From an uncultured Actinomycetota bacterium (GTDB lineage Bacteria > Actinomycetota > Actinomycetes > JAFAQI01), in the NCBI GenBank assembly GCA_963770565.1, contig CAVYQE010000011.1, positions 800,001-864,000 on the forward strand: a stretch of 64,000 bases of DNA, in the 5' to 3' direction. The translations under genes were made by a program, and so were the position numbers. Shown here piece by piece: positions 1 through 64,000 of this stretch; position 1 is the first letter of the stretch, and each line of letters begins with the position of its first letter. The notes under the pieces are model-generated. The model did not search any database. It was not told where the DNA came from and was given only the letters and a program-made list of their open reading frames with translations.

Positions 1-26
1 AGGATGCGGCGTGCTGCCAGACCGGA

Positions 27-420
27 CTAGGCCCGCTGACGCGATTCAGCGCGGCCTGCGCTGAGGCCGTCGCGCGCGGAGATCAGGATTAGCTCGAGGT
101 AGCTGGGGTTGCCGTGGATGGTGGCGATGGCGATGACCATGTCGAGGATCTGTTCAAGGGTGAGGTCCGCCCGAATCTCCATGGCCTGTTGTGCGGCGTC
201 GAGCAGCGGTTGCCCGTCGGCCATCACGTGGGCGCGACTGTTGCCGAACAGCGGATTGGTCCGGTCGGTGTGCTGGAGAAGTTCAGCGGCGATGTGATGC
301 TTGCTGGTGACGAAGGCGGAAAATCGCGGCAGCCAGGGCGTAAATGCCGCTCCTGGCGCTGTGTCGGTAGCGGGGAGGGCGGCGGCGCCCATCGCGTCGA
401 CCCCCTCGGTGTAGACGTTC
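27..420 (-). pseudogene. TetR-family regulator, C-terminal fragment (HTH missing)
   Basis: ORF 27..392 resembles a TetR C-terminal ligand domain (WL.RF...TSK..IAAEL; PLL.AAQ....IRADL); no N-terminal HTH upstream. Confidence 0.5.
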
Positions 421-481
421 CGCTGAAAGGGACTTGCAAGTGTCGGTGACAGAAACCTAATAGTTCTTCTATAGTTGTGTT

Positions 482-1201
482 ATGGCAATGGTCAGCGTCG
501 CTCAGGCGGCCGCGCAACTTGGCGTGGGCGTGCCGCGGATCCATCAGCGGATCGCGGATGGGTCACTGCGCGCGGAGCGGATCGGTTCGCAGTGGGCGGT
601 CGATGAATTCTCCCTCCTTCAGGTCGCGGAGCGCAGGTCGCCGGGCCGACCGTTGTCGGCGCGTTCGGCGTGGGCGCTGATCGCGCTGTCTGTCGGTGAC
701 GTTGCGGCGCTGGCTGATCTTGCGCCGAGTGAGCGGTCCAGGGCAGCTGCGCGGCTGGCGGAGTTGTTCGGCGAGGCCCGGAGGGTCCCTCGTTCGGAGC
801 GTGAGGTGCGTCGGGACGCGGCTGTGCTTCGTCAGAGGTTCCGCAACCGAGCGGATCGGGTCCTGCTGAAGGCTGCGGATGCCGACCTTGCCGGGCTACG
901 TGCGGATGGCCGGTGGGAGTCCGTCCTCAGCCCGGCTGTCAGCGGGATCGCGTCGGGCGAGGTCGAGGGTTATTTGGTCAACGAGCACTTCAAGCCGCTC
1001 TCGGATGACTTCCTGCTGATACCTGCCGATCGCGACGCCAATGTCATCGCGCACGTGCTCCCGGCCGGTCAACGGTCCTATCCGGACTCGCTGCTACTTC
1101 TCGCTGCAGATCTTTCGGAGCATCGCGGGCCGCGGGAGGAGCGAAGAGCGGTTGAACTGCTGCGAGAGATCGCGGATGCGGCGAGGAGCGGGAAGTCGTG
1201 A
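482..1201 (+). CDS. Excisionase-like HTH fused to AbiEi-like domain; putative type IV TA antitoxin
   Basis: N-terminal HTH_17-like (VSVAQAAAQLGV...RI..G.L.A.RIG..W.VD); C-terminal LAADL...GPREERRAVEL; overlaps the next gene (GTGA); TATAGT at 470-475 suggests a leaderless mRNA. Confidence 0.65.
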   Translation: MAMVSVAQAAAQLGVGVPRIHQRIADGSLRAERIGSQWAVDEFSLLQVAERRSPGRPLSARSAWALIALSVGDVAALADLAPSERSRAAARLAELFGEARRVPRSEREVRRDAAVLRQRFRNRADRVLLKAADADLAGLRADGRWESVLSPAVSGIASGEVEGYLVNEHFKPLSDDFLLIPADRDANVIAHVLPAGQRSYPDSLLLLAADLSEHRGPREERRAVELLREIADAARSGKS

Positions 1202-1920
1202 TCGTGCTCCCCGCGATGCCGCCGGAGCAGACCGCGTCGTGGCAAGGCCTGCTTGACATCTACGAGCGTCTCGATGGCGGTTGGACGCTAATCGGCGGAC
1301 AGCTCGTCCACCTGCATTGCGCCGAACGTGGCCAGTTCCCGGTACGGCCGACCAACGACGCAGACACCGTCGTGGACGTACGGGCCGACCCGAAGATGTT
1401 GCGCATCTTCACGTCAACTCTGGTCGAGCTCGGGTTCACCTCGGCTGGCGTATCAGCCGAGGGCTTGGAGCATCGCTGGATTCGCGGTGCCGCGACCGTC
1501 GATGTGCTCCTGCCCGAAGGTGTCGGTGAACGGGCCCGCTCCCGGTTGGGAGTGACCGGCAGCCCGAGCTTGTCGACCAAAGGCGGCACCCAGGCACTAG
1601 CCCGAAGCGAACCAATCCGAGTGATAGTCGAGGGCCGGGAAGGGTCCGTGTGCCGCCCGAACCTCGTTGGGGCCCTCATCAGCAAGGCGGCTGCCCATAG
1701 CAACGTGGGGGACCGTGACACGCGCCGACACCGGCGCGACTTCATCGTGCTCGCCACGCTGATCACGGCGTCGGACTTCCGATCGCAGGAGCTGACCAAG
1801 ACCGAACTGCGTCACCTCCGCTCTGTCAATACGGCGATCGAAGCCGACCGTGAGCTGCTGCTTAGCGTTCCCGATGCGAGCTCGGCGCTTGGTCGCCTGA
1901 GACGAGCGGCTGGTCTGTAG
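1198..1920 (+). CDS. Nucleotidyltransferase-fold protein (AbiEii/MenT-like toxin)
   Basis: LIGGQLVHLH...RPTNDADTVVD (GG + DxD motif), ALISKAAA and RHRRDF motifs. Confidence 0.7.
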   Translation: MIVLPAMPPEQTASWQGLLDIYERLDGGWTLIGGQLVHLHCAERGQFPVRPTNDADTVVDVRADPKMLRIFTSTLVELGFTSAGVSAEGLEHRWIRGAATVDVLLPEGVGERARSRLGVTGSPSLSTKGGTQALARSEPIRVIVEGREGSVCRPNLVGALISKAAAHSNVGDRDTRRHRRDFIVLATLITASDFRSQELTKTELRHLRSVNTAIEADRELLLSVPDASSALGRLRRAAGL

Positions 1921-2013
1921 ACCGACCGTCCTCTCGGCGATTGCGAGACGGTCGTCCCCTGACTGAACTGCTGAGGCGCTTTAGTCGGTGGACGCCGTCC
2001 GTACGGTGACAAC

Positions 2014-2763
2014 GTGAGCGACATCTACCTCGTTGAGTTCGGCGGAGAGGACTCGCCGGGCCGTGCGGAACGCGACGCGGAGCAGCGTCGACTCCGCGCT
2101 CGCTGGACCCAACGGCTCGCCGAAAAGGTCGGCCTGTCCGAGCTGGCCGCGGCCGAGGTGGCGTCCGCGGTGTTTGACCATCGCGATCAGTCGGGGCAGC
2201 CGTGCCTGTGTGGCTGCCACCCGCGGCTGGACGGGCTGCACGATGGCGGCTGGGACTGCCGCTGTACTTGGGACGAGACGCGACGTGAACGAGAAGCCCG
2301 GTCGTGGGCCGAGCGGCTTAAGGACCCGGTGTTCGACGAGCTTCGCAAGGAGCACGACGCAGAAGAGCGCGCGATCACCGCCTGGCTGGGCACGCAGGTC
2401 GACGTCAGCGCGCGACGGGTCACGTCGTTCGCGCCGGTGCAGTGGGACGGAGTGATCGACGGTCACTCGTTCTACTTCCGTGAGCGCCACGGCCAGTGGC
2501 GGATCGAGATCGACCTGGAACCCACCGGCGAGTTTGCCAACCGACTCATTGACGTGCGGGACGGCGACGCCGTGACGGAGTCGGTCCCGATCGAACGCCG
2601 CGAGGTCATCGCCGACGGGCTCGACGGGGCGCTGGGATCAACGCCTGTCGAGCATCTTGCGCATGTCGTGCGCGCGGTCCGGCGCCACCTCGGGCGACAG
2701 CAGTGCGCCCATCCCGGCGCAGTGTTCTTCTGTCCGCTGTGCGGCGCAGCCAGCGCCGAGTGA
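2014..2763 (+). CDS. Hypothetical protein with Cys/His clusters (possible Zn-binding)
   Basis: 249 aa ORF; CLCGCHP, CRC, CAH...CPLC. Confidence 0.6.
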   Translation: MSDIYLVEFGGEDSPGRAERDAEQRRLRARWTQRLAEKVGLSELAAAEVASAVFDHRDQSGQPCLCGCHPRLDGLHDGGWDCRCTWDETRREREARSWAERLKDPVFDELRKEHDAEERAITAWLGTQVDVSARRVTSFAPVQWDGVIDGHSFYFRERHGQWRIEIDLEPTGEFANRLIDVRDGDAVTESVPIERREVIADGLDGALGSTPVEHLAHVVRAVRRHLGRQQCAHPGAVFFCPLCGAASAE

Positions 2764-2796
2764 CGCTCCCGTCCGCCTACGCCCGATGATGGCGCG

Positions 2797-3294
2797 ATGG
2801 TGATCATCCACGGTACGCAACGGTTCCGGGATCGAATGGCCGCTGCTCCTGCGAATGAGGGTGATGTCTCGACGTCGACTCTCGGGTCGTGGTACGCGAC
2901 CGTGCTGCGCTGGCGTCCAGCGGTCGCGTTGTTCGTGAACGCCTCCACACTGTTGCCGGTGTTCACCCAGTTCGCCCCGACCCGGACCCTGCTCGACCGG
3001 TTCCCGGTCGCTGTCGGCGAGGTTCTCTCGGCCCACGGCGTTCCGCCCGCGGTGATCGCGACGGAGACCGCGGCGATGTCAACGTGCCGCGTCGCACCCA
3101 CCAGGAACCGCAGCGTGGTCGGAACGATGAACGACTTCAGCTTCCTTGCCGACCACCACCGAGCCGACTTCTCCGGCGAACTCGTCGAGTTGTCGGTGCG
3201 GCTGGCGGAAACGCCTTGCAGCCCGCTGTACAAGAGGCACATCAGCCCCGACCGGGAGTTGGCCGCGATGATCCAGAGGCACCTCGCCACCTGA
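2797..3294 (+). CDS. DUF6933-like protein
   Basis: LGSWYAT...ALFVN..TLLPV...T.NRSVVGTMNDF pattern. Confidence 0.6.
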   Translation: MVIIHGTQRFRDRMAAAPANEGDVSTSTLGSWYATVLRWRPAVALFVNASTLLPVFTQFAPTRTLLDRFPVAVGEVLSAHGVPPAVIATETAAMSTCRVAPTRNRSVVGTMNDFSFLADHHRADFSGELVELSVRLAETPCSPLYKRHISPDRELAAMIQRHLAT

Positions 3295-3359
3295 GACCCG
3301 CAGGCTCAGTTCAAGTCTTGAATCGACACGCGTGGCGAGTTCGAGCTTTAGGCCGCGCT

Positions 3360-3837
3360 GGTTGCTCTCTGGTTGCTCGCAGAAGAGAAGGCAGCCTCCG
3401 GATCGCGGAGCTGGCGATGTCTAGACGACTGTTTCTGCAGGTCAGAGCGTTGTCGGCGTCAGCGCGGCGGCTGACGCCTGGGTTGCTGCACATAAGAGCG
3501 AACTGCTTGGCGCCAGAGCTGCGTTTCCGCAGGTCAGACCCATGATCAACGATCTTGAGAAACCGGCTCTTAGATGTCGTAAATCAGCCGAGATCGCTGG
3601 TCTGTATGCGCCTCACCCGCGGTGTTACAGCCGCGGACGATCTTCGGTTGCTCCCTGGTTGCTCTCGGAAGGCAGAGCGACCGGAACGGCCCGGCAGCGG
3701 CCGGTCTTTTCCGGAAGCCCGCAACCACGCTCTTGGCGATGCGACCAGTCTCCCGGTTGCTCGTCAGTTGCTCGCGCTTCAGTCCTCGATCGCCCGACCA
3801 GCTCGACGCGGGACCTTTGATTTCTCCTCGGTTGCTC
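3360..3837. mobile_element. att junction between islands C and B (glnA-tail core plus GGTTGCTC arm-like repeats)
   Basis: Core TTAGATGTCGTAA at 3570-3582 (reverse strand Y-D-I-stop); GGTTGCTC at 3360/3371, 3646/3657, 3755/(A)3766, 3830; 3360-3582 is homologous to 12943-13164. Confidence 0.8.
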
Positions 3838-4157
3838 GGGGCGCTAGCGCGACCGGTCACTCTCGGCTTGGGTCGCCGCGCACCAGCAGTGGCAAGGTCA
3901 TTTGTATTCGAAGGTGACGGCGATGCTCGGCGGCATCAGAATGCCGCACCAACCCGATTGACCCCATGTTGTCGCGAGCGTGAGCACGCCTGTTTGACTC
4001 GTCGGCGGGGGTCGCGTCCGCTGGCGATGGTTTTGATCTGCGGCGTGTTCATCGCCCGCCGTCGTTTCCGTGACCGCAGAACGGTCGGTGCCGACTCCCT
4101 AACTGGGTCGTGGGTGATTTTTCACAACTCTTCGACTCGCCCCTCTAGGGTGAGCTG

Positions 4158-6242
4158 GTGATTCGACGTACTCTCACGGTCCCGGCTGTCGTCGCTGTCG
4201 TCATGGGGCTGTCACCAGCAGCGTCCTCTCAGGCGTTCACGCCACCGGCCGGCGTCTACGTCGCGTGTGGGTACGACAACGGCACGACTGCACCGGCCAA
4301 CACAGCGGGCACCAAGTGCATGACGTTGCCGGATGCCATCACGGCAGCGCTGGCCAATCACCCCGGTGGGGTCGGATCGACTCAGAAGATCTACCTGATG
4401 CCAGGTCACTACTGTCCGATCGCATTGTGGGCCTCACCGCTCGGCAACCTCGACTACAACGGACTCGACCTGATCGGCGCCGGGAACGCAGGCCTGGCCA
4501 AGGCGACAGATGATGTCAAGGAGCAGGCGTCGCTGGTCAGCTTCGAGTACAACTCGACGTTCTGCGGGAGCACGATCCCGGGCGCGATGGTGTCCGGTGA
4601 TCCCGGCGCCCAGGGAAGCCAGTCACTCGGCTTCGAGGACCTGACCTTCGACGGCACCGATGGTCCTTCAACCGGACTCAGCATCACTGACATCGGCACC
4701 AGCCTGCGGGATGTTGTCGTCCAGAGCTTCTCCGGCACGGGCATCACATTCAACAACCAGCGCGACCAGGGATTTGAGGGCGGCGCGGTTGGGTTTGACG
4801 CTGAGAACTCGGCCATCATCGACAACGGGAACGGCGCGTCGCTCACCGGCAGCTACCTCGGAATCGACGATTCGACGATCGCCGGTAACACGACGTACGG
4901 GGTCGAGCAACTCTCGCAGAGTGGCAGCTTGAACCTGCTGGAGGACACCATCACGCACAACGCGTACGGCTTGTACAACGCGACGACCGGCGTACAGGCG
5001 ATCAACACCGTGCTCGCCGGGAACAGCAACTCTGATTGTCAGGGGTCGAACCTGCCAAGCGGATTCGACGAGAGCAACGACCTGCTCGGTGGCAGTTGCA
5101 CCATCACGACGACCAGCGGCGATGTTGCTTACGAGGCAGCAGATCCAATCGGTACGCCGGCGGATAACGGCGGTCCGACGCCGTCGATTCTGCCCAGCAA
5201 CCAAGCAGTCGGCGCCGGCGAGCAGGAATGCGAGACCCAGGACCATACCGATCAGCGCGAGGCGTACATGTCTGCCGCCGACAGTTGCGACATTGGGTCG
5301 GTCGAGACGGCTGGGAGCCTCAAACCAGATGTGTCGACCACGAACGCCTCCGTTTACTTTCCGCCCACGGATCCGAAAGGTACGGGGGCGCAGGAATCGC
5401 TGCTCAACACCGGTGGCGACCGGGTCGGAGTCCGTTCGGTCAAGGTCACCGGAGACAAGGCGTTCTCGCTCGGGACCGACTCCTGCACGTATACACCGTT
5501 GGAATCCACCTTCGACAGCGACGGGTGCTCGGTCGAGGTCACCTACGACCCGCCTGCTGCACATAGGGCGTATTACGGCGACCTCGTCATCAGTACGACG
5601 CAGTCAGGAGCAACCGGCACGATCAAGATCCCGCTCAGCGGCGGCATCGACTCGACGTCTCTCACGACCGTGTCGCCGCGTTCGGTCATCTACGGCCACA
5701 AGGCCAAGATCGTCGGGGTGTTGATTGATACGTCGACCCATCAGCCGTTGCCACATGCGACGGTCAGCCTGTACGAGGCGACTGGCTCCGGTGCGCTGAA
5801 GTCGGTTGGGCAGACCACAACCAACTCAGCCGGTCGGGCCATCCTGTCCGAACCGCTGGTGTCCGCCGCGCGCTTCAGGTGGCACGACAGCGAGCAAGGT
5901 CTTCACACGTCGGCGCTCAGCACCGTCCGGACCGTAGCGGTGCGGCAGGGGGTTACGGCGAGTCTGGTTGATTCTTCGGTCCGGCATGGACACCGGGCGA
6001 CCGTGATCGGCACGGTGTCACCGCCGGCGCCGAGACGCAGTGTGCAACTCGAGGTGGAGCAGCATGGTCATTGGGCGGTCGTTAACACCGCAAAGATCAA
6101 ACGGACGAAGTCGAAGGCCCTCGAGTACGCCGCTTCGTTCAAGCCGGCCAAGCCAGGTCACGTCAAGCTGCGAGTGGTGATCGCAAAGACCCACGCCTTC
6201 GCGGCTGGTGCCTCTCCGACGCTGACTCTGCAGGTGAGCTGA
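4158..6242 (+). CDS. Secreted right-handed beta-helix protein with choice-of-anchor Q/D-like and Ig-like domains
   Basis: Signal peptide; STIAGN/DTITHN repeats; DNGGPTP...DQR...CDIGSVE; F.L.TDSC...C.V.VTY.P domain; basic C-terminal beta domains. Confidence 0.75.
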   Translation: MIRRTLTVPAVVAVVMGLSPAASSQAFTPPAGVYVACGYDNGTTAPANTAGTKCMTLPDAITAALANHPGGVGSTQKIYLMPGHYCPIALWASPLGNLDYNGLDLIGAGNAGLAKATDDVKEQASLVSFEYNSTFCGSTIPGAMVSGDPGAQGSQSLGFEDLTFDGTDGPSTGLSITDIGTSLRDVVVQSFSGTGITFNNQRDQGFEGGAVGFDAENSAIIDNGNGASLTGSYLGIDDSTIAGNTTYGVEQLSQSGSLNLLEDTITHNAYGLYNATTGVQAINTVLAGNSNSDCQGSNLPSGFDESNDLLGGSCTITTTSGDVAYEAADPIGTPADNGGPTPSILPSNQAVGAGEQECETQDHTDQREAYMSAADSCDIGSVETAGSLKPDVSTTNASVYFPPTDPKGTGAQESLLNTGGDRVGVRSVKVTGDKAFSLGTDSCTYTPLESTFDSDGCSVEVTYDPPAAHRAYYGDLVISTTQSGATGTIKIPLSGGIDSTSLTTVSPRSVIYGHKAKIVGVLIDTSTHQPLPHATVSLYEATGSGALKSVGQTTTNSAGRAILSEPLVSAARFRWHDSEQGLHTSALSTVRTVAVRQGVTASLVDSSVRHGHRATVIGTVSPPAPRRSVQLEVEQHGHWAVVNTAKIKRTKSKALEYAASFKPAKPGHVKLRVVIAKTHAFAAGASPTLTLQVS

Positions 6243-6270
6243 CGCCGGTCTCGTGGGTCACGACAACTAG

Positions 6271-7884
6271 CCTCGCCATTTCGTGATCTTGGTGCTCGAC
6301 ACGGGTTGTGGATGCACGGAAGTGCCTGTCCTGCTTGGGAAACTTGGGCTTGCGATGGACCAAGTTAGGCCGAGCGGGAAGGCACTCCGTGGGTGAAGGG
6401 TAGCCGAGGCAGGAGACGGGTTCGGGTAGTCGCGGGCGACGAGCTGTTGGTGTCGTCGTCGGGGGCGTCGCTGCTGGTCGAGACCAGCCGAGCGACCGGC
6501 CTTGATCGGGAGTTATCGAGGGCGCTGCGCCCGTGGCGTCGACCGCGGGCTGAGCACGATCCGGGCAAGGTTCTCGTCGATGTCGCGCTCGCGGTCGCAC
6601 TCGGTGGTGACTGCCTGGCTGATCTCGCGGTGGTCCGCGCGCAGCCGGACCTGTTCGGTGCGGTGGCGTCCGATCCGACGGTGTCGCGGCTGATCGACAC
6701 CCTCGCTGGGGATGCCGACGCCGCGGTCGCTGCGATTCGGGCGGCTCGCGCCGCGGCTCGGGCGACGGCCTGGGGTCACCGTTGCCCGGTCGGTGACGAC
6801 GGGCCGGTGATCGTGGATCTGGACGCGACGATCGTGTGCGCGCACTCGGAGAAGGAGGGTGCGACGCCGACGTTCAAACGCACGTTCGGGTTCCATCCGC
6901 TGCTGGCGTTCGTCGACCATGGCGTGGACGGCACTGGTGAGCCGTTGGCGGCGTTGCTGCGGGAAGGTCGCGCGACCGCCAACGACGCCGGTGATCAGAT
7001 CGCGGTGCTCGACGCCGCGCTCACCCAGCTGCCCGAGCAGGTCCGAAGCCGGGTGTTGGTGCGCGGCGACACCGGCTCCGGGGTGCACGAGTTGCTGCAC
7101 CATGTCACTGATCTTGGTTTGGAGTACTCGGTCGGAATCTATGGCCGTCAGCCCGTGCTGGACGCGCTCGCTGCGACACCACGACGCGCGTGGCGGTCCG
7201 CGATCGACGTCGACGGCCAGCCACGCGAGGGCGCGCAGGTCGTGGAGGTCACCAGGCACCTGCCCGACACCTTCATCGGCTGGCCGGCTGGGATGCGGGT
7301 CATCGCTCGCCGGGAACGCCCGCACCCGGGCGCGCAGCTACGGATCACCGACGACGACGGCTGGCGGATCACCGTGTTCGCGACCAACACCAAAGGCGGG
7401 CGGATCGCCGAGCTGGAGCTGCGGCACCGGCAACGCGCCCGCGCCGAAGACCGCATCCGAGGGCTCAAGGACTGCGGGCTGCGCAACCTACCGCTGCACG
7501 AGTTCGCCAAGAACACCGTCTGGCTCGAGCTTGTCGGTCTCGCCGCCGAGCTCCTGACCTGGACCCAGACGCTGGCGTTCACCGGCAGCATCGCGCGCTT
7601 GTGGGAACCGAAACGACTACGACTTCGCGTCCTGCACGTCGCCGGCCGGATCGTGACGACCAGCAGACGGAACTGGCTACGGCTGCCCCGCGGCTGGCCC
7701 CGGCGCGACCTGATCAGCAACGGTCACGCCAGCCTGCACGCCCTAACCTGAGCCACCACCCCAACCCCGACGACCAACCGGACAGGCGGCGCAACGAACG
7801 CCGCAGTTCGACAACGCCCACCACCGACACCGCCCACCACACTCGTGGAATCACCAATACCACCAAGATCACGAATGATCGAGG
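6271..7884 (+). mobile_element. IS1380-family insertion sequence with terminal IRs and CTAG target duplication
   Basis: Left CCTCGCCATTTCGTGATCTTGGTG; right CACCAAGATCACGAATGATCGAGG; CTAG at 6267-6270 and 7885-7888. Confidence 0.9.
6393..7751 (+). CDS. IS1380-family DDE transposase
   Basis: DLDAT...HSEKE.A..TFKR.FGFHP; LVRGD; RARAEDRIR.LK; EPKRLRLR. Confidence 0.92.
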   Translation: MKGSRGRRRVRVVAGDELLVSSSGASLLVETSRATGLDRELSRALRPWRRPRAEHDPGKVLVDVALAVALGGDCLADLAVVRAQPDLFGAVASDPTVSRLIDTLAGDADAAVAAIRAARAAARATAWGHRCPVGDDGPVIVDLDATIVCAHSEKEGATPTFKRTFGFHPLLAFVDHGVDGTGEPLAALLREGRATANDAGDQIAVLDAALTQLPEQVRSRVLVRGDTGSGVHELLHHVTDLGLEYSVGIYGRQPVLDALAATPRRAWRSAIDVDGQPREGAQVVEVTRHLPDTFIGWPAGMRVIARRERPHPGAQLRITDDDGWRITVFATNTKGGRIAELELRHRQRARAEDRIRGLKDCGLRNLPLHEFAKNTVWLELVGLAAELLTWTQTLAFTGSIARLWEPKRLRLRVLHVAGRIVTTSRRNWLRLPRGWPRRDLISNGHASLHALT

Positions 7885-10800
7885 CTAGCCGATGACCTTT
7901 CGCGCCTCGTCGTCCTCGAATGGGTTGTGGTTGTTCGGGGTCGAGTTCGGATCCCGCTGCCCGGCCTTGATCAACTCCGCGGTGGCGGTGGTCGGCAGTT
8001 TGCCCTTGACCACAAGCACGAGACTGAGGGTGACGGTCTTCTCACCGCCGATCGTCCGCACCACCCAGTGGCCGGACGACTTCTGAAACTTGCCGCTGCT
8101 TGCCTTCGCCGATTTCAGTGTCAGACCTCGGGGGACCTTCACCGATACGACGTCCCCAGTCGCGGCGAGCGGATAGGAGTCGTGCAAGGACACCGTCAGG
8201 TGAAGGAGCTTGCCCTTCTTGGCCTTACCCGTGACCTTCATCGTGATGTTCAGGTCTCGCTCCTTGATCAGCGATACGCATGCCTTCCCGATCCCCTTGA
8301 CGCTGCTCGATGCCTGGCTGTGGTTGGAAACGGTTGGGCAGTTGTCCTTGGTATTGACAATGCCGTCATGGTCGGCATCGGCACTCATGGCCTGTTGCCA
8401 CGGATCGATGCCTGGCTCGGTCGAGGTCGAGGCGTCGCTGGTGTCAGCGCGCGCGTGCGCCGCCGATTGTGGGGCCCACGCCCAAGAGTCGACTAGGACT
8501 GGTACCGGCGTGTACTGGAGGCCGGCCCAGTCATCGTGGCTGGTCAACTGGCTGCCCACAGGCACGGGGCTCGAGCAACCGTACGCACCTGAATCGTCCG
8601 ACTGGGACTCGGTGACAGCAGATGTGTCGATCCTGCCGTTGTCGTTCCAATCGATCGGCGTGAAGATTGACGCGGCCAGGAGCCCGCAGCTGCCGGCAAC
8701 GACGTTACCGGCGGAGTTTCGAGTGGGTCCCTGGTAAACAGTCGTCGTCCAGTCGCCGAGCGTGTCCCTCTTCACGGTGCCGGCGATCGCGGCGTTCTCG
8801 TTGAGTGCGCCCTCGTTGAGGCTGGGAAGCGAAGCGCGCGAGTAGTCGAGCGGACGGTTGGGCACGACGTCGCGGTAGAGAAGGTTGTAGTTCATGACAC
8901 TCAGGTAGTTCGGCTTGAAGTTCGTGTCGTCACCGCCACCGTGATGCAGCCCAAGGGTGTGGCCGAACTCGTGCATCATGGTGGCCGCTTGGACTTGCGC
9001 AAGGCAGCTGGCGTAGTCGGTGCACTGGGTTGGCCAGCCACCAGCGACAGCGATGGTTCGCGGCATTCTGAGTGCGTTCGGGTCGCGGCTGCTTCTCATC
9101 GCCGGTCCGAGTGTGATCACCGCGGTTCGGCCGGCGATGTCCGCCTCGCCGGTGACGTTCGGGCCGCCACTCATGGCGTCGCCAAAGAAGATGTAGCGCC
9201 AGATCATGTGCTTAGCGCCGAGAATCTGCCAACAATCTGACGAGTTGCGATCCTCGAGGGACCCAAACACACCGGCGCAGTCGCGGTCGCCATCCCGGAT
9301 GTCGATCAGCTGACTCTGGGTCATCGCATGCTCGCCCGGGCGCGGGCTGACCTCGTCGTCGCTGAGCTTCTCGTCATCCGTGGTCGCACCCAGGTGCAAA
9401 CGGATGCCGGTGTGAGACGGGTCGTTCGTCGCGCTCACCGGGCTGTCTGCAAACGCCTCTTGTACGTCGACAAGCGCCTGCTGCTTCGGTGCGAAGCCAC
9501 GGTAGTAGTCAACCTCCGCAAACAGATCCCGCCGGGTTGGCGATGCGCCGTAGGCCTTGAGGTCGAGGTCGCTCTTGCCGTCTCCGTCAAAGTCGAGGCC
9601 TCGGGTCTCCCACTCGTCACAGATGCCGTCACCGTCAGCATCGTCCGAGGTCTGACCAGCCAGGGGCGCGCAGATCGGCGACACCTCTGAGGTGTTTCCG
9701 TCGGCATCTGTTGCCGTGGCGGAATAGCTGACGAAGACGCCGGGATGAGGGACACCGAAGTAGAACGTGCCGTCGGGCTGAACCGTGGCGGTACCCAACC
9801 AGACCGGCGCCGCGCCCCAACTGTCCACCTGATCCGCCGGCTGGGGATCCGCTGCGATCTGTCCAGCGCTCAAGCCGTAGATGTCCACGACTTCGGATGC
9901 GGTCGAGGCGGGCCGTGGGCTCAACGTCCCGGTGACGATGGTTCCGCCGTAGATGGGCAGTCCGGGGTTGTTCGGCTGGATCGTCGACATGACCGCCGTC
10001 GGGAAGTTGATCGCGCCGTTCGCTCCCTCATCGGCGTCGTGTTCATCGTTCGGTAGCGGCTCGTTCGCATCTACCGGCTTGTCGATGAAAGCGATCGGCA
10101 GCTTCGAGACGTCGAGGATCCAGTTGCCTCGAATCGTGTCGTCGTTCACCGTGCCGTCCAACGCGACGCCGTCGCCCGACGTATCAGCGATGATGTTGCA
10201 CGCGCCGGCGCATACGTCTTGCGGGGTCTGGTCGACCGAGTAGCCGATGACGTTGCCGGAGGCTTGGTTCGTCAAGCTGACACCACTGCCGCCAATGCCG
10301 ACCTTGTTGTCGCCGAGGATCCCGATGGCGTTTCCCTCGATCAGATTCTTCGTCGTGGCACTGCCGTCGAGTAGTACGCCGTCCTTGTTTCCAGCGACCA
10401 CGTTCCCGGAGCCGCTCGCCGTGCCACCGATGACGTTGTTCGGTGAGTTCTCGACCTGGATCGCGTCGTCGGAGTTGTGGAGCTTTCCGCTGCCTGCGGC
10501 ATTCGTGCCGATGTGGTTGCCGGAGACGGTGTTGCCGCCCGGACCGTCGAGGTGAATGCCGGCGCCACCGTTGCCCGAAATCACGTTTCCGGCAGTGCCG
10601 ACGCCGCCGATGGTCACGTTGCTGGGTGCGTCGGTGGTTGCCTCGTAAGGCTCGTAGTAGTAGCCGATACCAGGGCCGCCATTGCCCAGTCCCGGGTCGG
10701 AGTCGGGATCGGTCCCGATGTCGTTCGCTTGGATCACGTCTCCGGTATCCGCGGCACCGTCAAGCCGCAACCCGTCGTGCTTGTTGCCGGAGATCACGTT

Positions 10801-12078
10801 GCCAGCGCCAGGCTCTCCGACGACGACATTCGCCGCGTTGCTCACCCAGGCGCCGATGCCGTTGCCAACCGGGTCGCCCTCCGCGTTAAGACCGATCACG
10901 TTGTTGCTCACCGTCGTGCCGGCGGCGTCGATGTCGAGGCCGAGGTAGGTGAGGGTCGAGGTTGATCCGGGCAGCACCGCGTTGCCGGAAATCAGATTGC
11001 CGTCGTCCGGATCCGGTCCGCCGACCACAACATTCTTCGCGGCACTCGATGAAGCGGAGCCGAAGTACGTCACCAGAACGCCGATGTCGTTGGGTAGTGA
11101 AGACGTACCACTGGCGTCCAGTCCGATGGTGTTGCCTTCCACCAGTGTGCCGTCCCCGCCCGTCGCGATGACGATGCCGGGAGCGTCGTTGCCGCTGATG
11201 ATGTTGCGGTCAGCGGCTTGCGGTCCACCGATCACGGAGTTCGCATCGGCGATCTCGATGCCGGCGCTGTTCTGGCCGAAGTCGCCGTTGGGAGCGGCGT
11301 TTCCGCCGCTCGGATCCGTGCCGATCCGGCAGCCGGTCACGATGTTGTGTCCGACTCCGCCGGTCAGCAGGATGCCGATGTTGGCAAAGTTGTCGACGGT
11401 GAGGTTCTCGATGGTGGAGTTGCCGCCCTCGATGGTGAGCGCCGGATCTTGGTTGCCGGACTCGGCCGAACCTGAGATCGCGGTTGCGCTCGCGGTGCCT
11501 CCGTCGATGATGACGGGCTCGGTGATGGCCGGCAGTGTCGAGGTCGGTGCGACCGTCGCGACGCTGAAGGTGATGGTGTCCTTGTCCGTCGACGCGTTCG
11601 CCTCCTGAATAGCGGCACGCAACGTGCAACCGCCGCCGTCGAGTGCATCCACCGCGCAGACCCCGTCCCCGACATCGGCATCGGGTTGGTCAGCATCGGA
11701 ATCCACCACGAATGTCTGAGGTCCGGCATCCGCCTCGGGACGCGCCACCGCTGCGTTGACTGCGGGCGGAACAACCGGCTTCGCGATGCCCCGCTGCGGC
11801 AGCCGCGTGAGCGTGAACTGCTTGTTGAACTTGCCGAGGTCGTAATCAGGCAGGGCACGGTCATCGGCGCGCATCCTGGCCGTTTCTGGAGCCAGGTGAG
11901 TGGCAGGCGTTGCCGCCGACGGGTTGACCCGTGCGACCGAATCGACGGTCGTGACGTGTCTGGCTCCAGGGTGCGTCGGGTGAGCCGTTCCACGTTCGGC
12001 CTGCGCCGCCGGTGCCGCGATCGTGCTACTCACGCACGCGGCGACGATCATCGTCGAGGTGCGCCGGTAAAGCCTCAT
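7885..12078 (-). CDS. Large secreted CSLREA-domain/beta-helix protein with HExxH zinc-peptidase-like, TSP3 and DUF11-like domains
   Basis: Signal peptide; GDGVC...CTLRAAIQEAN; many NxIGTD/NVISGN repeats; MHEFGHTLGLHHGG...NYLSVMNY; DADHDGI....DNCP; DPNSTPNN tail. Confidence 0.8.
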   Translation of the reverse strand: MRLYRRTSTMIVAACVSSTIAAPAAQAERGTAHPTHPGARHVTTVDSVARVNPSAATPATHLAPETARMRADDRALPDYDLGKFNKQFTLTRLPQRGIAKPVVPPAVNAAVARPEADAGPQTFVVDSDADQPDADVGDGVCAVDALDGGGCTLRAAIQEANASTDKDTITFSVATVAPTSTLPAITEPVIIDGGTASATAISGSAESGNQDPALTIEGGNSTIENLTVDNFANIGILLTGGVGHNIVTGCRIGTDPSGGNAAPNGDFGQNSAGIEIADANSVIGGPQAADRNIISGNDAPGIVIATGGDGTLVEGNTIGLDASGTSSLPNDIGVLVTYFGSASSSAAKNVVVGGPDPDDGNLISGNAVLPGSTSTLTYLGLDIDAAGTTVSNNVIGLNAEGDPVGNGIGAWVSNAANVVVGEPGAGNVISGNKHDGLRLDGAADTGDVIQANDIGTDPDSDPGLGNGGPGIGYYYEPYEATTDAPSNVTIGGVGTAGNVISGNGGAGIHLDGPGGNTVSGNHIGTNAAGSGKLHNSDDAIQVENSPNNVIGGTASGSGNVVAGNKDGVLLDGSATTKNLIEGNAIGILGDNKVGIGGSGVSLTNQASGNVIGYSVDQTPQDVCAGACNIIADTSGDGVALDGTVNDDTIRGNWILDVSKLPIAFIDKPVDANEPLPNDEHDADEGANGAINFPTAVMSTIQPNNPGLPIYGGTIVTGTLSPRPASTASEVVDIYGLSAGQIAADPQPADQVDSWGAAPVWLGTATVQPDGTFYFGVPHPGVFVSYSATATDADGNTSEVSPICAPLAGQTSDDADGDGICDEWETRGLDFDGDGKSDLDLKAYGASPTRRDLFAEVDYYRGFAPKQQALVDVQEAFADSPVSATNDPSHTGIRLHLGATTDDEKLSDDEVSPRPGEHAMTQSQLIDIRDGDRDCAGVFGSLEDRNSSDCWQILGAKHMIWRYIFFGDAMSGGPNVTGEADIAGRTAVITLGPAMRSSRDPNALRMPRTIAVAGGWPTQCTDYASCLAQVQAATMMHEFGHTLGLHHGGGDDTNFKPNYLSVMNYNLLYRDVVPNRPLDYSRASLPSLNEGALNENAAIAGTVKRDTLGDWTTTVYQGPTRNSAGNVVAGSCGLLAASIFTPIDWNDNGRIDTSAVTESQSDDSGAYGCSSPVPVGSQLTSHDDWAGLQYTPVPVLVDSWAWAPQSAAHARADTSDASTSTEPGIDPWQQAMSADADHDGIVNTKDNCPTVSNHSQASSSVKGIGKACVSLIKERDLNITMKVTGKAKKGKLLHLTVSLHDSYPLAATGDVVSVKVPRGLTLKSAKASSGKFQKSSGHWVVRTIGGEKTVTLSLVLVVKGKLPTTATAELIKAGQRDPNSTPNNHNPFEDDEARKVIG

Positions 12079-12289
12079 GAGTAGACCCCATTCCTCATCG
12101 CGATCAGCCCGGATCGACGGCTTCGCTCACTGCGGACTGTTGCATAGCCGCAGTCGCGAGGTCCGAGACTCCCGCCATCTCAGCCGTCGTACCCTGCCAC
12201 GGATCGCCAGTGGACTCGCGCTTCTGCGACCTCAACGGCAACAAGCAATCTGGCAGAGGATGGCCTCCAACGCTCACCACAGGCCAGAT

Positions 12290-12566
12290 CGGGACAGCCC
12301 TCCCAGCGAACCGCGTAGACGTCATCTGACCCGGCGAAGGGCGTGCGATAGAGCGCGATCTTGCGCTGCGCGGATGAGTGCGCGTCGGCGGGTCCTTGGT
12401 TGCCGACGAACAGGGCGTCCTGCGATGGATCATCCAATACGACGGAGCCGCCGGTGATGCCGAGTACGCGATGAAGTCTTGAGTTCTCAGCCTTGACTGA
12501 CGCGAGCTCGGCGCGAAGTCTCGCGATCTCGTCGGCGGCGCTGATCGCGCCTGTGGCTTCACCCAT
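12290..12566 (-). pseudogene. N-terminal remnant of a TOTE-type primase/helicase-like protein
   Basis: EIARLRAE....ENSRL..LG then KIALY...FAG.DDVYAVRWE; similarity ends after ~90 codons. Confidence 0.45.
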
Positions 12567-12582
12567 GTGCCAGTTCGCCGTC

Positions 12583-12940
12583 CTACCTCTTGAGTCGGTC
12601 GGCACAACACTTGGCTCTGGCAACCACTCGATCCAGGAGGATGGACGGCAGCGGGCTGTCGAGTTCGGTGATGCTCGGGGTCGGCGCGCACGGTGGCGAA
12701 CGCGTCAGGTGCGACCTCGCACATCGATTGAACTTGGGCCAGCAGTTGGTCGGCGTCGACACGCAAGGCGGAGGCGGCATCGATCCAATCGTCGGCGTTG
12801 ATCCGCGGTGCCGGGTACTTGCCACCAACCTTCATCGCGAGCTTGATCTTCGGTTCGTAGAAGTCGGGATACGGCAGTGCGCTGCCGATTACGTAGAACG
12901 GCGCCAACCTCACCTGCCGACCTGACAGCAACAGTGCATC
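12583..12940 (-). pseudogene. HipA-type kinase toxin C-terminal remnant (frameshifted)
   Basis: LLLSGRQVRLAPFY...SALPY...KLAMKVGG is typical of the HipA C-terminus; cut off at the arm repeats. Confidence 0.6.
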
Positions 12941-12942
12941 TT

Positions 12943-13237
12943 GGTTGCTCTGTGGTTGCTCCCAGAATATTTCAGCGGCCAACTCAACCGCATGAGGACA
13001 CCGCGGGGGACTGCGTTTGTGCAGGTCAGGGCGCTCTCCTGGCGCTAGACGGCGCGGTTGCGCTCTACTTCAACAAAAGGGCGAACTCAGTCGGCGAGAA
13101 GAGCATCTCCGCAGGTCGGGGGCATGATCAACGATCATGAAAAACCGGGGCTTAGATGTCGTAATAGAGCGCGAGGAAGGGCTCTGATCTGGATGTACAC
13201 CCTCCGCAGCCGCCGGCCGGGGCACAACTGGGGCACA
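12943..13237. mobile_element. att junction between islands B and A
   Basis: TTAGATGTCGTAATAGAGCGCGA at 13152-13174 reads A-L-Y-Y-D-I-stop on the minus strand; GGTTGCTC x2 (12943, 12954) on the left, GGGGCACA x2 (13219, 13230) on the right. Confidence 0.88.
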
Positions 13238-13339
13238 GGAGCGGTGCAGCTTGTCGCGTGCATGCTCCCTATAACAACGACGCTGCCTCGGGGTCATGTC
13301 ATGAACTGTTCTCGAGATCGCACATCGCTTCCGGTGCTC

Positions 13340-13996
13340 GCTCGCTTCGTTGACGGGATGGCGGTGATGGGTACCACGATCGATGTCGTGCTCGCTAAGC
13401 CGAACCCGACACCGGCCGAGCTGATATCGATGAGCGTCGAGGTGCGCCGGGCCGTCGAGCACGCGGAGCGACTGATCGACGCCCTACTGGTACTCGCACG
13501 CACCGACCAGGCCCGTGCGCTCACGGACCCGCTAGACCTGGCCGTCGTCGCCGAGGATGCGCTGGAAGGGCGTACCACTGACGGCATCACCACGACCGCC
13601 GCCCTCAACGAGGCCCCCGTGGCCGGCGACCGGGTGCTGCTGGAACGGCTCGTCACCAACCTGCTCGACAACGCCGAGCGTTACAACGTCGCCGGCGGCA
13701 CCATCGCGATCTCGACCATGATCGACAACGGCGCGACATCCATGTTGCGCGTGGTCAACACCGGCCCGAAGGTCCCGGCCGACATGGTCGAACGCCTCTT
13801 CCAGCCCTTCACCCGGCTCAACGACCGCGTCCGCCACGACGGCTTCGGGCTAGGCCTCACCCTCGTCTCGTCGATCGCCGCGGTGCATGGCGGCACGGTG
13901 GCCGCCACTGCTCAGCCCACCGGAGGCCTGGACATCAGGGTCTACCTGCCCCGCCGCGGCCACGTCACCGTGGCAACCACCGCAGCATTCACCTGA
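13340..13996 (+). pseudogene. Sensor histidine kinase, truncated (HATPase intact, H-box missing)
   Basis: LIDALL.LAR, GD..LL..LVTNLLDNA.RY, LFQPF.R, GFGLGL; no ASHELRTP motif and no TM/sensor part. Confidence 0.7.
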
Positions 13997-14401
13997 ACAC
14001 ACACGGGTTGACCCGCCGTACGCCGCTAGCGTCGCGTCCCGGGTCGAGCGCGCCGATGGCGGACCCTGGGGCCCCCGCTCACATCCTCAGACGGGAGGCT
14101 AGGCCCGTTGACTCGCCGGCGAGTCTCGTCGCGAATTCCTCGGATTACGTCGATTGATTTTCCGGCGGGGTCCTCCAGGTGCAAATCCTCGAAGTGTTTT
14201 GCCTAGGGATCAGTGCGGCGTCAACGGCGAGCAGGAGCTCGCCAACCACCGAGCGCATGCTCGCCGCGCTCGACCGCTCCCGGGACCGACCCCGGGCCGA
14301 TCCCATTAGTAGGCCCCTTTTCGGAGCGCAGCGGCCTTGGCCTCGCCGGGTTAGGTCTATGGGTCCGGATCCTTCATCGCGCAACTGACCGGATCGGGTG
14401 C

Positions 14402-14430
14402 TTGCACTATTGCGGTTTGGCAGGAATGAT
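14402..14430 (+). promoter_or_regulatory. Putative sigma70-type promoter for the riboswitch/ehr operon
   Basis: TTGCAC-17 nt-AATGAT, ending 8 nt before the riboswitch 5' end. Confidence 0.5.
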
Positions 14431-14438
14431 GCGCCCTA

Positions 14439-14527
14439 GGCGATGAGGCTCGCCTTTGCCCGCGGTTCGCCCCGCTGATGGCCTCTACCGAGCAGCGCCA
14501 ACGTCATGTTGGCGTCGGTAGAGGAGG
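14439..14527 (+). promoter_or_regulatory. Fluoride (crcB) riboswitch with translational expression platform
   Basis: GGCGATGAGGCTCGCC...GCTGATGGCCTCTAC: P1 GGCGA/TCGCC, pseudoknot GAGGC/GCCTC; alternative helix CCTCTACCGA/TCGGTAGAGG covers the SD GAGGAGG. Confidence 0.9.
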
Positions 14528-14533
14528 ACCGTC

Positions 14534-15487
14534 GTGATTGCACCGGCGGTGGCTCAGGCCGCGCAGGTCGTCACGGTTGCCGTCGGCGCGCCGTGGATCT
14601 CCGGCGTGATCGCCCGGGTTGAAGCACGGCTGCAAGGTCGCCGGGGGCCGCGGGTGCTGCAGCCATATTTCGACCTGGCGAAGTTGTTCCGCAAGGAGTC
14701 TCTTGCGCCTGATGGCGCGAGCTGGATTTTCCTCGCGGCCCCGTTCATTGCGTTCGTGGCTTATCTCACGGTCCCGTTCCTGATCCCGGTCCTGACGAAC
14801 TTTCCGCTGCCGTTCGGGTCCATGGGCGACATTCTCGGCGGTGGGCTGATCCTCGCGTTGGGTAGCTTCTTCACCGCGACCGCAGCGGCGGAGACGTCGT
14901 CGCCGTACGCGCAGATCGGTGCTTCTCGGGCCAAGACGTTCTCTGCTCTTGCGGAGCCGACGCTGCTGCTCGTGTTTGTCGCTGTCGCGACGATTACCTC
15001 AACGGACCTTCCGTACGCGTTGGCCAAGACTGTGCATCATTCGACCGCGCAGATCGTGCGCCCTGGGCATCTGCTCGCTGCCGCGGCGTTGTTGTGTGTG
15101 ATCCTGTTCGAGACTGGTCGGATCCCGATCGAGGGCCACCATGGCACCAACGAGTTCGGGTTCATCGACGAGGGCAAGCCGTTCGAGCACTCGGGCCCGT
15201 ATTACGCACTGCTGACCTGGGCGTCGCACATCAAGCAGATGGTGCTCTACGTGATCTTCCTTGATGTGTTCCTGGTCCCATGGGGCCTGGCCGGTACTCG
15301 CGGGGTGGGCCCGCTGCTGCTGGCGGTCCCGATCATTCTCGGCAAGTGTGCAGGTCTTGGCGTCGTCGTAGCGGTCATCGACAACACCTGGGCGAAGCTT
15401 CGCCTGTACAAGATCACTGAGTTCCTCGCGGCGGCGTTCCTGCTCGCCGTTCTTTCGACGTTCACGTTGACGTTCGGAGGTGGCTGA
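14534..15487 (+). CDS. hycD: HycD/HyfC (NuoH-like) membrane subunit
   Basis: ARLQGRRGP..LQPY.DL.KLF.KE; ETGRIP; EHSG. Confidence 0.85.
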   Translation: MIAPAVAQAAQVVTVAVGAPWISGVIARVEARLQGRRGPRVLQPYFDLAKLFRKESLAPDGASWIFLAAPFIAFVAYLTVPFLIPVLTNFPLPFGSMGDILGGGLILALGSFFTATAAAETSSPYAQIGASRAKTFSALAEPTLLLVFVAVATITSTDLPYALAKTVHHSTAQIVRPGHLLAAAALLCVILFETGRIPIEGHHGTNEFGFIDEGKPFEHSGPYYALLTWASHIKQMVLYVIFLDVFLVPWGLAGTRGVGPLLLAVPIILGKCAGLGVVVAVIDNTWAKLRLYKITEFLAAAFLLAVLSTFTLTFGGG

Positions 15488-16152
15488 TGCATCCGGTTCC
15501 GACCGTTTTCCAAGGCACCAGTAACACGATTGCGGTGCTCGTGCTGCTGACCGAGTTCGCGATGCTGCGCGCCGACCTGCTGCGGGCGCAGCTTCGGCTG
15601 TACGCCGCGCAGTCGCTGTTGTTGTCGGTGCTTGCGGTCGTGGTGGCAGCCAGCCGGCACGTCCCCGAGCTGTACGTGCTTGCGGGCCTTTCGTTCCTGC
15701 TCAAGGTCATCGTGGTGCCGACCGTGGTGACCCGGTTGCTCCGTAACACGTCGACCGAGATCGCGGGCAGCGGTGCGCTCGGGGTCGCCAGCGAGATCCT
15801 GGTCGCCCTCATTGTTGCGGCCTTTGGCTTCTTCGCGATAGGAGCGCTCAATCTCAACTCGGCGGTGCTGCCGAGGACGGCGTTGTCCCTGGCGTTCGCG
15901 GTGGTGCTGGTTGCGTTCGTGCTGATCATCGTGCGCAGCGACCTGATTTCGCAGGCGGTCGGGTTCTTTTCGCTCGAGAACGGGGTGTCGCTGTCCAGTC
16001 TGGTCGTGGCAAGTGGCCTCCCGCTCATCCTCGAGGTGGCGTTTCTCTTCGACCTGCTCGTGGCCGTAGTGATCTTCGGCGTGCTCGCTCGGGTCACGCA
16101 CGGTCGTTCAGGGACTCTTTCAACCTCGCTGCTCAACGAGCTGCGGGGCTGA
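15487..16152 (+). CDS. hyfE: HyfE/HycP-like membrane subunit
   Basis: Hydrophobic; YAAQS, LKV..VP, SQ.VG..SLENG, P...E....FD. Confidence 0.85.
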   Translation: MHPVPTVFQGTSNTIAVLVLLTEFAMLRADLLRAQLRLYAAQSLLLSVLAVVVAASRHVPELYVLAGLSFLLKVIVVPTVVTRLLRNTSTEIAGSGALGVASEILVALIVAAFGFFAIGALNLNSAVLPRTALSLAFAVVLVAFVLIIVRSDLISQAVGFFSLENGVSLSSLVVASGLPLILEVAFLFDLLVAVVIFGVLARVTHGRSGTLSTSLLNELRG

Positions 16153-16153
16153 G

Positions 16154-17635
16154 ATGAGCGGGGTCCTGGTCGCGCTGCTGTTCGTCGGGTTCGCGGCTTC
16201 GCTGGTGTGCCTGGTGGCTCCGCCGATGGTGATGAAGGCCGTCACCATCGTCGCCGGAGTCAGCACGCTTGGCCTCACGGTCAGCCTGGTTCCGACCGTC
16301 GCGACGCACAACATCACGGCCGGAAAGTATCTGCGGGCCGACGCCCTGTCCGTCGTCTTCCTCCTTGCCACTGGCGTGCTTTACGCACTGGTGTCGGTCT
16401 ACACCGTGGGATACGTGAAGGGCGAGCACGGCGGCCACGAGGTGGACCGCTACCTGCGGCGGTTCTACATCGGAATCAACGTCTTCGGGGCGTCGATGCT
16501 CGCCGCGCCACTGGTCAACGGGCTCGCGTTGCTGTGGATCGCAATCGAGATCACCACGGTCGTGTCCGCGCTGCTGGTCGCGATCGACATCAGCGACACC
16601 GCCACCGAAGCCGCCTGGAAGTATCTGCTGATCGCCTCGGTCGGACTCGGCGTCGCGCTGCTCGCGACCATCGTGATGGACTACGCTGGCGCGCAGGTCT
16701 TCGGCTCCTCGTTCGATCTTTCGTTCGCTCCACTGATCCAGGCCGGACATCAGCTTCCGGCGACCCCGGTGCGGCTTGCCTTCGTGCTGTCAGTGGTCGG
16801 GTTCGGGACCAAGGTCGGCCTCGCGCCGATGCACACCTGGCTGCCCGATGCGCACGCCGAGGCACCGACGCCGGTGTCCGCGATGTTGTCCGGGGCACTG
16901 CTTACTACGAGCTTCTACGCGGTCTTGCGCTACTTCCAGATCGCCACCGGCTCGTTGGGGTCGGCGTTCCCGCGGCACGTACTGCTCGTCTTCGGGCTCA
17001 TGTCGTTGCTGGTCGCGGCGCTATATCTCCTTGACCAACAAGATATCAAGCGGTTGTTCGCGTACTCCTCCATCGAACACATGGGGGTGCTCGCGATCGG
17101 GATGAGTTTCGCGTCACCGCTCGCTCTGTTCGGTGTCCTGCTGCACGTCATCGCGCACGCCGCCGCGAAGGGCAATGCCTTCATGGGGGCCGGGGTGATG
17201 GTGCGCAAGTACCGCACCAAGCAGCTCACCTCGTTGCGCGGGGGATTGAGCCTGCTGCCGTGGACCGGCCCGCTGCTGCTGGCGTCGGTGCTCGCGCTGT
17301 CGGCAAGCCCACCCTTCGGGATCTTCCGGAGCGAGTTCGCGATCGTCGCTGGTGGGTTTGCCGGCGGCGGAAGCGCGGCGGCAGCGGTAATGGTCGCGCT
17401 GGTCACGGTGGCATTCGTGGGGCTGACTCTGGCCTCGACCCGGATCCTGTTCGCTGCGCCGCCGCGCCCGGGCCCCGGCACCGACAGCCCGATGTACCAC
17501 CCGGGTGAGCCCAGCGGGTGGATGGTGGCACCGATGGTGGGCGGGATCGTGATCCTGGTACTCCTTGGCGTGCACATCCCCGGCGACCTCGCGGAGTTGC
17601 TCCGGCGTGGCGCCGCCGAGCTCGGGGCAACGTGA
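16154..17635 (+). CDS. hyfF: HyfF/HycQ proton-conducting antiporter-like subunit
   Basis: LWIAIE.TT, EAAWKY, GFGTKVGLAPMHTWLPDAHAEAP, KRLFAYSSIEHMG. Confidence 0.88.
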   Translation: MSGVLVALLFVGFAASLVCLVAPPMVMKAVTIVAGVSTLGLTVSLVPTVATHNITAGKYLRADALSVVFLLATGVLYALVSVYTVGYVKGEHGGHEVDRYLRRFYIGINVFGASMLAAPLVNGLALLWIAIEITTVVSALLVAIDISDTATEAAWKYLLIASVGLGVALLATIVMDYAGAQVFGSSFDLSFAPLIQAGHQLPATPVRLAFVLSVVGFGTKVGLAPMHTWLPDAHAEAPTPVSAMLSGALLTTSFYAVLRYFQIATGSLGSAFPRHVLLVFGLMSLLVAALYLLDQQDIKRLFAYSSIEHMGVLAIGMSFASPLALFGVLLHVIAHAAAKGNAFMGAGVMVRKYRTKQLTSLRGGLSLLPWTGPLLLASVLALSASPPFGIFRSEFAIVAGGFAGGGSAAAAVMVALVTVAFVGLTLASTRILFAAPPRPGPGTDSPMYHPGEPSGWMVAPMVGGIVILVLLGVHIPGDLAELLRRGAAELGAT

Positions 17636-19143
17636 TGACCGCATCCCCGACGGTGACCGTGAAGTCCGGTGTCGACAGCTGGCGGCAGGAAGTTGCCCGC
17701 CGACATCGGGAAGGACAGCGCCTCGCTGCGTTGTTTGCGACCGCGAGCAAGGGCGGTGCGCTGCGATTGACCGCGGCGCTCGCCACAGCCTCGCGAATCG
17801 ATCTGGTTGATGCCGTGCTGCCGGGCGGGGCGACGAGCTATCCCGCTCTGACGCCGTTGGTACCGGCGGCGTTCTGGTACGAACGTGAGATCCATGACCT
17901 GTTCGGCATCCGGGCCGACGGCCATCCTCGACTCGACCCCCTGGTGCTGCCGCTGCACGATGGCGACCTGCGTCCCCGACCAGGCGCCACGGGGCAGCCC
18001 GCACAGCTCACTCCTGACGAGACGCCAGTGACCGGTCATCTTGCGGGCTCCGGTTTGTTCACCTTGCCGCACGGACCCGTGCGGTCCGGCGTGATGGAAT
18101 CCGTGGAGTACCTCGTCGAAACACCCGGCGAGGACATCCCGCACCTTCGAGTTCGGCCGTATGCGAAGCATCGCGGAATCGAGAAGCGATTCGAAGCCCT
18201 CGACCCAGCGACCGGTGTGCTGCTGGCCGAGCGCGTCGAGGGGATCGCGTCGGTGGCGCATGCGATCGCCTACTCATCCGCGCTCGAAAACCTCAGCGGC
18301 ATCGAGGTTCCCCCTGCGGCGGCGATGATTCGGGTGGTTCACGCTGAGCTGGAACGGATCGCGAACCACCTCGACGCCGCGATGCGGCTCTGCGACGCCG
18401 CGGCGCTCGGGGTCGCGACCGCCCGGTTTGGCTGGCACAAGGAACGCGCGATGCGGCTACGTAGTGCGACCTGTGGGAGCCGCTACGGTCGCGGTGTCGT
18501 CTCCCCGGGTGGGGTCCGCGCCCCGTTGGCGCTACCTGCTGCTGACCTCGCCGCGCAACTGCAGGTGTTGGAACGCGATATCAGTGGTGATGAACGAGCG
18601 GCGATGACCACCGCGTCGCTGCTGGATCGGTTCCGTGGGACCGGCCCGTTGCCGACCGAGCTGGCCAGGCGTCACGGTGCCCTCGGACCGATCGGGCGTG
18701 CTTCGGGTGCGGGCGAGGATGTCCGAGCTTCGCGGCCGTACGCCGGATACCGGACCTTGCAGGTCGATGCTGTCCCCGGACCCGCCGACGAGGATGTGCA
18801 GGCGCGGTTGCGGGTGCGCTGGGCCGAGCTGCACGAGTCCTTCCGGCTCCTGCGGCTCGCACTGGCCAGCCTGGTGGAGTTAGCAAAGCCGAACGGCAGC
18901 CCCGAGCTTCGGACCGACGTTTGGCTTCCCGACGGGCGTGGGATCGGGTGGGCCGAAGCCCCACAAGGCGAAGTGCTGTACGTGATCGACGTGGCCGGCG
19001 GGCAGCTCCAGCGAGTAAAACCACGGTCGGCGTCGTTTCATAACCTGCTGCTCTTCCATGCGGTCTTCGCCGGCGACATCTTCACCGACTTTCCGTTCAT
19101 CGAGGCAAGTTTCGGACTGTCGATCGCAGGGGTGGCGTTGTAG
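17635..19143 (+). CDS. hycE: HycE/HyfG-like (NuoC-D fusion) large subunit without [NiFe] ligands (Ehr-type)
   Basis: WYEREIHDLFGI, HGPVRSGV.E, KHRGIEK, ELERIANHL, EAPQGE; L1 reads RVEGIA, C-terminus has no DPCxxC. Confidence 0.85.
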   Translation: MTASPTVTVKSGVDSWRQEVARRHREGQRLAALFATASKGGALRLTAALATASRIDLVDAVLPGGATSYPALTPLVPAAFWYEREIHDLFGIRADGHPRLDPLVLPLHDGDLRPRPGATGQPAQLTPDETPVTGHLAGSGLFTLPHGPVRSGVMESVEYLVETPGEDIPHLRVRPYAKHRGIEKRFEALDPATGVLLAERVEGIASVAHAIAYSSALENLSGIEVPPAAAMIRVVHAELERIANHLDAAMRLCDAAALGVATARFGWHKERAMRLRSATCGSRYGRGVVSPGGVRAPLALPAADLAAQLQVLERDISGDERAAMTTASLLDRFRGTGPLPTELARRHGALGPIGRASGAGEDVRASRPYAGYRTLQVDAVPGPADEDVQARLRVRWAELHESFRLLRLALASLVELAKPNGSPELRTDVWLPDGRGIGWAEAPQGEVLYVIDVAGGQLQRVKPRSASFHNLLLFHAVFAGDIFTDFPFIEASFGLSIAGVAL

Positions 19144-19941
19144 ATGCCCTGGGTCTTTCGCGGTCTTCGCAACGGCGTCGTGACCACCGGGTATCCGGCA
19201 CGTTCTGATGACTACGCCGATGAGTTTGCTGGTGCCGTGCAGGTGTGGCAGTCCGAGGCAGATCCCGGGCCGGACGTCACGGGGGTCTGCCCGACTGATG
19301 CCATTGGCTACCAGGGGGAGTTGGTCTCGGTGGATCGCGGCCGCTGCATCCTGTGCGGTGTCTGTGTTCATGCCTACCCCGACATCTTCTTTTACGGCCG
19401 GGGCAGCCACCTTGCCCGACTGGACCGGCGTGCTCTGGTCGTACCGGAAGGTCTCGTCGGCGATGGCGGTGAGGTTGCGGCGGTGCGAACGGAGTTGGCG
19501 CGACGCGTTCGTGCGCTACGTCGCTCGGTGCACATTCGCCATATCGATGTCGGTTCCGACGGGTCAGAGGAATGGGAGATCCAGGCACTAACCAACCCGA
19601 CGTATGACGTTCACCGGCTCGGGATTTTCTTCACCGCCAGCCCTCGCCATGCCGACATCCTGATGATCACTGGCGCTGGCGCGCGCGGCATGATCGAGCC
19701 GCTGCGGCGCACCCAGGAGGCGATGCCCAGCCCGGTCGTCATCATCGCGGTCGGCACCGATGTGATCAGCGGTGGCCTGATCTCCCCGACCTATGCGACC
19801 ACCGGCGGCCTGACCGACGAGATCGAGGTCGACGTCTATGTCCCCGGATCGCCCCCGCCACCGTTTGCGATCCTGCACGGCATCCTGCTCGCGCTCGGCC
19901 GGCTCCCGGCAGGGCGCGAAGTCCCCGGGGCGGCGTCGTGA
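19144..19941 (+). CDS. Ferredoxin plus NuoB/HycG-like fusion; NuoB domain has no Cys
   Basis: VCPT...CILCGVC; RSVHIRH.D.GSDGSEEWEI; ASPRHAD.L; VGTD; VPGSPP. Confidence 0.85.
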   Translation: MPWVFRGLRNGVVTTGYPARSDDYADEFAGAVQVWQSEADPGPDVTGVCPTDAIGYQGELVSVDRGRCILCGVCVHAYPDIFFYGRGSHLARLDRRALVVPEGLVGDGGEVAAVRTELARRVRALRRSVHIRHIDVGSDGSEEWEIQALTNPTYDVHRLGIFFTASPRHADILMITGAGARGMIEPLRRTQEAMPSPVVIIAVGTDVISGGLISPTYATTGGLTDEIEVDVYVPGSPPPPFAILHGILLALGRLPAGREVPGAAS

Positions 19942-22088
19942 CGACCGCGGGACTGATCCTCGCCGCCTTGTGCACCCTCGGTGGTGCCGGCGTCCTTGAC
20001 GTGATTGTGGGGCCAACGCGACCGTCTGTCCGGATGGTGCCGTATCTCGCGATCGGCGCTGCGTCGGTGCTGCTCGCGATCGCCGGCTTCCGCGCGGGCC
20101 TTGGCCATGGCGGCAGGCTCAACCTCGGGACCTTCCTCGGCTTCGGGCACAGCGCCTTGCAGGCCGACCCGCTCGCCGGGTTGTTCCTCGCACTCACCGG
20201 GCTCGTTGCCACCCCGATATCGCTGGCATTCGTGGCCTGGTCCCGCGACAGCGACGACGTTCCCTACCGCGGGCTCGCGGCGGCGGTCGCTCTCACGGTG
20301 GCTGCGGTCAGTGTGATCGTGCTGGCCGACAACGCGTTCGTGTTCCTGTTCGCCTGGGAGGGCCTGTCGGTCGCGTTCTTCCTGCTGGCCGGCTACAGGA
20401 GAGAGCGACCAGGGCAGGTCGTCACGAGTATGTTGACGCTCGGGTTCTCCAAGGCATCCGGCGCGCTGCTCCTGCTTGCCTTCGGGCTTCTCTACGGCGC
20501 TACGGGCAGTTTCAACTTCGCGGCGTGGTCACACGTCGGGGGCGTGGCGCACGGCGCTGTCTATGCGCTTGCGATCGCCGGGTTCGCCATCAAGGTCGGG
20601 CTGGTTCCGGTGCAGGTGTGGATGCCCATCGGATACGGAGCCGCACCCGGACCTGCGCGGGCGCTGATGTCCGCGGTGGCCGCTAATGTCGGCTTTTACG
20701 GCATGTGGCGTGTTCTGGGTGTCCTCGGCACGCCGCCCGAGTGGCTTGCCATCACGGTGGTCATCCTCGCGGGACTCACCGCGCTGCTCGGCATTGCCCA
20801 TGCCGCGGTGCAGGGTGACCTGCAACGGCTGATCGCCTACTCCAGCGTCGAGAACGGCGGGTTGATCACCGCCGGCTTCGGGATCGCGCTCGTCGGCGCG
20901 GCAGGCCGGCTGCCCGCCCTGGTCGCGCTCGGGCTGCTGACCAGCAGCCTGCAGATGGTCGCGCACTCCTTCGCCAAAAGCAGCCTCTTCCTGTCATCCG
21001 CCGTCATCGAGCAACACAGCGGCACCCGCGAGCTCGACAAGCTGCGCGGCGTCGGGCTCGACGCGCCGCTAGCGGGCGCCACGTTCTCGATCGGTGCACT
21101 GACTCTCGCCGGACTTCCTCTAACCCTTGGGTTCGTCTCCGAGTGGTACCTGCTCGAGTCTGTTATGCAGCTGTTTCGGCTCTCCTCACTCACCCTCGCG
21201 ATGTCCCTCGCGATCGCGGGCGCGCTCATCGCGCTCGCGGTCGGCTTCGCCGGATTCACCTTCGTCCGGCTCGTCGCGTTGACCATCCTGGGTGGTACCG
21301 GTCGACGCGCCGCCTCGTCGCGTCCTCACCACTTCCTAGGGTTGTTAGGCGGCCTTGGCCTTACCCTGCCGGCGTTCGCTTGCGTCGGGCTAGCCGCCGT
21401 CAGCCCTTGGGAGATTCGGTTCCTTGCCCATGGCCTGTCTGCGCTCGTCCCACGCTCTACGACCGACGGAGCTCTTCAGGCGCCGTGGGTCCTGCAGCCG
21501 ATTTACGGCGGCTTTTCTGCGCTGTCGCCATCCTGGCTCGCGGTGGAGATGCCACTGCTGGGGGTGGTTGTCCTGTGCTTCGTGACCATCGTGACTCGCG
21601 GTTCGTTCCTCGCTGTCCGCCGGGTTCCGCCGTGGCGGTCCGCCTCCGCAGGCGTGGACGGTGATGCGCGCTACACGTCGTTCGCGTTCGCGAATGTCAC
21701 GCGACATGTCCTGGCCAACCTGCTGATGACTCGAAGTGGGCTGTCCCATCTTGAGGGGCACTCCGACGCGACATCAGTCGGCGAGTTCGCCGGGCCTGAC
21801 GTGCCGATCGGAGAAGAACCCGGTGACGGACAGACCGCCGCACCGTCGCGTGTCCTTGTCGCGACCAGCGGTCCCGTCGCGTTCGAAGACGCGGACAGGG
21901 CGGGTGCTTCCTACACGACCGACGTCGTCGAGGTCGTGGAGACGTTCCTCTACCGACCGCTGCTTACTCCGCTGCGACGCGCCGTCGGCGCCGCGAAGCG
22001 GCTTCAGTCCGGACGTCTTGATGCCTATATTAGCTATATCCTGATTACGCTGATTGCGCTCCTCGCAGTCGTGGTTGCGCTGTCATGA
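19938..22088 (+). CDS. hyfB: HyfB/HycC-like antiporter-type membrane subunit
   Basis: FLFAWE, GF.IKVGLVP..VW.P, RLIAYSSVENGG, HSFAKS.LFL, GLP...GFVSEW, LQSG....Y. Confidence 0.85.
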   Translation: MTTAGLILAALCTLGGAGVLDVIVGPTRPSVRMVPYLAIGAASVLLAIAGFRAGLGHGGRLNLGTFLGFGHSALQADPLAGLFLALTGLVATPISLAFVAWSRDSDDVPYRGLAAAVALTVAAVSVIVLADNAFVFLFAWEGLSVAFFLLAGYRRERPGQVVTSMLTLGFSKASGALLLLAFGLLYGATGSFNFAAWSHVGGVAHGAVYALAIAGFAIKVGLVPVQVWMPIGYGAAPGPARALMSAVAANVGFYGMWRVLGVLGTPPEWLAITVVILAGLTALLGIAHAAVQGDLQRLIAYSSVENGGLITAGFGIALVGAAGRLPALVALGLLTSSLQMVAHSFAKSSLFLSSAVIEQHSGTRELDKLRGVGLDAPLAGATFSIGALTLAGLPLTLGFVSEWYLLESVMQLFRLSSLTLAMSLAIAGALIALAVGFAGFTFVRLVALTILGGTGRRAASSRPHHFLGLLGGLGLTLPAFACVGLAAVSPWEIRFLAHGLSALVPRSTTDGALQAPWVLQPIYGGFSALSPSWLAVEMPLLGVVVLCFVTIVTRGSFLAVRRVPPWRSASAGVDGDARYTSFAFANVTRHVLANLLMTRSGLSHLEGHSDATSVGEFAGPDVPIGEEPGDGQTAAPSRVLVATSGPVAFEDADRAGASYTTDVVEVVETFLYRPLLTPLRRAVGAAKRLQSGRLDAYISYILITLIALLAVVVALS

Positions 22089-22450
22089 GTCGCCAGCACC
22101 ATGAGCCGAGCCATCGAATCGAACGCCAGGCAGTGCAACTTACCCTTTACCTAGCCGAGCCACACGTCGGTGACCGACGGTCCGAGGTCGATGAACTCCT
22201 CCGCGCCGCGGTCCGAGCTGGAATGTCGGGGGGAACCGTCTTCGCCGCATATCAGGGCTTTGGTCGACGCCATGAGCACGAGCCAACGATGTGGCATCGG
22301 CCCGATGAAACACCACTGACCGTCATCTTCGTCGACCAGCCGCAACGAATCGAGGGGTTTCTTACGGTCGTCGACGAGATCCTGCCCGATGCGGTTGCGG
22401 TTACTGAGCAGGTGCGGTCCATCCGCTACATCCGGCCCCATCAGCACTAA
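22085..22450 (+). CDS. DUF190 (PII-like, usually CrcB-associated) protein
   Basis: LTLYL.E...ELL..A..AG.SG.TVF....GFG...P.TV.FVD...RIE.FL; ATGA overlap with hyfB. Confidence 0.8.
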   Translation: MSRQHHEPSHRIERQAVQLTLYLAEPHVGDRRSEVDELLRAAVRAGMSGGTVFAAYQGFGRRHEHEPTMWHRPDETPLTVIFVDQPQRIEGFLTVVDEILPDAVAVTEQVRSIRYIRPHQH

Positions 22451-22606
22451 TCGATCGAGCAGATCCGGCAACTTATTGGCCGACGCCCGCCTGCGATCCG
22501 GCCAGGCGTTACGCGACGTGACTGGGTTACTGCGCCTCTATTAACTAGGTCGCCCGGTTGGTCCAGCGAGTAGCAAGACTCAAGGCGAAGCGGCGATGCC
22601 TCATCG

Positions 22607-23083
22607 TCATTGCTTGGGTGGGGCCGGCACTACCAGCACAGGCTTCCGTTGCTTGCGCGTCAACGCTTGCGGAACCGAACCATGCAAGAGCCGCTGCGCA
22701 AGCCCCCGGCCGCTCGCTCCAACCACGATCATCAAGACGTCATGCTCATGGGCGACTTGAGCAAGCGCGTGGGCAGGTTCATCTCGCGCAGTTTCATATG
22801 TCCACTCCACAGTTGCCCCCGCAAGCAGCCTTTCTGCGTGCTGTCGCTCCTCCTCCACCGTCCGCTCAGCGGCCACCTCGTAGTCGGCGGCATCAGGATC
22901 GATCGGATAGTCCTGAAGGTCGATTACGTGCAACACCACCAGACTCGCCCCAAGAGCACGGGCGAGATCGGCGGCGACGATCACCGCACGGTGGCTTGCC
23001 GGATGTTGGTCATATCCCACCAGCAGGCGGTTCGAACCACCGAGATGCTCGAACTCAACTCTGGTATCTAGCCGAGTATCCAC
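22607..23083 (-). CDS. Universal stress protein (UspA family)
   Basis: LLVGYD...AS..A...AA.LA...L.VLHV; IVVG..G.G....L.GSV...L......PVLVVP. Confidence 0.9.
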   Translation of the reverse strand: MDTRLDTRVEFEHLGGSNRLLVGYDQHPASHRAVIVAADLARALGASLVVLHVIDLQDYPIDPDAADYEVAAERTVEEERQHAERLLAGATVEWTYETARDEPAHALAQVAHEHDVLMIVVGASGRGLAQRLLHGSVPQALTRKQRKPVLVVPAPPKQ

Positions 23084-23112
23084 CTGACGGATCTCCCTCC
23101 AGCGCGTTAACC

Positions 23113-23179
23113 GGAAGGAGCCATCATCCCGACGGGCGGTTCAGATCCATTCAGAGGGATCTTGGCGGGGTCCATCGCC
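23113..23179 (-). promoter_or_regulatory. Second fluoride riboswitch (slightly degenerate), upstream of uspA
   Basis: Minus strand GGCGATGGACCCCGCC-hairpin-AACCGCCCGTCGGGATGATGGCTCCTTCC; TACTCT -10 box 6 nt upstream. Confidence 0.7.
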
Positions 23180-23944
23180 GATGAGAGAGTACCTCGAAAC
23201 TCGCCAACGGACCTCGCCAATCTGCATGGCCCGATCCCTCCCTTCTTCGGTCGGAGGGCAGCGCTATCGGAGGCTCTTGGCACATCGGGATTGGGTCCGA
23301 GGTAGCTAAGGCGTTGGACGATGATGTCTGCCGTTCAACATGCCGCCTCGTGCACCCACGAGCGACCCTCATAGGTTGTTGACGTTTCCGAAATCGATAG
23401 GGCATCCTCGGGAACGCTGGCACCCTTCCCGATACAGAACTGTGGGAGGTTCGGTAATTGGCGCACGCACTCGGAGCAGCGGCGGCACTCCTGACCTGTG
23501 CTGCATTGTTGGTTAGCGTCCACCCGGTTGCCCATGCTCCCAACGGCAAGCTCCCCGCGTTGCATCGCGTCCTTGGCGCTTCCTACCGATCGGTGGTTCC
23601 CCTCGAAGCCCACCGCCTTTACGTCGTCATCACCCTGGCGTCAGCAGGGTCCGTTCTCGGGCTATTTGGCGCTGTCGTGTTGGCGAGATCACTCGTGGCA
23701 CTGTGACGAAGGCACCGGACCCGTCGAGCGGAGCAAGTGAGCAGTTGCTTTCGGTATCGTGTGTGCCACACGCTGCTCTGTGGCTGCTCGCGGTAAGGTC
23801 ATCTCGGCGATGGAACCCGCCAGGTCGGCCCACAGCCGGCCGAAGCGCCACCTCGGCTGACGGCTCCTGGTTAAATCGCGGCGCTCAGAACGCCGCCTTG
23901 GAGCGGGGGCGAGATAGTGCAACGCTTGCGCTTTGCAAGAAGCA

Positions 23945-24165
23945 TGACGCGTTACAGTGCGGGGCCAACCGCGACCCAACAGATCTTGGAGATCTTCACG
24001 GCGACCGAGCCAGTCCTTGCCAATGTGACGCCTGGCGTGGAATACAAGGCGATCGGCTCGGTGCTGGCGTTCACGATCCGGTGGGTGGCAGTCGCTGAGG
24101 GCCGCGACCCGCGGGAGGTGCTCGACGGGATCGCTCGCAAGTTTGGTCTGACGACAACCGACTAA
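23945..24165 (+). CDS. Small hypothetical protein
   Basis: Short ORF (start uncertain) ending W.A.AEGRDP.EVL..IA. Confidence 0.3.
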
Positions 24166-24320
24166 CTCGATCGGCGTCTGGTGCGCAGGCGGGGCCCGTA
24201 GGCGTCCGTCGAGGCGCCTAACCCGGAGGATCGACATCGTCGTCCGACGGCGAGGTCAGCCAGGCGGAGTACAGCGAACGCACAGAACTGGCTCGGTGAT
24301 GCTGCCACTCGTCAAACGAA

Positions 24321-25628
24321 TCAGCTGGCCAGCCCATAGGGAAGGTGTTCGTTGGCCTCGATCTCGATAAGCCGGTTGTACTTCGCGACCCGCTCACCAC
24401 GCGCGGGCGCCCCGGTCTTCATATGACCACAGCTGCTGCCGACGGCCAGATCGGCAATGAAGGTGTCCTCGGTCTCACCTGATCGGTGAGAGACGAACTG
24501 CGCCCAACCGGCGCCGCGGCAAGTCGACATCGCCTCGAGTGTCTCGGTCACTGTGCCGATCTGATTGACCTTGATCAAGGACGCATTGCCTACCTTGCGG
24601 GCGATCGCTTTCCGAATGATCACCGGGTTCGTGCACAGGATGTCATCGCCGACGAGTTCCACCCGGTCCCCGATCCGAGTGGTCAGCCGCTCCCAGCCCT
24701 CCCAGTCGGACTCGGCCAGACCGTCCTCCAACAGCCAAACGGGGTAGCGGTCGATGATCTCGACGTATCGCTCGATCATTTCATCGCTGGATAACGCCTC
24801 ACCGGCGACGTGGTATGCGCCGTCGCGATAGAACTCGCTCGACGCTGGGTCCATCGCGAGCGCGATGCTGTCGCTTCCGGGACGGTAGCCGGCTGCCTCG
24901 ATAGCCGAGACCAGAAGGGTCAGGACATCCTCGGGCGCGGTGATCTCCGGAGCGAAGCCGCCCTCATCGCCCAAACCCGTCGCGTAGCCCTTATCCATGA
25001 GGCTGCGGCGCAGCGCGCCATAGATCTCCGCACCGGCCCGCACGGCCTCTGCAACCGTAGGCGCGCCCAACGGAGCGAGCATGAACTCCTGGAAGTCGAG
25101 ATCGTTGGAGGCATGCACTCCGCCGTTGATCACATTGAAGTGCGGCACCGGGATCCGCGGTACCACTCCGGGCGGCGCCAGCGATCGCCATAGCGGTTCA
25201 CCGGAGACCATCGCTGCCGCTCGAGCGACCGCCATCGAAACGCCGACGATCGCGTTGGCACCCAACCTGGACTTGTCCGGCGTACCGTCCAGCGCGATCA
25301 GCGACCCGTCCAGCTCAGCCAGGTCGATGAACTGCCGCCCGCGGACCATGTCGGTGATCTCGCCGTTCACATGGGCCACGGCGTTCAGCACGCCCTGCCC
25401 GTTGTAGCGCGCGGGATCGCCATCGCGTAGTTCCTTGGCCTCGCGCGACCCCGTCGATGCTCCCGAAGGAACCCCGGCTCGCGCGCAAACACCGCCATTC
25501 AGCTCGACGGTGACAGCGAGCGTCGGACGCGAGCGCGAGTCGAGGATCTCGATCGCCGAAAGCGCATCAATGATCAGCAAAGCACCCACCTCCACAGGGT
25601 CGAAGCCCGAAGGGCCAGTCTCGGTCAC
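24321..25628 (-). CDS. eno: Enolase (island-borne copy)
   Basis: EILDSR..PT, VPSGASTG, NGG.HA..DFQEFM, GDEGGFAP, VGDD, LIKVNQIG, SHRSGETED, KTGAP.RGER.AKYN. Confidence 0.95.
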   Translation of the reverse strand: MTETGPSGFDPVEVGALLIIDALSAIEILDSRSRPTLAVTVELNGGVCARAGVPSGASTGSREAKELRDGDPARYNGQGVLNAVAHVNGEITDMVRGRQFIDLAELDGSLIALDGTPDKSRLGANAIVGVSMAVARAAAMVSGEPLWRSLAPPGVVPRIPVPHFNVINGGVHASNDLDFQEFMLAPLGAPTVAEAVRAGAEIYGALRRSLMDKGYATGLGDEGGFAPEITAPEDVLTLLVSAIEAAGYRPGSDSIALAMDPASSEFYRDGAYHVAGEALSSDEMIERYVEIIDRYPVWLLEDGLAESDWEGWERLTTRIGDRVELVGDDILCTNPVIIRKAIARKVGNASLIKVNQIGTVTETLEAMSTCRGAGWAQFVSHRSGETEDTFIADLAVGSSCGHMKTGAPARGERVAKYNRLIEIEANEHLPYGLAS

Positions 25629-25931
25629 CGGGCCTCGGCAAGCGAAGCGGCCGTTGGTTCCAGACTGGTCACCGAGGACCCGGACAACCAGAGTCGAAGG
25701 TCATCAGTGTCGACCGCCGCTCGCTCCGGTACGCCGGCGAACATGGTCGTCCGAGACAGCAACGCTCGGTCGATCTCTGCGGACGGGGTAAGCCGATTCG
25801 AAGCCACCACGTCACGTCTGGCGCATGGCTGCGGCCGTTCTTGGTACCAAATACTGGCGACCGCCGTCGAGGCCACGCGGAACCGCGGACGGTGGCGATC
25901 TCTAGCACTTCGCGCAATATGCCCTATCGGT

Positions 25932-26690
25932 TCATCTGATTGCGCGGGCGCGGTCGCGGGCCTTGATCGCGACCGCCACGTCGTTGCTCTCGACCGCATC
26001 GACGCCGATGTCGAAGAGCCGATCGATCACGTCGACGTCGTCGGCAACCCAGGTAGCAACAAACAGCCCATGCCTGTGGGCGCGTTCGACGACGCGGGCG
26101 CCATCGGAAAGGATCGTCTCGACGTCGGGCAGTACGAACGGATGACCGTTTCGGACGCATGCGTCAATCGCGGCTCCGAGACCCTCATGACCCTCGCACT
26201 CGAGGCCGGTCGCGATCTCGGGCGCCGCGCGTCGGAGCTGGTCCAGGGTCGGCAGCTCGAAGCAGCTGACCAGAGCCGCGTCGAAGCCGATTTCGGTGAG
26301 CAGTTGCGCGACAGTCGCGGCGGCCACAGGACCCAAGCCGTGGGTGCCTGGCTCGTCGGCGAGATGCTTGATCTCGAGCTCGACCGCACACCTGCTCGCC
26401 ACCGTGTCGAGGACATCGGAGAGCATGGCGACGTCGGCAAGCGCGGGCTGCGCACGAATGTCGCGCAGCGTCATGTCGCTGACCAGCACCGACTTCCCCG
26501 AACACAGCGTGACCGTCGGGTCGTGGATGACCACTGGCACACAGTCGGCAGTGAGCCGGACGTCCATCTCGAGCATGTCCGCGCCCATCTCGACCGCGGC
26601 TTCGAATGCCGCCAGCGTGTTCTCCGGATACCCCACCGACGCGCCACGGTGGGCGATCACGGCCGGGATGACGAGCCCGGCGACCGGCAT
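25932..26690 (-). CDS. Glycerophosphodiester phosphodiesterase
   Basis: IAHRGAS..YPENTLAAF..A..GAD.LEMDV.LT.D..PVV.HD; start uncertain (26690 or 26714). Confidence 0.88.
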   Translation of the reverse strand: MPVAGLVIPAVIAHRGASVGYPENTLAAFEAAVEMGADMLEMDVRLTADCVPVVIHDPTVTLCSGKSVLVSDMTLRDIRAQPALADVAMLSDVLDTVASRCAVELEIKHLADEPGTHGLGPVAAATVAQLLTEIGFDAALVSCFELPTLDQLRRAAPEIATGLECEGHEGLGAAIDACVRNGHPFVLPDVETILSDGARVVERAHRHGLFVATWVADDVDVIDRLFDIGVDAVESNDVAVAIKARDRARAIR

Positions 26691-26715
26691 GTTCCCCCGC
26701 GCGCCGCCCGACACC

Positions 26716-27783
26716 TCAGCTTCCTGCCATGACGCGGATCGCAGCCGGGTCGATGTCGAGCGTGACCTGAGTTCCTTCGGCCAGCCCCAGCACCCGGGTG
26801 CTCGCGACGTCGGCGAGCAGATCGCCCGCCGGCGTCGCGACCCGTAGCCGGGTGACCGCACCAAGAAATGTTCGGCCCAGGATGCATCCGGACAGAATGT
26901 TTACCCCAGCCTCGGACGGCGCCGGCGCCGGATCGACGTTGATGCCCTCCGGCCGGATGAGCGCGATGATCTCCTGGCCGTGAGGTGCGGTGAGGTCGTT
27001 GACGGTCAGCCGGGCGGGACTGTCGGTGATCAGGATCTCGCCACTGTGACCGACTGTGCCGGACAAGCGGTTCACGGTGCCGACGAACTCTGCGACGAAA
27101 AGGTTGCTTGGGTCGTGGTAGATGTCCGCAGGTCGCCCGACCTGCTGAAGCCGCCCGCCGGACATGACCGCGACCCGATCTGAGATCGAGAACGCCTCCT
27201 CCTGGTCGTGGGTGACGTACACGGTGGTGATTCCCAGACTCGACTGGATGCGGCGGATCTCCTCGCGCACATGCACGCGTACCTTCGCGTCCAGCGCGGA
27301 CAATGGCTCGTCGAGCAGGAGCATCGCCGGCTCGAAGGCCAGGGCGCGCGCCAGTGCTACCCGCTGCTGCTCACCGCCGGACAGCTGGTGCGGGTACCGG
27401 TCTGCGCGGGCGCTGAGCCGCACTAGCTCGAGCAGCTCGTTGGCCTTGGCCGAGCGCTTGGCGCCCGGCTCTCGGCGCACCTTCAGGCCGAACTCGACGT
27501 TTTCGCGCGCTGTCATCGTCGGGAAGAGGCTGTATGCCTGGAAGACCATGCCCATGTTGCGCCGGCTGGCGGGGACGTCGTTCACGCACTCGCCGTCGAG
27601 GACGATCTCGCCCTCGTCGGCCTGCTCGAAGCCGGCGATGATTCGCAGGGCCGTCGTTTTGCCGCATCCGCTCGGCCCGAGCAGCGACAGCAGTTCACCG
27701 GGGTGAACCTCGAGGTCGAGCGAGTCGAGCGCCTGAGCGTCACGGAACCGCTTGGACAGCCCCTGGACCTCCAGGTGGGTCAC
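26716..27783 (-). CDS. ABC transporter ATP-binding protein (PotA/FbpC-like)
   Basis: GPSGCGKTT, LSGGEQQR, LLLDEP, TOBE-like tail. Confidence 0.92.
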   Translation of the reverse strand: MTHLEVQGLSKRFRDAQALDSLDLEVHPGELLSLLGPSGCGKTTALRIIAGFEQADEGEIVLDGECVNDVPASRRNMGMVFQAYSLFPTMTARENVEFGLKVRREPGAKRSAKANELLELVRLSARADRYPHQLSGGEQQRVALARALAFEPAMLLLDEPLSALDAKVRVHVREEIRRIQSSLGITTVYVTHDQEEAFSISDRVAVMSGGRLQQVGRPADIYHDPSNLFVAEFVGTVNRLSGTVGHSGEILITDSPARLTVNDLTAPHGQEIIALIRPEGINVDPAPAPSEAGVNILSGCILGRTFLGAVTRLRVATPAGDLLADVASTRVLGLAEGTQVTLDIDPAAIRVMAGS

Positions 27784-27816
27784 GTCTCGCCCCTCAATCT
27801 GATCAGGTGCATTCGG

Positions 27817-28614
27817 CTAGTGGGCAAACGCCACCGGGCGTCGCCCGACACTGCGGTGGGTGAGCAGGAACAGGGCGAGCATTGCCAACCAGGTGAGAAG
27901 GAAGCTGAGTACGGCGAGTGCCGCGGAGGCGTACGCCTCGGTGACGCCGATGTGCTGCATATACACCGGGAAGGTGTTGAACAGAAGAAGGCTCGAGATC
28001 GTGTACTCACCGAGCACGACGGCGACGGTGAGTAATGTCGAGGCCAGAACCGCCGTGCGGAGATTCGGCAGGATGACATGCCACAGGGTCTGCCACCAAG
28101 ACGCGCCGACGCTGTGCGCCGCATCGGTCAGCGTGCGGATGTCCACTGCCAGCAGCCCTGCGTCCAGCGACCGGTAGGTGAACGGCAACGCCAGGATGAC
28201 ATAGGCGAATGCGAGCAGCTGAGTGCTCGAGATGATGACCGGCACACCCTGGAACAACCCTACGAAGCCGACCGCGAGCGCGATCGGCGGAACCACGAAC
28301 GGCAGGATCGAGATGAACTCCATCACTGGCCGCAGCGCCGGCAACCGGGTATGGACCCAATAGACCGTAGGCACCATCAGCACCAAGCCGAGCGCCGCGG
28401 TCTCGATGGCCAGGCGAAGCGACAGCGAGAAGCTGCTCCAAAAGTTGTGGTCATGCAGGATCGTGCTGTACCAGTGCAGGCCGTACTGGTGCGGCCCGAC
28501 ATCGAGGCTGAACTGTGCGGTCGAGATCAGCGGGACGAGCAGATACACCGCCGCCATCGTCAGCCAGAACCACGCCCAGACGCGGCGGCGGCGAAGCCCG
28601 CCTACCGCAGCCAT
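27817..28614 (-). CDS. ABC transporter permease
   Basis: Hydrophobic; DAA.SVGASWWQT..HVILP. Confidence 0.88.
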   Translation of the reverse strand: MAAVGGLRRRRVWAWFWLTMAAVYLLVPLISTAQFSLDVGPHQYGLHWYSTILHDHNFWSSFSLSLRLAIETAALGLVLMVPTVYWVHTRLPALRPVMEFISILPFVVPPIALAVGFVGLFQGVPVIISSTQLLAFAYVILALPFTYRSLDAGLLAVDIRTLTDAAHSVGASWWQTLWHVILPNLRTAVLASTLLTVAVVLGEYTISSLLLFNTFPVYMQHIGVTEAYASAALAVLSFLLTWLAMLALFLLTHRSVGRRPVAFAH

Positions 28615-29549
28615 CGCATCGCCTTGCGTTGCAACAACGCGTAGATCACGACCGCCACCCCAATGACGACGATCATCCCGAAGGCAAGCGCATCGCCAAG
28701 CTGGGGATTTGACGCGACATCGCCATTGACCACCTCGCCGATCAGGATCGGCACCAGATTGATGTAGCCGCTGCTGAGGGCGTATGGCGTGGCATACGCG
28801 CTGAAGGCGTTGCCGAACAGCAGCACGACCGCACCCAGCAGCGACGGCCACAGCACCGGCAGGCCCACCATCCGCCAGTACTGTGCTGGCGAGGCGCCAA
28901 GGTTGACCGCGGCCTCGCGCCACTCCTCGCGGATGTTGTCGATCGCCGGTGCGATGATCAGCACCATCAGCGGGAACTGGAAATACAGGTAGGTCAGCGA
29001 GAGCCCGAGCGTGCCGTAGATCGTGAAGCCCGAGCTGTAAAGGTGCACCCCCAGATGCGACAACAGTGAGGTGACGGCCCCGGTTGTCCCGAGGGTGGCG
29101 ATGAAGGCGAAAGCAAGCGGCACGCCCGCGAAGTTCGACGCGACCCCGGAAAACGTGGTGACGATCGGGCGGAAGAAGTTCGGCAGTCCGCCGCGCAGCG
29201 CCGCCTGTGCCACGAACAGCCCGAACAGCCCACCGAGCACCGCAGTGATCAGGCTGATCTTGATCGTCTGCTTGAAGGCGTCCAGGTCCTGCGACTGAAC
29301 CAGTTGATGGACATTGCCAAGCGTGAACGCGCCGGAGGCGGTCCGGAACGCCTGCACGACAATCTCGCCGGTTGGGATGAACAGGAAGATCGTCGCGAAG
29401 GCGAAGAACGGCAGCACCGGAAGCCACCGGCCGATCGTGCGGAGCGCAACTCTCCGGCGGCGTCGCAGACTCGACCGGCGTGGCCGCTCAGCCGGTCGTT
29501 GGGTTGCATCGGCTATTGCATCGACGGTGTCGATGCGATCGTCGACCAC
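28602..29549 (-). CDS. ABC transporter permease
   Basis: NFAGVPLAFAF; EAAVNLGAS. Confidence 0.88.
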   Translation of the reverse strand: MVDDRIDTVDAIADATQRPAERPRRSSLRRRRRVALRTIGRWLPVLPFFAFATIFLFIPTGEIVVQAFRTASGAFTLGNVHQLVQSQDLDAFKQTIKISLITAVLGGLFGLFVAQAALRGGLPNFFRPIVTTFSGVASNFAGVPLAFAFIATLGTTGAVTSLLSHLGVHLYSSGFTIYGTLGLSLTYLYFQFPLMVLIIAPAIDNIREEWREAAVNLGASPAQYWRMVGLPVLWPSLLGAVVLLFGNAFSAYATPYALSSGYINLVPILIGEVVNGDVASNPQLGDALAFGMIVVIGVAVVIYALLQRKAMRWLR

Positions 29550-29555
29550 CTCGCG

Positions 29556-30743
29556 TCACCCTCCGACGACCTTGGGACCCCACTGTTCGTTCAGGACCTT
29601 ATCCGCCGCGTTCGTCTGTGCGACCGTCGGAAACTGCACGGTGGCATAGGAGGCTGCGGGTGGCAGCAGGGCCGTCAGCGACGCCGGTACCTTGTTTCGC
29701 GCGACGAGGTCCTTGTATCGGGCGGGGTGGGAGTAACCACCGATGTAGGTGAGCTGGCCCTGGTCCGAGAACAGATATTCCAGCCACAACCGCGCGTTGT
29801 AGGGGTTGGCGGCGTACGCGCTGACCCCATCGCAGTAGAAGTTGCCGAACACCCCCGATGCCGGGATGACCACCTCGAACGTCGGATTGCCTTTGAACTC
29901 CTGCTTGAACGCAAGGTTCTCGTAGTCCCACTGAACCGCGATCGGGGTTGCCCCCTTGGCGATCGTGGACGAGGAGACCCCGGCCGGGATGTAGTTGCCG
30001 AGCTTCTTGAGCTTTGCGAAGAAGGTGATACCCGGTTCGATGTTGTCGAGCGATCCGCCGTTGGCCAGCGCGGCACCCATCACGGCGCCAAACGCGTCGC
30101 CTGCGGACCGCGGGTCGCCGTCGAGCGCGATCATTCCCTTGTAGGCGGGGTTGGTGAGGTCCGACCAGTCCTGCGGCGGGTGCTTGACGACGTTGGTGTT
30201 GGTTCCGAACGAGATCGCGCCCCAGTAGGGACCCGCCCAGTGCCCGGCCGGGTCCTTCATCGAGTCCGGGATCGTCGACCAGGTCGACACCTTATACGGC
30301 GAGAGCAGGCTCTGCTGCTGGCCGACGAGCGCGAAGCTCGGAGAGACATCGAAGCTGTCGGGTGCCCGGCCCTGGCCCTTCAGAGTCTTGATCGCTTGGA
30401 TCTCCTCAGCGGAACTGTCCTCCTGACCCTCGCTTTTGACCGAGATCCCGTACTTCGTACTGTAGGTGGTGATTTGTTTGCCGTAGTTCGCCCAGTCCGC
30501 CGGCTCACCGACGACATTCAGATGGCCTTCCGCCTTCGCCTTGGTGACCAGCTGATCCATCCCGCCACTGAACTGCGACAGCGAGGTGGGCAGACCGGTC
30601 GAGGTCTTCTTTGCCGAGCTGCCGCAACCGCCGAGAGCGCCAGCGACGCTGCTGAACCCGACTACCCCGACCGCACCGATTCCTGCGCGCCGCAGCAGCT
30701 CACGCCGTGACAAGTCGCGCGCCAGCATCGCCTCGTGGAGCAC
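29556..30743 (-). CDS. ABC substrate-binding lipoprotein with Tat signal
   Basis: SRRELLRR...ALGGC; AK.EG.LN...DWANYG; NAARLW-like tail. Confidence 0.85.
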   Translation of the reverse strand: MLHEAMLARDLSRRELLRRAGIGAVGVVGFSSVAGALGGCGSSAKKTSTGLPTSLSQFSGGMDQLVTKAKAEGHLNVVGEPADWANYGKQITTYSTKYGISVKSEGQEDSSAEEIQAIKTLKGQGRAPDSFDVSPSFALVGQQQSLLSPYKVSTWSTIPDSMKDPAGHWAGPYWGAISFGTNTNVVKHPPQDWSDLTNPAYKGMIALDGDPRSAGDAFGAVMGAALANGGSLDNIEPGITFFAKLKKLGNYIPAGVSSSTIAKGATPIAVQWDYENLAFKQEFKGNPTFEVVIPASGVFGNFYCDGVSAYAANPYNARLWLEYLFSDQGQLTYIGGYSHPARYKDLVARNKVPASLTALLPPAASYATVQFPTVAQTNAADKVLNEQWGPKVVGG

Positions 30744-30981
30744 GTTTCCCTCCCTGGGTAGGAGCACCCGCGATCGGTCGTCGCCCGTGGCGCGAACCGC
30801 GCCTCGGCTGCGAGTCGTCCGACCTTTGGTGTCGCGGTTACGTATATAACGTCAGTCCGCTATGGTCAATGACTTCCGGGTATCAGACTTGTGGCGACCC
30901 TCACGGGCTCGACTGCCGCCGCGCAGATGCGCTACGTTCCACCGTGTCGTCGCTGCCTGAAGGGGAAGATTGGTCTGACAG

Positions 30982-31749
30982 ATGGGCATGACTGAGCCAG
31001 ACGACTCGCGTCGGCCGCGGCTGCGGTCGGTCTCGGTCCGCGACGAGTTGTCGCAGCGCATCGAGGCGGGACAGCTGCCGCCGGGCGCAAAGTTGCCCGC
31101 CGAGACCGAGCTCGCCTTGGAGTTCGGCGTCTCGCGCGCCACCCTGCGGGACGCGCTGCGCAGTCTCGAGGCCGAGGGCCTGGTCCGCCGGATGCAAGGC
31201 TCCGGCACCTTCGTCACCCAGCGGTCGCGGGTCGCCAACAGCCTCGACGTGAACTTCGGTGTGACCGAGGCGATCTCCGCCGCCGGCATGATCGCCGGCA
31301 TCGCGGAGGGGCGGTCTTGGTCAGAACCCGCAGGGGCCAGCGAGGCCGAGCGCCTCGGGCTCGACCCGGCCGAGGACGTCTACATCATCGAGCGGGTGCG
31401 GACCGCCGACGGTAAGCCGGTCGTGCTGTCGCGCGACGTGCTACCCGGCCACCTCGTCAACGACCGGCCCGACGTCATCGAGGCCATGCTGCACGGGTCG
31501 GTCTACGAGGTGATCGAGCGCGAGCTCGGCACCGCCGTCCAGCACGGCATCGCCCGCTTCCGCCCCGTGCAAGCCGACCGCAGTCTCGCCGAACGGCTGA
31601 AGGTCGACCGTGGCGCGCTGCTGCTCTACCTGTGGCAGCTCGACTACGGCGACAGCGGCGACCCGATCCTGTCCTCGCACGAATACCACCTCGCCGACGC
31701 GTTCGACTTCTCGGTCGTACGACGCGGACCAGGAAGGAGGCTGCCGTGA
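30982..31749 (+). CDS. GntR/HutC-family regulator (UTRA)
   Basis: G.KLP.E.ELA..FGVSR.TLR.AL..L...G...R..GSGTFV plus UTRA domain. Confidence 0.92.
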   Translation: MGMTEPDDSRRPRLRSVSVRDELSQRIEAGQLPPGAKLPAETELALEFGVSRATLRDALRSLEAEGLVRRMQGSGTFVTQRSRVANSLDVNFGVTEAISAAGMIAGIAEGRSWSEPAGASEAERLGLDPAEDVYIIERVRTADGKPVVLSRDVLPGHLVNDRPDVIEAMLHGSVYEVIERELGTAVQHGIARFRPVQADRSLAERLKVDRGALLLYLWQLDYGDSGDPILSSHEYHLADAFDFSVVRRGPGRRLP

Positions 31750-32576
31750 GCGCAGCAATCGGCAAGAAGATGCGGCTGAAGCGGGTCATCGACCCGCACG
31801 GCGTCTCCGTGATCTGTGCGCTGGATCACGGGATGACCTCACCGGTGTTCCTCGACCCGCTCGCGGACATCGAGGCTCGCGCCCGCGAGACGATTGCCGG
31901 CGGAGCCAACGTGATCATGATGAGCAAGGGCATGATCCACCAGGCCTACCCGGCCTTCTCCCCGACCACGTCGCTCGCGCTTCTGCTCTCGGCATCCGCC
32001 TCACCCGACGGCGACCGACCACGCATCGTGCAAATCGCGGAGGTCGAGGAGGCGGCGCGAATCGGTGCCGATGCCGTCGTGCTATTCACCGCGCTAGGCG
32101 GCGACACCGAGGACGCGATGCTCACGACACTCGCCGGGGTGGGGCGTGAGTGCGCGACGCTGGGGATTCCGTTCATCGCCGAGGCCGAGTTTCCCACTAC
32201 CTACGCGTCAGTCGAGTCGCTCAAGCAGCAGTACGGCTTCGAATACCTGCGCCGCAACGTTCGGCTATGTGGGGAGCTGGGCGCGGACATCGTCAAGACC
32301 AACTGGCCCGGCGACGAGGAGTCGTTCGGGCGGCTGATCGAGGCGGCCAACGGCATTCCGGTCGTGCTCGCAGGCGGCTCACGGCTCGAAGACGACGAAC
32401 TACTCGAACGCATGCAGATGGCGATGGCAGCCGGCGCCATCGGGTGCAGCGTCGGCCGCAACATCTTCATGCATCGCTCGCCCGAGGCCATCACGCGCGC
32501 GCTGTCGCGGGTGATCCGTGAGAGGTGGACGGCGACTAAGGCGCTCGACGCCCTGCGTGACGAGCAAGGCGCCTGA
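31746..32576 (+). CDS. Class I aldolase, DhnA/LsrF family
   Basis: ALDHG, A..GADAV, ELGADIVKT, PVVLAGG, G.SVGRNIF. Confidence 0.85.
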   Translation: MSAAIGKKMRLKRVIDPHGVSVICALDHGMTSPVFLDPLADIEARARETIAGGANVIMMSKGMIHQAYPAFSPTTSLALLLSASASPDGDRPRIVQIAEVEEAARIGADAVVLFTALGGDTEDAMLTTLAGVGRECATLGIPFIAEAEFPTTYASVESLKQQYGFEYLRRNVRLCGELGADIVKTNWPGDEESFGRLIEAANGIPVVLAGGSRLEDDELLERMQMAMAAGAIGCSVGRNIFMHRSPEAITRALSRVIRERWTATKALDALRDEQGA

Positions 32577-32578
32577 CG

Positions 32579-33634
32579 ATGCGCGCCGCCTGGATGACCG
32601 CGGTCGACACCATGGAGGTTCGCGACGACACGGCCGACCCTGTCCTTGCGACCGACGGCGCGATAGTGCGGGTCGAGGCGTGCGGGATCTGCGGGACCGA
32701 CGCGAGGACCTTCTTCAACGGCGACCCGAAGGCTCCGCCGCCATGGATTCTCGGGCACGAGCCGGTCGGGGTGCTCGAAGAAGTCGGACCCGACGCGCAG
32801 CTCCCAGCCGGCGTCAAGCCCGGGGACCGCGTGTTCGTCGGATCGATTCTCACCTGCGGTGAGTGCCGGTGGTGCCTCGACGGCCAGCAGAACCTCTGCG
32901 AGCATCACCTGCTCTACGGGTACGACCCGTTCCCGGGCGCGTTCGCCGAGCTCGCCGCCGTACCCGCGATCGCGTTGAAGAACTTGATCCCGCTGCCGGA
33001 GGACCTGCCGTCCGACCTCGCGACAACCGCCGACCCGTTTGCCTGCGCTCTCAACGGCATCGAGGTCCTCGACGTGCGACTCGGCACCACCGTAGTGATC
33101 CTCGGCGCGGGCCCGATCGGCTGCTGGCAGGCGGTGATGGCACGCGACTGCGGCGCGCGCAATATCTGGATGATCGACATTAGCCAGGACCGCCTCGATG
33201 CCGCCAAGGACATCGTCGGGCACGTCATCGACGACGTGTGGGTGGCGGGCGAGGACAACGGGGTCGAGGCAGTGATGCAGCACACCGGCGGTCTCGGCGC
33301 AGACCGGATCAGCGTTGCCGCGCCGTCCAAACAGGCACAGCAGGCCGCCCTTGTGATGGCCGCGAAGCGCGCGCGCGTTGTCTACTTCGCCGGGCTGCCC
33401 AAGCATGACCCATTCAGCACGCTCGACATGAACATGCTGCACTACAAGGAGCTGGCGATCCTCGGTGCATACGGCGCGACGCCGCGCCAATATCGCCTGA
33501 CGATGGACTACCTCGACCGCCGACAGGACGAGCTCGGACGGGTCGTCACGCACCGGTTCCCGCTTGAGCGCATCGCCGAGGCGTTCACCACCATCCGATC
33601 CGGAGCAGGATTGAAGATGGTCATCGAGCCGTGA
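32579..33634 (+). CDS. Zn-dependent polyol/sorbitol dehydrogenase-like
   Basis: GICGTD, GHE, CGECRWC...NLC, GAGPIG. Confidence 0.9.
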   Translation: MRAAWMTAVDTMEVRDDTADPVLATDGAIVRVEACGICGTDARTFFNGDPKAPPPWILGHEPVGVLEEVGPDAQLPAGVKPGDRVFVGSILTCGECRWCLDGQQNLCEHHLLYGYDPFPGAFAELAAVPAIALKNLIPLPEDLPSDLATTADPFACALNGIEVLDVRLGTTVVILGAGPIGCWQAVMARDCGARNIWMIDISQDRLDAAKDIVGHVIDDVWVAGEDNGVEAVMQHTGGLGADRISVAAPSKQAQQAALVMAAKRARVVYFAGLPKHDPFSTLDMNMLHYKELAILGAYGATPRQYRLTMDYLDRRQDELGRVVTHRFPLERIAEAFTTIRSGAGLKMVIEP

Positions 33635-35154
33635 CCGTGGCGGCCGAGACCTACGTGATCGGGTGCGATGTCGGCAGTCAAAGCACGGTCGCGGCGCTCT
33701 ATGCGGACGACGGTCGTTGCGTCACCACCGCTCGCCGCAGCTATGAGGTCTCGTTGCCTCACCCCGGTTGGGCGGAGCAGAGTCCAATGACATGGGTTCG
33801 CGCCGTCCATGACGTCGTCCGCCAGGTCGCGGCCGCTGCACCTGCCAGCGCTCAAGCGATCCGCGGAGTGGGGATCGCGGCGCAACTCGATGGGCTCGTC
33901 GTCTGCGGATCCGACCTCACGCCGCTGCGCCCCGCGATCATCTGGATGGACCGGCGGGCCGCACCGCAGGTGGCAGCGCTGCGGGAGTCGATCAGCGAGG
34001 GTGAGTTCTCGGCCGCGGTCGGCGCGAACCTCGACTCCTCGCATGCAATCTTCAAGGCAATGTGGGTACGCGATGAGGAGCCCGCCGTCTACTCCCGCGC
34101 CGAGTGGCTGCTGTCGCCCGGCGTCTTCGTGCTCCACGCGATCAGCGGCGTCCTCGTCAGCGACTACTCCAATGCTTCCTCGTTTGCGGCGTTGGACCCA
34201 CACAGGTTGACGTGGTCGAGTCGCGTTCTCGAGGCAGCCGGGCTCGACCCTCGACTGCTCCCACCGCTTGCACCAGCGACTCAGGCCGCCGGCGTCGTCA
34301 CCGAGTCTTTCGCCGCGTCGACCGGGCTGCCCACTTCCGCGATCGCCGCGGTCGGCTGCGGTGACGAGATGGCAGGGACGCTCGGGGCGGGTGTCGATGG
34401 GGTCGGCGAGGTGTGCGACATCGTCGGGACGGCTGAGCCGGTCTGTACGGTCATCGACGAGCCCCGCATCGACGCCATGCTCCGCCTGGAGTGCCACCCG
34501 CACGCCGTGCCAGGGCGCTGGCTGCTCGAGAACCCGGGGTTCGTGTCCGGCGGCAACCTGCGCTGGTGGCAGGACGAGTTCCGCGGTAGCGGCGCCGGCA
34601 CCGCCGTCGGCTACAGCGACGCACTTCACGAGGCGGAGACCATCCCTGCGGGCGCGGCAGGCGTGACGTTCCTGCCCTGCATGCAAGGCGCGACGACGCC
34701 TCGCTGGAACGCCGATGCGCGCGGTGTCCTGTTCGGCCTGACCCTCGCGCACACGCGCGCGCACATCACACGGGCCATCCTCGAGAGCAGCGCGTTCGCC
34801 TTACGCGACGTGCTCGGCGCCATGGCCAACCTCGGCGTCAGCCCGCGTCGACTCACGGTGGTCGGCGGCGGCGGTCAGGCCGACCTGTGGTCGCAGATCA
34901 GAGCTGACGTCACCGGCCTGCCAGTGCGAGTCCCGACCACGGTCGAAACCACTGCGCTCGGAGCCGCGGTGCTCGCCGCGGTCGCCTCGGGGACGTGGCC
35001 GACCGCACGCGAGGCGGTCGACGCGATGGTGCGGTACCGGCCGGACGAGATCTCACCCGACGAGGCGACCCGCGCCACCTACGACGACGCCTACGCCCGC
35101 TACCGCAACGTCTACTTCGCGGTCGAACCACTGTTCGGCTCACCGAGTGGTTGA
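33631..35154 (+). CDS. FGGY-family sugar kinase (xylulokinase-like)
   Basis: IGCDVGS, PGWAEQ, PAIIWMD.R, GV.FLP...G...P.W, RA.LE, GGG...LW.QI.ADV.G. Confidence 0.9.
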   Translation: MTVAAETYVIGCDVGSQSTVAALYADDGRCVTTARRSYEVSLPHPGWAEQSPMTWVRAVHDVVRQVAAAAPASAQAIRGVGIAAQLDGLVVCGSDLTPLRPAIIWMDRRAAPQVAALRESISEGEFSAAVGANLDSSHAIFKAMWVRDEEPAVYSRAEWLLSPGVFVLHAISGVLVSDYSNASSFAALDPHRLTWSSRVLEAAGLDPRLLPPLAPATQAAGVVTESFAASTGLPTSAIAAVGCGDEMAGTLGAGVDGVGEVCDIVGTAEPVCTVIDEPRIDAMLRLECHPHAVPGRWLLENPGFVSGGNLRWWQDEFRGSGAGTAVGYSDALHEAETIPAGAAGVTFLPCMQGATTPRWNADARGVLFGLTLAHTRAHITRAILESSAFALRDVLGAMANLGVSPRRLTVVGGGGQADLWSQIRADVTGLPVRVPTTVETTALGAAVLAAVASGTWPTAREAVDAMVRYRPDEISPDEATRATYDDAYARYRNVYFAVEPLFGSPSG

Positions 35155-35462
35155 CGAGGAAAGTCCGGTTGCGTCGGCCACTCTTGGGGGGGCGAAGGCG
35201 CGTAGTGCGGGGTCGACTCAGCCGACAGTTCAGGCGCCGTTGCGCGATAGGACAGGCTGGTGGCCGCGGCCGCGAACGTGCCCCGACCGGCTGCAGCACG
35301 CTGGTCTGGTGTCCACGGCCGCTGACCCGACGGCACCTACAACGTTCGCCCCGAGCGACGTGTGCCCGAGCGAGACGCTGACGCTCAGCGGTGGGATCTG
35401 GTGGACGCCGGGTGGCCTCGAGCCCGGCTGGTACGACGGTGACTTCAACGCGACGCAGATTG

Positions 35463-36110
35463 TCAATGGCGGAGCCCCCGTGCCGAACGAGCCGAACGAC
35501 GAGGCATGTCAGCTCCATTGACCGACAGGCCTGACTCAGGCTGGTTCTTCGGACCAGGCCTTGGATCGATCAGAGCGGTCCCAGTCCCGGGAACTACGCC
35601 GATCGAGTTGCCTTGAATGATGTTGCCGCCACTCTCATTACGAAACGCCGCCGCGGGGCGTGCCACGGCCGGCGCCCAGTGAGTCACGAACACGTTTCGC
35701 TGTCCCGGGGCGGGACCACCGATCTGGTCACCTCCACCTACCAGATCCACGCCGATCTGACCGGAGAGTTGGAGGGAGGAGGTGTTCGTTCCGAGCGGAT
35801 CCGGTTCGGCTGCCGAGCCGGAGGCATCCGTACCGAACCAGTCGCCCTGGATTGTGGCGCCTCCTTGTTGAACATCGATACCGTCGGAGTACCCGTTGAT
35901 CACCATCCCCTCGACCGTGCTGCCGGGATTGTTGAGAACGAAGGCAGCCGTGAACGGTCCTCCGTTCAGGCCGTTATCCGCAGACCGGCCGCTCAGTTCG
36001 ACTCTCCCGGCACCGGGTTGGGAACCGCCGCCAGTCGCAGTCGGCGTGGCCCGAACGGGCAGGTAGCGGACGTTGCCGGAACCATCGCCTCCTTCACACG
36101 GCTAGTACGT
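35463..36110 (-). pseudogene. Fragment of a beta-helix/CSLREA-type secreted protein
   Basis: IQGDWFGTDASG, IGG..PGQRNV, NIIQGNSIG repeats like those in 7885..12078; broken frames. Confidence 0.5.
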
Positions 36111-36205
36111 CGTGATATCAAGTATCACCGTCGGTCTCAACGCGAGCGTTTGCCACTGTCATAGTGCTCTTCGGGGAGACGGCTACGCGAGAGGCGATGG
36201 CATAA

Positions 36206-36715
36206 GTGGTGATGACTGAGGCACGGGATGACGCAGCCGCGACGACCCTAAAGGCCCGGGCCGGAGAGCCACCGATCAACGTTCGGCGAACGGCCAGCTG
36301 GCTCTTGGCGGGCCTCTTGGTGCTCAGCTCGGCTTTGCTCGCCAGCAGCACGAGCGCTGCAGCGACCACACAGGCCACCACACCCGCGGCGTCGCTCACA
36401 ACCAGCGTTCCCCGTTCGGTAGCCAGCGGGGCAAAGTTCCACGTCAAGGCACATGGCTTCTCTGGCTCGTTCAACAGGGTCGGCCTCTACGCGTACCACG
36501 GGACCTACCTCAAGTGCGCGCGTTTCGTCGGCGGAGCGATGACCAACCATCACGTGTACAGGATTACCGTTACGAAGCATGCGAAGTTCAGCCTGTCGTG
36601 GGCGTTCCTCGCAGCGAATCCAGGTACGCACCACGCGTGTGCGTACCTGTACCACGCGTCGAAGCCCTACGGAACCACCCAGATCCGGAAGAGCAAGACC
36701 TATACGGTCACCTGA
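36206..36715 (+). CDS. Secreted hypothetical protein (single Ig-like beta domain)
   Basis: Hydrophobic signal-like segment, then a basic beta-rich domain with 2 Cys. Confidence 0.6.
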   Translation: MVMTEARDDAAATTLKARAGEPPINVRRTASWLLAGLLVLSSALLASSTSAAATTQATTPAASLTTSVPRSVASGAKFHVKAHGFSGSFNRVGLYAYHGTYLKCARFVGGAMTNHHVYRITVTKHAKFSLSWAFLAANPGTHHACAYLYHASKPYGTTQIRKSKTYTVT

Positions 36716-36981
36716 CAGTCGACCCTCCTGTCTCGGGTCCGGCAGCGAAACCGCCCGCCCTTCGAACTGCAGATCTGTCGCAATCCTCGGTGGAAACCGC
36801 TGTTTTCTTGTACGGAAGCGGCGCGGTCTGAGAGGGTCGGAGTCCTCCGCAGGGAGGGCTGCTCGGCCTTCCGCGAGGCGGTCGCTCACACATCGTCGGG
36901 TGAGACCGGCTCTGACGGGCACGCGCATCCTTCGTCGAGCGAAGGAACCCCGGGAGGACGACCTCCCGGGGCTGCCGATCG

Positions 36982-37380
36982 CTAGGCCGCCGTCTCGGCT
37001 TCTCGCTTCGTCGACAGTGCCTTGAAGGTATCGGCGACGACCTCGACCGTCCGGCGCTTGGTGCCGTCGGCGGCTTCCCAGGTGCGGCTCTGCTGCCGAC
37101 CCTCGATGTAGGCGAGGCGCCCCTTCGTCATGTATTTCGTGGCGAAGTCAGCGTGCTGCCTCCAGAGGACCACGTCGTGGAACTCGGGCTGCTCCTGATC
37201 GTTGGTTGCGATCCGGACCATCGTGACGTGGATCCCGGATGCGGTGGTGCGCAGCTCGGGCGTTGCAACGAGTCTGCCGACGAGGATCACTCGGTTGACG
37301 GATGTTCCCTTCGAGGAGCGCTTGGTCTCCGGGGTCTCGGTCGTGGTCTTGGTGCTGCGGGTGTTGGGCTTGCTGGCCAT
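36982..37380 (-). CDS. ssb: Single-stranded DNA-binding protein (mobile-element type, no acidic tail)
   Basis: VNRVILVGRL...PELR.T.SG...IAT...EFH.VV.W...KG...YIEGR. Confidence 0.9.
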   Translation of the reverse strand: MASKPNTRSTKTTTETPETKRSSKGTSVNRVILVGRLVATPELRTTASGIHVTMVRIATNDQEQPEFHDVVLWRQHADFATKYMTKGRLAYIEGRQQSRTWEAADGTKRRTVEVVADTFKALSTKREAETAA

Positions 37381-37508
37381 GTGATCGATGTCAGCGGCGG
37401 CGGGCGACAGGCGGAGATCCTGGGTTGCACCCGATGCACGGTGCTCCATGTTCACCGCGTCTCGTTCCGCACCGTTAGCCTCCCGATAGGTCCTACTGGG
37501 AGGTATGA

Positions 37509-38561
37509 GTGAGTCGAGCATGGCTAGTGCGAGCGGGTCGGCACGGCGAACGCGAAGAGCTGGCCGTCGATCAGGGCGTCGCCGTCGTCGGATGGGATGC
37601 GATGCCGGACATGACGCCAGCGACAACCCGCGAGGGTCTCGCAGCAATGCTCGAGATCGCTTACCCGGAGGACGGGGAGAAACGCCGGCGGAATCACCTC
37701 GCGCAGCTTTGGATGTTCCGCGACACGATGTCCGTTGGGGACCTGGTCGTCCTGCCCCTTAAGAACACGCCGACCGTGGCCATCGGGCGGGTCACCGGCC
37801 CATACGCCTACCGATCGAACCTGCCGGATTCCGCCCGCCACACGAGGCCGGTCGAGTGGCTGCGTACCGACATCCCGCGCACGGCGATCGGACAGGACCT
37901 GCTGCACACCCTTGGCGCTTTCTTAACTGTCTGCGAGATCAAGCGCAACGACGGCGCACAACGAATTTCGGTGCTTGCAGCAACGGGTCAGGACCCCGGC
38001 TGGGTCCCGCGGGAGCCTGGTGGCGTTGGACCTGTCTTCACGCCTGGGGAGGGTTCAGACGAGCCTGAGGCCGGCAACTTCGATGTCGCCCGCTACGCCG
38101 CGGACGAGATCAACGCTTGGATCACAATGCGCTTCGCGGGCCACGGACTGGCCAGACTGGTTGAGGCGGTATTCATTGGCCGAGGACTGGTGACATCGCG
38201 AGCCCCCGAAGGCCCGGATGGTGGCATCGACGTGCTCGTCGGTTCCGGCCCGCTCGGCATGGACCGGCCCCGGGTCTGTGTGCAGGTGAAGTCATCACAG
38301 AACCCGGTCGACGTGGGAGTGATCCGCGAGTTGCAGGGCGTCCTCGGGCGGATCGGTGCCGATCAGGCACTGCTCGTAGCTTGGGGCGGACTGACAAAGG
38401 CTGCCGAACGCGAGGTGCGTCAACAGTTCTTTCAGGTCCGAGTGTGGACCTCGGACGACTTCGTTCGAGAACTCACCGCGGTATACGAACGGATCCCCGA
38501 CGACATCCAGGCCGAGCTCCCACTCAAGCGCGTGTGGGCTTTGGCCGGCGAGGATGACTAG
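37509..38561 (+). CDS. Mrr-like (COG4127-type) restriction endonuclease
   Basis: AWLVRAG..GE.E; M.VGD.V..P; R.V.WL; GPDGGID.....VQVK (Mrr_cat D..QxK). Confidence 0.85.
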   Translation: MSRAWLVRAGRHGEREELAVDQGVAVVGWDAMPDMTPATTREGLAAMLEIAYPEDGEKRRRNHLAQLWMFRDTMSVGDLVVLPLKNTPTVAIGRVTGPYAYRSNLPDSARHTRPVEWLRTDIPRTAIGQDLLHTLGAFLTVCEIKRNDGAQRISVLAATGQDPGWVPREPGGVGPVFTPGEGSDEPEAGNFDVARYAADEINAWITMRFAGHGLARLVEAVFIGRGLVTSRAPEGPDGGIDVLVGSGPLGMDRPRVCVQVKSSQNPVDVGVIRELQGVLGRIGADQALLVAWGGLTKAAEREVRQQFFQVRVWTSDDFVRELTAVYERIPDDIQAELPLKRVWALAGEDD

Positions 38562-38813
38562 CATCCGCCACTAAGAGACAGGCCGCTCACTCGGCCACGG
38601 TGAAGACAACCTCATGGGGGTGACGGTGCCATCGCGGTGGCCAATGACCCCTATCCGCCGTCGTTCGTCGTTGCTCGAACCCAACCTCCTGCGCTGAATC
38701 GCCCGTTGACGAACGAACCCGTACATTGGGCCGAGGCTCTCTTAATCCGCGGGCGTCAGCCGGCGCGGAGCCTCCGGCAGCGAATCGTCGGTAGCCCCTG
38801 CCATTGTGTACCG

Positions 38814-39271
38814 ATGGCACAAGTCACGCTCGACCTCGGAACTGCAGCCGCCCCTGTCAACGCCGGTTGAAAATTGACCCCCTAGCGCCGCTTGGGCGAC
38901 ACGGGGTCAGTTTTCACGCGACGGCGACAGCCCCAGACCTGGTCGTGGACGTGCTGACCTTCGACGGCCCGCACGTGGTGCTGTGGTCCCAGGGCACGGA
39001 GGTAGGCTGCTTCGCCATGTCTGCAATTTCGGCAATCCAACTGGACTACCAGCACCCTGACTCCCACACCGCGCCGTCATATTCGATTGCCTCGATCCGA
39101 GCGGAGCATCCGGCTGCATACGAGAGGTGGAGCGAAGACGAGGAGGATCTGCTTCGAGGACGCACAAGTGAGGGAGCAAGTGTCCCCACGCTCTGTGCGG
39201 AACTCGGTCGGCAGCCAGGAGGTGTTAAGTCTCGGCTGTTGAAGCTTGGACTTAAAGCACCCAGCGAATAG
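38814..39271 (+). pseudogene. Hypothetical gene interrupted by an IS21 mini-element
   Basis: Removing 38855-38934 rejoins MAQVTLDLGTAAAP to DLVVDVLTFDG...; C-terminus AYERWS.DEE..L...GRQPGGV.SRL.KLG (HTH-like). Confidence 0.75.
38855..38929. mobile_element. 75-bp IS21-family miniature element (ends only) with 5-bp TSD
   Basis: TGTCAACGCCGGTTGAAAATTGACCCC ... GGGGTCAGTTTTCACGCGACGGCGACA; GCCCC at 38850-38854 and 38930-38934. Confidence 0.85.
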
Positions 39272-39447
39272 TCAAGGCCGCACACCTGACCACGAGCGTC
39301 AGTGTCGCCGACGACGCTCCGAACGATCCGTCACTTATCGCGCCGCCCAGTCCGTGAGTTTTTCGACATCGGCGGGGATGAGGTTGTGTACCGCTAATCC
39401 GCTGCGCGCCTACTGATCTGCGCAGCAGGACCTCGCATTGCCACTGG

Positions 39448-39491
39448 TCGGGGGCACATCGGGGGCACATCGGGGGCACATCGGGGGCACA
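39448..39491. repeat. 4 x 11-bp tandem repeat TCGGGGGCACA (putative integrase arm sites)
   Basis: Perfect tandem repeats ~100 bp from the glnA stop; the same GGGGCACA occurs at 13219/13230. Confidence 0.8.
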
Positions 39492-39594
39492 AAGGCACGA
39501 GAAACGGCCGCCGACGTTGAGTAGCGCCGAGAAGCGTTCTCCCAGGTCAGCGGCCGTTTTCGAGCCAAAATAGCAGGTCAGAAACCTGTCGCGA

Positions 39595-41025
39595 CTATAT
39601 GTCGTAATAGAGGGCGAACTCGTACGGGTGCGGTCGCAACCTAATCGCGTCGACTTCGTGCTCTCGTTTGTAGTCGATCCAGGTGTCGATCACGTCGGGG
39701 GTGAAGACGCCACCCTCGAGCAGGTAGTCGTGGTCACCTTCGAGGATGTCCAGCACCGCCTCGAGCTGACCCCGGCACCTGGGCAACCGCAGACAGCTCG
39801 TCCGGCGGCAGCTCGTAGAGGTCCTTGTCGACCGGCTCCGGCGGCTCGATCTTGTTCCGTACGCCGTCGAGCCCGGCCATCAGCATCGCTGAGAACGCCA
39901 GATACGGGTTGCACGACGGGTCCGGCACGCGGAACTCCAGCCGCTTCGCCTTCGGGTTCGACCCGGTGATTGGGATTCGGCAGCAGGCCGAGCGGTTCCG
40001 CTGCCGAGTAGACCAGGTTGACCGGCGCCTCGTAGCCGGGCACCAGTCGGCGGTAGGAGTTCGTGGTCGGGTTGGTGAACGCCAGCAGCGACGGCGCGTG
40101 CTTGAGCAGCCCGCCGATGTAGTGCCGCGCCATGTCCGAGAGCCCGGCGTAGCCGATCTCGTCGTAGAACAGCGGCTCGCCGTCCTTCCACAGCGTCTGG
40201 TGGCAGTGCATGCCCGAGCCGTTGTCCATGAAGATCGGCTTCGGCATGAAGGTGACGGTCCGGCCGTGCTGGCGTACGCGACGTTCTTCACGACGTACTT
40301 GAAGTTCATCAGGTTGTCGGCGGTCTTGAGCAGCGTGCCGAACCGGAAGTCGATCTCGGCCTGCCCGGCCGTGCCGACCTCGTGGTGCTGCATCTCGACG
40401 TCGATGCCGATCTCCAGCAGCACCCGGACCATCTCCGACCGCAGGTCGGTGAAGTGGTCGGTCGGCGGCACCGGGAAGTAGCCGCCCTTGTAGCGCGGCT
40501 TGTAGCCCTGGTTGCCGCCCGGCTCCTCACGCCCGGAGTTCCACGCACCCTCGACCGAGTCGATGTAGTGGTAGGACGCAGTGCGGCGTCTGGTCGTAGC
40601 GGACGTCGTCGAAGATGTAGAACTCCGCCTCCGGCCCGAAGTACGACGTGTCCGCGATCCCGGAGCCGGCGCAGGTAGTCCTCGGCCTTCTTCGCGATGT
40701 TGCGCGGGTCGCGGCTGTAGGCCTCGCCGGTCAGCGGGTCGTGGATGAAGAAGTTCATGATCAGCGTCGGGTGCTGGCGGAACGGGTCCATGTACGCCGT
40801 ACTCGGGTCCGGCAGCAGCAGCATGTCCGACTCGTGGATCTGCTGGAAGCCGCGGATCGACGACCCGTCGAACATCAGCCCGTCGGAGAACACGCTCTCG
40901 CCGAAGTTCGACGCCGGGAACGTGAAGTGCTGCATGATCCCCGGCAGGTCGCAGAACCGTACGTCGACGAACTGCACCTCATTCTTGTTGATGTAGCCGA
41001 GAACCTCGTCGGAGCTTTCGAACAT
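39595..41025 (-). CDS. glnA: Glutamine synthetase type I-beta; about 5 frameshifts, probably sequencing errors
   Basis: [32 protein letters not shown]...[36 protein letters not shown] spread over 4+ frames. Confidence 0.95.
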
Positions 41026-41152
41026 CGCGGTCTGCCGCCTCCTCGGGCGCTCGTGGCGCCTGCTGCTGTAGTGGCCGGGCCGGCGAAGCGGCCCGTCGCG
41101 GGCAACCTATCCGGCCCGGTGACCCGGACTCCCGCCACGGTAGGCATTCGCG

Positions 41153-41190
41153 GTTGACCGGCGGTTACCCGCGTGTTTCGCCGGTGTTAC
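41153..41190 (-). promoter_or_regulatory. Tandem GlnR boxes upstream of glnA
   Basis: GTAAC-n6-GAAAC-n6-GTAAC-n6-TCAAC matches the actinobacterial GlnR consensus. Confidence 0.85.
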
Positions 41191-41223
41191 GTGGCCCGCG
41201 AGTCGCGGGCTAGCGTGTGCGCC

Positions 41224-41619
41224 ATGCCCGCCCCGGCCAGCCCGCCCGCGTCGCGCCGCGGCAGCGTGGCCAGCTTCGGATCGCGCGTGCTGGCGTTCGT
41301 CATCGACGGCGTCCTGGCCGACCTGGTCGCGATCGCCGCGCTGGGCGGCTTCCACACCGGCGGCGCGCAGACCCTCCTGTCCTACCTTGCGTTTCTGCTG
41401 ATCGAGCTGGGGTTCGTGACCGTCGCCGGCCAGACGCCCGGGATGCGGGTCGCCGCCATCGCGGTCCTGCGGGCCGACCGCAAGGGCCGGCCGGCGTTCA
41501 AGTGGGTGCTGCTACGTACGGCTCTGCTGGCCACCGTCGTACCGGCGCTGTTCAACGACTCGTCCGGCCGCGCCATGCACGACCGCGCCGCCGGCACCGT
41601 GATGGTCTACACCCGCTGA
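41224..41619 (+). CDS. RDD-family membrane protein
   Basis: RVLAF.ID, GQTPG, R.MHDR.AGT; conserved position divergent from glnA. Confidence 0.88.
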   Translation: MPAPASPPASRRGSVASFGSRVLAFVIDGVLADLVAIAALGGFHTGGAQTLLSYLAFLLIELGFVTVAGQTPGMRVAAIAVLRADRKGRPAFKWVLLRTALLATVVPALFNDSSGRAMHDRAAGTVMVYTR

Positions 41620-41643
41620 CCGCCGCCCCGCACTCAGTCCTTC

Positions 41644-41746
41644 TCTCCCGTTGCAGCACACAACGATCGCCAATTGGGGCGGCAAATGGGACGTCGGTTG
41701 GCGTGCCGGGCGCGGAGCGGGAGCGTTGTGTGCTGAAGCGGGGAGA
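41644..41746. repeat. Long imperfect inverted repeat between convergent genes (REP/terminator-like)
   Basis: TCTCCCGTTGCAGCACACAACG ... CGTTGTGTGCTGAAGCGGGGAGA. Confidence 0.55.
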
Positions 41747-41807
41747 CCCCGGGTACGACGGGTCGCGGCGGTGGCTGCGGATGCTGCGGCGGTGTGGGAG
41801 CGCCGGG

Positions 41808-42596
41808 TCAGCGCATCTTGCCGCGGGGGACCCGGGTCGGCATCGGCCCCTTGGGCAGCGGCATGCTCGGCCCGCCGAGCGCCTTCATCCGGGCCTCGAC
41901 CCCGTTGACCTCGGACTTCTTGAGGTTGCGCGGCAGCTTCACGACGTGCTGCTGCAGCTTGCGGATCGTCACCTGGCCCTCGCCGTCACCGACGAGTACT
42001 TCGTAGACCGGCGTCTCCGGCGCGACCCGGCCGATCCGCTTCTTCTGGTCGGAGATGAGCTGGCGGATCGCCGACGGTGACGGACCCTCGCCGACCAGTA
42101 CGATGCCGGGGCGGCCGATCACCCGATGGACCAGGTCCTGGTTGCGGGTGAAGGCGACCGCGGGCGTCACCCGCCAGTCGCCGCGCATGCCCTGCAGGAT
42201 CGCGGCTGCGGCGCCCGGCCGGCCCTCGACCTGCGCATACATCGTCTTGGTCGCACGCCGGCCGAAGATCGTCGTACCGGTGATCATCGCCGCGAGCACC
42301 GCGATGATCGAGAGCACCACGATCAGATGCAGCAGGATGCCCAGCACCACGAGGATCACGAGGACCGCCAGCGCGGGCCCGAGGATGAGCGGGATCGCCT
42401 TCGGATCCTGCTCGCGGGTCATCTTCCAGACGGCGCGGACCTGGGCGGCGCGGCCGGTCGGAGCGCCCGAGTCGGCCTCGGCCTTCGAGGAGCCCCGGGA
42501 GGCGTTGCGGCCCGTGTCGCGGCCGGAGCCCTTGGCGCCGGACTTGCTCGGGGCAGGCGCGGACGCCTTCGTCGGTCTGCGGAAGCTGCGGGCCAT
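41808..42596 (-). CDS. DUF4191 membrane protein
   Basis: EG.PGAA...QD.VHRVIGRPG.VLVGEG...PKGPMP; synteny with lipA/glnA. Confidence 0.9.
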   Translation of the reverse strand: MARSFRRPTKASAPAPSKSGAKGSGRDTGRNASRGSSKAEADSGAPTGRAAQVRAVWKMTREQDPKAIPLILGPALAVLVILVVLGILLHLIVVLSIIAVLAAMITGTTIFGRRATKTMYAQVEGRPGAAAAILQGMRGDWRVTPAVAFTRNQDLVHRVIGRPGIVLVGEGPSPSAIRQLISDQKKRIGRVAPETPVYEVLVGDGEGQVTIRKLQQHVVKLPRNLKKSEVNGVEARMKALGGPSMPLPKGPMPTRVPRGKMR

Positions 42597-42606
42597 GCCC
42601 GCGAGT

Positions 42607-42840
42607 CTATGAGCCGACGGCTCGCGCTTGGCTCACCGAAGCGTCAGCGCCGACCGAAGCCTGGGTCGGCCCGGCCGCGGCCACCGCGGTCGCCATCACC
42701 TCCGCGGCCTCGGCCCGCTCCCGCGCGCGCTTTGCGTCGGCCGACATCGCGGCCCACGCGTTGCGCCGCGCGGCGCGCTGGCCGCCGTCGGCCCACACCG
42801 CCCTCGCGACTGTTCGCAACACGTCTGGCATGAGAGCCAT
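42607..42840 (-). CDS. Small conserved actinobacterial hypothetical protein
   Basis: GGQRAARRNAWAAM..D..RA.ER.EA. Confidence 0.55.
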   Translation of the reverse strand: MALMPDVLRTVARAVWADGGQRAARRNAWAAMSADAKRARERAEAAEVMATAVAAAGPTQASVGADASVSQARAVGS

Positions 42841-42900
42841 GGTGCCCGTGGGTTATGACGGCCGCGTTGCCCCGCGGTGAACGGTTTGGGTCAATTTCGC

Positions 42901-43830
42901 TTAAGAAGTGCGCGCGGCGATCGCCTGCTGGTAGAGCCGCCCGGCCCGGTACGACGACCGCACCAGCGGGCCGCTCAGTACGCCCGCGAAGCCGATCGAC
43001 TCGGCGACCGCGGCCAGCTCGACGAACTCCTCCGGCCGCACCCACCGCTCGACCGCGTGGTGTCGCGGCGACGGCCGGAGGTACTGGGTGATCGTGACCA
43101 GGTCGCAGCCGGCGTCGTACAGGTCGGCCAACGCATCCTCGACCTCCGCACGGGTCTCGCCCAGCCCGAGGATCAGGTTCGACTTCGTCACCATGCCGGC
43201 GGCGCGCGCGGCGGTGATGACCGACAGCGAGCGGTCGTAGCGGAACGCCGGCCGGATCCGCTTGAAGATTCGCGGCACGGTCTCGAGGTTGTGCGCGAAG
43301 ACCTCGGGCGCGGCATCGAAGACCTGCGCCAGCAGCTCCGGGCGGGCCGAGAAGTCGGGTGCGAGCAGCTCGACGCCGGTGCCCGGGTTGAGCCGGTGGA
43401 TCGCGCGGACCGTCTCGGCGTACAGCCAGGCGCCCTCATCGTCGAGGTCGTCGCGCGCGACGCCGGTGATCGTCGCGTACCGCAGCCCCATCGCCTGCAC
43501 GCTCTCCGCGACCCGGCGCGGTTCGTCGAGGTCGAGCGGCTGCGGCTTGCCGGTGTCGATCTGGCAGAAGTCGCAGCGCCGGGTGCACTGGTCGCCGCCG
43601 ATGAGGAACGTCGCCTCCCGGTCCTCCCAGCACTCGTAGATGTTGGGGCAGCCGGCCTCTTCGCAGACCGTGTGCAGGCCCTCCCGCTTGACCAGCGCCT
43701 TGAGCTCGGTGAACTCAGCCCCCATCCGGGCCCGGGTCTTGATCCACGGCGGCTTCTTCTCGATCGGTACGGCGGAGTTGCGGGCCTCGACCCGCAGCAA
43801 CCTGCGCCCCTCCGGGGCCACCGCCGTCAC
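42901..43830 (-). CDS. lipA: Lipoyl synthase
   Basis: [25 protein letters not shown]. Confidence 0.97.
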
Positions 43831-43893
43831 GAAATCGAGCCTACGCGCCGGGCCGGTGCGCGCGTGGCCCCCCTCGCGCACCCCCACCCTCGC

Positions 43894-43950
43894 TGATCTT
43901 GACGTTGGAGGCGCACAACCCGGGCTTGTGTGCCTCCAACGTCAAGATCA
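43894..43950. repeat. Near-perfect palindrome (REP-like hairpin)
   Basis: TGATCTTGACGTTGGAGGCGCACAA-CCCGGGC-TTGTGTGCCTCCAACGTCAAGATCA. Confidence 0.75.
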
Positions 43951-43966
43951 CGGCGAGAGCCGGGGG

Positions 43967-44698
43967 TCACGGCAGGACGGTCAGGTCGTCGCCGGCCGAG
44001 ACCGTGCCCGGCTCGAGCACCCGGGCGTAGATCCGCGACCAGCCCGGGTGCAGCTCGTGCGCCATCCGCCGGAAGTCGCCGTCGGCGAACCACGGCGCGT
44101 TCTTGCTGCACGGGGTCGAGTAGGTCGTCGTCTCGAGCAATGCGGTCCCGGCCCGGATCCGCTGCCCCGGGGTCACACTCGCCCAGTGGAGCCCGCGGAC
44201 GGCGATGTTCTCCCCGGCGTACCCGGGCGCGATCGGATGGCCTTCGGCGACCAGCTGGTCGATCACGTCCGCAGACCACAAGCAGACCGCCTGCCACGGG
44301 CGGCCGTGGTGCTCACGGTCGTCCTGCCGATCGGCGGTCAGGCCGGACCACTCGATCAGCGCCGGGCCGGCGATCTCGTGCTTGGGTACACCGCCTCGGC
44401 TCGCGTTGAGCTGCTCGACCGTGCCGTGCTGAGACGGGGTCGCGCGATGGCGGATCCGGGCGGCGTGCGCGATGGCATGCCACGGGCGGTGCACCTCGGC
44501 GAGGTTGTCGTCGTACGAGCCGCCGCGCCGGACGGCCGCCACGATCTCGGCGTCCGGCCGGAGGTCGGCGGCGATGTCGGGCGGCGCGCCGTCGGCAAGA
44601 TGCTCGAACCATGCCCCGACCACCCGCAGCGTGGTGAGGGCGTCCATCGGATTCCACTGGGCCGGGTCGAAGCCGCACTCGTCGCAGGCCGGCGTCAT
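43967..44698 (-). CDS. MOSC-domain protein with N-terminal CxxC segment
   Basis: GGVPK, HHG.P.QAVCL, PG.AGENI, PCSKN; N-terminal C.ECGF. Confidence 0.85.
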   Translation of the reverse strand: MTPACDECGFDPAQWNPMDALTTLRVVGAWFEHLADGAPPDIAADLRPDAEIVAAVRRGGSYDDNLAEVHRPWHAIAHAARIRHRATPSQHGTVEQLNASRGGVPKHEIAGPALIEWSGLTADRQDDREHHGRPWQAVCLWSADVIDQLVAEGHPIAPGYAGENIAVRGLHWASVTPGQRIRAGTALLETTTYSTPCSKNAPWFADGDFRRMAHELHPGWSRIYARVLEPGTVSAGDDLTVLP

Positions 44699-44760
44699 GC
44701 CACGATCATCGCAACCCGGCGCGGCGGAATCGACGGAGTTTCTTGCGCCGCGGGTCGCGG

Positions 44761-45405
44761 CTAGATCGGCGCGTGGACCGGGTCGAGTACCTGCAGCAGC
44801 GCGGCCTCGACGACCGGCAGCGCCTCGGCCACGGTGACGTCGCGGCCGAGCTCGCGGCTCAGCGACGTCACGCCCGCGTCGGTGATGCCGCACGGCACGA
44901 TCTGGTCGAAGCCGCCGAGGTCGCAGTCGCAGTTCAGCGCGAAGCCGTGCATCGTGACCCCGCGCGCGACCCGGACCCCGATCGCGGCGACCTTGCGGTC
45001 CGGCCCGCGCGAGTCGGCCGGCACCCACGTGCCGCTGCGCCCGTCGACCCGTACCGTCGCGAGCCCGAGCGCCTCGCAGGCCGCCATCATCGCGTCCTCG
45101 AGCCGCCGGACATGCCCGATCACGTCGATCGGCTTCGGCAGCATGACGATCGGGTAGCCGGTGAGTTGGCCGGGGCCGTGCCAGGTGATCTTGCCGCCGC
45201 GGTCGACGTCGACGACCGGCGTACCGTCGGCCGGCCGCTCCCAGACCTCGGTCCGCCGGCCCGCGGTGAAGACCGGGTCGTGCTCGAGCAGCAGCACGGT
45301 GTCGCCGATCTCGCCGGCCACCCGCCGCGCGTGCAGGTCGCGCTGCATCGCCCAGGCCTCGTCGTACCCGACCCGGCCGAGCCGTACCAGCTGCACCGCG
45401 CTCAC
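44761..45405 (-). CDS. lipB: Lipoyl(octanoyl) transferase
   Basis: [44 protein letters not shown]. Confidence 0.96.
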
Positions 45406-45477
45406 CCCTTCACGGTACGTCGCGCGGCCTGTGGATAGCGACGCCGTCGCGACCGCGATCCCTGCTCGAATGCAGCG

Positions 45478-46968
45478 ATGGACGAAGCGTTTGCGGTCAC
45501 GGGGTATGTCGTCGAGCAACTGATCGGCAGCGGTGGCGCGGGTGAGGTCTGGCGCGGGCGGGACGTCGTGACCGGCGACCCGGTTGCGCTGAAGCTGCTG
45601 CGCGGGCGGGGGGCGGCCGCGACCGAGCGGCTCCGGCGGGAGGCAGCCGTGCTCGCCTCGGTGGCCGGGCCGCATGTGATCGGCGTACGCGACTTCGTCG
45701 TCGAGGACGGCGCGGCGGTGTTGGTGATGGACCTCGCGGCCGGTGGCAGCCTGGCCGGGCTGCTCGCCTCCCGCGACCGGTTGTCGGCGCCCGAGACGGT
45801 GACGATCCTCGCGCCGTTGGCGACCGCGCTCGCCGCGGCGCATGCTCGCGGCCTGGTCCACGGCGACCTGACCCCGGCCAACATCCTGTTCTCGGGCGAC
45901 GGCCGGCCGCTGCTGGCCGACTTCGGGGTGGCCCGCGCGATCGGGTCTGCATCCGAGCCGGTTGAGGGGACGGTCGACTTCATGGATCCGGCTGTTCTCG
46001 GCGGGGCCGCGCCGACCGCGGCGAGCGATGTGTTCGCCCTCGGCGCGGTCGGCTTCCTCGCGTTGTGCGGCGAACCGTACTGGGGGACCGGCACGGTCGA
46101 CCAGGTCCAGGGTCGCGCGTTGGTCGGGATTCGGCCGGCCCTCGACGAGGTGCTGCCCGGCCTGCCGCACGCCTTGGTGGCCGCGATCGAGGCCGCGCTC
46201 TCGCACGATCCGCACGACCGGCCGGACGCGCGGTCGCTGGCCGACGCGGTGCTGCGCGCGTGCGCGGCGGCTCCGGTCCGGCTCGCGTTGCCCGCCATCC
46301 CGATCAGGATCCCGATCACCGAGTTGGTGCGACCCGCGGTCGGGATCGACCAGGACTTCGTCCGGCAGCTGGAGGCGCAACCGCCGCGGGTGCCATCGCC
46401 CTGGCGGCGGCACGCGACCGTCGCGGCCGGCGCGGTCGTGGCGATGGTCGGCTCGGCCGTCCTCGGCGTGCAGCTCGGCCACTACGGCGGCAACCAGGCG
46501 CCGTCGCTCCACGCTTTGCCGACACAGCTGAGCGGCGCCGCTGCGGCGATTCACAGCAGCCCGCCGCTCCAGGTCGACCTGGATCCGGACCCGAATTGGC
46601 GCGCGTTGGCTAGTCGGCTTGACGACGCGCGGGCGGCCGCGTTCGAGCAGGCTGATCCCTCTCGGTTGGCGGACGTGTACGTCGTGGGTTCGTCGGCGTA
46701 CTCGACCGATCATGCGACCGTCGCGTCGCTGGCCAGCCGTGGCCTGCACGCGAGCGGCTTCCAGGCCACCGTCGAGCACGTCACCGTCGACTCGTCGAGC
46801 GTGACCGGGGCGCGGCTGCGGGTGGTCGACCGACTCAGCGCCTACGACCTGCTCGACTCCACCGGGCGCGTGGTCGGGCACGGCGCGGCCCGGCCGGACC
46901 GCGCCTTCACGATGCGGCTCACGTGGTCGGCCGGCAAGTGGCGAGTCAGCCAGATCACCCCGGCCTAG
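45478..46968 (+). CDS. Membrane Ser/Thr protein kinase
   Basis: [34 protein letters not shown]; TM segment and C-terminal domain. Confidence 0.9.
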
Positions 46969-47057
46969 CCCCACCAATGGCCCATGCGTGGGGCTATAGC
47001 CCCACCAATGGGCCATGCGTGGGCCGATAGCCCCACCGATGGGCCATGCGTGTGGGA
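46966..47057. repeat. 3 x ~31-bp palindromic tandem repeat
   Basis: TAGCCCCACCAATGGGCCATGCGTGGG units between convergent genes. Confidence 0.75.
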
Positions 47058-47064
47058 CGGCCGG

Positions 47065-47976
47065 TCAGAGGATCGCGCGGAGGGCGGCGTCGACGTCGGC
47101 GTAGGTGAACTCGAAGCCGGCGTCGAGCAGTTTCTGCGGTACGACCCGCTGACTCACGAGCGCGCCCTCGTCGGCGAACCCGCCGAGCGCGAGCCGCAGC
47201 CCGAACCCCGGCACCCGCGCGATCGCCGGCCGATGCAGCGCGCGGCCGATCGCGGCCGTGTAGTCGCGGTTGCGGACCGGCTCGGGCGCGACCAGGTTGA
47301 CCGGTCCCGAGATCTCGTCGTGGACGAGCAGGAAACGGATCGCGGCGAGCTCGTCCGACAGAGCGATCCACGGCATCCACTGCCGCCCCGGGCCGAGCTT
47401 GCCGCCGACGCCGAGCTTGAACAGCGGCAGGACCTTGCCGAGCGCGCCACCCTCGGCCGCGAGCACGACGCCCGAGCGCATCATCACGGTCCGCACGCCG
47501 GCCTCGGACGCCGCTGCAGTGGAGGCCTCCCACTGCTGCACGACGTCGGCGAGAAACCCGGTGCCCGGCAGGTCGGACTCGTCGAGCACCTGCTCGCCGC
47601 GCTCGCCGTAGTAGCCGACCGCGCTCGCCGACAGCAGCGCCCGCACCTGGTCGCGATGCCGGGCGACCGCGTCGGCGATCGTGGTCGTGCCCTCGACCCG
47701 ACTGTCGAGGACGGCGCGCTTGTGCGTGTCGGACCAGCGCTTGTCGGCCACGCCGACCCCGGCGAGGTGGATGACGGCGTCGACGCCGTCCAGCGCCGCG
47801 TCGTCGATCTCGTGCCGGCTCGGGTCCCAGCGGAACTCTTCCGCCGACCGCGGCTCGCGCCGTACCAACCGTCGTACGACGTGCCCGTCCGCACTCAGCA
47901 CTCGGACCAGCGCCGAGCCGATCAGGCCGGACGATCCGGTAACGGCGACGGTCGTCTGGTTCGTCGCCTGAGACAT
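47065..47976 (-). CDS. TIGR01777-family NAD-dependent epimerase/oxidoreductase
   Basis: VTGSSGLIG, HLAG, SASAVGYYG, GP.NL.AP. Confidence 0.92.
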   Translation of the reverse strand: MSQATNQTTVAVTGSSGLIGSALVRVLSADGHVVRRLVRREPRSAEEFRWDPSRHEIDDAALDGVDAVIHLAGVGVADKRWSDTHKRAVLDSRVEGTTTIADAVARHRDQVRALLSASAVGYYGERGEQVLDESDLPGTGFLADVVQQWEASTAAASEAGVRTVMMRSGVVLAAEGGALGKVLPLFKLGVGGKLGPGRQWMPWIALSDELAAIRFLLVHDEISGPVNLVAPEPVRNRDYTAAIGRALHRPAIARVPGFGLRLALGGFADEGALVSQRVVPQKLLDAGFEFTYADVDAALRAIL

Positions 47977-47980
47977 CGGG

Positions 47981-49587
47981 CTAGAGACCTAACTCCGCTT
48001 CGAACTCGCCGGCCTCGAGCCGGTTCTTGACCGTGGTCAGGAACCGCGCGGCGTCGGCGCCGTCGACCATCCGATGGTCGTAGGTCAGCGCGAGGTAGAC
48101 GATGTTGCGCACCGCGATGACCTCGCCCGCGATCGGGTCGTCGATCACGACCGGGCGCTTCACGACCGCGCCGGTGCCGAGGATGCCGACCTGCGGCTGG
48201 TTGAGGATCGGCGTGTCGAACAGCGCGCCGCGCGAGCCGGTGTTGGTCAGCGTGAACGTCCCGCCGCCGAGCTCGTCCGGGGTGATGTGGTTGTCGCGGG
48301 TCCGCGCCGCGAGGTCGTCGACCTTGCGCGCGATGCCGGCCAGGTTGAGGTCGTTGGCGTCGCGCAGCACCGGCGCCAGCAGGCCACGCGGGGTGTCGAC
48401 CGCGATCCCGAGCTGCACGTTGTCGTGATAGGTGACCGTCCCGGCCTCGAGGTCGATCGAGGAGTTGAGCACCGGGTGCTCGCGCAGCGCCTCGCAGGTC
48501 GCCAGGACGAAGAACGGCAGGTACGTCAGCTTCACGCCCTCGCGCGCCGCGAACTCGGCCTTGGCCCGCTCGCGCAGCCGCGAGATCCGGGTCAGGTCGG
48601 CCTCGACCACCGTGGTCAGCTGCGCGCTGATCCGCAGCGACTCGGTCATCCGCTCGGCGATCACGGTCCGCAGCCGCGACAGCTTCTCGGTGCTGCCCCG
48701 ACTCGGTACGACGACCGGCGCGGCCGGCGCCGCGATTCGTGCCGGCGCCGCGGGAGCGGCAGCCGCGGGTGCGGCAGCCGCGGGTGCGGCCGGTGCAGGC
48801 GCCGGGGGAGCGGCTGCCACCGGTGCCGCAGGCGCAGCCGCCTCAGGAGCCGCAGCGGGCGCCGCAGCGGGCGCCGCAGATCCGTTCGCGGCGGCGTCGA
48901 GCACGTCCTGCTTGCGGATCCGGCCGCCGACACCCGTGCCGGTCAGGCTCGACAGCTCGACCCCATGCTCGGCCGCAAGCCGGCGTACCAGTGGGGTGAC
49001 GTACGACGGGGCCTGCCCGCCGTCGTCGGCCGCCGCTGCCGGGGCGGCCGCGGCCGGAGCCGGCGCGGGTGCCGCAGGCGGTGCCGGGGGCGCAGGCGGT
49101 GCCGGTGGCGCAGGCGGCGGAGGTGGCTCGGCGGCAGCAACCGGCGCGGGCTCGGCGGGAGCCGGTGGCGCCGGCTCGGCCGCAGCCGGCGGAGCGGCGG
49201 CTGCAGGGGCAGCAGGTGCGGGAGGCGTCGGTGCGGGCGCGCTCACGAACGGGGTCGAGGCGGCGGCCGGCGCAGGCTCGGCGGCCGGCGCAGGCTCGGC
49301 GGCCGGAGCGGGTGCAGCCTCGGCAGCCGGAGCAGCGCGCTGACTGCGGCGCCGTCGTCGATCAGGGCCAGTTCGGTGCCGACGTCGACGGTTTCGTCCT
49401 CGGCGACCTTGATGCTCGACAGCACCCCGCTGGCGGGCGACGGGATCTCGGTGTCGACCTTGTCGGTCGAGACCTCGAGCAGCGGCTCGTCGGCGTCGAC
49501 GTGGTCGCCTTCGGCCTTCAACCAGCGGGTGACGGTGCCTTCGGAAACGCTCTCGCCGAGGCGCGGCATCGTGACGGACACGGACAT
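47981..49587 (-). CDS. sucB: 2-oxoacid dehydrogenase E2 (SucB/DlaT), one frameshift near 49340
   Basis: Lipoyl domain [14 protein letters not shown]; Ala/Pro linker; [11 protein letters not shown]3-binding; YDHR.VDGADA. Confidence 0.92.
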
Positions 49588-49605
49588 TGCTTCAGGGGCT
49601 CCTCG

Positions 49606-50985
49606 TCAGCCGTGACTGTGAAGTGGTTTGCCGGCCAGGGCGAGGTGGGCCTCGCCGACCGCTTCGGACAGGGTCGGGTGCGGGTGGATCAGCTGCGCGA
49701 CCTCGATCGGCAGCGCCTCCCAGTTCGTAATCAGCTGGCCTTCGGCGATCAGGTCCCCGACTCGCGACCCGACCATGTGGATGCCGAGGACCGGCCCGTT
49801 CTTGGCGGCGACGACCTTGACCGCGCCGCCGGTCTGCAGGATCTGGGCCCGGCCGTTGCCGGCCAGGTCGTACGTCGCCTCGACCACGTCGTAGCCGCGC
49901 TCGGCCGCCTGCGCGCTGGTGATGCCGACGCTCGCAACCTCGGGCTCGCAGTACGTCACCCGCGGCACCCCGTCGTAGTCGATCACCGGCGGGTTCAGGC
50001 CGGCGACCTGCTCGGCGACCATGATGCCCTCCCCGAAGCCGACGTGAGCGAGCTGCAGGCCCGGGCGCAGGTCGCCGATCGCGTAGATATTGGGCACGTT
50101 GGTCCGGCAGTGCGCGTCGACGGTGACGAAGCCGCGGTCCATCGCCACGCCGGCTTCGGCGTACCCGAGGCCGTCGGAGACCGGCCCGCGCCCGACCGCG
50201 ACCAACAGCACCTCGCCGTCGACGGTCTTGCCGTCCTCAAGGGTGACGGTGACGCCGGTGTCGGTGGTCTTGGCCGACGCGAACTTCACGCCGAGGTTGA
50301 AGGTGATCCCGCGCCGTCGGAACGCGCGCTCCAGCAGCTTCGAGCTCGACTCCTCCTCGGTCGGCACCAGGTGGGGGAGCGCCTCGACGATCGTGACGTC
50401 CGCGCCGAACGAGCGCCACACGCTGGCGAACTCGACCCCGATCACGCCACCGCCGAGCACGATCGCCGACGTCGGCACGTGGTCGAGGGTCAACGCGTGG
50501 TCGCTGGTGATGATCCGCTCGCCGTCGATCTCGAGCCCGGGCAGCGACCGCGAGTACGACCCGGTCGCGAGCACGACTGCCTTAGCTGCGGTGTACGTCG
50601 TACCGTCGACCTCCACCGTGTTGGCCGACGTCAAGCGTCCGCTGCCCTGCACGACCGTGATGCCGCGACCCTTGACCAGGCCGGACAGCCCCTTGTAGAG
50701 CCGGTCGACAACGCTGTCCTTGTAGTTGTTGACCCCGGCCATGTCGATGCCGTCGAGGCTCGAGCGGACCCCGACCTTCTCGCCCTCGCGCGCCGCGTCG
50801 GCGACCTCGGCGGCGTGCAGCAGCGCCTTGGTGGGGATGCAGCCGCGGTGCAGGCAGGTGCCGCCGACCTTGTCGCGCTCGATCATCACGACCGACAGGC
50901 CCAGCTCGGCCGCCCGCAGAGCGCACGCGTAGCCGCCGCTGCCGCCCCCGAGAATGACCAGGTCGGCGGTCTGCGGGTCAGCCAC
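49606..50985 (-). CDS. lpdA: Dihydrolipoyl dehydrogenase
   Basis: GGGSGG, GGTCLHRGCIPTK, HPHPTLSE. Confidence 0.96.
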   Translation of the reverse strand: MADPQTADLVILGGGSGGYACALRAAELGLSVVMIERDKVGGTCLHRGCIPTKALLHAAEVADAAREGEKVGVRSSLDGIDMAGVNNYKDSVVDRLYKGLSGLVKGRGITVVQGSGRLTSANTVEVDGTTYTAAKAVVLATGSYSRSLPGLEIDGERIITSDHALTLDHVPTSAIVLGGGVIGVEFASVWRSFGADVTIVEALPHLVPTEEESSSKLLERAFRRRGITFNLGVKFASAKTTDTGVTVTLEDGKTVDGEVLLVAVGRGPVSDGLGYAEAGVAMDRGFVTVDAHCRTNVPNIYAIGDLRPGLQLAHVGFGEGIMVAEQVAGLNPPVIDYDGVPRVTYCEPEVASVGITSAQAAERGYDVVEATYDLAGNGRAQILQTGGAVKVVAAKNGPVLGIHMVGSRVGDLIAEGQLITNWEALPIEVAQLIHPHPTLSEAVGEAHLALAGKPLHSHG

Positions 50986-51128
50986 GGCGCGTCTCCTTGG
51001 TTGGGCTAGGCCGGGAAGTGAGCGGTCTCGAGCCGGGTCAACGGCCGTCGAGCGTCCATTCTTTCACCCGTGCAACATCTGCTGCACCAGCGGTTAGTCC
51101 GGCTGCCGGGCAGGCGCCCGGCCGAGGG

Positions 51129-52646
51129 TCAGCCGGCCCGGCCCGCCAGCCACTCGACCAGGGACCGGATCGGCACTCCGGTGCCGCCCTTCGGGGTGTA
51201 GTCGTGGACCTCGCCCTGGTTCCAGGCCGGGCCGGCGACGTCGAGATGCGCCCACGGTGTGGAGTCCGGTACGAACTCGCGCAGGAACAGCCCGGCGACG
51301 AGCATGCCGCCGTTGCGGTCCCCGGTGTTGGTGAGGTCGGCCGAGTCGGAGTCGAGGGACTTGCGCAGGTCCTCCGGCAGCGGCATCGGCCAGGCCTGCT
51401 CGCCGGCCGCATCGGCCGCGCTGACCAGCTCGGTCCGGAGGTCGTCGTCGTTGGACATCACGCCGTAGACCCGTGAGCCCAACGCGACCAGTGCCGCGCC
51501 GGTCAGCGTCGCGATGTCGACGATCGTCGTGGCACCTTCCTCGCCGGCCCGCACGATCGCGTCGGCCATCACCAGCCGGCCCTCGGCGTCGGTGTTCATG
51601 ACCTCGACGGTCTTGCCGCCGCGCATGGTGAGGATGTCGGAGGGCCGGATCGCCTTGCCGCTCGGCATGTTCTCCGCGGTCGCGACCCAGCCGACCACGT
51701 TGACCGGAAGCTTGAGCAGCGCGATCGCCTGCATCGTCCCGATCACCGCGGCCGCGCCGCCCATGTCGGCCTTCATCCACTCCATCGCGGTCGGCGGCTT
51801 GAGCGACAGCCCGCCGGTGTCGAATGTGATGCCCTTTCCGACCAGGTGGATCGCCTTGCCGGTGCCCGCGCCCGACCACTCGATCCGGACCAGCCGCGGC
51901 GGGTTGGCCGCGCCCTGGCCGACGCCGACAATGCCGCCGTGCCCGCCCTCGGCCAGCACGACCTCGTCGTACACCTCGACCGCGCAGCCGGCCGGCTCGC
52001 AGGCCTCGACCGCGGCCGCCGCGAGGTCGGCCGGGTGCAGGTCGGCGGCAGGCGTGTTGACCAGGTCGCGGCAGAGGGCAACCGCGTCGCCGATGATCGT
52101 GGCCCGGTCGAGCGCGGCGCGGGCGTCCTTGTCGCGCGGATCCGGTACGACGATCGCCGCGCTGGTCACCTCACGCTTGTGGTCGCGGCGCGAGGCCCGG
52201 CTGCGGTATTTCGTGAACGCGTAACCGCCGAAGGCCGCGCCCTCGGCGACCGGCCGGATGCCGTCGCCGTTCGCCGAGCCGTTGACGGCCGCGAGGCCGG
52301 TCGCGATCCGCCGGGTGCCGGCCAGGGTGCGCACCGCGGTGCCGACCGCGCGGCGAACGGCTTCGTCCGAGTAGGCCCCGTCCCGCTTCGGCGCGTCGCC
52401 GAGCCCGACCGCGACGACCAGCGGTGCCTTGGTGGCGCCGAGGGTGGGGATCTTGGTGATCTCGCCGGCCCGGCCGGTGGCGCCGAGCTGGCTCAACGCC
52501 GTACCGAGCCGCTTCTTCATCGCCTTGTCGACGCTCTCCGCACCGGGGGCGACGACGAGGGAGCCGTTCTTGTTCGCGACCCCGATGACGAGGGCGTCCA
52601 CGTTGAGCTCGGCGAGCGGGGTGTTCGACAGCGTGATTCGGGTCAT
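51129..52646 (-). CDS. pepA: Leucyl aminopeptidase (M17)
   Basis: VGKGITFDTGG, MK.DMGGAA, NTDAEGRL, ATLTGA. Confidence 0.96.
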   Translation of the reverse strand: MTRITLSNTPLAELNVDALVIGVANKNGSLVVAPGAESVDKAMKKRLGTALSQLGATGRAGEITKIPTLGATKAPLVVAVGLGDAPKRDGAYSDEAVRRAVGTAVRTLAGTRRIATGLAAVNGSANGDGIRPVAEGAAFGGYAFTKYRSRASRRDHKREVTSAAIVVPDPRDKDARAALDRATIIGDAVALCRDLVNTPAADLHPADLAAAAVEACEPAGCAVEVYDEVVLAEGGHGGIVGVGQGAANPPRLVRIEWSGAGTGKAIHLVGKGITFDTGGLSLKPPTAMEWMKADMGGAAAVIGTMQAIALLKLPVNVVGWVATAENMPSGKAIRPSDILTMRGGKTVEVMNTDAEGRLVMADAIVRAGEEGATTIVDIATLTGAALVALGSRVYGVMSNDDDLRTELVSAADAAGEQAWPMPLPEDLRKSLDSDSADLTNTGDRNGGMLVAGLFLREFVPDSTPWAHLDVAGPAWNQGEVHDYTPKGGTGVPIRSLVEWLAGRAG

Positions 52647-52687
52647 GGTGGCGAATGCTAACCCCGCAACCGGTAACGTCGCGGTTC

Positions 52688-53800
52688 GTGAGCGATGTGG
52701 CGACGCCGAAGAATTTCCCGATTGCCGGCCCGTTGGCGGACCGACATGCCCGGTTGGGCGCCAAGATGGCGGAGTTCGGCGGCTGGTCGATGCCGCTGTC
52801 CTACGCGGGAGTCGTCGAGGAGCATCTGGCCACCCGATCGGCGGTCGGAATCTTCGACGTGTCGCATCTCGGCAAGGCGATCGTGACCGGCGCCGGCGCG
52901 ACCGAGTTCGTCAACTCGTGCTTCACCAACGATCTGGGATCGATCTCGGCCGGCCGCGCGCAGTACACCTTGTGCTGCGACGAGGAGACCGGCGGCGTCA
53001 TCGACGACCTGATCGTCTACCGCGGCGATGACGACGTGTTCGTCGTACCGAACGCGGGCAACAACGAGCGGGTCGTGTCGATGCTGCAGGCGGCCGCGCC
53101 GGAGGGCGTGGAGGTGGTCGACCGGCATCGCGCGATTGCCACGATCGCCGTGCAGGGCCCGCGCTCCGCCGACGTGCTCGCCGCGCTCGAGCTGCCGAGC
53201 GCGATGGACTACATGGCGTTCGAGCGGGTCGAGTGGCGGGGCGAGCCCGTCACCGTCTGCCGGACCGGCTACACCGGCGAGCACGGGTACGAGCTGCTGC
53301 CGCCGGCCGAGTCGGCCGGGGCGCTGTGGGACGCGCTGCTGGAGACCGCCGGCCCGATGGGCGGCCAGCCTTGCGGGCTCGGTGCCCGCGACACGTTGCG
53401 CACCGAGATGGGCTATCCGCTGCACGGCTCCGACCTCACGATTGCGGTGACGCCGCTGCAGGCCAGGCTCGGGTGGGCGGTCGGCTGGTCGAAGCCGGCG
53501 TTCTGGGGGCGCGAGGTGCTGGTGCGCGAGCGCGAGGTCGGCGCGCCGCGACTGCTGTGGGGGCTGAAGAGCGAGGACCGCGGGATCCCGCGCCCGCACA
53601 TGTCGGTGCGGTCCCTCGACGACGTCGACCTTGGCGAGGTGACGAGCGGCACCTTTTCGCCGAGCCTGCGGGTCGGGATCGGGCTGGCGCTGCTCTCACG
53701 ATCGGTCAACGAGGACGACGAGGTGCGGGTCGACATCCGGGGGAAGCCCTCGACGATGCGGGTCGTGAAGCCGCCGTTCGTCGCGTCCTCGGTTCGCTGA
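52688..53800 (+). CDS. gcvT: Glycine cleavage aminomethyltransferase
   Basis: FGGW.MP..Y, FDVSHLG, RTGYTGE.GYE, GLGARDTLR.EMG. Confidence 0.96.
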   Translation: MSDVATPKNFPIAGPLADRHARLGAKMAEFGGWSMPLSYAGVVEEHLATRSAVGIFDVSHLGKAIVTGAGATEFVNSCFTNDLGSISAGRAQYTLCCDEETGGVIDDLIVYRGDDDVFVVPNAGNNERVVSMLQAAAPEGVEVVDRHRAIATIAVQGPRSADVLAALELPSAMDYMAFERVEWRGEPVTVCRTGYTGEHGYELLPPAESAGALWDALLETAGPMGGQPCGLGARDTLRTEMGYPLHGSDLTIAVTPLQARLGWAVGWSKPAFWGREVLVREREVGAPRLLWGLKSEDRGIPRPHMSVRSLDDVDLGEVTSGTFSPSLRVGIGLALLSRSVNEDDEVRVDIRGKPSTMRVVKPPFVASSVR

Positions 53801-54318
53801 TGGCGCCGTCTCGGAACGACAGGGTGCTGCTAATCGGGATGATGGGCGCCGGCAAGACGACGATCGGGCATGCGCTGTCGAACCTGCTCGGCTGGCCCTA
53901 CTTCGACAACGACGAGTTGCTGGCGCGGGCGGTCGGCAAGGACACCAAGCAGGTGCAGGAGCAGGACGGCGTACTCGCGTTGCGGCGGGCCGAGTCCGCT
54001 GCGCTGGACGTCGCGCTGACTGAGGGGACGCCGCTGATCGCCGGCGTGGCGGGCGGGGTCGTGACCAACCTGCTCGACTTGCAGCGGCTCACGCGGAGCG
54101 GCTTCGTGGTGTGGCTCCGCGCCGATCTCGCGACCCTGGCGAAGCGGGTCACGGGCACCGACCGACCCTGGCTGGGCGCGACGCCGGCCTTGGCGATGGC
54201 GCACCTGTACGCCGGGCGGGAAGCGCTCTACACCTCGGCGTCGACCTTCATCGTCGACGAGGGCGACACCACGCCCGAGCTGATCGCCCTCGAGATCGCC
54301 AAAGAACTCCGCCGCTAA
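53800..54318 (+). CDS. Shikimate kinase-like P-loop kinase
   Basis: LIGMMGAGKTTIG, D.D, R..E, VVWL.A, RP, R...Y. Confidence 0.75.
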   Translation: MAPSRNDRVLLIGMMGAGKTTIGHALSNLLGWPYFDNDELLARAVGKDTKQVQEQDGVLALRRAESAALDVALTEGTPLIAGVAGGVVTNLLDLQRLTRSGFVVWLRADLATLAKRVTGTDRPWLGATPALAMAHLYAGREALYTSASTFIVDEGDTTPELIALEIAKELRR

Positions 54319-54319
54319 G

Positions 54320-54407
54320 GACCGTTCCAAGCAATGTCACATTGCCCCGCACTTTGTGGGGGTGATGTCACGTCACCCCCACAAAGTCCTAGGCAATGTG
54401 ACATTGC
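54320..54407. repeat. Dispersed palindromic repeat, copy 1
   Basis: GACCGTTCCAAGCAATGTCACATTGCCCCGCACTT identical to 63857-63891; internal palindromes. Confidence 0.8.
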
Positions 54408-55219
54408 TAGGGGAGGGGGGTGACGTCGACGGGGGCGTCGAAGGCGGCGCGGCGGGCGACCCGGCGAAGCGCGGCGAGCACCGGTCCGCCGAGGACGAGC
54501 ACGAGTACGGCGTTGCCAACTGCGCGCGGGATGTCGAAGCCCAGCGACGTCGTCAGATCGAACCGCACCCAGCGGATCAGGTTGTCGCCGATCGACGCTC
54601 CCGGCACGAACGCGATCTGAGCCGGCAGGTAGCGCGCGAACGGCCAGAACGACAGGTTGAGGATCAACCCGTAGAGCAGCCCGGACAGCGCGCCGTACGC
54701 CGCGAGCAGCGCGAGCTCCCGGCGGCCAGTTGCGTGCGGCAGGCAGCCGGCGCCGAACCCGGTCCACGCGCAGCCGAGCATCTCGAACGGCAGCCACGGC
54801 CCGACCTGGCCGGTGAGCAACGCCGACGCGAGCAGAGTGATCGCGCCGAGCACGAACCCGAAGTTGCGCCCGAACACCCGCCCGGCCGGGATCAACAGGA
54901 AGAACACGAAGCTGAAGCCGGTTGCGCCGCCTGACAGCGGGCGCAGCGCCGCCCCGCAGCCGGCCAGAACACCAAGCACCGCAACGGTTTTGGCGTCGAT
55001 GCCGTTCTCGCTGACCTCGGCGAGCACGACCGCGAGCAGCAGCGCGAGCAGCGCGATGAACAGCCACGGCGCATCGCCGGCGTGCGCGGTGGTCGTGCTG
55101 GTGCCGGCGAGTCGTGAGTCGAGCAACGGCCAGCCGAAGCCGATCACCCCGACCACCGACGCGGCGAAGAGCGCGAACGCCGACCGCGGCCGGACCCGCA
55201 CCGCCGACAACGCGCTCAC
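54407..55219 (-). CDS. ECF transporter S component (CbrT-like)
   Basis: VAVLGVL, GRVFG..FGF.LG, GPWLPF.M, TSL.FD..RA.GN. Confidence 0.85.
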   Translation of the reverse strand: MSALSAVRVRPRSAFALFAASVVGVIGFGWPLLDSRLAGTSTTTAHAGDAPWLFIALLALLLAVVLAEVSENGIDAKTVAVLGVLAGCGAALRPLSGGATGFSFVFFLLIPAGRVFGRNFGFVLGAITLLASALLTGQVGPWLPFEMLGCAWTGFGAGCLPHATGRRELALLAAYGALSGLLYGLILNLSFWPFARYLPAQIAFVPGASIGDNLIRWVRFDLTTSLGFDIPRAVGNAVLVLVLGGPVLAALRRVARRAAFDAPVDVTPLP

Positions 55220-56784
55220 CGGGCACCGGCCAGGGCGCGCTCGACGTCGGCGAGGGTGAGTAGCGGCAGGGGAGCGAGCACCTTGGACACCTGCGGGGCG
55301 AACACCGGCGACGACACCGCGACCTCGCGGGCCGGTCCGTCACCGACGATCTCGCCGTCGGCGAGCACCACCATTCGGTCGGCAACCTCGGCGACCAGCT
55401 CGACGTCGTGGGTCGCGATCAGCACGCCGTGACCCTCCGCCGCCAGCCGTTGGACGATCGCTACCAGGCGGTGCTTGGTGGCGTAGTCGAGACCGCGGGT
55501 CGGCTCGTCGAGCGCCAGCAGCGCGGGCTTGGAGGCGAGCACGACGGCCAGCACGAGCGCGAGCCGCTGGCCCTCGGACAGGTCGCGCGGATGGTGCTCG
55601 TCGCTCACGTCGGGGGCCAGCTCGGTGAGCAGTGCGCGGGTCGTTCCCGGCGGCGCCGCGGCGTCGCGGTCGGCGTCGACGCATTCAGCCGCAACGGTTT
55701 GCGCCCAAAGCAGGTCGCCGGGCTCCTGCGGCACGAGTCCGACCCGGTCCGGGGTCACCACGGTGCCGGCGGTGGGCTTGCGGAGCCCGGCCAGGGTGGC
55801 CAGCAGGGTCGACTTGCCGGCGCCGTTGCGCCCCATCACCGCGACGATCTCGCCGCGTCGCACGTCCAGGTCGACCGCGCGAAGGGCGGGCACCCCGTCG
55901 TACGACGTCACCAGACCGCGGACCTGCGCGACCGGCTCGCCGGGCGCCAAAATCCGCCCTGGAACCGGCGCGACCGAGGCGAGCGAATCGCGGACCGGCG
56001 CCGCGAGCCGGCGCGCGTCCCGGACCGACAGTGGCAGCGGCGACCAGCCGAAACGGCGGCCGAGCTCGACGATCGGCGGCGCGACCGGGCTGTCGCGAAG
56101 CACCTCGGCGGGCGGGCCGACCGTCGCGCCGACCGCGCCGAGCAACACCACTTGGTCGGCGTGCTGCACAACCCGCTCGAGCCGATGCTCGGAGATCATC
56201 ACGGTCATCCCGAGGTCGTGCACCAGGCGGGTGAGCGCGGCCAGGACGTCGTCGGCAGCCCGCGGGTCGAGCGCGGAGGTCGGTTCGTCGAGGACGAGCA
56301 TCTTCGGATGCACGGTCAGCACCGAGCCGATCGCGACCCGCTGTTGCTCGCCGGCCGACAGCGAGAGCAGCTGGCGGTCGCGCAGGTCGAACAGGCCGAG
56401 CAGGTCGAGCGTCTCCTCGACCCGCCGCCGCATCACCGAGGGCTCGACGCCGAGTGACTCCATGCCGTAGGCGAGCTCGTCCTCGACCACGTCGGTCACG
56501 AACCCGGCGGCCGGATGCTGGCCGACGTACCCGACCACATCCGCGAGCTCGCGCGGCGGCGACGTACGGGTGTCGCGCCCGTCGACGAGAACGCGACCCG
56601 ACAGCCGCCCCCCGGTGAAGTGCGGGACCAGCCCGTTGACGCATTTGAGCAGGGTCGACTTCCCGGCGCCGGTCGGGCCGATCACCAGGACCAGCTCGCC
56701 CTCGCTGAGGTCGAACGAGACGCCGCAGATCGCCGGCCGGTCCGCATCGGGATAGGTGACGGTCACGTCATCGAACCGGATCAT
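55216..56784 (-). CDS. ECF transporter duplicated ATPase
   Basis: Two Walker A motifs (GPTGAGKST, GRNGAGKST), LSAGEQQR, LSEGQR. Confidence 0.9.
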   Translation of the reverse strand: MIRFDDVTVTYPDADRPAICGVSFDLSEGELVLVIGPTGAGKSTLLKCVNGLVPHFTGGRLSGRVLVDGRDTRTSPPRELADVVGYVGQHPAAGFVTDVVEDELAYGMESLGVEPSVMRRRVEETLDLLGLFDLRDRQLLSLSAGEQQRVAIGSVLTVHPKMLVLDEPTSALDPRAADDVLAALTRLVHDLGMTVMISEHRLERVVQHADQVVLLGAVGATVGPPAEVLRDSPVAPPIVELGRRFGWSPLPLSVRDARRLAAPVRDSLASVAPVPGRILAPGEPVAQVRGLVTSYDGVPALRAVDLDVRRGEIVAVMGRNGAGKSTLLATLAGLRKPTAGTVVTPDRVGLVPQEPGDLLWAQTVAAECVDADRDAAAPPGTTRALLTELAPDVSDEHHPRDLSEGQRLALVLAVVLASKPALLALDEPTRGLDYATKHRLVAIVQRLAAEGHGVLIATHDVELVAEVADRMVVLADGEIVGDGPAREVAVSSPVFAPQVSKVLAPLPLLTLADVERALAGAR

Positions 56785-57911
56785 CCGACCGCCACCGGCT
56801 CCCGAACAAGCGCCGAGACCTCGCGGACCACGACGGCGGCTCGCGGCTTCGGCAACGGCGGCGCCATCCACGCCGGCAGCAGCGCGAGCGCGAGCCCGAT
56901 GACCGGCACGAGCGGCAGGGCCGGCACGACCAGCGGCGACGTCGACGGCGACAAGGCAGCAGCCGAGCCCGAGCAGACCAGCACGGCGGCCGCGAGCCCG
57001 CTGGCCGCGACCGCCCACTCGGGCAGCCGCCACGGGTCGGGCCGGTAACGGGTGCGACCGCCGCGCCGGGCCCCGACCGCGAACCCGGCGGCGGTCACGG
57101 CCGCGCCGGCGACGAGCAGCGGTACGCCGATCTGCCCCGGTGCGCCCCGGTCGATCAGGCCGTAGGTGCTCGCGACCATGGCGAACAGCCCCAGCAACGT
57201 GAGCCCGGCGGTCGTTCGCCTGACCAGCGCAGATGTCGTCCCGCGTCGGCCGAAGCCGCGCGCGTCCATCGCCGCGGCCAGGTCGACCGATCGTTCGAGC
57301 GCGCCTTCGAGCACCGGGATCGCCAGCCCGCGGATCCGGCGCAGCCCGCGGTCGGACCGGCCGCGAAGTCGCCGTGCCGCGCGGAGCCGCCCGACCGCGG
57401 CGACCGCCTGCGGCGCGACCGCGAGGGCGACCGTGACAGCGACCCCGGCCTCATACAGCGCACCGGGCAGCGACTTGAGCAGCCGGCGCGGGCTGGTGAG
57501 TGCATTGGCCGCGCCGATGCAGCAGAAGATCACGCCGAGCCGCATCCCGTCGTACGCCGAGGCGAGCACTCCCTCCAACGTGACCGGTCCGCCGAGTCGC
57601 ACGCCGGCCATCCAAGACGGCAGTGGCAGCACCGGCAACCGGATCAGCACGTGCGCGCCCGGCTCGCCGCCGAGCAACGCGAACAACGCGACCCGGATCG
57701 CGATCGCGAGCAACCCGACCTTGAGGAACATCGAGTACGACGCACTCCACGGGGTGGCCGGGTGGCGGGCCGCCACGACGTAGCCGGTGATCGCGACGAT
57801 CGCGGCCAGAAGCAAGGGGTTCGTAGTGCGGCTCGCGGCGATCGCGAGCGCGCTGGCCCACAGCCACCAGGCGCCGGGATGCAGCATCCGCGGCAACCGC
57901 TTGGCGCTCAT
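56781..57911 (-). CDS. ECF transporter T component
   Basis: LHPGAWW.W, LERS..LAAAMDARGFG. Confidence 0.88.
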   Translation of the reverse strand: MSAKRLPRMLHPGAWWLWASALAIAASRTTNPLLLAAIVAITGYVVAARHPATPWSASYSMFLKVGLLAIAIRVALFALLGGEPGAHVLIRLPVLPLPSWMAGVRLGGPVTLEGVLASAYDGMRLGVIFCCIGAANALTSPRRLLKSLPGALYEAGVAVTVALAVAPQAVAAVGRLRAARRLRGRSDRGLRRIRGLAIPVLEGALERSVDLAAAMDARGFGRRGTTSALVRRTTAGLTLLGLFAMVASTYGLIDRGAPGQIGVPLLVAGAAVTAAGFAVGARRGGRTRYRPDPWRLPEWAVAASGLAAAVLVCSGSAAALSPSTSPLVVPALPLVPVIGLALALLPAWMAPPLPKPRAAVVVREVSALVREPVAVG

Positions 57912-58711
57912 TCGGACCCCCGGGCCGATCGCCGGAAGCGCAGCGCGGCGAGGCCGCCAAGACCGAGCACCAGGATGAGCCCGATCACCAGCCCGAGCCA
58001 GGCCCGATGGTGCGGTGCCGGGCCCACTGCGCCGGCCAGCTGTTCAGCCGACGAGGATGCCGACGGCGATGGCACGACCGCAGTGGCCGGTCGGGCGGTT
58101 GTGGACGGATCCGACCGCGGCGTTGAGTGATGGTGCGCGCCCGCGGGCTTGGTGGCATGCGGCGTCGCTGCGACCGACACCCCGGCGCTCGGGCTTCCCC
58201 GTGCCGGTGTCGTCGTTGGGTGCGCGCTCGGGCTGGCTTTGTTCGCCTTGCAGATCGTGGCGTACGGCACGTTCTTCGGGGTGAGCGTGGACCCGTCGTC
58301 GAACACCCACCCCTCGGCGGAGTCGTTGACCGGCTGGTACGTCGACGGCCCCTCGCTGCTGTAGACCCAGCTCGTGCTGCCCGGTGCGCGATGGAAGTAG
58401 GCCCAGTAGTGGCTGTCGTCGATGTCGGCGCAGCCGGTCTTGGGCAGTCCGTCGATCGTGCACAGCAACCCGTCGCCGCGGAAACCGACTCGGTGACCGG
58501 CCGCTTCGAGGACGTCGATCCCGGTCGCGCCGCGCGGCACCGTCGCGCAGGCGGTGCTGACATCGCTGCCGAGCGCGCGCCCGTCGACCACCAGTGCGAC
58601 GCAGATCGTCGGCTTGGCCTTGCCGGCCGCCGCCGTCGCGGCCGCGCTCGGCGTCACGGTCGCCAGTGCGACGACCGCGATGCCGAGCGCGAGACCGCGA
58701 CGGGAGTTCAT
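57908..58711 (-). CDS. Membrane-anchored secreted protein, transcobalamin C-domain (DUF4430)-like
   Basis: Signal peptide; L..AG...LLCTIDG.P...YWAY.H...W.YS..G...EGW.F; C-terminal TM plus RRS. Confidence 0.65.
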   Translation of the reverse strand: MNSRRGLALGIAVVALATVTPSAAATAAAGKAKPTICVALVVDGRALGSDVSTACATVPRGATGIDVLEAAGHRVGFRGDGLLCTIDGLPKTGCADIDDSHYWAYFHRAPGSTSWVYSSEGPSTYQPVNDSAEGWVFDDGSTLTPKNVPYATICKANKASPSAHPTTTPARGSPSAGVSVAATPHATKPAGAHHHSTPRSDPSTTARPATAVVPSPSASSSAEQLAGAVGPAPHHRAWLGLVIGLILVLGLGGLAALRFRRSARGSE

Positions 58712-58721
58712 CAGTGCCCGG

Positions 58722-59867
58722 TCACTTCCGGGCCGCCGGACACGCCAGCAGCGGGGCCCCGGCCCGGGCGCCGGCCTTGTCGATGGCGGCCAGCGGCTTG
58801 CCGGCCAGCGCTGCGCCGGCCTGGCTGGTGGCCAGCAGGGCCGAGGCGTCGTACCTGCCCTGGAACTTCACCGCTCCGCGCCGGTTGGCCGGCGCGGAGC
58901 AGCCGACCTGGTGCGCAGTCAGCCACGCCTCGGGCTTGCCGGCCTTCCTGCCGCCGGCCAGGAGCGCCTGGATCGCGAGTGCGGTGGAGTTCGTGTTGGC
59001 CGGGGTGTCGAAGCCGCCGTTCGGGTGCTCGACGCTGCGGAGCCAGGTCAGGTCGGCGATGGCCGACGAGCCGGCCGCGATGAGGGCCTGCACGGCGTAC
59101 CCGGTCGAGTCGACGTCCTTTCCCACCGCGCAGGCCGCGGTCGGCGACGACAGCAGCTCGGTCGGATACCCACCGCCGGTGCACTGCTGGTCGCCGAGGA
59201 AGCTCACCGCGGCCGGGTCGGGCTGGTCGGCGGGATGCGGGCTGTTGGCGAGCCCGAGCACCGCGAGGGCCTGGCTGACGGTCGAGAAGTAGTCGTATTT
59301 CGCCGGGGTGCCCTTCGAGTTCTGCTGGTATTCGCCGACCGCTGCGCCGCGCACGCCTTCGGTGCTGTCCAGCGCGCTCACCAGGTTGAGCCCGCCGAAC
59401 GAGTGCACGTCGACGTGCTGCGCCTCCGCGACCAGCAACAGCTTGCCGATCGGTCCGGGTGCGTAGGTCGCCACCGAGCGGCCGGCGTAGGCCTTGACGT
59501 GCTTCTCCATGTAGCGGGTCGCTCGAGCCGCTGCGCGCTGCGCGACCTTGGCCGCATCCATCGACAGGATCGCGTCAGCGGTCTCGCCGTAATTGACATA
59601 GACGATCGTCTTCTTCCCCGACACGTACGAGCCGTCGTAGTGGTCGTGGTGCCGCCCGGTCAGCTGCCTGGCCAGGTAACCGGCCGCTGAGGCGGCCGGG
59701 CGGGACGTCGTCGTACGAGTGGCCGGGTGCTTCGCTCTGCTTGCTGCTGCTGTCGCTCTGCTTGCTGCTGCTGTCGCTCTGCTTGCTGCTGCTGTCGCAG
59801 TGCCCAGCGCGGCGACCGCGACCGCGCTCAGGGCCGCGACAGCGGCGATTCGACGGATGTGGGTCAC
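58722..59867 (-). CDS. Secreted prenyltransferase/squalene-oxidase-repeat (alpha/alpha barrel) protein
   Basis: FL..QQC..GGY, D.DSTG.A.QAL, WL...E.P.GGF...NTNST.LA.QAL. Confidence 0.75.
   Translation of the reverse strand: MTHIRRIAAVAALSAVAVAALGTATAAASRATAAASRATAAASRAKHPATRTTTSRPAASAAGYLARQLTGRHHDHYDGSYVSGKKTIVYVNYGETADAILSMDAAKVAQRAAARATRYMEKHVKAYAGRSVATYAPGPIGKLLLVAEAQHVDVHSFGGLNLVSALDSTEGVRGAAVGEYQQNSKGTPAKYDYFSTVSQALAVLGLANSPHPADQPDPAAVSFLGDQQCTGGGYPTELLSSPTAACAVGKDVDSTGYAVQALIAAGSSAIADLTWLRSVEHPNGGFDTPANTNSTALAIQALLAGGRKAGKPEAWLTAHQVGCSAPANRRGAVKFQGRYDASALLATSQAGAALAGKPLAAIDKAGARAGAPLLACPAARK
59733..59797. repeat. 21-bp coding tandem repeat (ATAAASR x3)
   Basis: GCTCTGCTTGCTGCTGCTGTC x3. 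Confidence 0.8.
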
Positions 59868-59989
59868 ACGTCCTCCTGGAGATGTGAGGAACGCGAAACG
59901 GCTCCGAGCCACCTCCGGCACGCGAATGCCCCCTGCCGCAGCGGTCATCGGACCGCGACGAGCGAGGGGGCGGTGACGGGCTGTGTGCC

Positions 59990-60135
59990 CGGGCTCCGCC
60001 CCGCTTACCTCGACGGTTGTCGTTGGAGCCCTCGTCGTACGCGGGTATCCCGGCTCGCCTCAGGATCGAGGCCTACGGTTGCGGGTCAGCGCCGGACTTC
60101 GACCGGACTTCCCCCGCCCACGGCGGTTGCACTGC
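59990..60135 (-). promoter_or_regulatory. Cobalamin riboswitch
   Basis: Minus strand GGGGAAGTCCGGTCGAAGTCCGGCGCTGACCCGCAACCGTAG...GAGCCGGGATACC, upstream of the ECF operon. Confidence 0.88.
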
Positions 60136-60208
60136 CGATGCCACCACAGGCCGGGTCCGCAGTCAACGCAGTGCCTCTGACCGGCGCGTTGCGACTACGG
60201 TGTCCCGC

Positions 60209-60424
60209 GTGGGGTGGACTTGGCGGTACGAGAGCAGCGACGGGGCAGTGGTCTCGCCGGACGAAGCGCCGATCAGCGAAAGCTTCCCGACCCAGGCCGA
60301 CGCGGAGACCTGGATCGGCGAGATCTGGCGGCAGCTGCTCGATGCCGGCGTCGACGCGGTGGTGCTGCTCGACGACGGGCGCGAAGTCTACGGCCCGATG
60401 ACCCTGCACGACTCCCAGGGCTGA
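60209..60424 (+). CDS. Small conserved actinobacterial hypothetical protein
   Basis: WTWRYE..DG...FPTQADAE.W.GE.WR.L...GV..V.L......YGPM.L. Confidence 0.7.
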   Translation: MGWTWRYESSDGAVVSPDEAPISESFPTQADAETWIGEIWRQLLDAGVDAVVLLDDGREVYGPMTLHDSQG

Positions 60425-60555
60425 GCTGCGCGCTGCCGGCGTTCTCGCTCGCTTGCGTGCCTCCAAGCACGCGGCGCTCCCTGCGGCCTGGGCAGCGCAC
60501 AGCTCAGCCCAGGGAGTTCACCGGCGCGCGTTGCCAGTTGTGTGAAGATTCGCGG

Positions 60556-61404
60556 ATGACTGTTGTCAGAGCCGCCATTACCCAGGTCGCGTGGACCGGC
60601 GACAAGGACTCGATGATCAAACGCCACGAGGAGCTGGCCCGGGACGCGGCCGCGGCCGGCGTACAGGTGATCGGGTTCCAGGAGCTGTTCTACGGGCCGT
60701 ACTTCGGGATCGTGCAGGACCAGAAGTACTACTCGTACGTCGAGCCGATCCCCGGGCCGACGGTCGAGCGCTTCCAGGCGCTGGCCAAGGAGCTCGGCAT
60801 GGTGATCATCCTGCCCATCTACGAGGTCGCAAACGAGGGGGAGTACTACAACACGGCCGCGGTGATCGACGCCGACGGGAGCCTGCTCGGCTCATACCGC
60901 AAGCACCACATCCCGAACCTGCCGCAGTTCTGGGAGAAGTTCTACTTCCGGCCGGGCAACCTCGGCTACCCGGTGTTCGACACCGCGGTCGGCCGGGTCG
61001 GCGTCTACATCTGCTACGACCGGCACTTCCCGGAGGGCTGGCGCGAGCTCGGGCTCAACAACGCCCAGCTGGTCTTCAACCCCTCGGCGACCAAGCCGGG
61101 TCTGTCGAACCGGCTCTGGGAGCTCGAGCAGCCCGCGGCCGCGGCGGCCAACCAGTACTTCGTCGCGGCGAACAACCGGATCGGGCTGGAGTCCGACGAG
61201 TTCGGTGACGAGGCCGTGCAGTTCTACGGCTCGAGCTACTTCGTCGACCCGCGCGGCAACTACGTGGGCGAGGTCGCCTCGACCGACAAGGAAGAGGTCG
61301 TCATCCGCGACCTCGACTTCGACGAGATCTCCCGGACCCGCAACGACTGGCAGTTCTACCGCGACCGCCGCCCGGACTCCTACGAGAAGATCACCCGGCC
61401 GTGA
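60556..61404 (+). CDS. Nitrilase-family beta-ureidopropionase-like hydrolase
   Basis: FQELF, YRKHHIP, FWEKFYF.PG, ICYDRHFPE. Confidence 0.9.
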   Translation: MTVVRAAITQVAWTGDKDSMIKRHEELARDAAAAGVQVIGFQELFYGPYFGIVQDQKYYSYVEPIPGPTVERFQALAKELGMVIILPIYEVANEGEYYNTAAVIDADGSLLGSYRKHHIPNLPQFWEKFYFRPGNLGYPVFDTAVGRVGVYICYDRHFPEGWRELGLNNAQLVFNPSATKPGLSNRLWELEQPAAAAANQYFVAANNRIGLESDEFGDEAVQFYGSSYFVDPRGNYVGEVASTDKEEVVIRDLDFDEISRTRNDWQFYRDRRPDSYEKITRP

Positions 61405-62822
61405 CGACACTGATCAGCGGCGGCACCGTCGTCAGCTCGACCGGATCGGCGCGGCAGGACGTCCTGATCGACGGCGAGACGATCGCGGCCGTGGTCGCGC
61501 CGGGCTCGACCGCGCTCGGTGACCTCGCGGCGTCCGCCGACCGGGTCATCGACGCGACCGGCAAGTACGTGATCCCGGGCGGCGTCGACGGCCACACCCA
61601 CATGGAGATGCCGTTTGGCGGCACCTTCGCCTCGGACACCTTCGAGACCGGCACTCGGGCAGCTGCCTGGGGCGGTACGACGACGATCGTGGACTTCGTC
61701 GTGCAGACCCACGGCCAGCGGGTGCTCGACCAGTTCGCGTTGTGGCACGAGAAGGCCGGCGGCAACTGCGCGATCGACTATGCCTTCCACCAGATCATCG
61801 GCGAGGTCGACGACGACTCGCTCAAGGCGATGGACGCGCTGATCGACGAGGGCGTCACGAGCTTCAAGCTCTTCATGGCCTATCCCGGCGTGTTCCTTTC
61901 CAGCGACGGCCAGATCGTCCGCGCGATGCAGACCGCGGCCGGCAACGGCGGGCTGATCATGATGCACGCGGAGAACGGGTCCGCGATCGACGTACTCGTG
62001 CAGCAGGCGCTCGCCCGCGGCGAGACCGCGCCGTACTACCACGGGGTGACGAGGCCCTGGCAGACCGAGCAGGAGGCCACTCATCGCGCGGTGATGCTCG
62101 CCGACATGACCGGCGCACCGCTGTACGTCGTCCATGTCTCGGCCAAGCAGGCGTTGGCCCGGATCGCCGAGGCGCGCAACGCCGGTCAGAACGTGTTCGG
62201 CGAGACCTGCCCGCAATACCTCTACCTGTCGCTCGAGGAGAATCTCGGAGCGCCGGGCTTCGAGGGCGCGAAGTGGGTGTGCTCGACGCCGCTGCGGGCG
62301 CGGGCCGAGGGTCATCAGGACGAGTTGTGGCGCTACATCAGGACGGGTGACGTCACGGCCGTCTCGACCGACCACTGCCCGTTCTGCATGAAGGACCAGA
62401 AGGAGATGGGGATCGGCAACTTTGCCAAGATTCCCAACGGAATCGGCTCGGTCGAGCACCGGATCGACCTGCTCTACCAAGGTGTGGTCGACGGGCGGAT
62501 CTCGCTCGAGCGCTGGGTCGACGTCTGCTGTGCGTCGCCGGCGCGGATGTTCGGCCTGTATGGCAAGAAGGGCGTGATCGCGGCCGGCGCCGATGCCGAC
62601 ATCGTGGTCTACGACCCGGCCGGGCACACCAGCATCGGCATGGGCGAGGGGCGGACGCATCACATGAACATGGACTATTCGGCATGGGAGGGCTACGAGA
62701 TCGACGGTCACGTCGACGTCGTGATCTCGCGCGGGCAGGTGCTCGTCGAGGCCGGCAACTACGTCGGCACGAAGTCCCATGGCAAGTACGTCAAGCGTGG
62801 CCTCTCGCAGAATCTGGTGTGA
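61401..62822 (+). CDS. hydA: Dihydropyrimidinase
   Basis: PGGVD.HTH, GGTTT..DF, SFKLFMAY, HAENG, STDHCPF. Confidence 0.95.
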   Translation: MTTLISGGTVVSSTGSARQDVLIDGETIAAVVAPGSTALGDLAASADRVIDATGKYVIPGGVDGHTHMEMPFGGTFASDTFETGTRAAAWGGTTTIVDFVVQTHGQRVLDQFALWHEKAGGNCAIDYAFHQIIGEVDDDSLKAMDALIDEGVTSFKLFMAYPGVFLSSDGQIVRAMQTAAGNGGLIMMHAENGSAIDVLVQQALARGETAPYYHGVTRPWQTEQEATHRAVMLADMTGAPLYVVHVSAKQALARIAEARNAGQNVFGETCPQYLYLSLEENLGAPGFEGAKWVCSTPLRARAEGHQDELWRYIRTGDVTAVSTDHCPFCMKDQKEMGIGNFAKIPNGIGSVEHRIDLLYQGVVDGRISLERWVDVCCASPARMFGLYGKKGVIAAGADADIVVYDPAGHTSIGMGEGRTHHMNMDYSAWEGYEIDGHVDVVISRGQVLVEAGNYVGTKSHGKYVKRGLSQNLV

Positions 62823-62826
62823 CGTC

Positions 62827-63858
62827 ATGGACTTCGGTGTTGTCCTGCAGGCCGATCCGCCGGCCTGGCGCGTGGTCGAGCTGTCCCGCCAAGCCGAGCA
62901 GGCCGGCTTCACGCACGTCTGGACCTTCGACTCGCACATCCTGTGGCAGGAGCCGTTCGTCATCTACAGCCAGATCCTCGCGGCGACGCACCGCTTGACG
63001 GTCGGCCCGATGGTCACCAACCCGGCGACCCGCGACTGGACCGTGACCGCATCGCTGTTTGCGACCCTCAACGACATGTTCGGCAACCGAACCGTCTGCG
63101 GGATCGGGCGCGGCGACTCGGCGGTGCGGGTGATCAACGGCGCGCCGGTGACGCTCGCCACCTTGCGCGAGGCGATCGACGTCATCCGGCCGCTGGCCAA
63201 CGGCGGGCAGGCGTCGTACAAGGGCAGCCTCCTGCGCTTCCCGTGGAGTTCCGGGTCGGTGCTGCCGATCTGGGTCGCGGCGTACGGGCCGAAGGCGCTC
63301 GCGCTCGCCGGCGAGGTGGGCGACGGATTCATCCTGCAGCTGGCCGACCCCGACATCACCGCGTGGTCGATCGCGGCGGTGCGCAAGGCGGCGTCCGACG
63401 CGGGTCGTGACCCGGCGAGTGTGCAGATCTGCGTCGCCGCACCGGCGTATGTGACAGACGGATCGGACGAGGGACTCGACCATGCCCGCTCACAGTGCCG
63501 GTGGTTCGGCGGGATGGTCGGCAACCACGTCGCTGACATCGTCGCGCGCTACGGCACGGACGGCGGTGCGGTGCCGAAGGCGCTGTCGGACTACATCGCG
63601 AACCGGTCCGGCTACGACTACAACACGCACGGCAAGGCGGCCAACACGCACACCGACTTCGTGCCGGACGAGGTGATCGACCGGTTCTGCCTGCTCGGCC
63701 CGGTCGAGCACCAGGTGGCGCGGCTCGAGGAGCTGCGCGAGCTCGGCGTCGATCAGTTCGCGCTGTATCTGCAGCACGACGCAAAGGACGCGACGCTGTC
63801 GGCGTACGGCGAGCGGGTGATCCCCGCGGTCAACGCGCCGGCCCAAGCCAAAGCCTGA
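62827..63858 (+). CDS. LLM-class putative F420-dependent oxidoreductase (TIGR03842-like)
   Basis: MDFGVVLQ, WTFDSHILWQEP, VTNP.TRD, GIGRGDSA. Confidence 0.85.
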   Translation: MDFGVVLQADPPAWRVVELSRQAEQAGFTHVWTFDSHILWQEPFVIYSQILAATHRLTVGPMVTNPATRDWTVTASLFATLNDMFGNRTVCGIGRGDSAVRVINGAPVTLATLREAIDVIRPLANGGQASYKGSLLRFPWSSGSVLPIWVAAYGPKALALAGEVGDGFILQLADPDITAWSIAAVRKAASDAGRDPASVQICVAAPAYVTDGSDEGLDHARSQCRWFGGMVGNHVADIVARYGTDGGAVPKALSDYIANRSGYDYNTHGKAANTHTDFVPDEVIDRFCLLGPVEHQVARLEELRELGVDQFALYLQHDAKDATLSAYGERVIPAVNAPAQAKA

Positions 63859-63910
63859 CCGTTCCAAGCAATGTCACATTGCCCCGCACTTCGTGGGGGC
63901 AATGTGACCT
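63857..63910. repeat. Dispersed palindromic repeat, copy 2
   Basis: Shares 35 identical nt with 54320-54354; begins at a stop codon. Confidence 0.8.
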
Positions 63911-64000
63911 GACTTGGGCCACATTTTGGTGGTCGGTGGTGGCGTAGGCGCTTGACCTGCAGGTTTGCTGGTGGGCGGTGACGGATTTGCACACTAATTC

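Follow-up and report, generated by a model that had tools for sequence, protein, structure and literature searches.

Complex I, NDH-1, MBH, MBS and FHL are described as requiring an iron-sulfur chain that ends at the proximal cluster (PMC8165549). According to the same source, a three-cluster chain is present in all solved members, with MBS, which has three Cys on its proximal cluster, as the most reduced known case, and Hyf/FHL and MBH keep their NiFe site alongside three [4Fe-4S] clusters. The Ech-/energy-converting-hydrogenase-related (Ehr) complexes were named for Geobacter sulfurreducens GSU0739-45, and their physiological role is given as unknown (PMC7894505, PMC6349859). They are defined by antiporter-like subunits and a large subunit without Ni-Fe ligands, and the published proposals assume a redox partner, e.g., formate dehydrogenase (PMC6349859). 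Retention of the proximal cluster was called typical of Ehr small subunits in the first-pass annotation, but no text making it a defining feature of Ehr was found in the literature searched, nor did the searches yield any paper that describes a NuoB-like subunit devoid of Cys or connects Ehr complexes with fluoride stress. A riboswitch link to "formate hydrogen lyase" was already published in 2010, when the crcB motif was described as associated with genes of this annotation (Weinberg et al., 2010; PMC2864571).

The window (the whole stretch of DNA analyzed here, 64,000 nucleotides) contains a six-gene operon of the Hyf/Ehr type, plus a DUF190 gene, in which the focal gene encodes the small peripheral subunit (Table 1). 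The acidic swap of cluster ligands in this subunit, together with the fluoride-sensing RNA of the operon, suggests that the complex probably moves ions during fluoride stress and carries no electrons. Like the Ehr operons, that of the window resembles group 4 hydrogenase operons and encodes NuoL-like, HyfE-like, large and small subunits, and its antiporter-like subunits and a large subunit lacking Ni-Fe ligands agree with the Ehr definition as given in PMC6349859. Unlike in Ehr of Geobacter, whose proteins were compared by description only, the small subunit is fused to half a NuoI and has no proximal Cys at all, and the operon stands under a candidate fluoride riboswitch. By NCBIfam the subunit set corresponds to HyfB, C, E, F, G, H and I, although all matches stay below the curated cut-offs of the Hyf equivalogs (HyfF 343 vs. 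610 bits, HyfB 330 vs. 667 bits), and the HyfE-like subunit has no Pfam match. The best sequence and fold matches of the small and large subunits are those of E. coli Hyf/FHL (HycG, HycE; 7z0s) and P. furiosus MBH (MbhJ, MbhL; 6cfw), from which the window complex differs in keeping ligands for one cluster only.

Table 1. Operon, riboswitch candidates and adjoining genes in the window (coordinates are positions in the window).
Feature	Coordinates	Strand	Evidence
Fluoride riboswitch aptamer candidate leading the operon	14430..14494	+	RF01734 28.6 bits, E 1.6e-4, under gathering score 34
Expression platform, hairpin	14477..14533	+	aptamer 3′ tail CCUCUACCGA pairs with UCGGUAGAGG, overlapping GGAGG RBS before GTG 14534
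NuoH/HycD(HyfC)-like membrane anchor subunit	14534..15487	+	Pfam NADHdh 2.6e-33
HyfE-like small membrane subunit, 221 aa	15487..16152	+	NCBIfam NF008556 (hydrogenase 4 membrane subunit) 1.6e-26, below cut-off
HyfF/NuoM-like antiporter-like subunit	16154..17635	+	Pfam Proton_antipo_M 2.2e-44
NuoC-NuoD/HycE-like large subunit without NiFe ligands	17518..19143	+	Pfam Complex1_49kDa, Complex1_30kDa
NuoI-NuoB fusion subunit (focal gene)	19144..19941	+	265 aa; Oxidored_q6 match, HycG/MbhJ alignments
HyfB/HycC/NuoL-like antiporter-like subunit, 716 aa	19938..22088	+	Pfam Proton_antipo_M 3.6e-42
DUF190 protein	22085..22450	+	Pfam DUF190 8.3e-16; start overlaps stop of HyfB-like gene
Universal stress protein	22607..23083	-	Usp domain 2.6e-28
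Second fluoride riboswitch	23108..23188	-	RF01734 34.2 bits, just above gathering score 34
Third fluoride riboswitch candidate	23797..23876	+	RF01734 29.1 bits, E 1.1e-4
82-aa ORF	23917..24165		
Enolase, adjoining island	24321..25628	-	Pfam Enolase_C 1e-104

The focal protein belongs to the family Oxidored_q6 (PF01058; residues 143-248, 64.4 bits, cut-off 27), and phmmer aligns it to E. coli HycG (7z0s_G, E 1.7e-27) and P. furiosus MbhJ (6cfw_J, E 2.2e-25). Its AlphaFold2 model (mean pLDDT 85.4) has the NuoB fold, with a Foldseek TM-score of 0.87 on the target and an rmsd of 2.4 Å against MbhJ. The N-terminal part resembles NuoI (NCBIfam NF004541, residues 13-110, E 2.2e-5, under the cut-off of the model) and gives weak Pfam matches to 4Fe-4S ferredoxins at residues 61-87. 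The first-pass annotation had noted that GSDGSEE, GTD and PGSPP stand in place of the cluster motifs, that the flanking motifs RH.D.GS and ASPRHAD are intact and that the sole four Cys, enough for one cluster, lie in the ferredoxin part, and all of this held up. In the alignments to HycG and MbhJ the three motifs face the CxxC stretch, GxC and PGCPP, respectively, and the positions of the proximal-cluster Cys are occupied by D139, E142, D206 and S236. The entire NuoB domain is free of Cys, where NuoB/HycG/MbhJ small subunits have four proximal Cys and MBS three. The only Cys of the protein, C49, C68, C71 and C74, belong to the N-terminal ferredoxin remnant, where they make up a single ligand set. 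This set, a Cys-Pro followed by CxxCxxC, corresponds to a medial cluster of the N6b type by comparison with the ligand lists of MbsN and NdhI given in PMC8165549 and PMC6358722.

The true start of the large subunit is likely the ATG at 17635, judged by start codon context. Its L1 region reads ERVEGIASVAH where HycE has CxxC, and its C-terminus EASFGLSIAG where true hydrogenases have DPCxxC. The L1 (RxCGxCxxxH) and L2 (DPCxxCxxH/R) motifs of group 4 [NiFe] hydrogenases are thus both absent, and true hydrogenases of the same phylum read DRICGICGxAH and DPCYSCTDR at these sites. The Arg of the HRGxE motif (Arg219 of the large subunit), which in complex I is described as lying 3.7 Å from cluster N2 (PMC8042128), is retained. 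Arg406 of the large subunit was considered as a stand-in for the N2-tuning His169 of T. thermophilus Nqo4 and rejected, as the alignment puts His169 opposite Gly324. Judged by these ligand motifs, the complex no longer has an electron wire: the NuoI part lacks its distal cluster, the proximal ligands are all replaced and the large subunit lacks the NiFe Cys, with one isolated medial-type [4Fe-4S] ligand set being all that remains.

In the other Ehr-type operons examined (L013, L015-L022, L064-L066) the proximal cluster is kept. What we take to be the mycobacterial type of Ehr operon, here called Rv0082-like, is likewise actinobacterial and has a large subunit without NiFe Cys (L1 reads ERISGDTS). 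Unlike the window operon it has the order small subunit, NuoL-like, HycD, HycP, HycQ, HycE, carries no NuoI fusion and keeps all four proximal-cluster Cys in nine of nine cases examined. No RF01734 match was found on the same contig within 10 kb of Rv0082-like operons in any of 29 genomes, 21 of which were taken without a check for contig ends.

The first-pass annotation had regarded the replacements as a coordinated swap and not as decay, and had asked whether the four residues are conserved. The homologues bear this out to a degree beyond chance. Among 120 of them (58-100% identity), D139 and D206 are each invariant, position 142 is E or D in all, S236 is present in 111 and none has a Cys at any of the four proximal positions, while the N-terminal Cys4 set is found in every one. 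A search of genomes free of selection bias yielded 11 orthologues, which together with the window have D at the first site and at the third site in 12 of 12, S at the fourth site in 12 of 12, and E (8), D (3) or V (1) at position 142. A further 36 loci were found partly via the peptide pattern DGSEEWEI, by which agreement at positions 139 and 142 is given by construction and was not counted. Positions 206 and 236 are free of this bias, and Asp occurs at 206 in all intact genes of these loci; the frameshifted L057 has Glu. Synonymous codons vary at all four replaced sites, with both Asp codons and six Ser codons in use among 50 genes. Close homologues with Cys would have argued for decay, yet none falls inside the Cys-less clade, which was recovered with SH-aLRT support of 96 (52 rows) and 91 (63 rows) in trees built without the four replaced columns. 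Fragments of the NuoB domain shorter than 115 residues and two of every three DEDS rows from L023-L058 were left out of the trees, and the 63- and 52-row analysis also omitted one long-branch N-terminal piece (L028_16055). The replacements are therefore coordinated and maintained by selection, and the focal gene is not decaying. Clade-specific changes of the small subunit are confined to D139, G140, W144 and D206.

By sequence comparison, conservation of the complex is highest in the membrane arm. In the nearest relative (L003) the membrane subunits are 86, 90 and 83% identical, whereas the peripheral subunits reach 68% (large) and 71% (small). All full-length loci share the gene order H-E-F-G-(HI)-B, and a DUF190 gene lies 3′ of the operon in several of the orthologous loci. 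Culturable carriers of the operon include Streptomyces sp. HNM0575 and Streptantibioticus parmotrematis. The charged residues of the antiporter-like subunits are also kept. Aligned to E. coli NuoM, the HyfF-like subunit retains E144, K234 and E407 and has Thr for K265; the HyfB-like subunit, whose closest solved relative is HycC (7z0s_C), retains the TM5 Glu, TM7 Lys and TM12 Glu and has Asn at the position of the TM8 Lys. In nearly all of 68 HyfF-like and 57 HyfB-like sequences these three residues are conserved, and the TM8 Lys is replaced by Thr in HyfF-like and by Asn or Cys in HyfB-like subunits. Its replacement in both antiporter-like subunits speaks against ion translocation insofar as proton transfer could be impaired or differ from the canonical mode. 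For the HyfF-like subunit, loss of this Lys was rejected as a marker of the Cys-less form, as the Lys is absent from every Ehr type examined, the Cys-keeping ones included, and in the HyfB-like subunit it is a partial marker only.

The leader hairpin of the operon is predicted to hide the ribosome-binding site, and the riboswitch may act as a translational ON switch; the RNA of positions 14425-14545 folds with -52.2 kcal/mol (z -2.24). Of 42 assessable orthologous operons, 37 have a same-strand RF01734 match at the corresponding position, and in 21 of the 37 it reaches at least 34 bits. By sample, the riboswitch precedes the operon in eight of eight cases (class sample), 28 of 32 (genome_contigs set) and one of two (phylum sample), and in 27 of 28 loci, a set including L035 from an unpublished genome (G413), it lies 36-165 nt 5′ of the first gene. 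The earlier expectation that the swap tracks with fluoride riboswitches thus stands as far as the operon is tied to them, but the tie is not unique: a paralogous operon that retains the Cys carries a riboswitch of its own in five of five assessable cases, the CCCC form (L064) and the CC.S form (L060-L062) are riboswitch-linked as well, and the fluoride link is therefore not specific to the Cys-less form. Such Cys-retaining relatives suggest that electron transfer may have been part of the family's ancestral role in fluoride stress. In the window itself the leader match lies below the gathering score, and no riboswitch could be detected at four orthologous operons (L028, L040, L050, L055); all three points count against ion translocation in fluoride stress.

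The explanation we favor, at about an even chance, is that the complex is redox-dead and translocates ions under fluoride stress. The focal gene supplies the fused NuoI-NuoB subunit to a complex of six subunits, of the Hyf/Ehr type and related to complex I and group-4 hydrogenases, that would be switched on by the fluoride riboswitch and would have abandoned redox chemistry. The complex might work as an Mrp-like cation/proton translocator linked to the proton motive force and readjust the pH and ion balance of the cytoplasm on entry of fluoride into the cell. Translocation could lessen the trapping of fluoride as a weak acid, or compensate for the proton load that HF/F- cycling imposes. Mrp (CPA3) antiporters also have MrpA/MrpD-type antiporter-like subunits (PF00361, Proton_antipo_M) and exchange ions without redox chemistry, as is proposed here for the window complex. 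The Pfam and NCBIfam scans gave no equivalents of MrpB, C, E, F and G, so that the full MrpA-G set is not present, and unlike Mrp the window complex retains a full peripheral arm. This arm may have been kept as a structural or gating cap, with the conserved carboxylates and the new Trp144 filling and polarizing the vacated cluster pocket. The strict retention of three carboxylates and of an invariant Fe-S ligand set is not obviously explained by a structural cap, and an antiporter that imports protons in exchange for cations would worsen the acid load.

Alternatively, the D/E/D/S pocket could be a site for a hard metal (Mg2+, Ca2+, Mn2+) that supports the fold, or that binds metal-fluoride as a sensor or gate of the membrane arm. 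Three carboxylates and a hydroxyl are strictly conserved where ligands once converged on one cluster, the small subunit has gained no basic residue to pair with the carboxylates, and the putative induction of the operon by fluoride would fit. Moreover, a change from Cys to Asp takes two base changes, yet Cys-less lineages at separate places in the tree (DTDN, DSSD and DAAD rows) again have Asp at the first position. In the wider Cys-less clade, however, the two Asp alone are near-universal; position 142 is E, D, V, I, T or C and position 236 is S, A, N, D, R, C or E, a poor fit to a strict four-ligand site. The retained HRGxE Arg of the large subunit could neutralize a carboxylate without any metal, and riboswitch control of the Cys-retaining relatives indicates that fluoride control is independent of the pocket. 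We therefore consider a metal site unlikely. In a broader version, an electron-driven pump of the complex-I type might have turned into a ligand- or ion-operated one, whose carboxylate pocket accepts a hard cation, a metal-fluoride or an HF-derived species; it might then sense or remove fluoride directly and serve as the main defense of Fluc-less bacteria (G030, see below), which likewise seems a doubtful prospect.

It appears improbable that the complex is still a redox enzyme, in which the N6b-type cluster passes electrons to a substrate or quinone or the carboxylates hold a non-Cys-ligated iron or iron-sulfur center. The invariance of the N-terminal Cys4 set would be accounted for, and close relatives with medial and proximal clusters are under the same riboswitch. 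Nevertheless, the uniform lack of proximal Cys, the missing NiFe ligands and the missing distal entry cluster leave the complex below even MBS with its three proximal Cys (PMC8165549).

Export of fluoride or HF by the complex itself, via its membrane arm and the remodeled pocket, would make it a third kind of exporter beside Fluc and CLC-F. A CrcB/Fluc gene is without a match in 19 of 47 operon-carrying genomes. One of these, G030, is a complete 2.4-Mb genome in which CrcB was found neither with the family model nor with the window genome's own CrcB as query, and whose only two fluoride riboswitches control the Cys-less operon and two MutS-domain-V genes. The operon is the only membrane system of this riboswitch regulon, and the single CLC gene of G030, with a GREGP motif presumably of the chloride type, lies 760 kb away from both riboswitches. 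On the other hand, the genome from which the window comes carries two crcB genes under a riboswitch of their own and 28 of the 47 carriers have CrcB, so that the operon does not simply substitute for it; among the genomes without CrcB, many are metagenome bins whose completeness is not stated. Anion transport is not known from any member of this superfamily, and export by the complex seems quite improbable. That the focal gene is a functionless, decaying relic of a hydrogenase operon is scarcely credible, since despite the loss of every catalytic metal ligand and fragmented genes at L044, L056, L057 and the remnant L058, the conservation data contradict it: an intact reading frame with 76 of 265 positions conserved in at least 118 of 120 homologues, the same six-gene order across three classes of Actinomycetota, a conserved riboswitch, translationally coupled gene junctions and synonymous codon turnover at the replaced sites.

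In these three classes, a conserved clade has kept the whole architecture and lost the wire, and thereby offers a natural test of whether membrane arm and coupling loops function without redox chemistry. The finding also bears on the fluoride-linked formate hydrogen lyase (FHL) genes in the literature. These share the riboswitch association with the operons examined here, a likeness by annotation name, but the published texts take them as true FHL, a review tying them to anaerobic fermentation. As the examined operons lack NiFe ligands, and those of the Cys-less clade the proximal cluster as well, they cannot encode hydrogenases, which corrects the still-repeated reading of fluoride riboswitches switching on FHL for fermentation. 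For orphan Ehr complexes, the fluoride switch provides a testable physiological context.

The operon adjoins further fluoride-related features in the window. The universal stress protein gene lies downstream of the second riboswitch. The third candidate is followed by an 82-aa ORF with a GC3 of 0.76 in frame, for which neither Pfam nor NCBIfam gave a match and the other loci contain no relative. Enolase is a classical fluoride target; no riboswitch match was found directly upstream of the window's enolase gene, and an enolase gene is located near the operon in several orthologous loci.

The protein P0001 (265 aa), translated from the fifth gene of a tightly packed plus-strand operon, carries the Pfam domain Oxidored_q6 (NuoB/HycG) at residues 143–248 (64.4 bits, cut-off 27), weak Pfam matches to single-cluster ferredoxins at residues 61–87 and a sub-threshold NCBIfam match to NuoI at residues 13–110. 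Because of these matches it is, judged by sequence, a NuoI-NuoB (HyfH-HyfI) fusion. Among solved structures, the best matches were to HycG of E. coli (7z0s_G, E 1.7e-27) and MbhJ of P. furiosus (6cfw_J, E 2.2e-25); in the printed alignments GSDGSEE, GTD and PGSPP of P0001 lie opposite their Cys-bearing stretches, which places D139, E142, D206 and S236 at the four ligand positions of the proximal cluster, as the first-pass annotation had read them. Its count of only four Cys, all N-terminal (C49, C68, C71 and C74), was also correct; they form Cys-Pro followed by CxxCxxC, with Tyr78-Pro79 in place of the last Cys-Pro. By comparison with the ligands listed for MbsN and NdhI (PMC8165549, PMC6358722), this set is that of a medial, N6b-type cluster. 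An AlphaFold2 model (111 sequences as input) was confident (mean pLDDT 85.4, pTM 0.83); fitted to MbhJ, it gives a TM of 0.87 (normalised to the target) and an rmsd of 2.4 Å.

The Cys replacements are under selection. D139, D206 and the four N-terminal Cys are each present in 120/120 of the best homologues (58–100% identity), position 142 being E in 91 and D in 29 and position 236 S in 111, A in six and N in three. When 401 genomes from the same class were searched without bias, 12, the window's own included, held a full-length orthologue, with D at 139 and 206 and S at 236 in all 12, and E (eight), D (three) or V (one) at 142. In 50 genes compared, Asp139 is encoded by GAC 42 times and by GAT 8 times, Asp206 by GAC 39 times and by GAT 9 times, and Ser236 by six codons from both Ser codon families. 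The residues stay the same as their codons change, and this near-invariance with varying synonymous codons speaks for a swap maintained by selection and against decay. Compared with 80 Cys-retaining relatives, the only clade-specific positions of the NuoB domain are D139, G140, W144 and D206; position 140 is Asn in most other sequences. Lineage-specific decay, with close homologues keeping Cys, is contradicted by a maximum-likelihood tree of 164 NuoB domains (the four replaced columns left out), in which P0001 lies inside clades of 52 rows (SH-aLRT 96) and 63 rows (SH-aLRT 91) and its clade holds no member with all four proximal-cluster Cys. A first NuoB tree is in agreement. The two Asp occur in 58/63 and 59/63 rows of the wider Cys-less clade, in which positions 142 and 236 vary. 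Family-wide, Cys loss amounts to at least six changes on starred branches of the tree.

The large subunit has ERVEGIASVAH at the place of the first CxxC in HycE, and its C-terminus is EASFGLSIAG, where true hydrogenases have DPCxxC. With the NiFe motifs missing, a hydrogenase is ruled out and the operon encodes an Ehr-type (energy-converting-hydrogenase-related) complex. As listed, its ORF overlaps the preceding gene by 118 nt; at 17632–17637, an in-frame GTG (17632) and ATG (17635) overlap the TGA stop of that gene, and orthologue alignments begin only about 20 to 55 residues inside the ORF as listed. Translation probably begins at 17635. Seventeen large-subunit positions are specific to Cys-less-type operons, among them R303, K308, R406 and Gln483, the last occupied by Arg in 12 of 13 other sequences.

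Coordinates of features in the window and in operon loci of other genomes
Sequence	Feature	Positions	Strand	Remark
Window	1397-aa protein	7885-12078	-	upstream of the island
Window	RF01734 match	14430-14494	+	40 nt before first operon gene; 28.6 bits, E 1.6e-4; below gathering score (34)
Window	NuoH/HyfC-like	14534-15487	+
Window	HyfE-like	15487-16152	+
Window	HyfF-like	16154-17635	+
Window	NuoC-NuoD/HycE-like large subunit	17518-19143	+	likely start ATG 17635
Window	NuoI-NuoB fusion P0001	19144-19941	+
Window	HyfB/NuoL-like	19938-22088	+
Window	DUF190	22085-22450	+
Window	RF01734 match	23108-23188	-	ahead of universal stress protein gene; 34.2 bits
Window	RF01734 candidate	23797-23876	+	29.1 bits
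Window	82-aa ORF	23917-24165		after third riboswitch candidate
Window	Cobalamin riboswitch	60023-60151	-	38.8 bits, over gathering score
L013 (genome G021)	Paralogous operon	9072-14602
L023	Paralogous operon	15439-16488
L028	Paralogous operon	13303-19148
L029	Paralogous operon	18324-20761
L044	Paralogous operon	12979-20506
L057	Paralogous operon	438-5069
L060	Third-form small subunit	6954-7731
L061	Third-form small subunit	762-1539
L062	Third-form small subunit	4524-4934
L050	c-di-AMP riboswitch	2628-2786	-	67.8 bits

The operon probably belongs to a fluoride regulon. The Rfam fluoride riboswitch model (RF01734) has three matches in the window. Pairing is possible between the first aptamer's 3′ tail and sequence that overlaps the GGAGG ribosome-binding site, so that the operon leader may act as a translational ON switch. 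Overall, a same-strand match precedes the orthologous operon in 37 of 42 assessable cases (one of the 37, locus L035, from an unpublished genome, G413). In the class sample it lies 4.65–4.85 kb upstream of the NuoB-like gene in 8/8 assessable genomes, four more being on contigs too short to assess. Another 36 loci (L023–L058) come from Actinomycetes, Acidimicrobiia and Thermoleophilia; three are cut by contig ends (L032, L041, L043) and L058 is a remnant, leaving 32 assessable operons. Of these, 28 have a match (16 reaching the gathering score); its distance to the first gene is 36–165 nt in 27 operons and 887 nt in the other. No match was found at L028, L040, L050 and L055. A c-di-AMP riboswitch lies near the L050 operon. 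The phylum sample gave two orthologues, one with a weak match (18.9 bits) and one with a partial match on the opposite strand.

The fluoride link extends beyond the Cys-less form. In six loci a second, paralogous Ehr-type operon of the same gene order stands beside the Cys-less one; its large subunit lacks NiFe ligands in the four compared (L013, L028, L044, L057), its small subunit keeps all four Cys in the three read (L013, L028, L044), and it has its own riboswitch in 5/5 assessable cases, so that cluster-bearing and Cys-less versions can both be fluoride-induced in one cell. A 36.5-bit riboswitch also lies 125 nt upstream of a four-Cys form in another family (L064). A third small-subunit form (GSCGACESE / AACGPACGGG / PGSPP; L060–L062), with the fourth Cys changed to Ser and the Cys of the third stretch shifted, has riboswitches of 45–47 bits about 350 nt upstream and is reminiscent of MBS, whose proximal cluster is described as having three Cys. 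The suggestion that D/E/D/S track with fluoride riboswitches therefore stands for the operon itself, but not as a distinction from Cys-retaining relatives. In the mycobacterial-type (Rv0082-like) operons, Cys are kept in 9/9 examined and the gene order differs from the window operon; no riboswitch match lies within 10 kb on the same contig in 29 genomes, nor was one seen at four true hydrogenase loci. A metal or fluoride site in the D/E/D/S pocket is possible, yet this putative role is weakened by the variation at 142 and 236 and by the riboswitches on Cys-retaining relatives.

The window's genome has two crcB genes elsewhere, with a riboswitch of their own. A CrcB match is missing from 19 of 47 operon-carrying genomes. 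One of these 19, G030 (L014, L071, L072, L074), is a complete one-contig genome of 2.4 Mb, and most of the others are bins of unstated completeness. G030 has no CrcB by family model or protein query, and 760 kb separate its one CLC gene from its only two fluoride riboswitches. One of these serves the operon and the other two MutS-domain-V genes, which leaves the Ehr-type complex as the sole membrane system in the regulon.

Conservation is highest in the membrane arm of the complex: identity to the nearest relative is 86% for membrane subunit H, 90% for E and 83% for F, and 68% for the large and 71% for the small subunit. Of the functionally important E. coli NuoM positions E144, K234, K265 and E407, the HyfF-like subunit keeps three and has Thr for K265 (counted on the printed alignment); in the HyfB-like subunit the corresponding Glu, Lys and Glu are retained and the TM8 position is Asn. 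These patterns hold in 68 and 57 sequences, respectively. In both window subunits it is the central TM8 Lys that is gone, with TM5 Glu, TM7 Lys and TM12 Glu kept. True hydrogenases have the TM8 Lys of the HyfF-like subunit, which is absent from every Ehr type examined; the TM8 Lys of the HyfB-like subunit persists in the adjacent paralogue that retains its Cys.

Three breaks interrupt the electron wire. The favoured reading is that the complex translocates ions under fluoride stress and does no redox chemistry; the peripheral arm would serve as cap or gate, and the carboxylates and Trp144 would fill the old cluster pocket. An association of the crcB motif with downstream genes labelled 'formate hydrogen lyase' was reported in 2010 (PMC2864571), and a 2024 review repeats it and links it to fermentation (PMC11139923); Ehr complexes have a name but no assigned function in the literature (PMC7894505, PMC6349859). 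The literature searches bearing on the point found no paper on a small subunit without Cys or on Ehr complexes under fluoride stress.

The 82-aa ORF behind the third riboswitch candidate has coding-like GC3, and no known family or relative in the other loci was found for it. An enolase gene adjoins the island, the 1397-aa protein upstream has beta-helix, NosD-like, thrombospondin type 3 and DUF11 domains, and the window also holds a cobalamin riboswitch.
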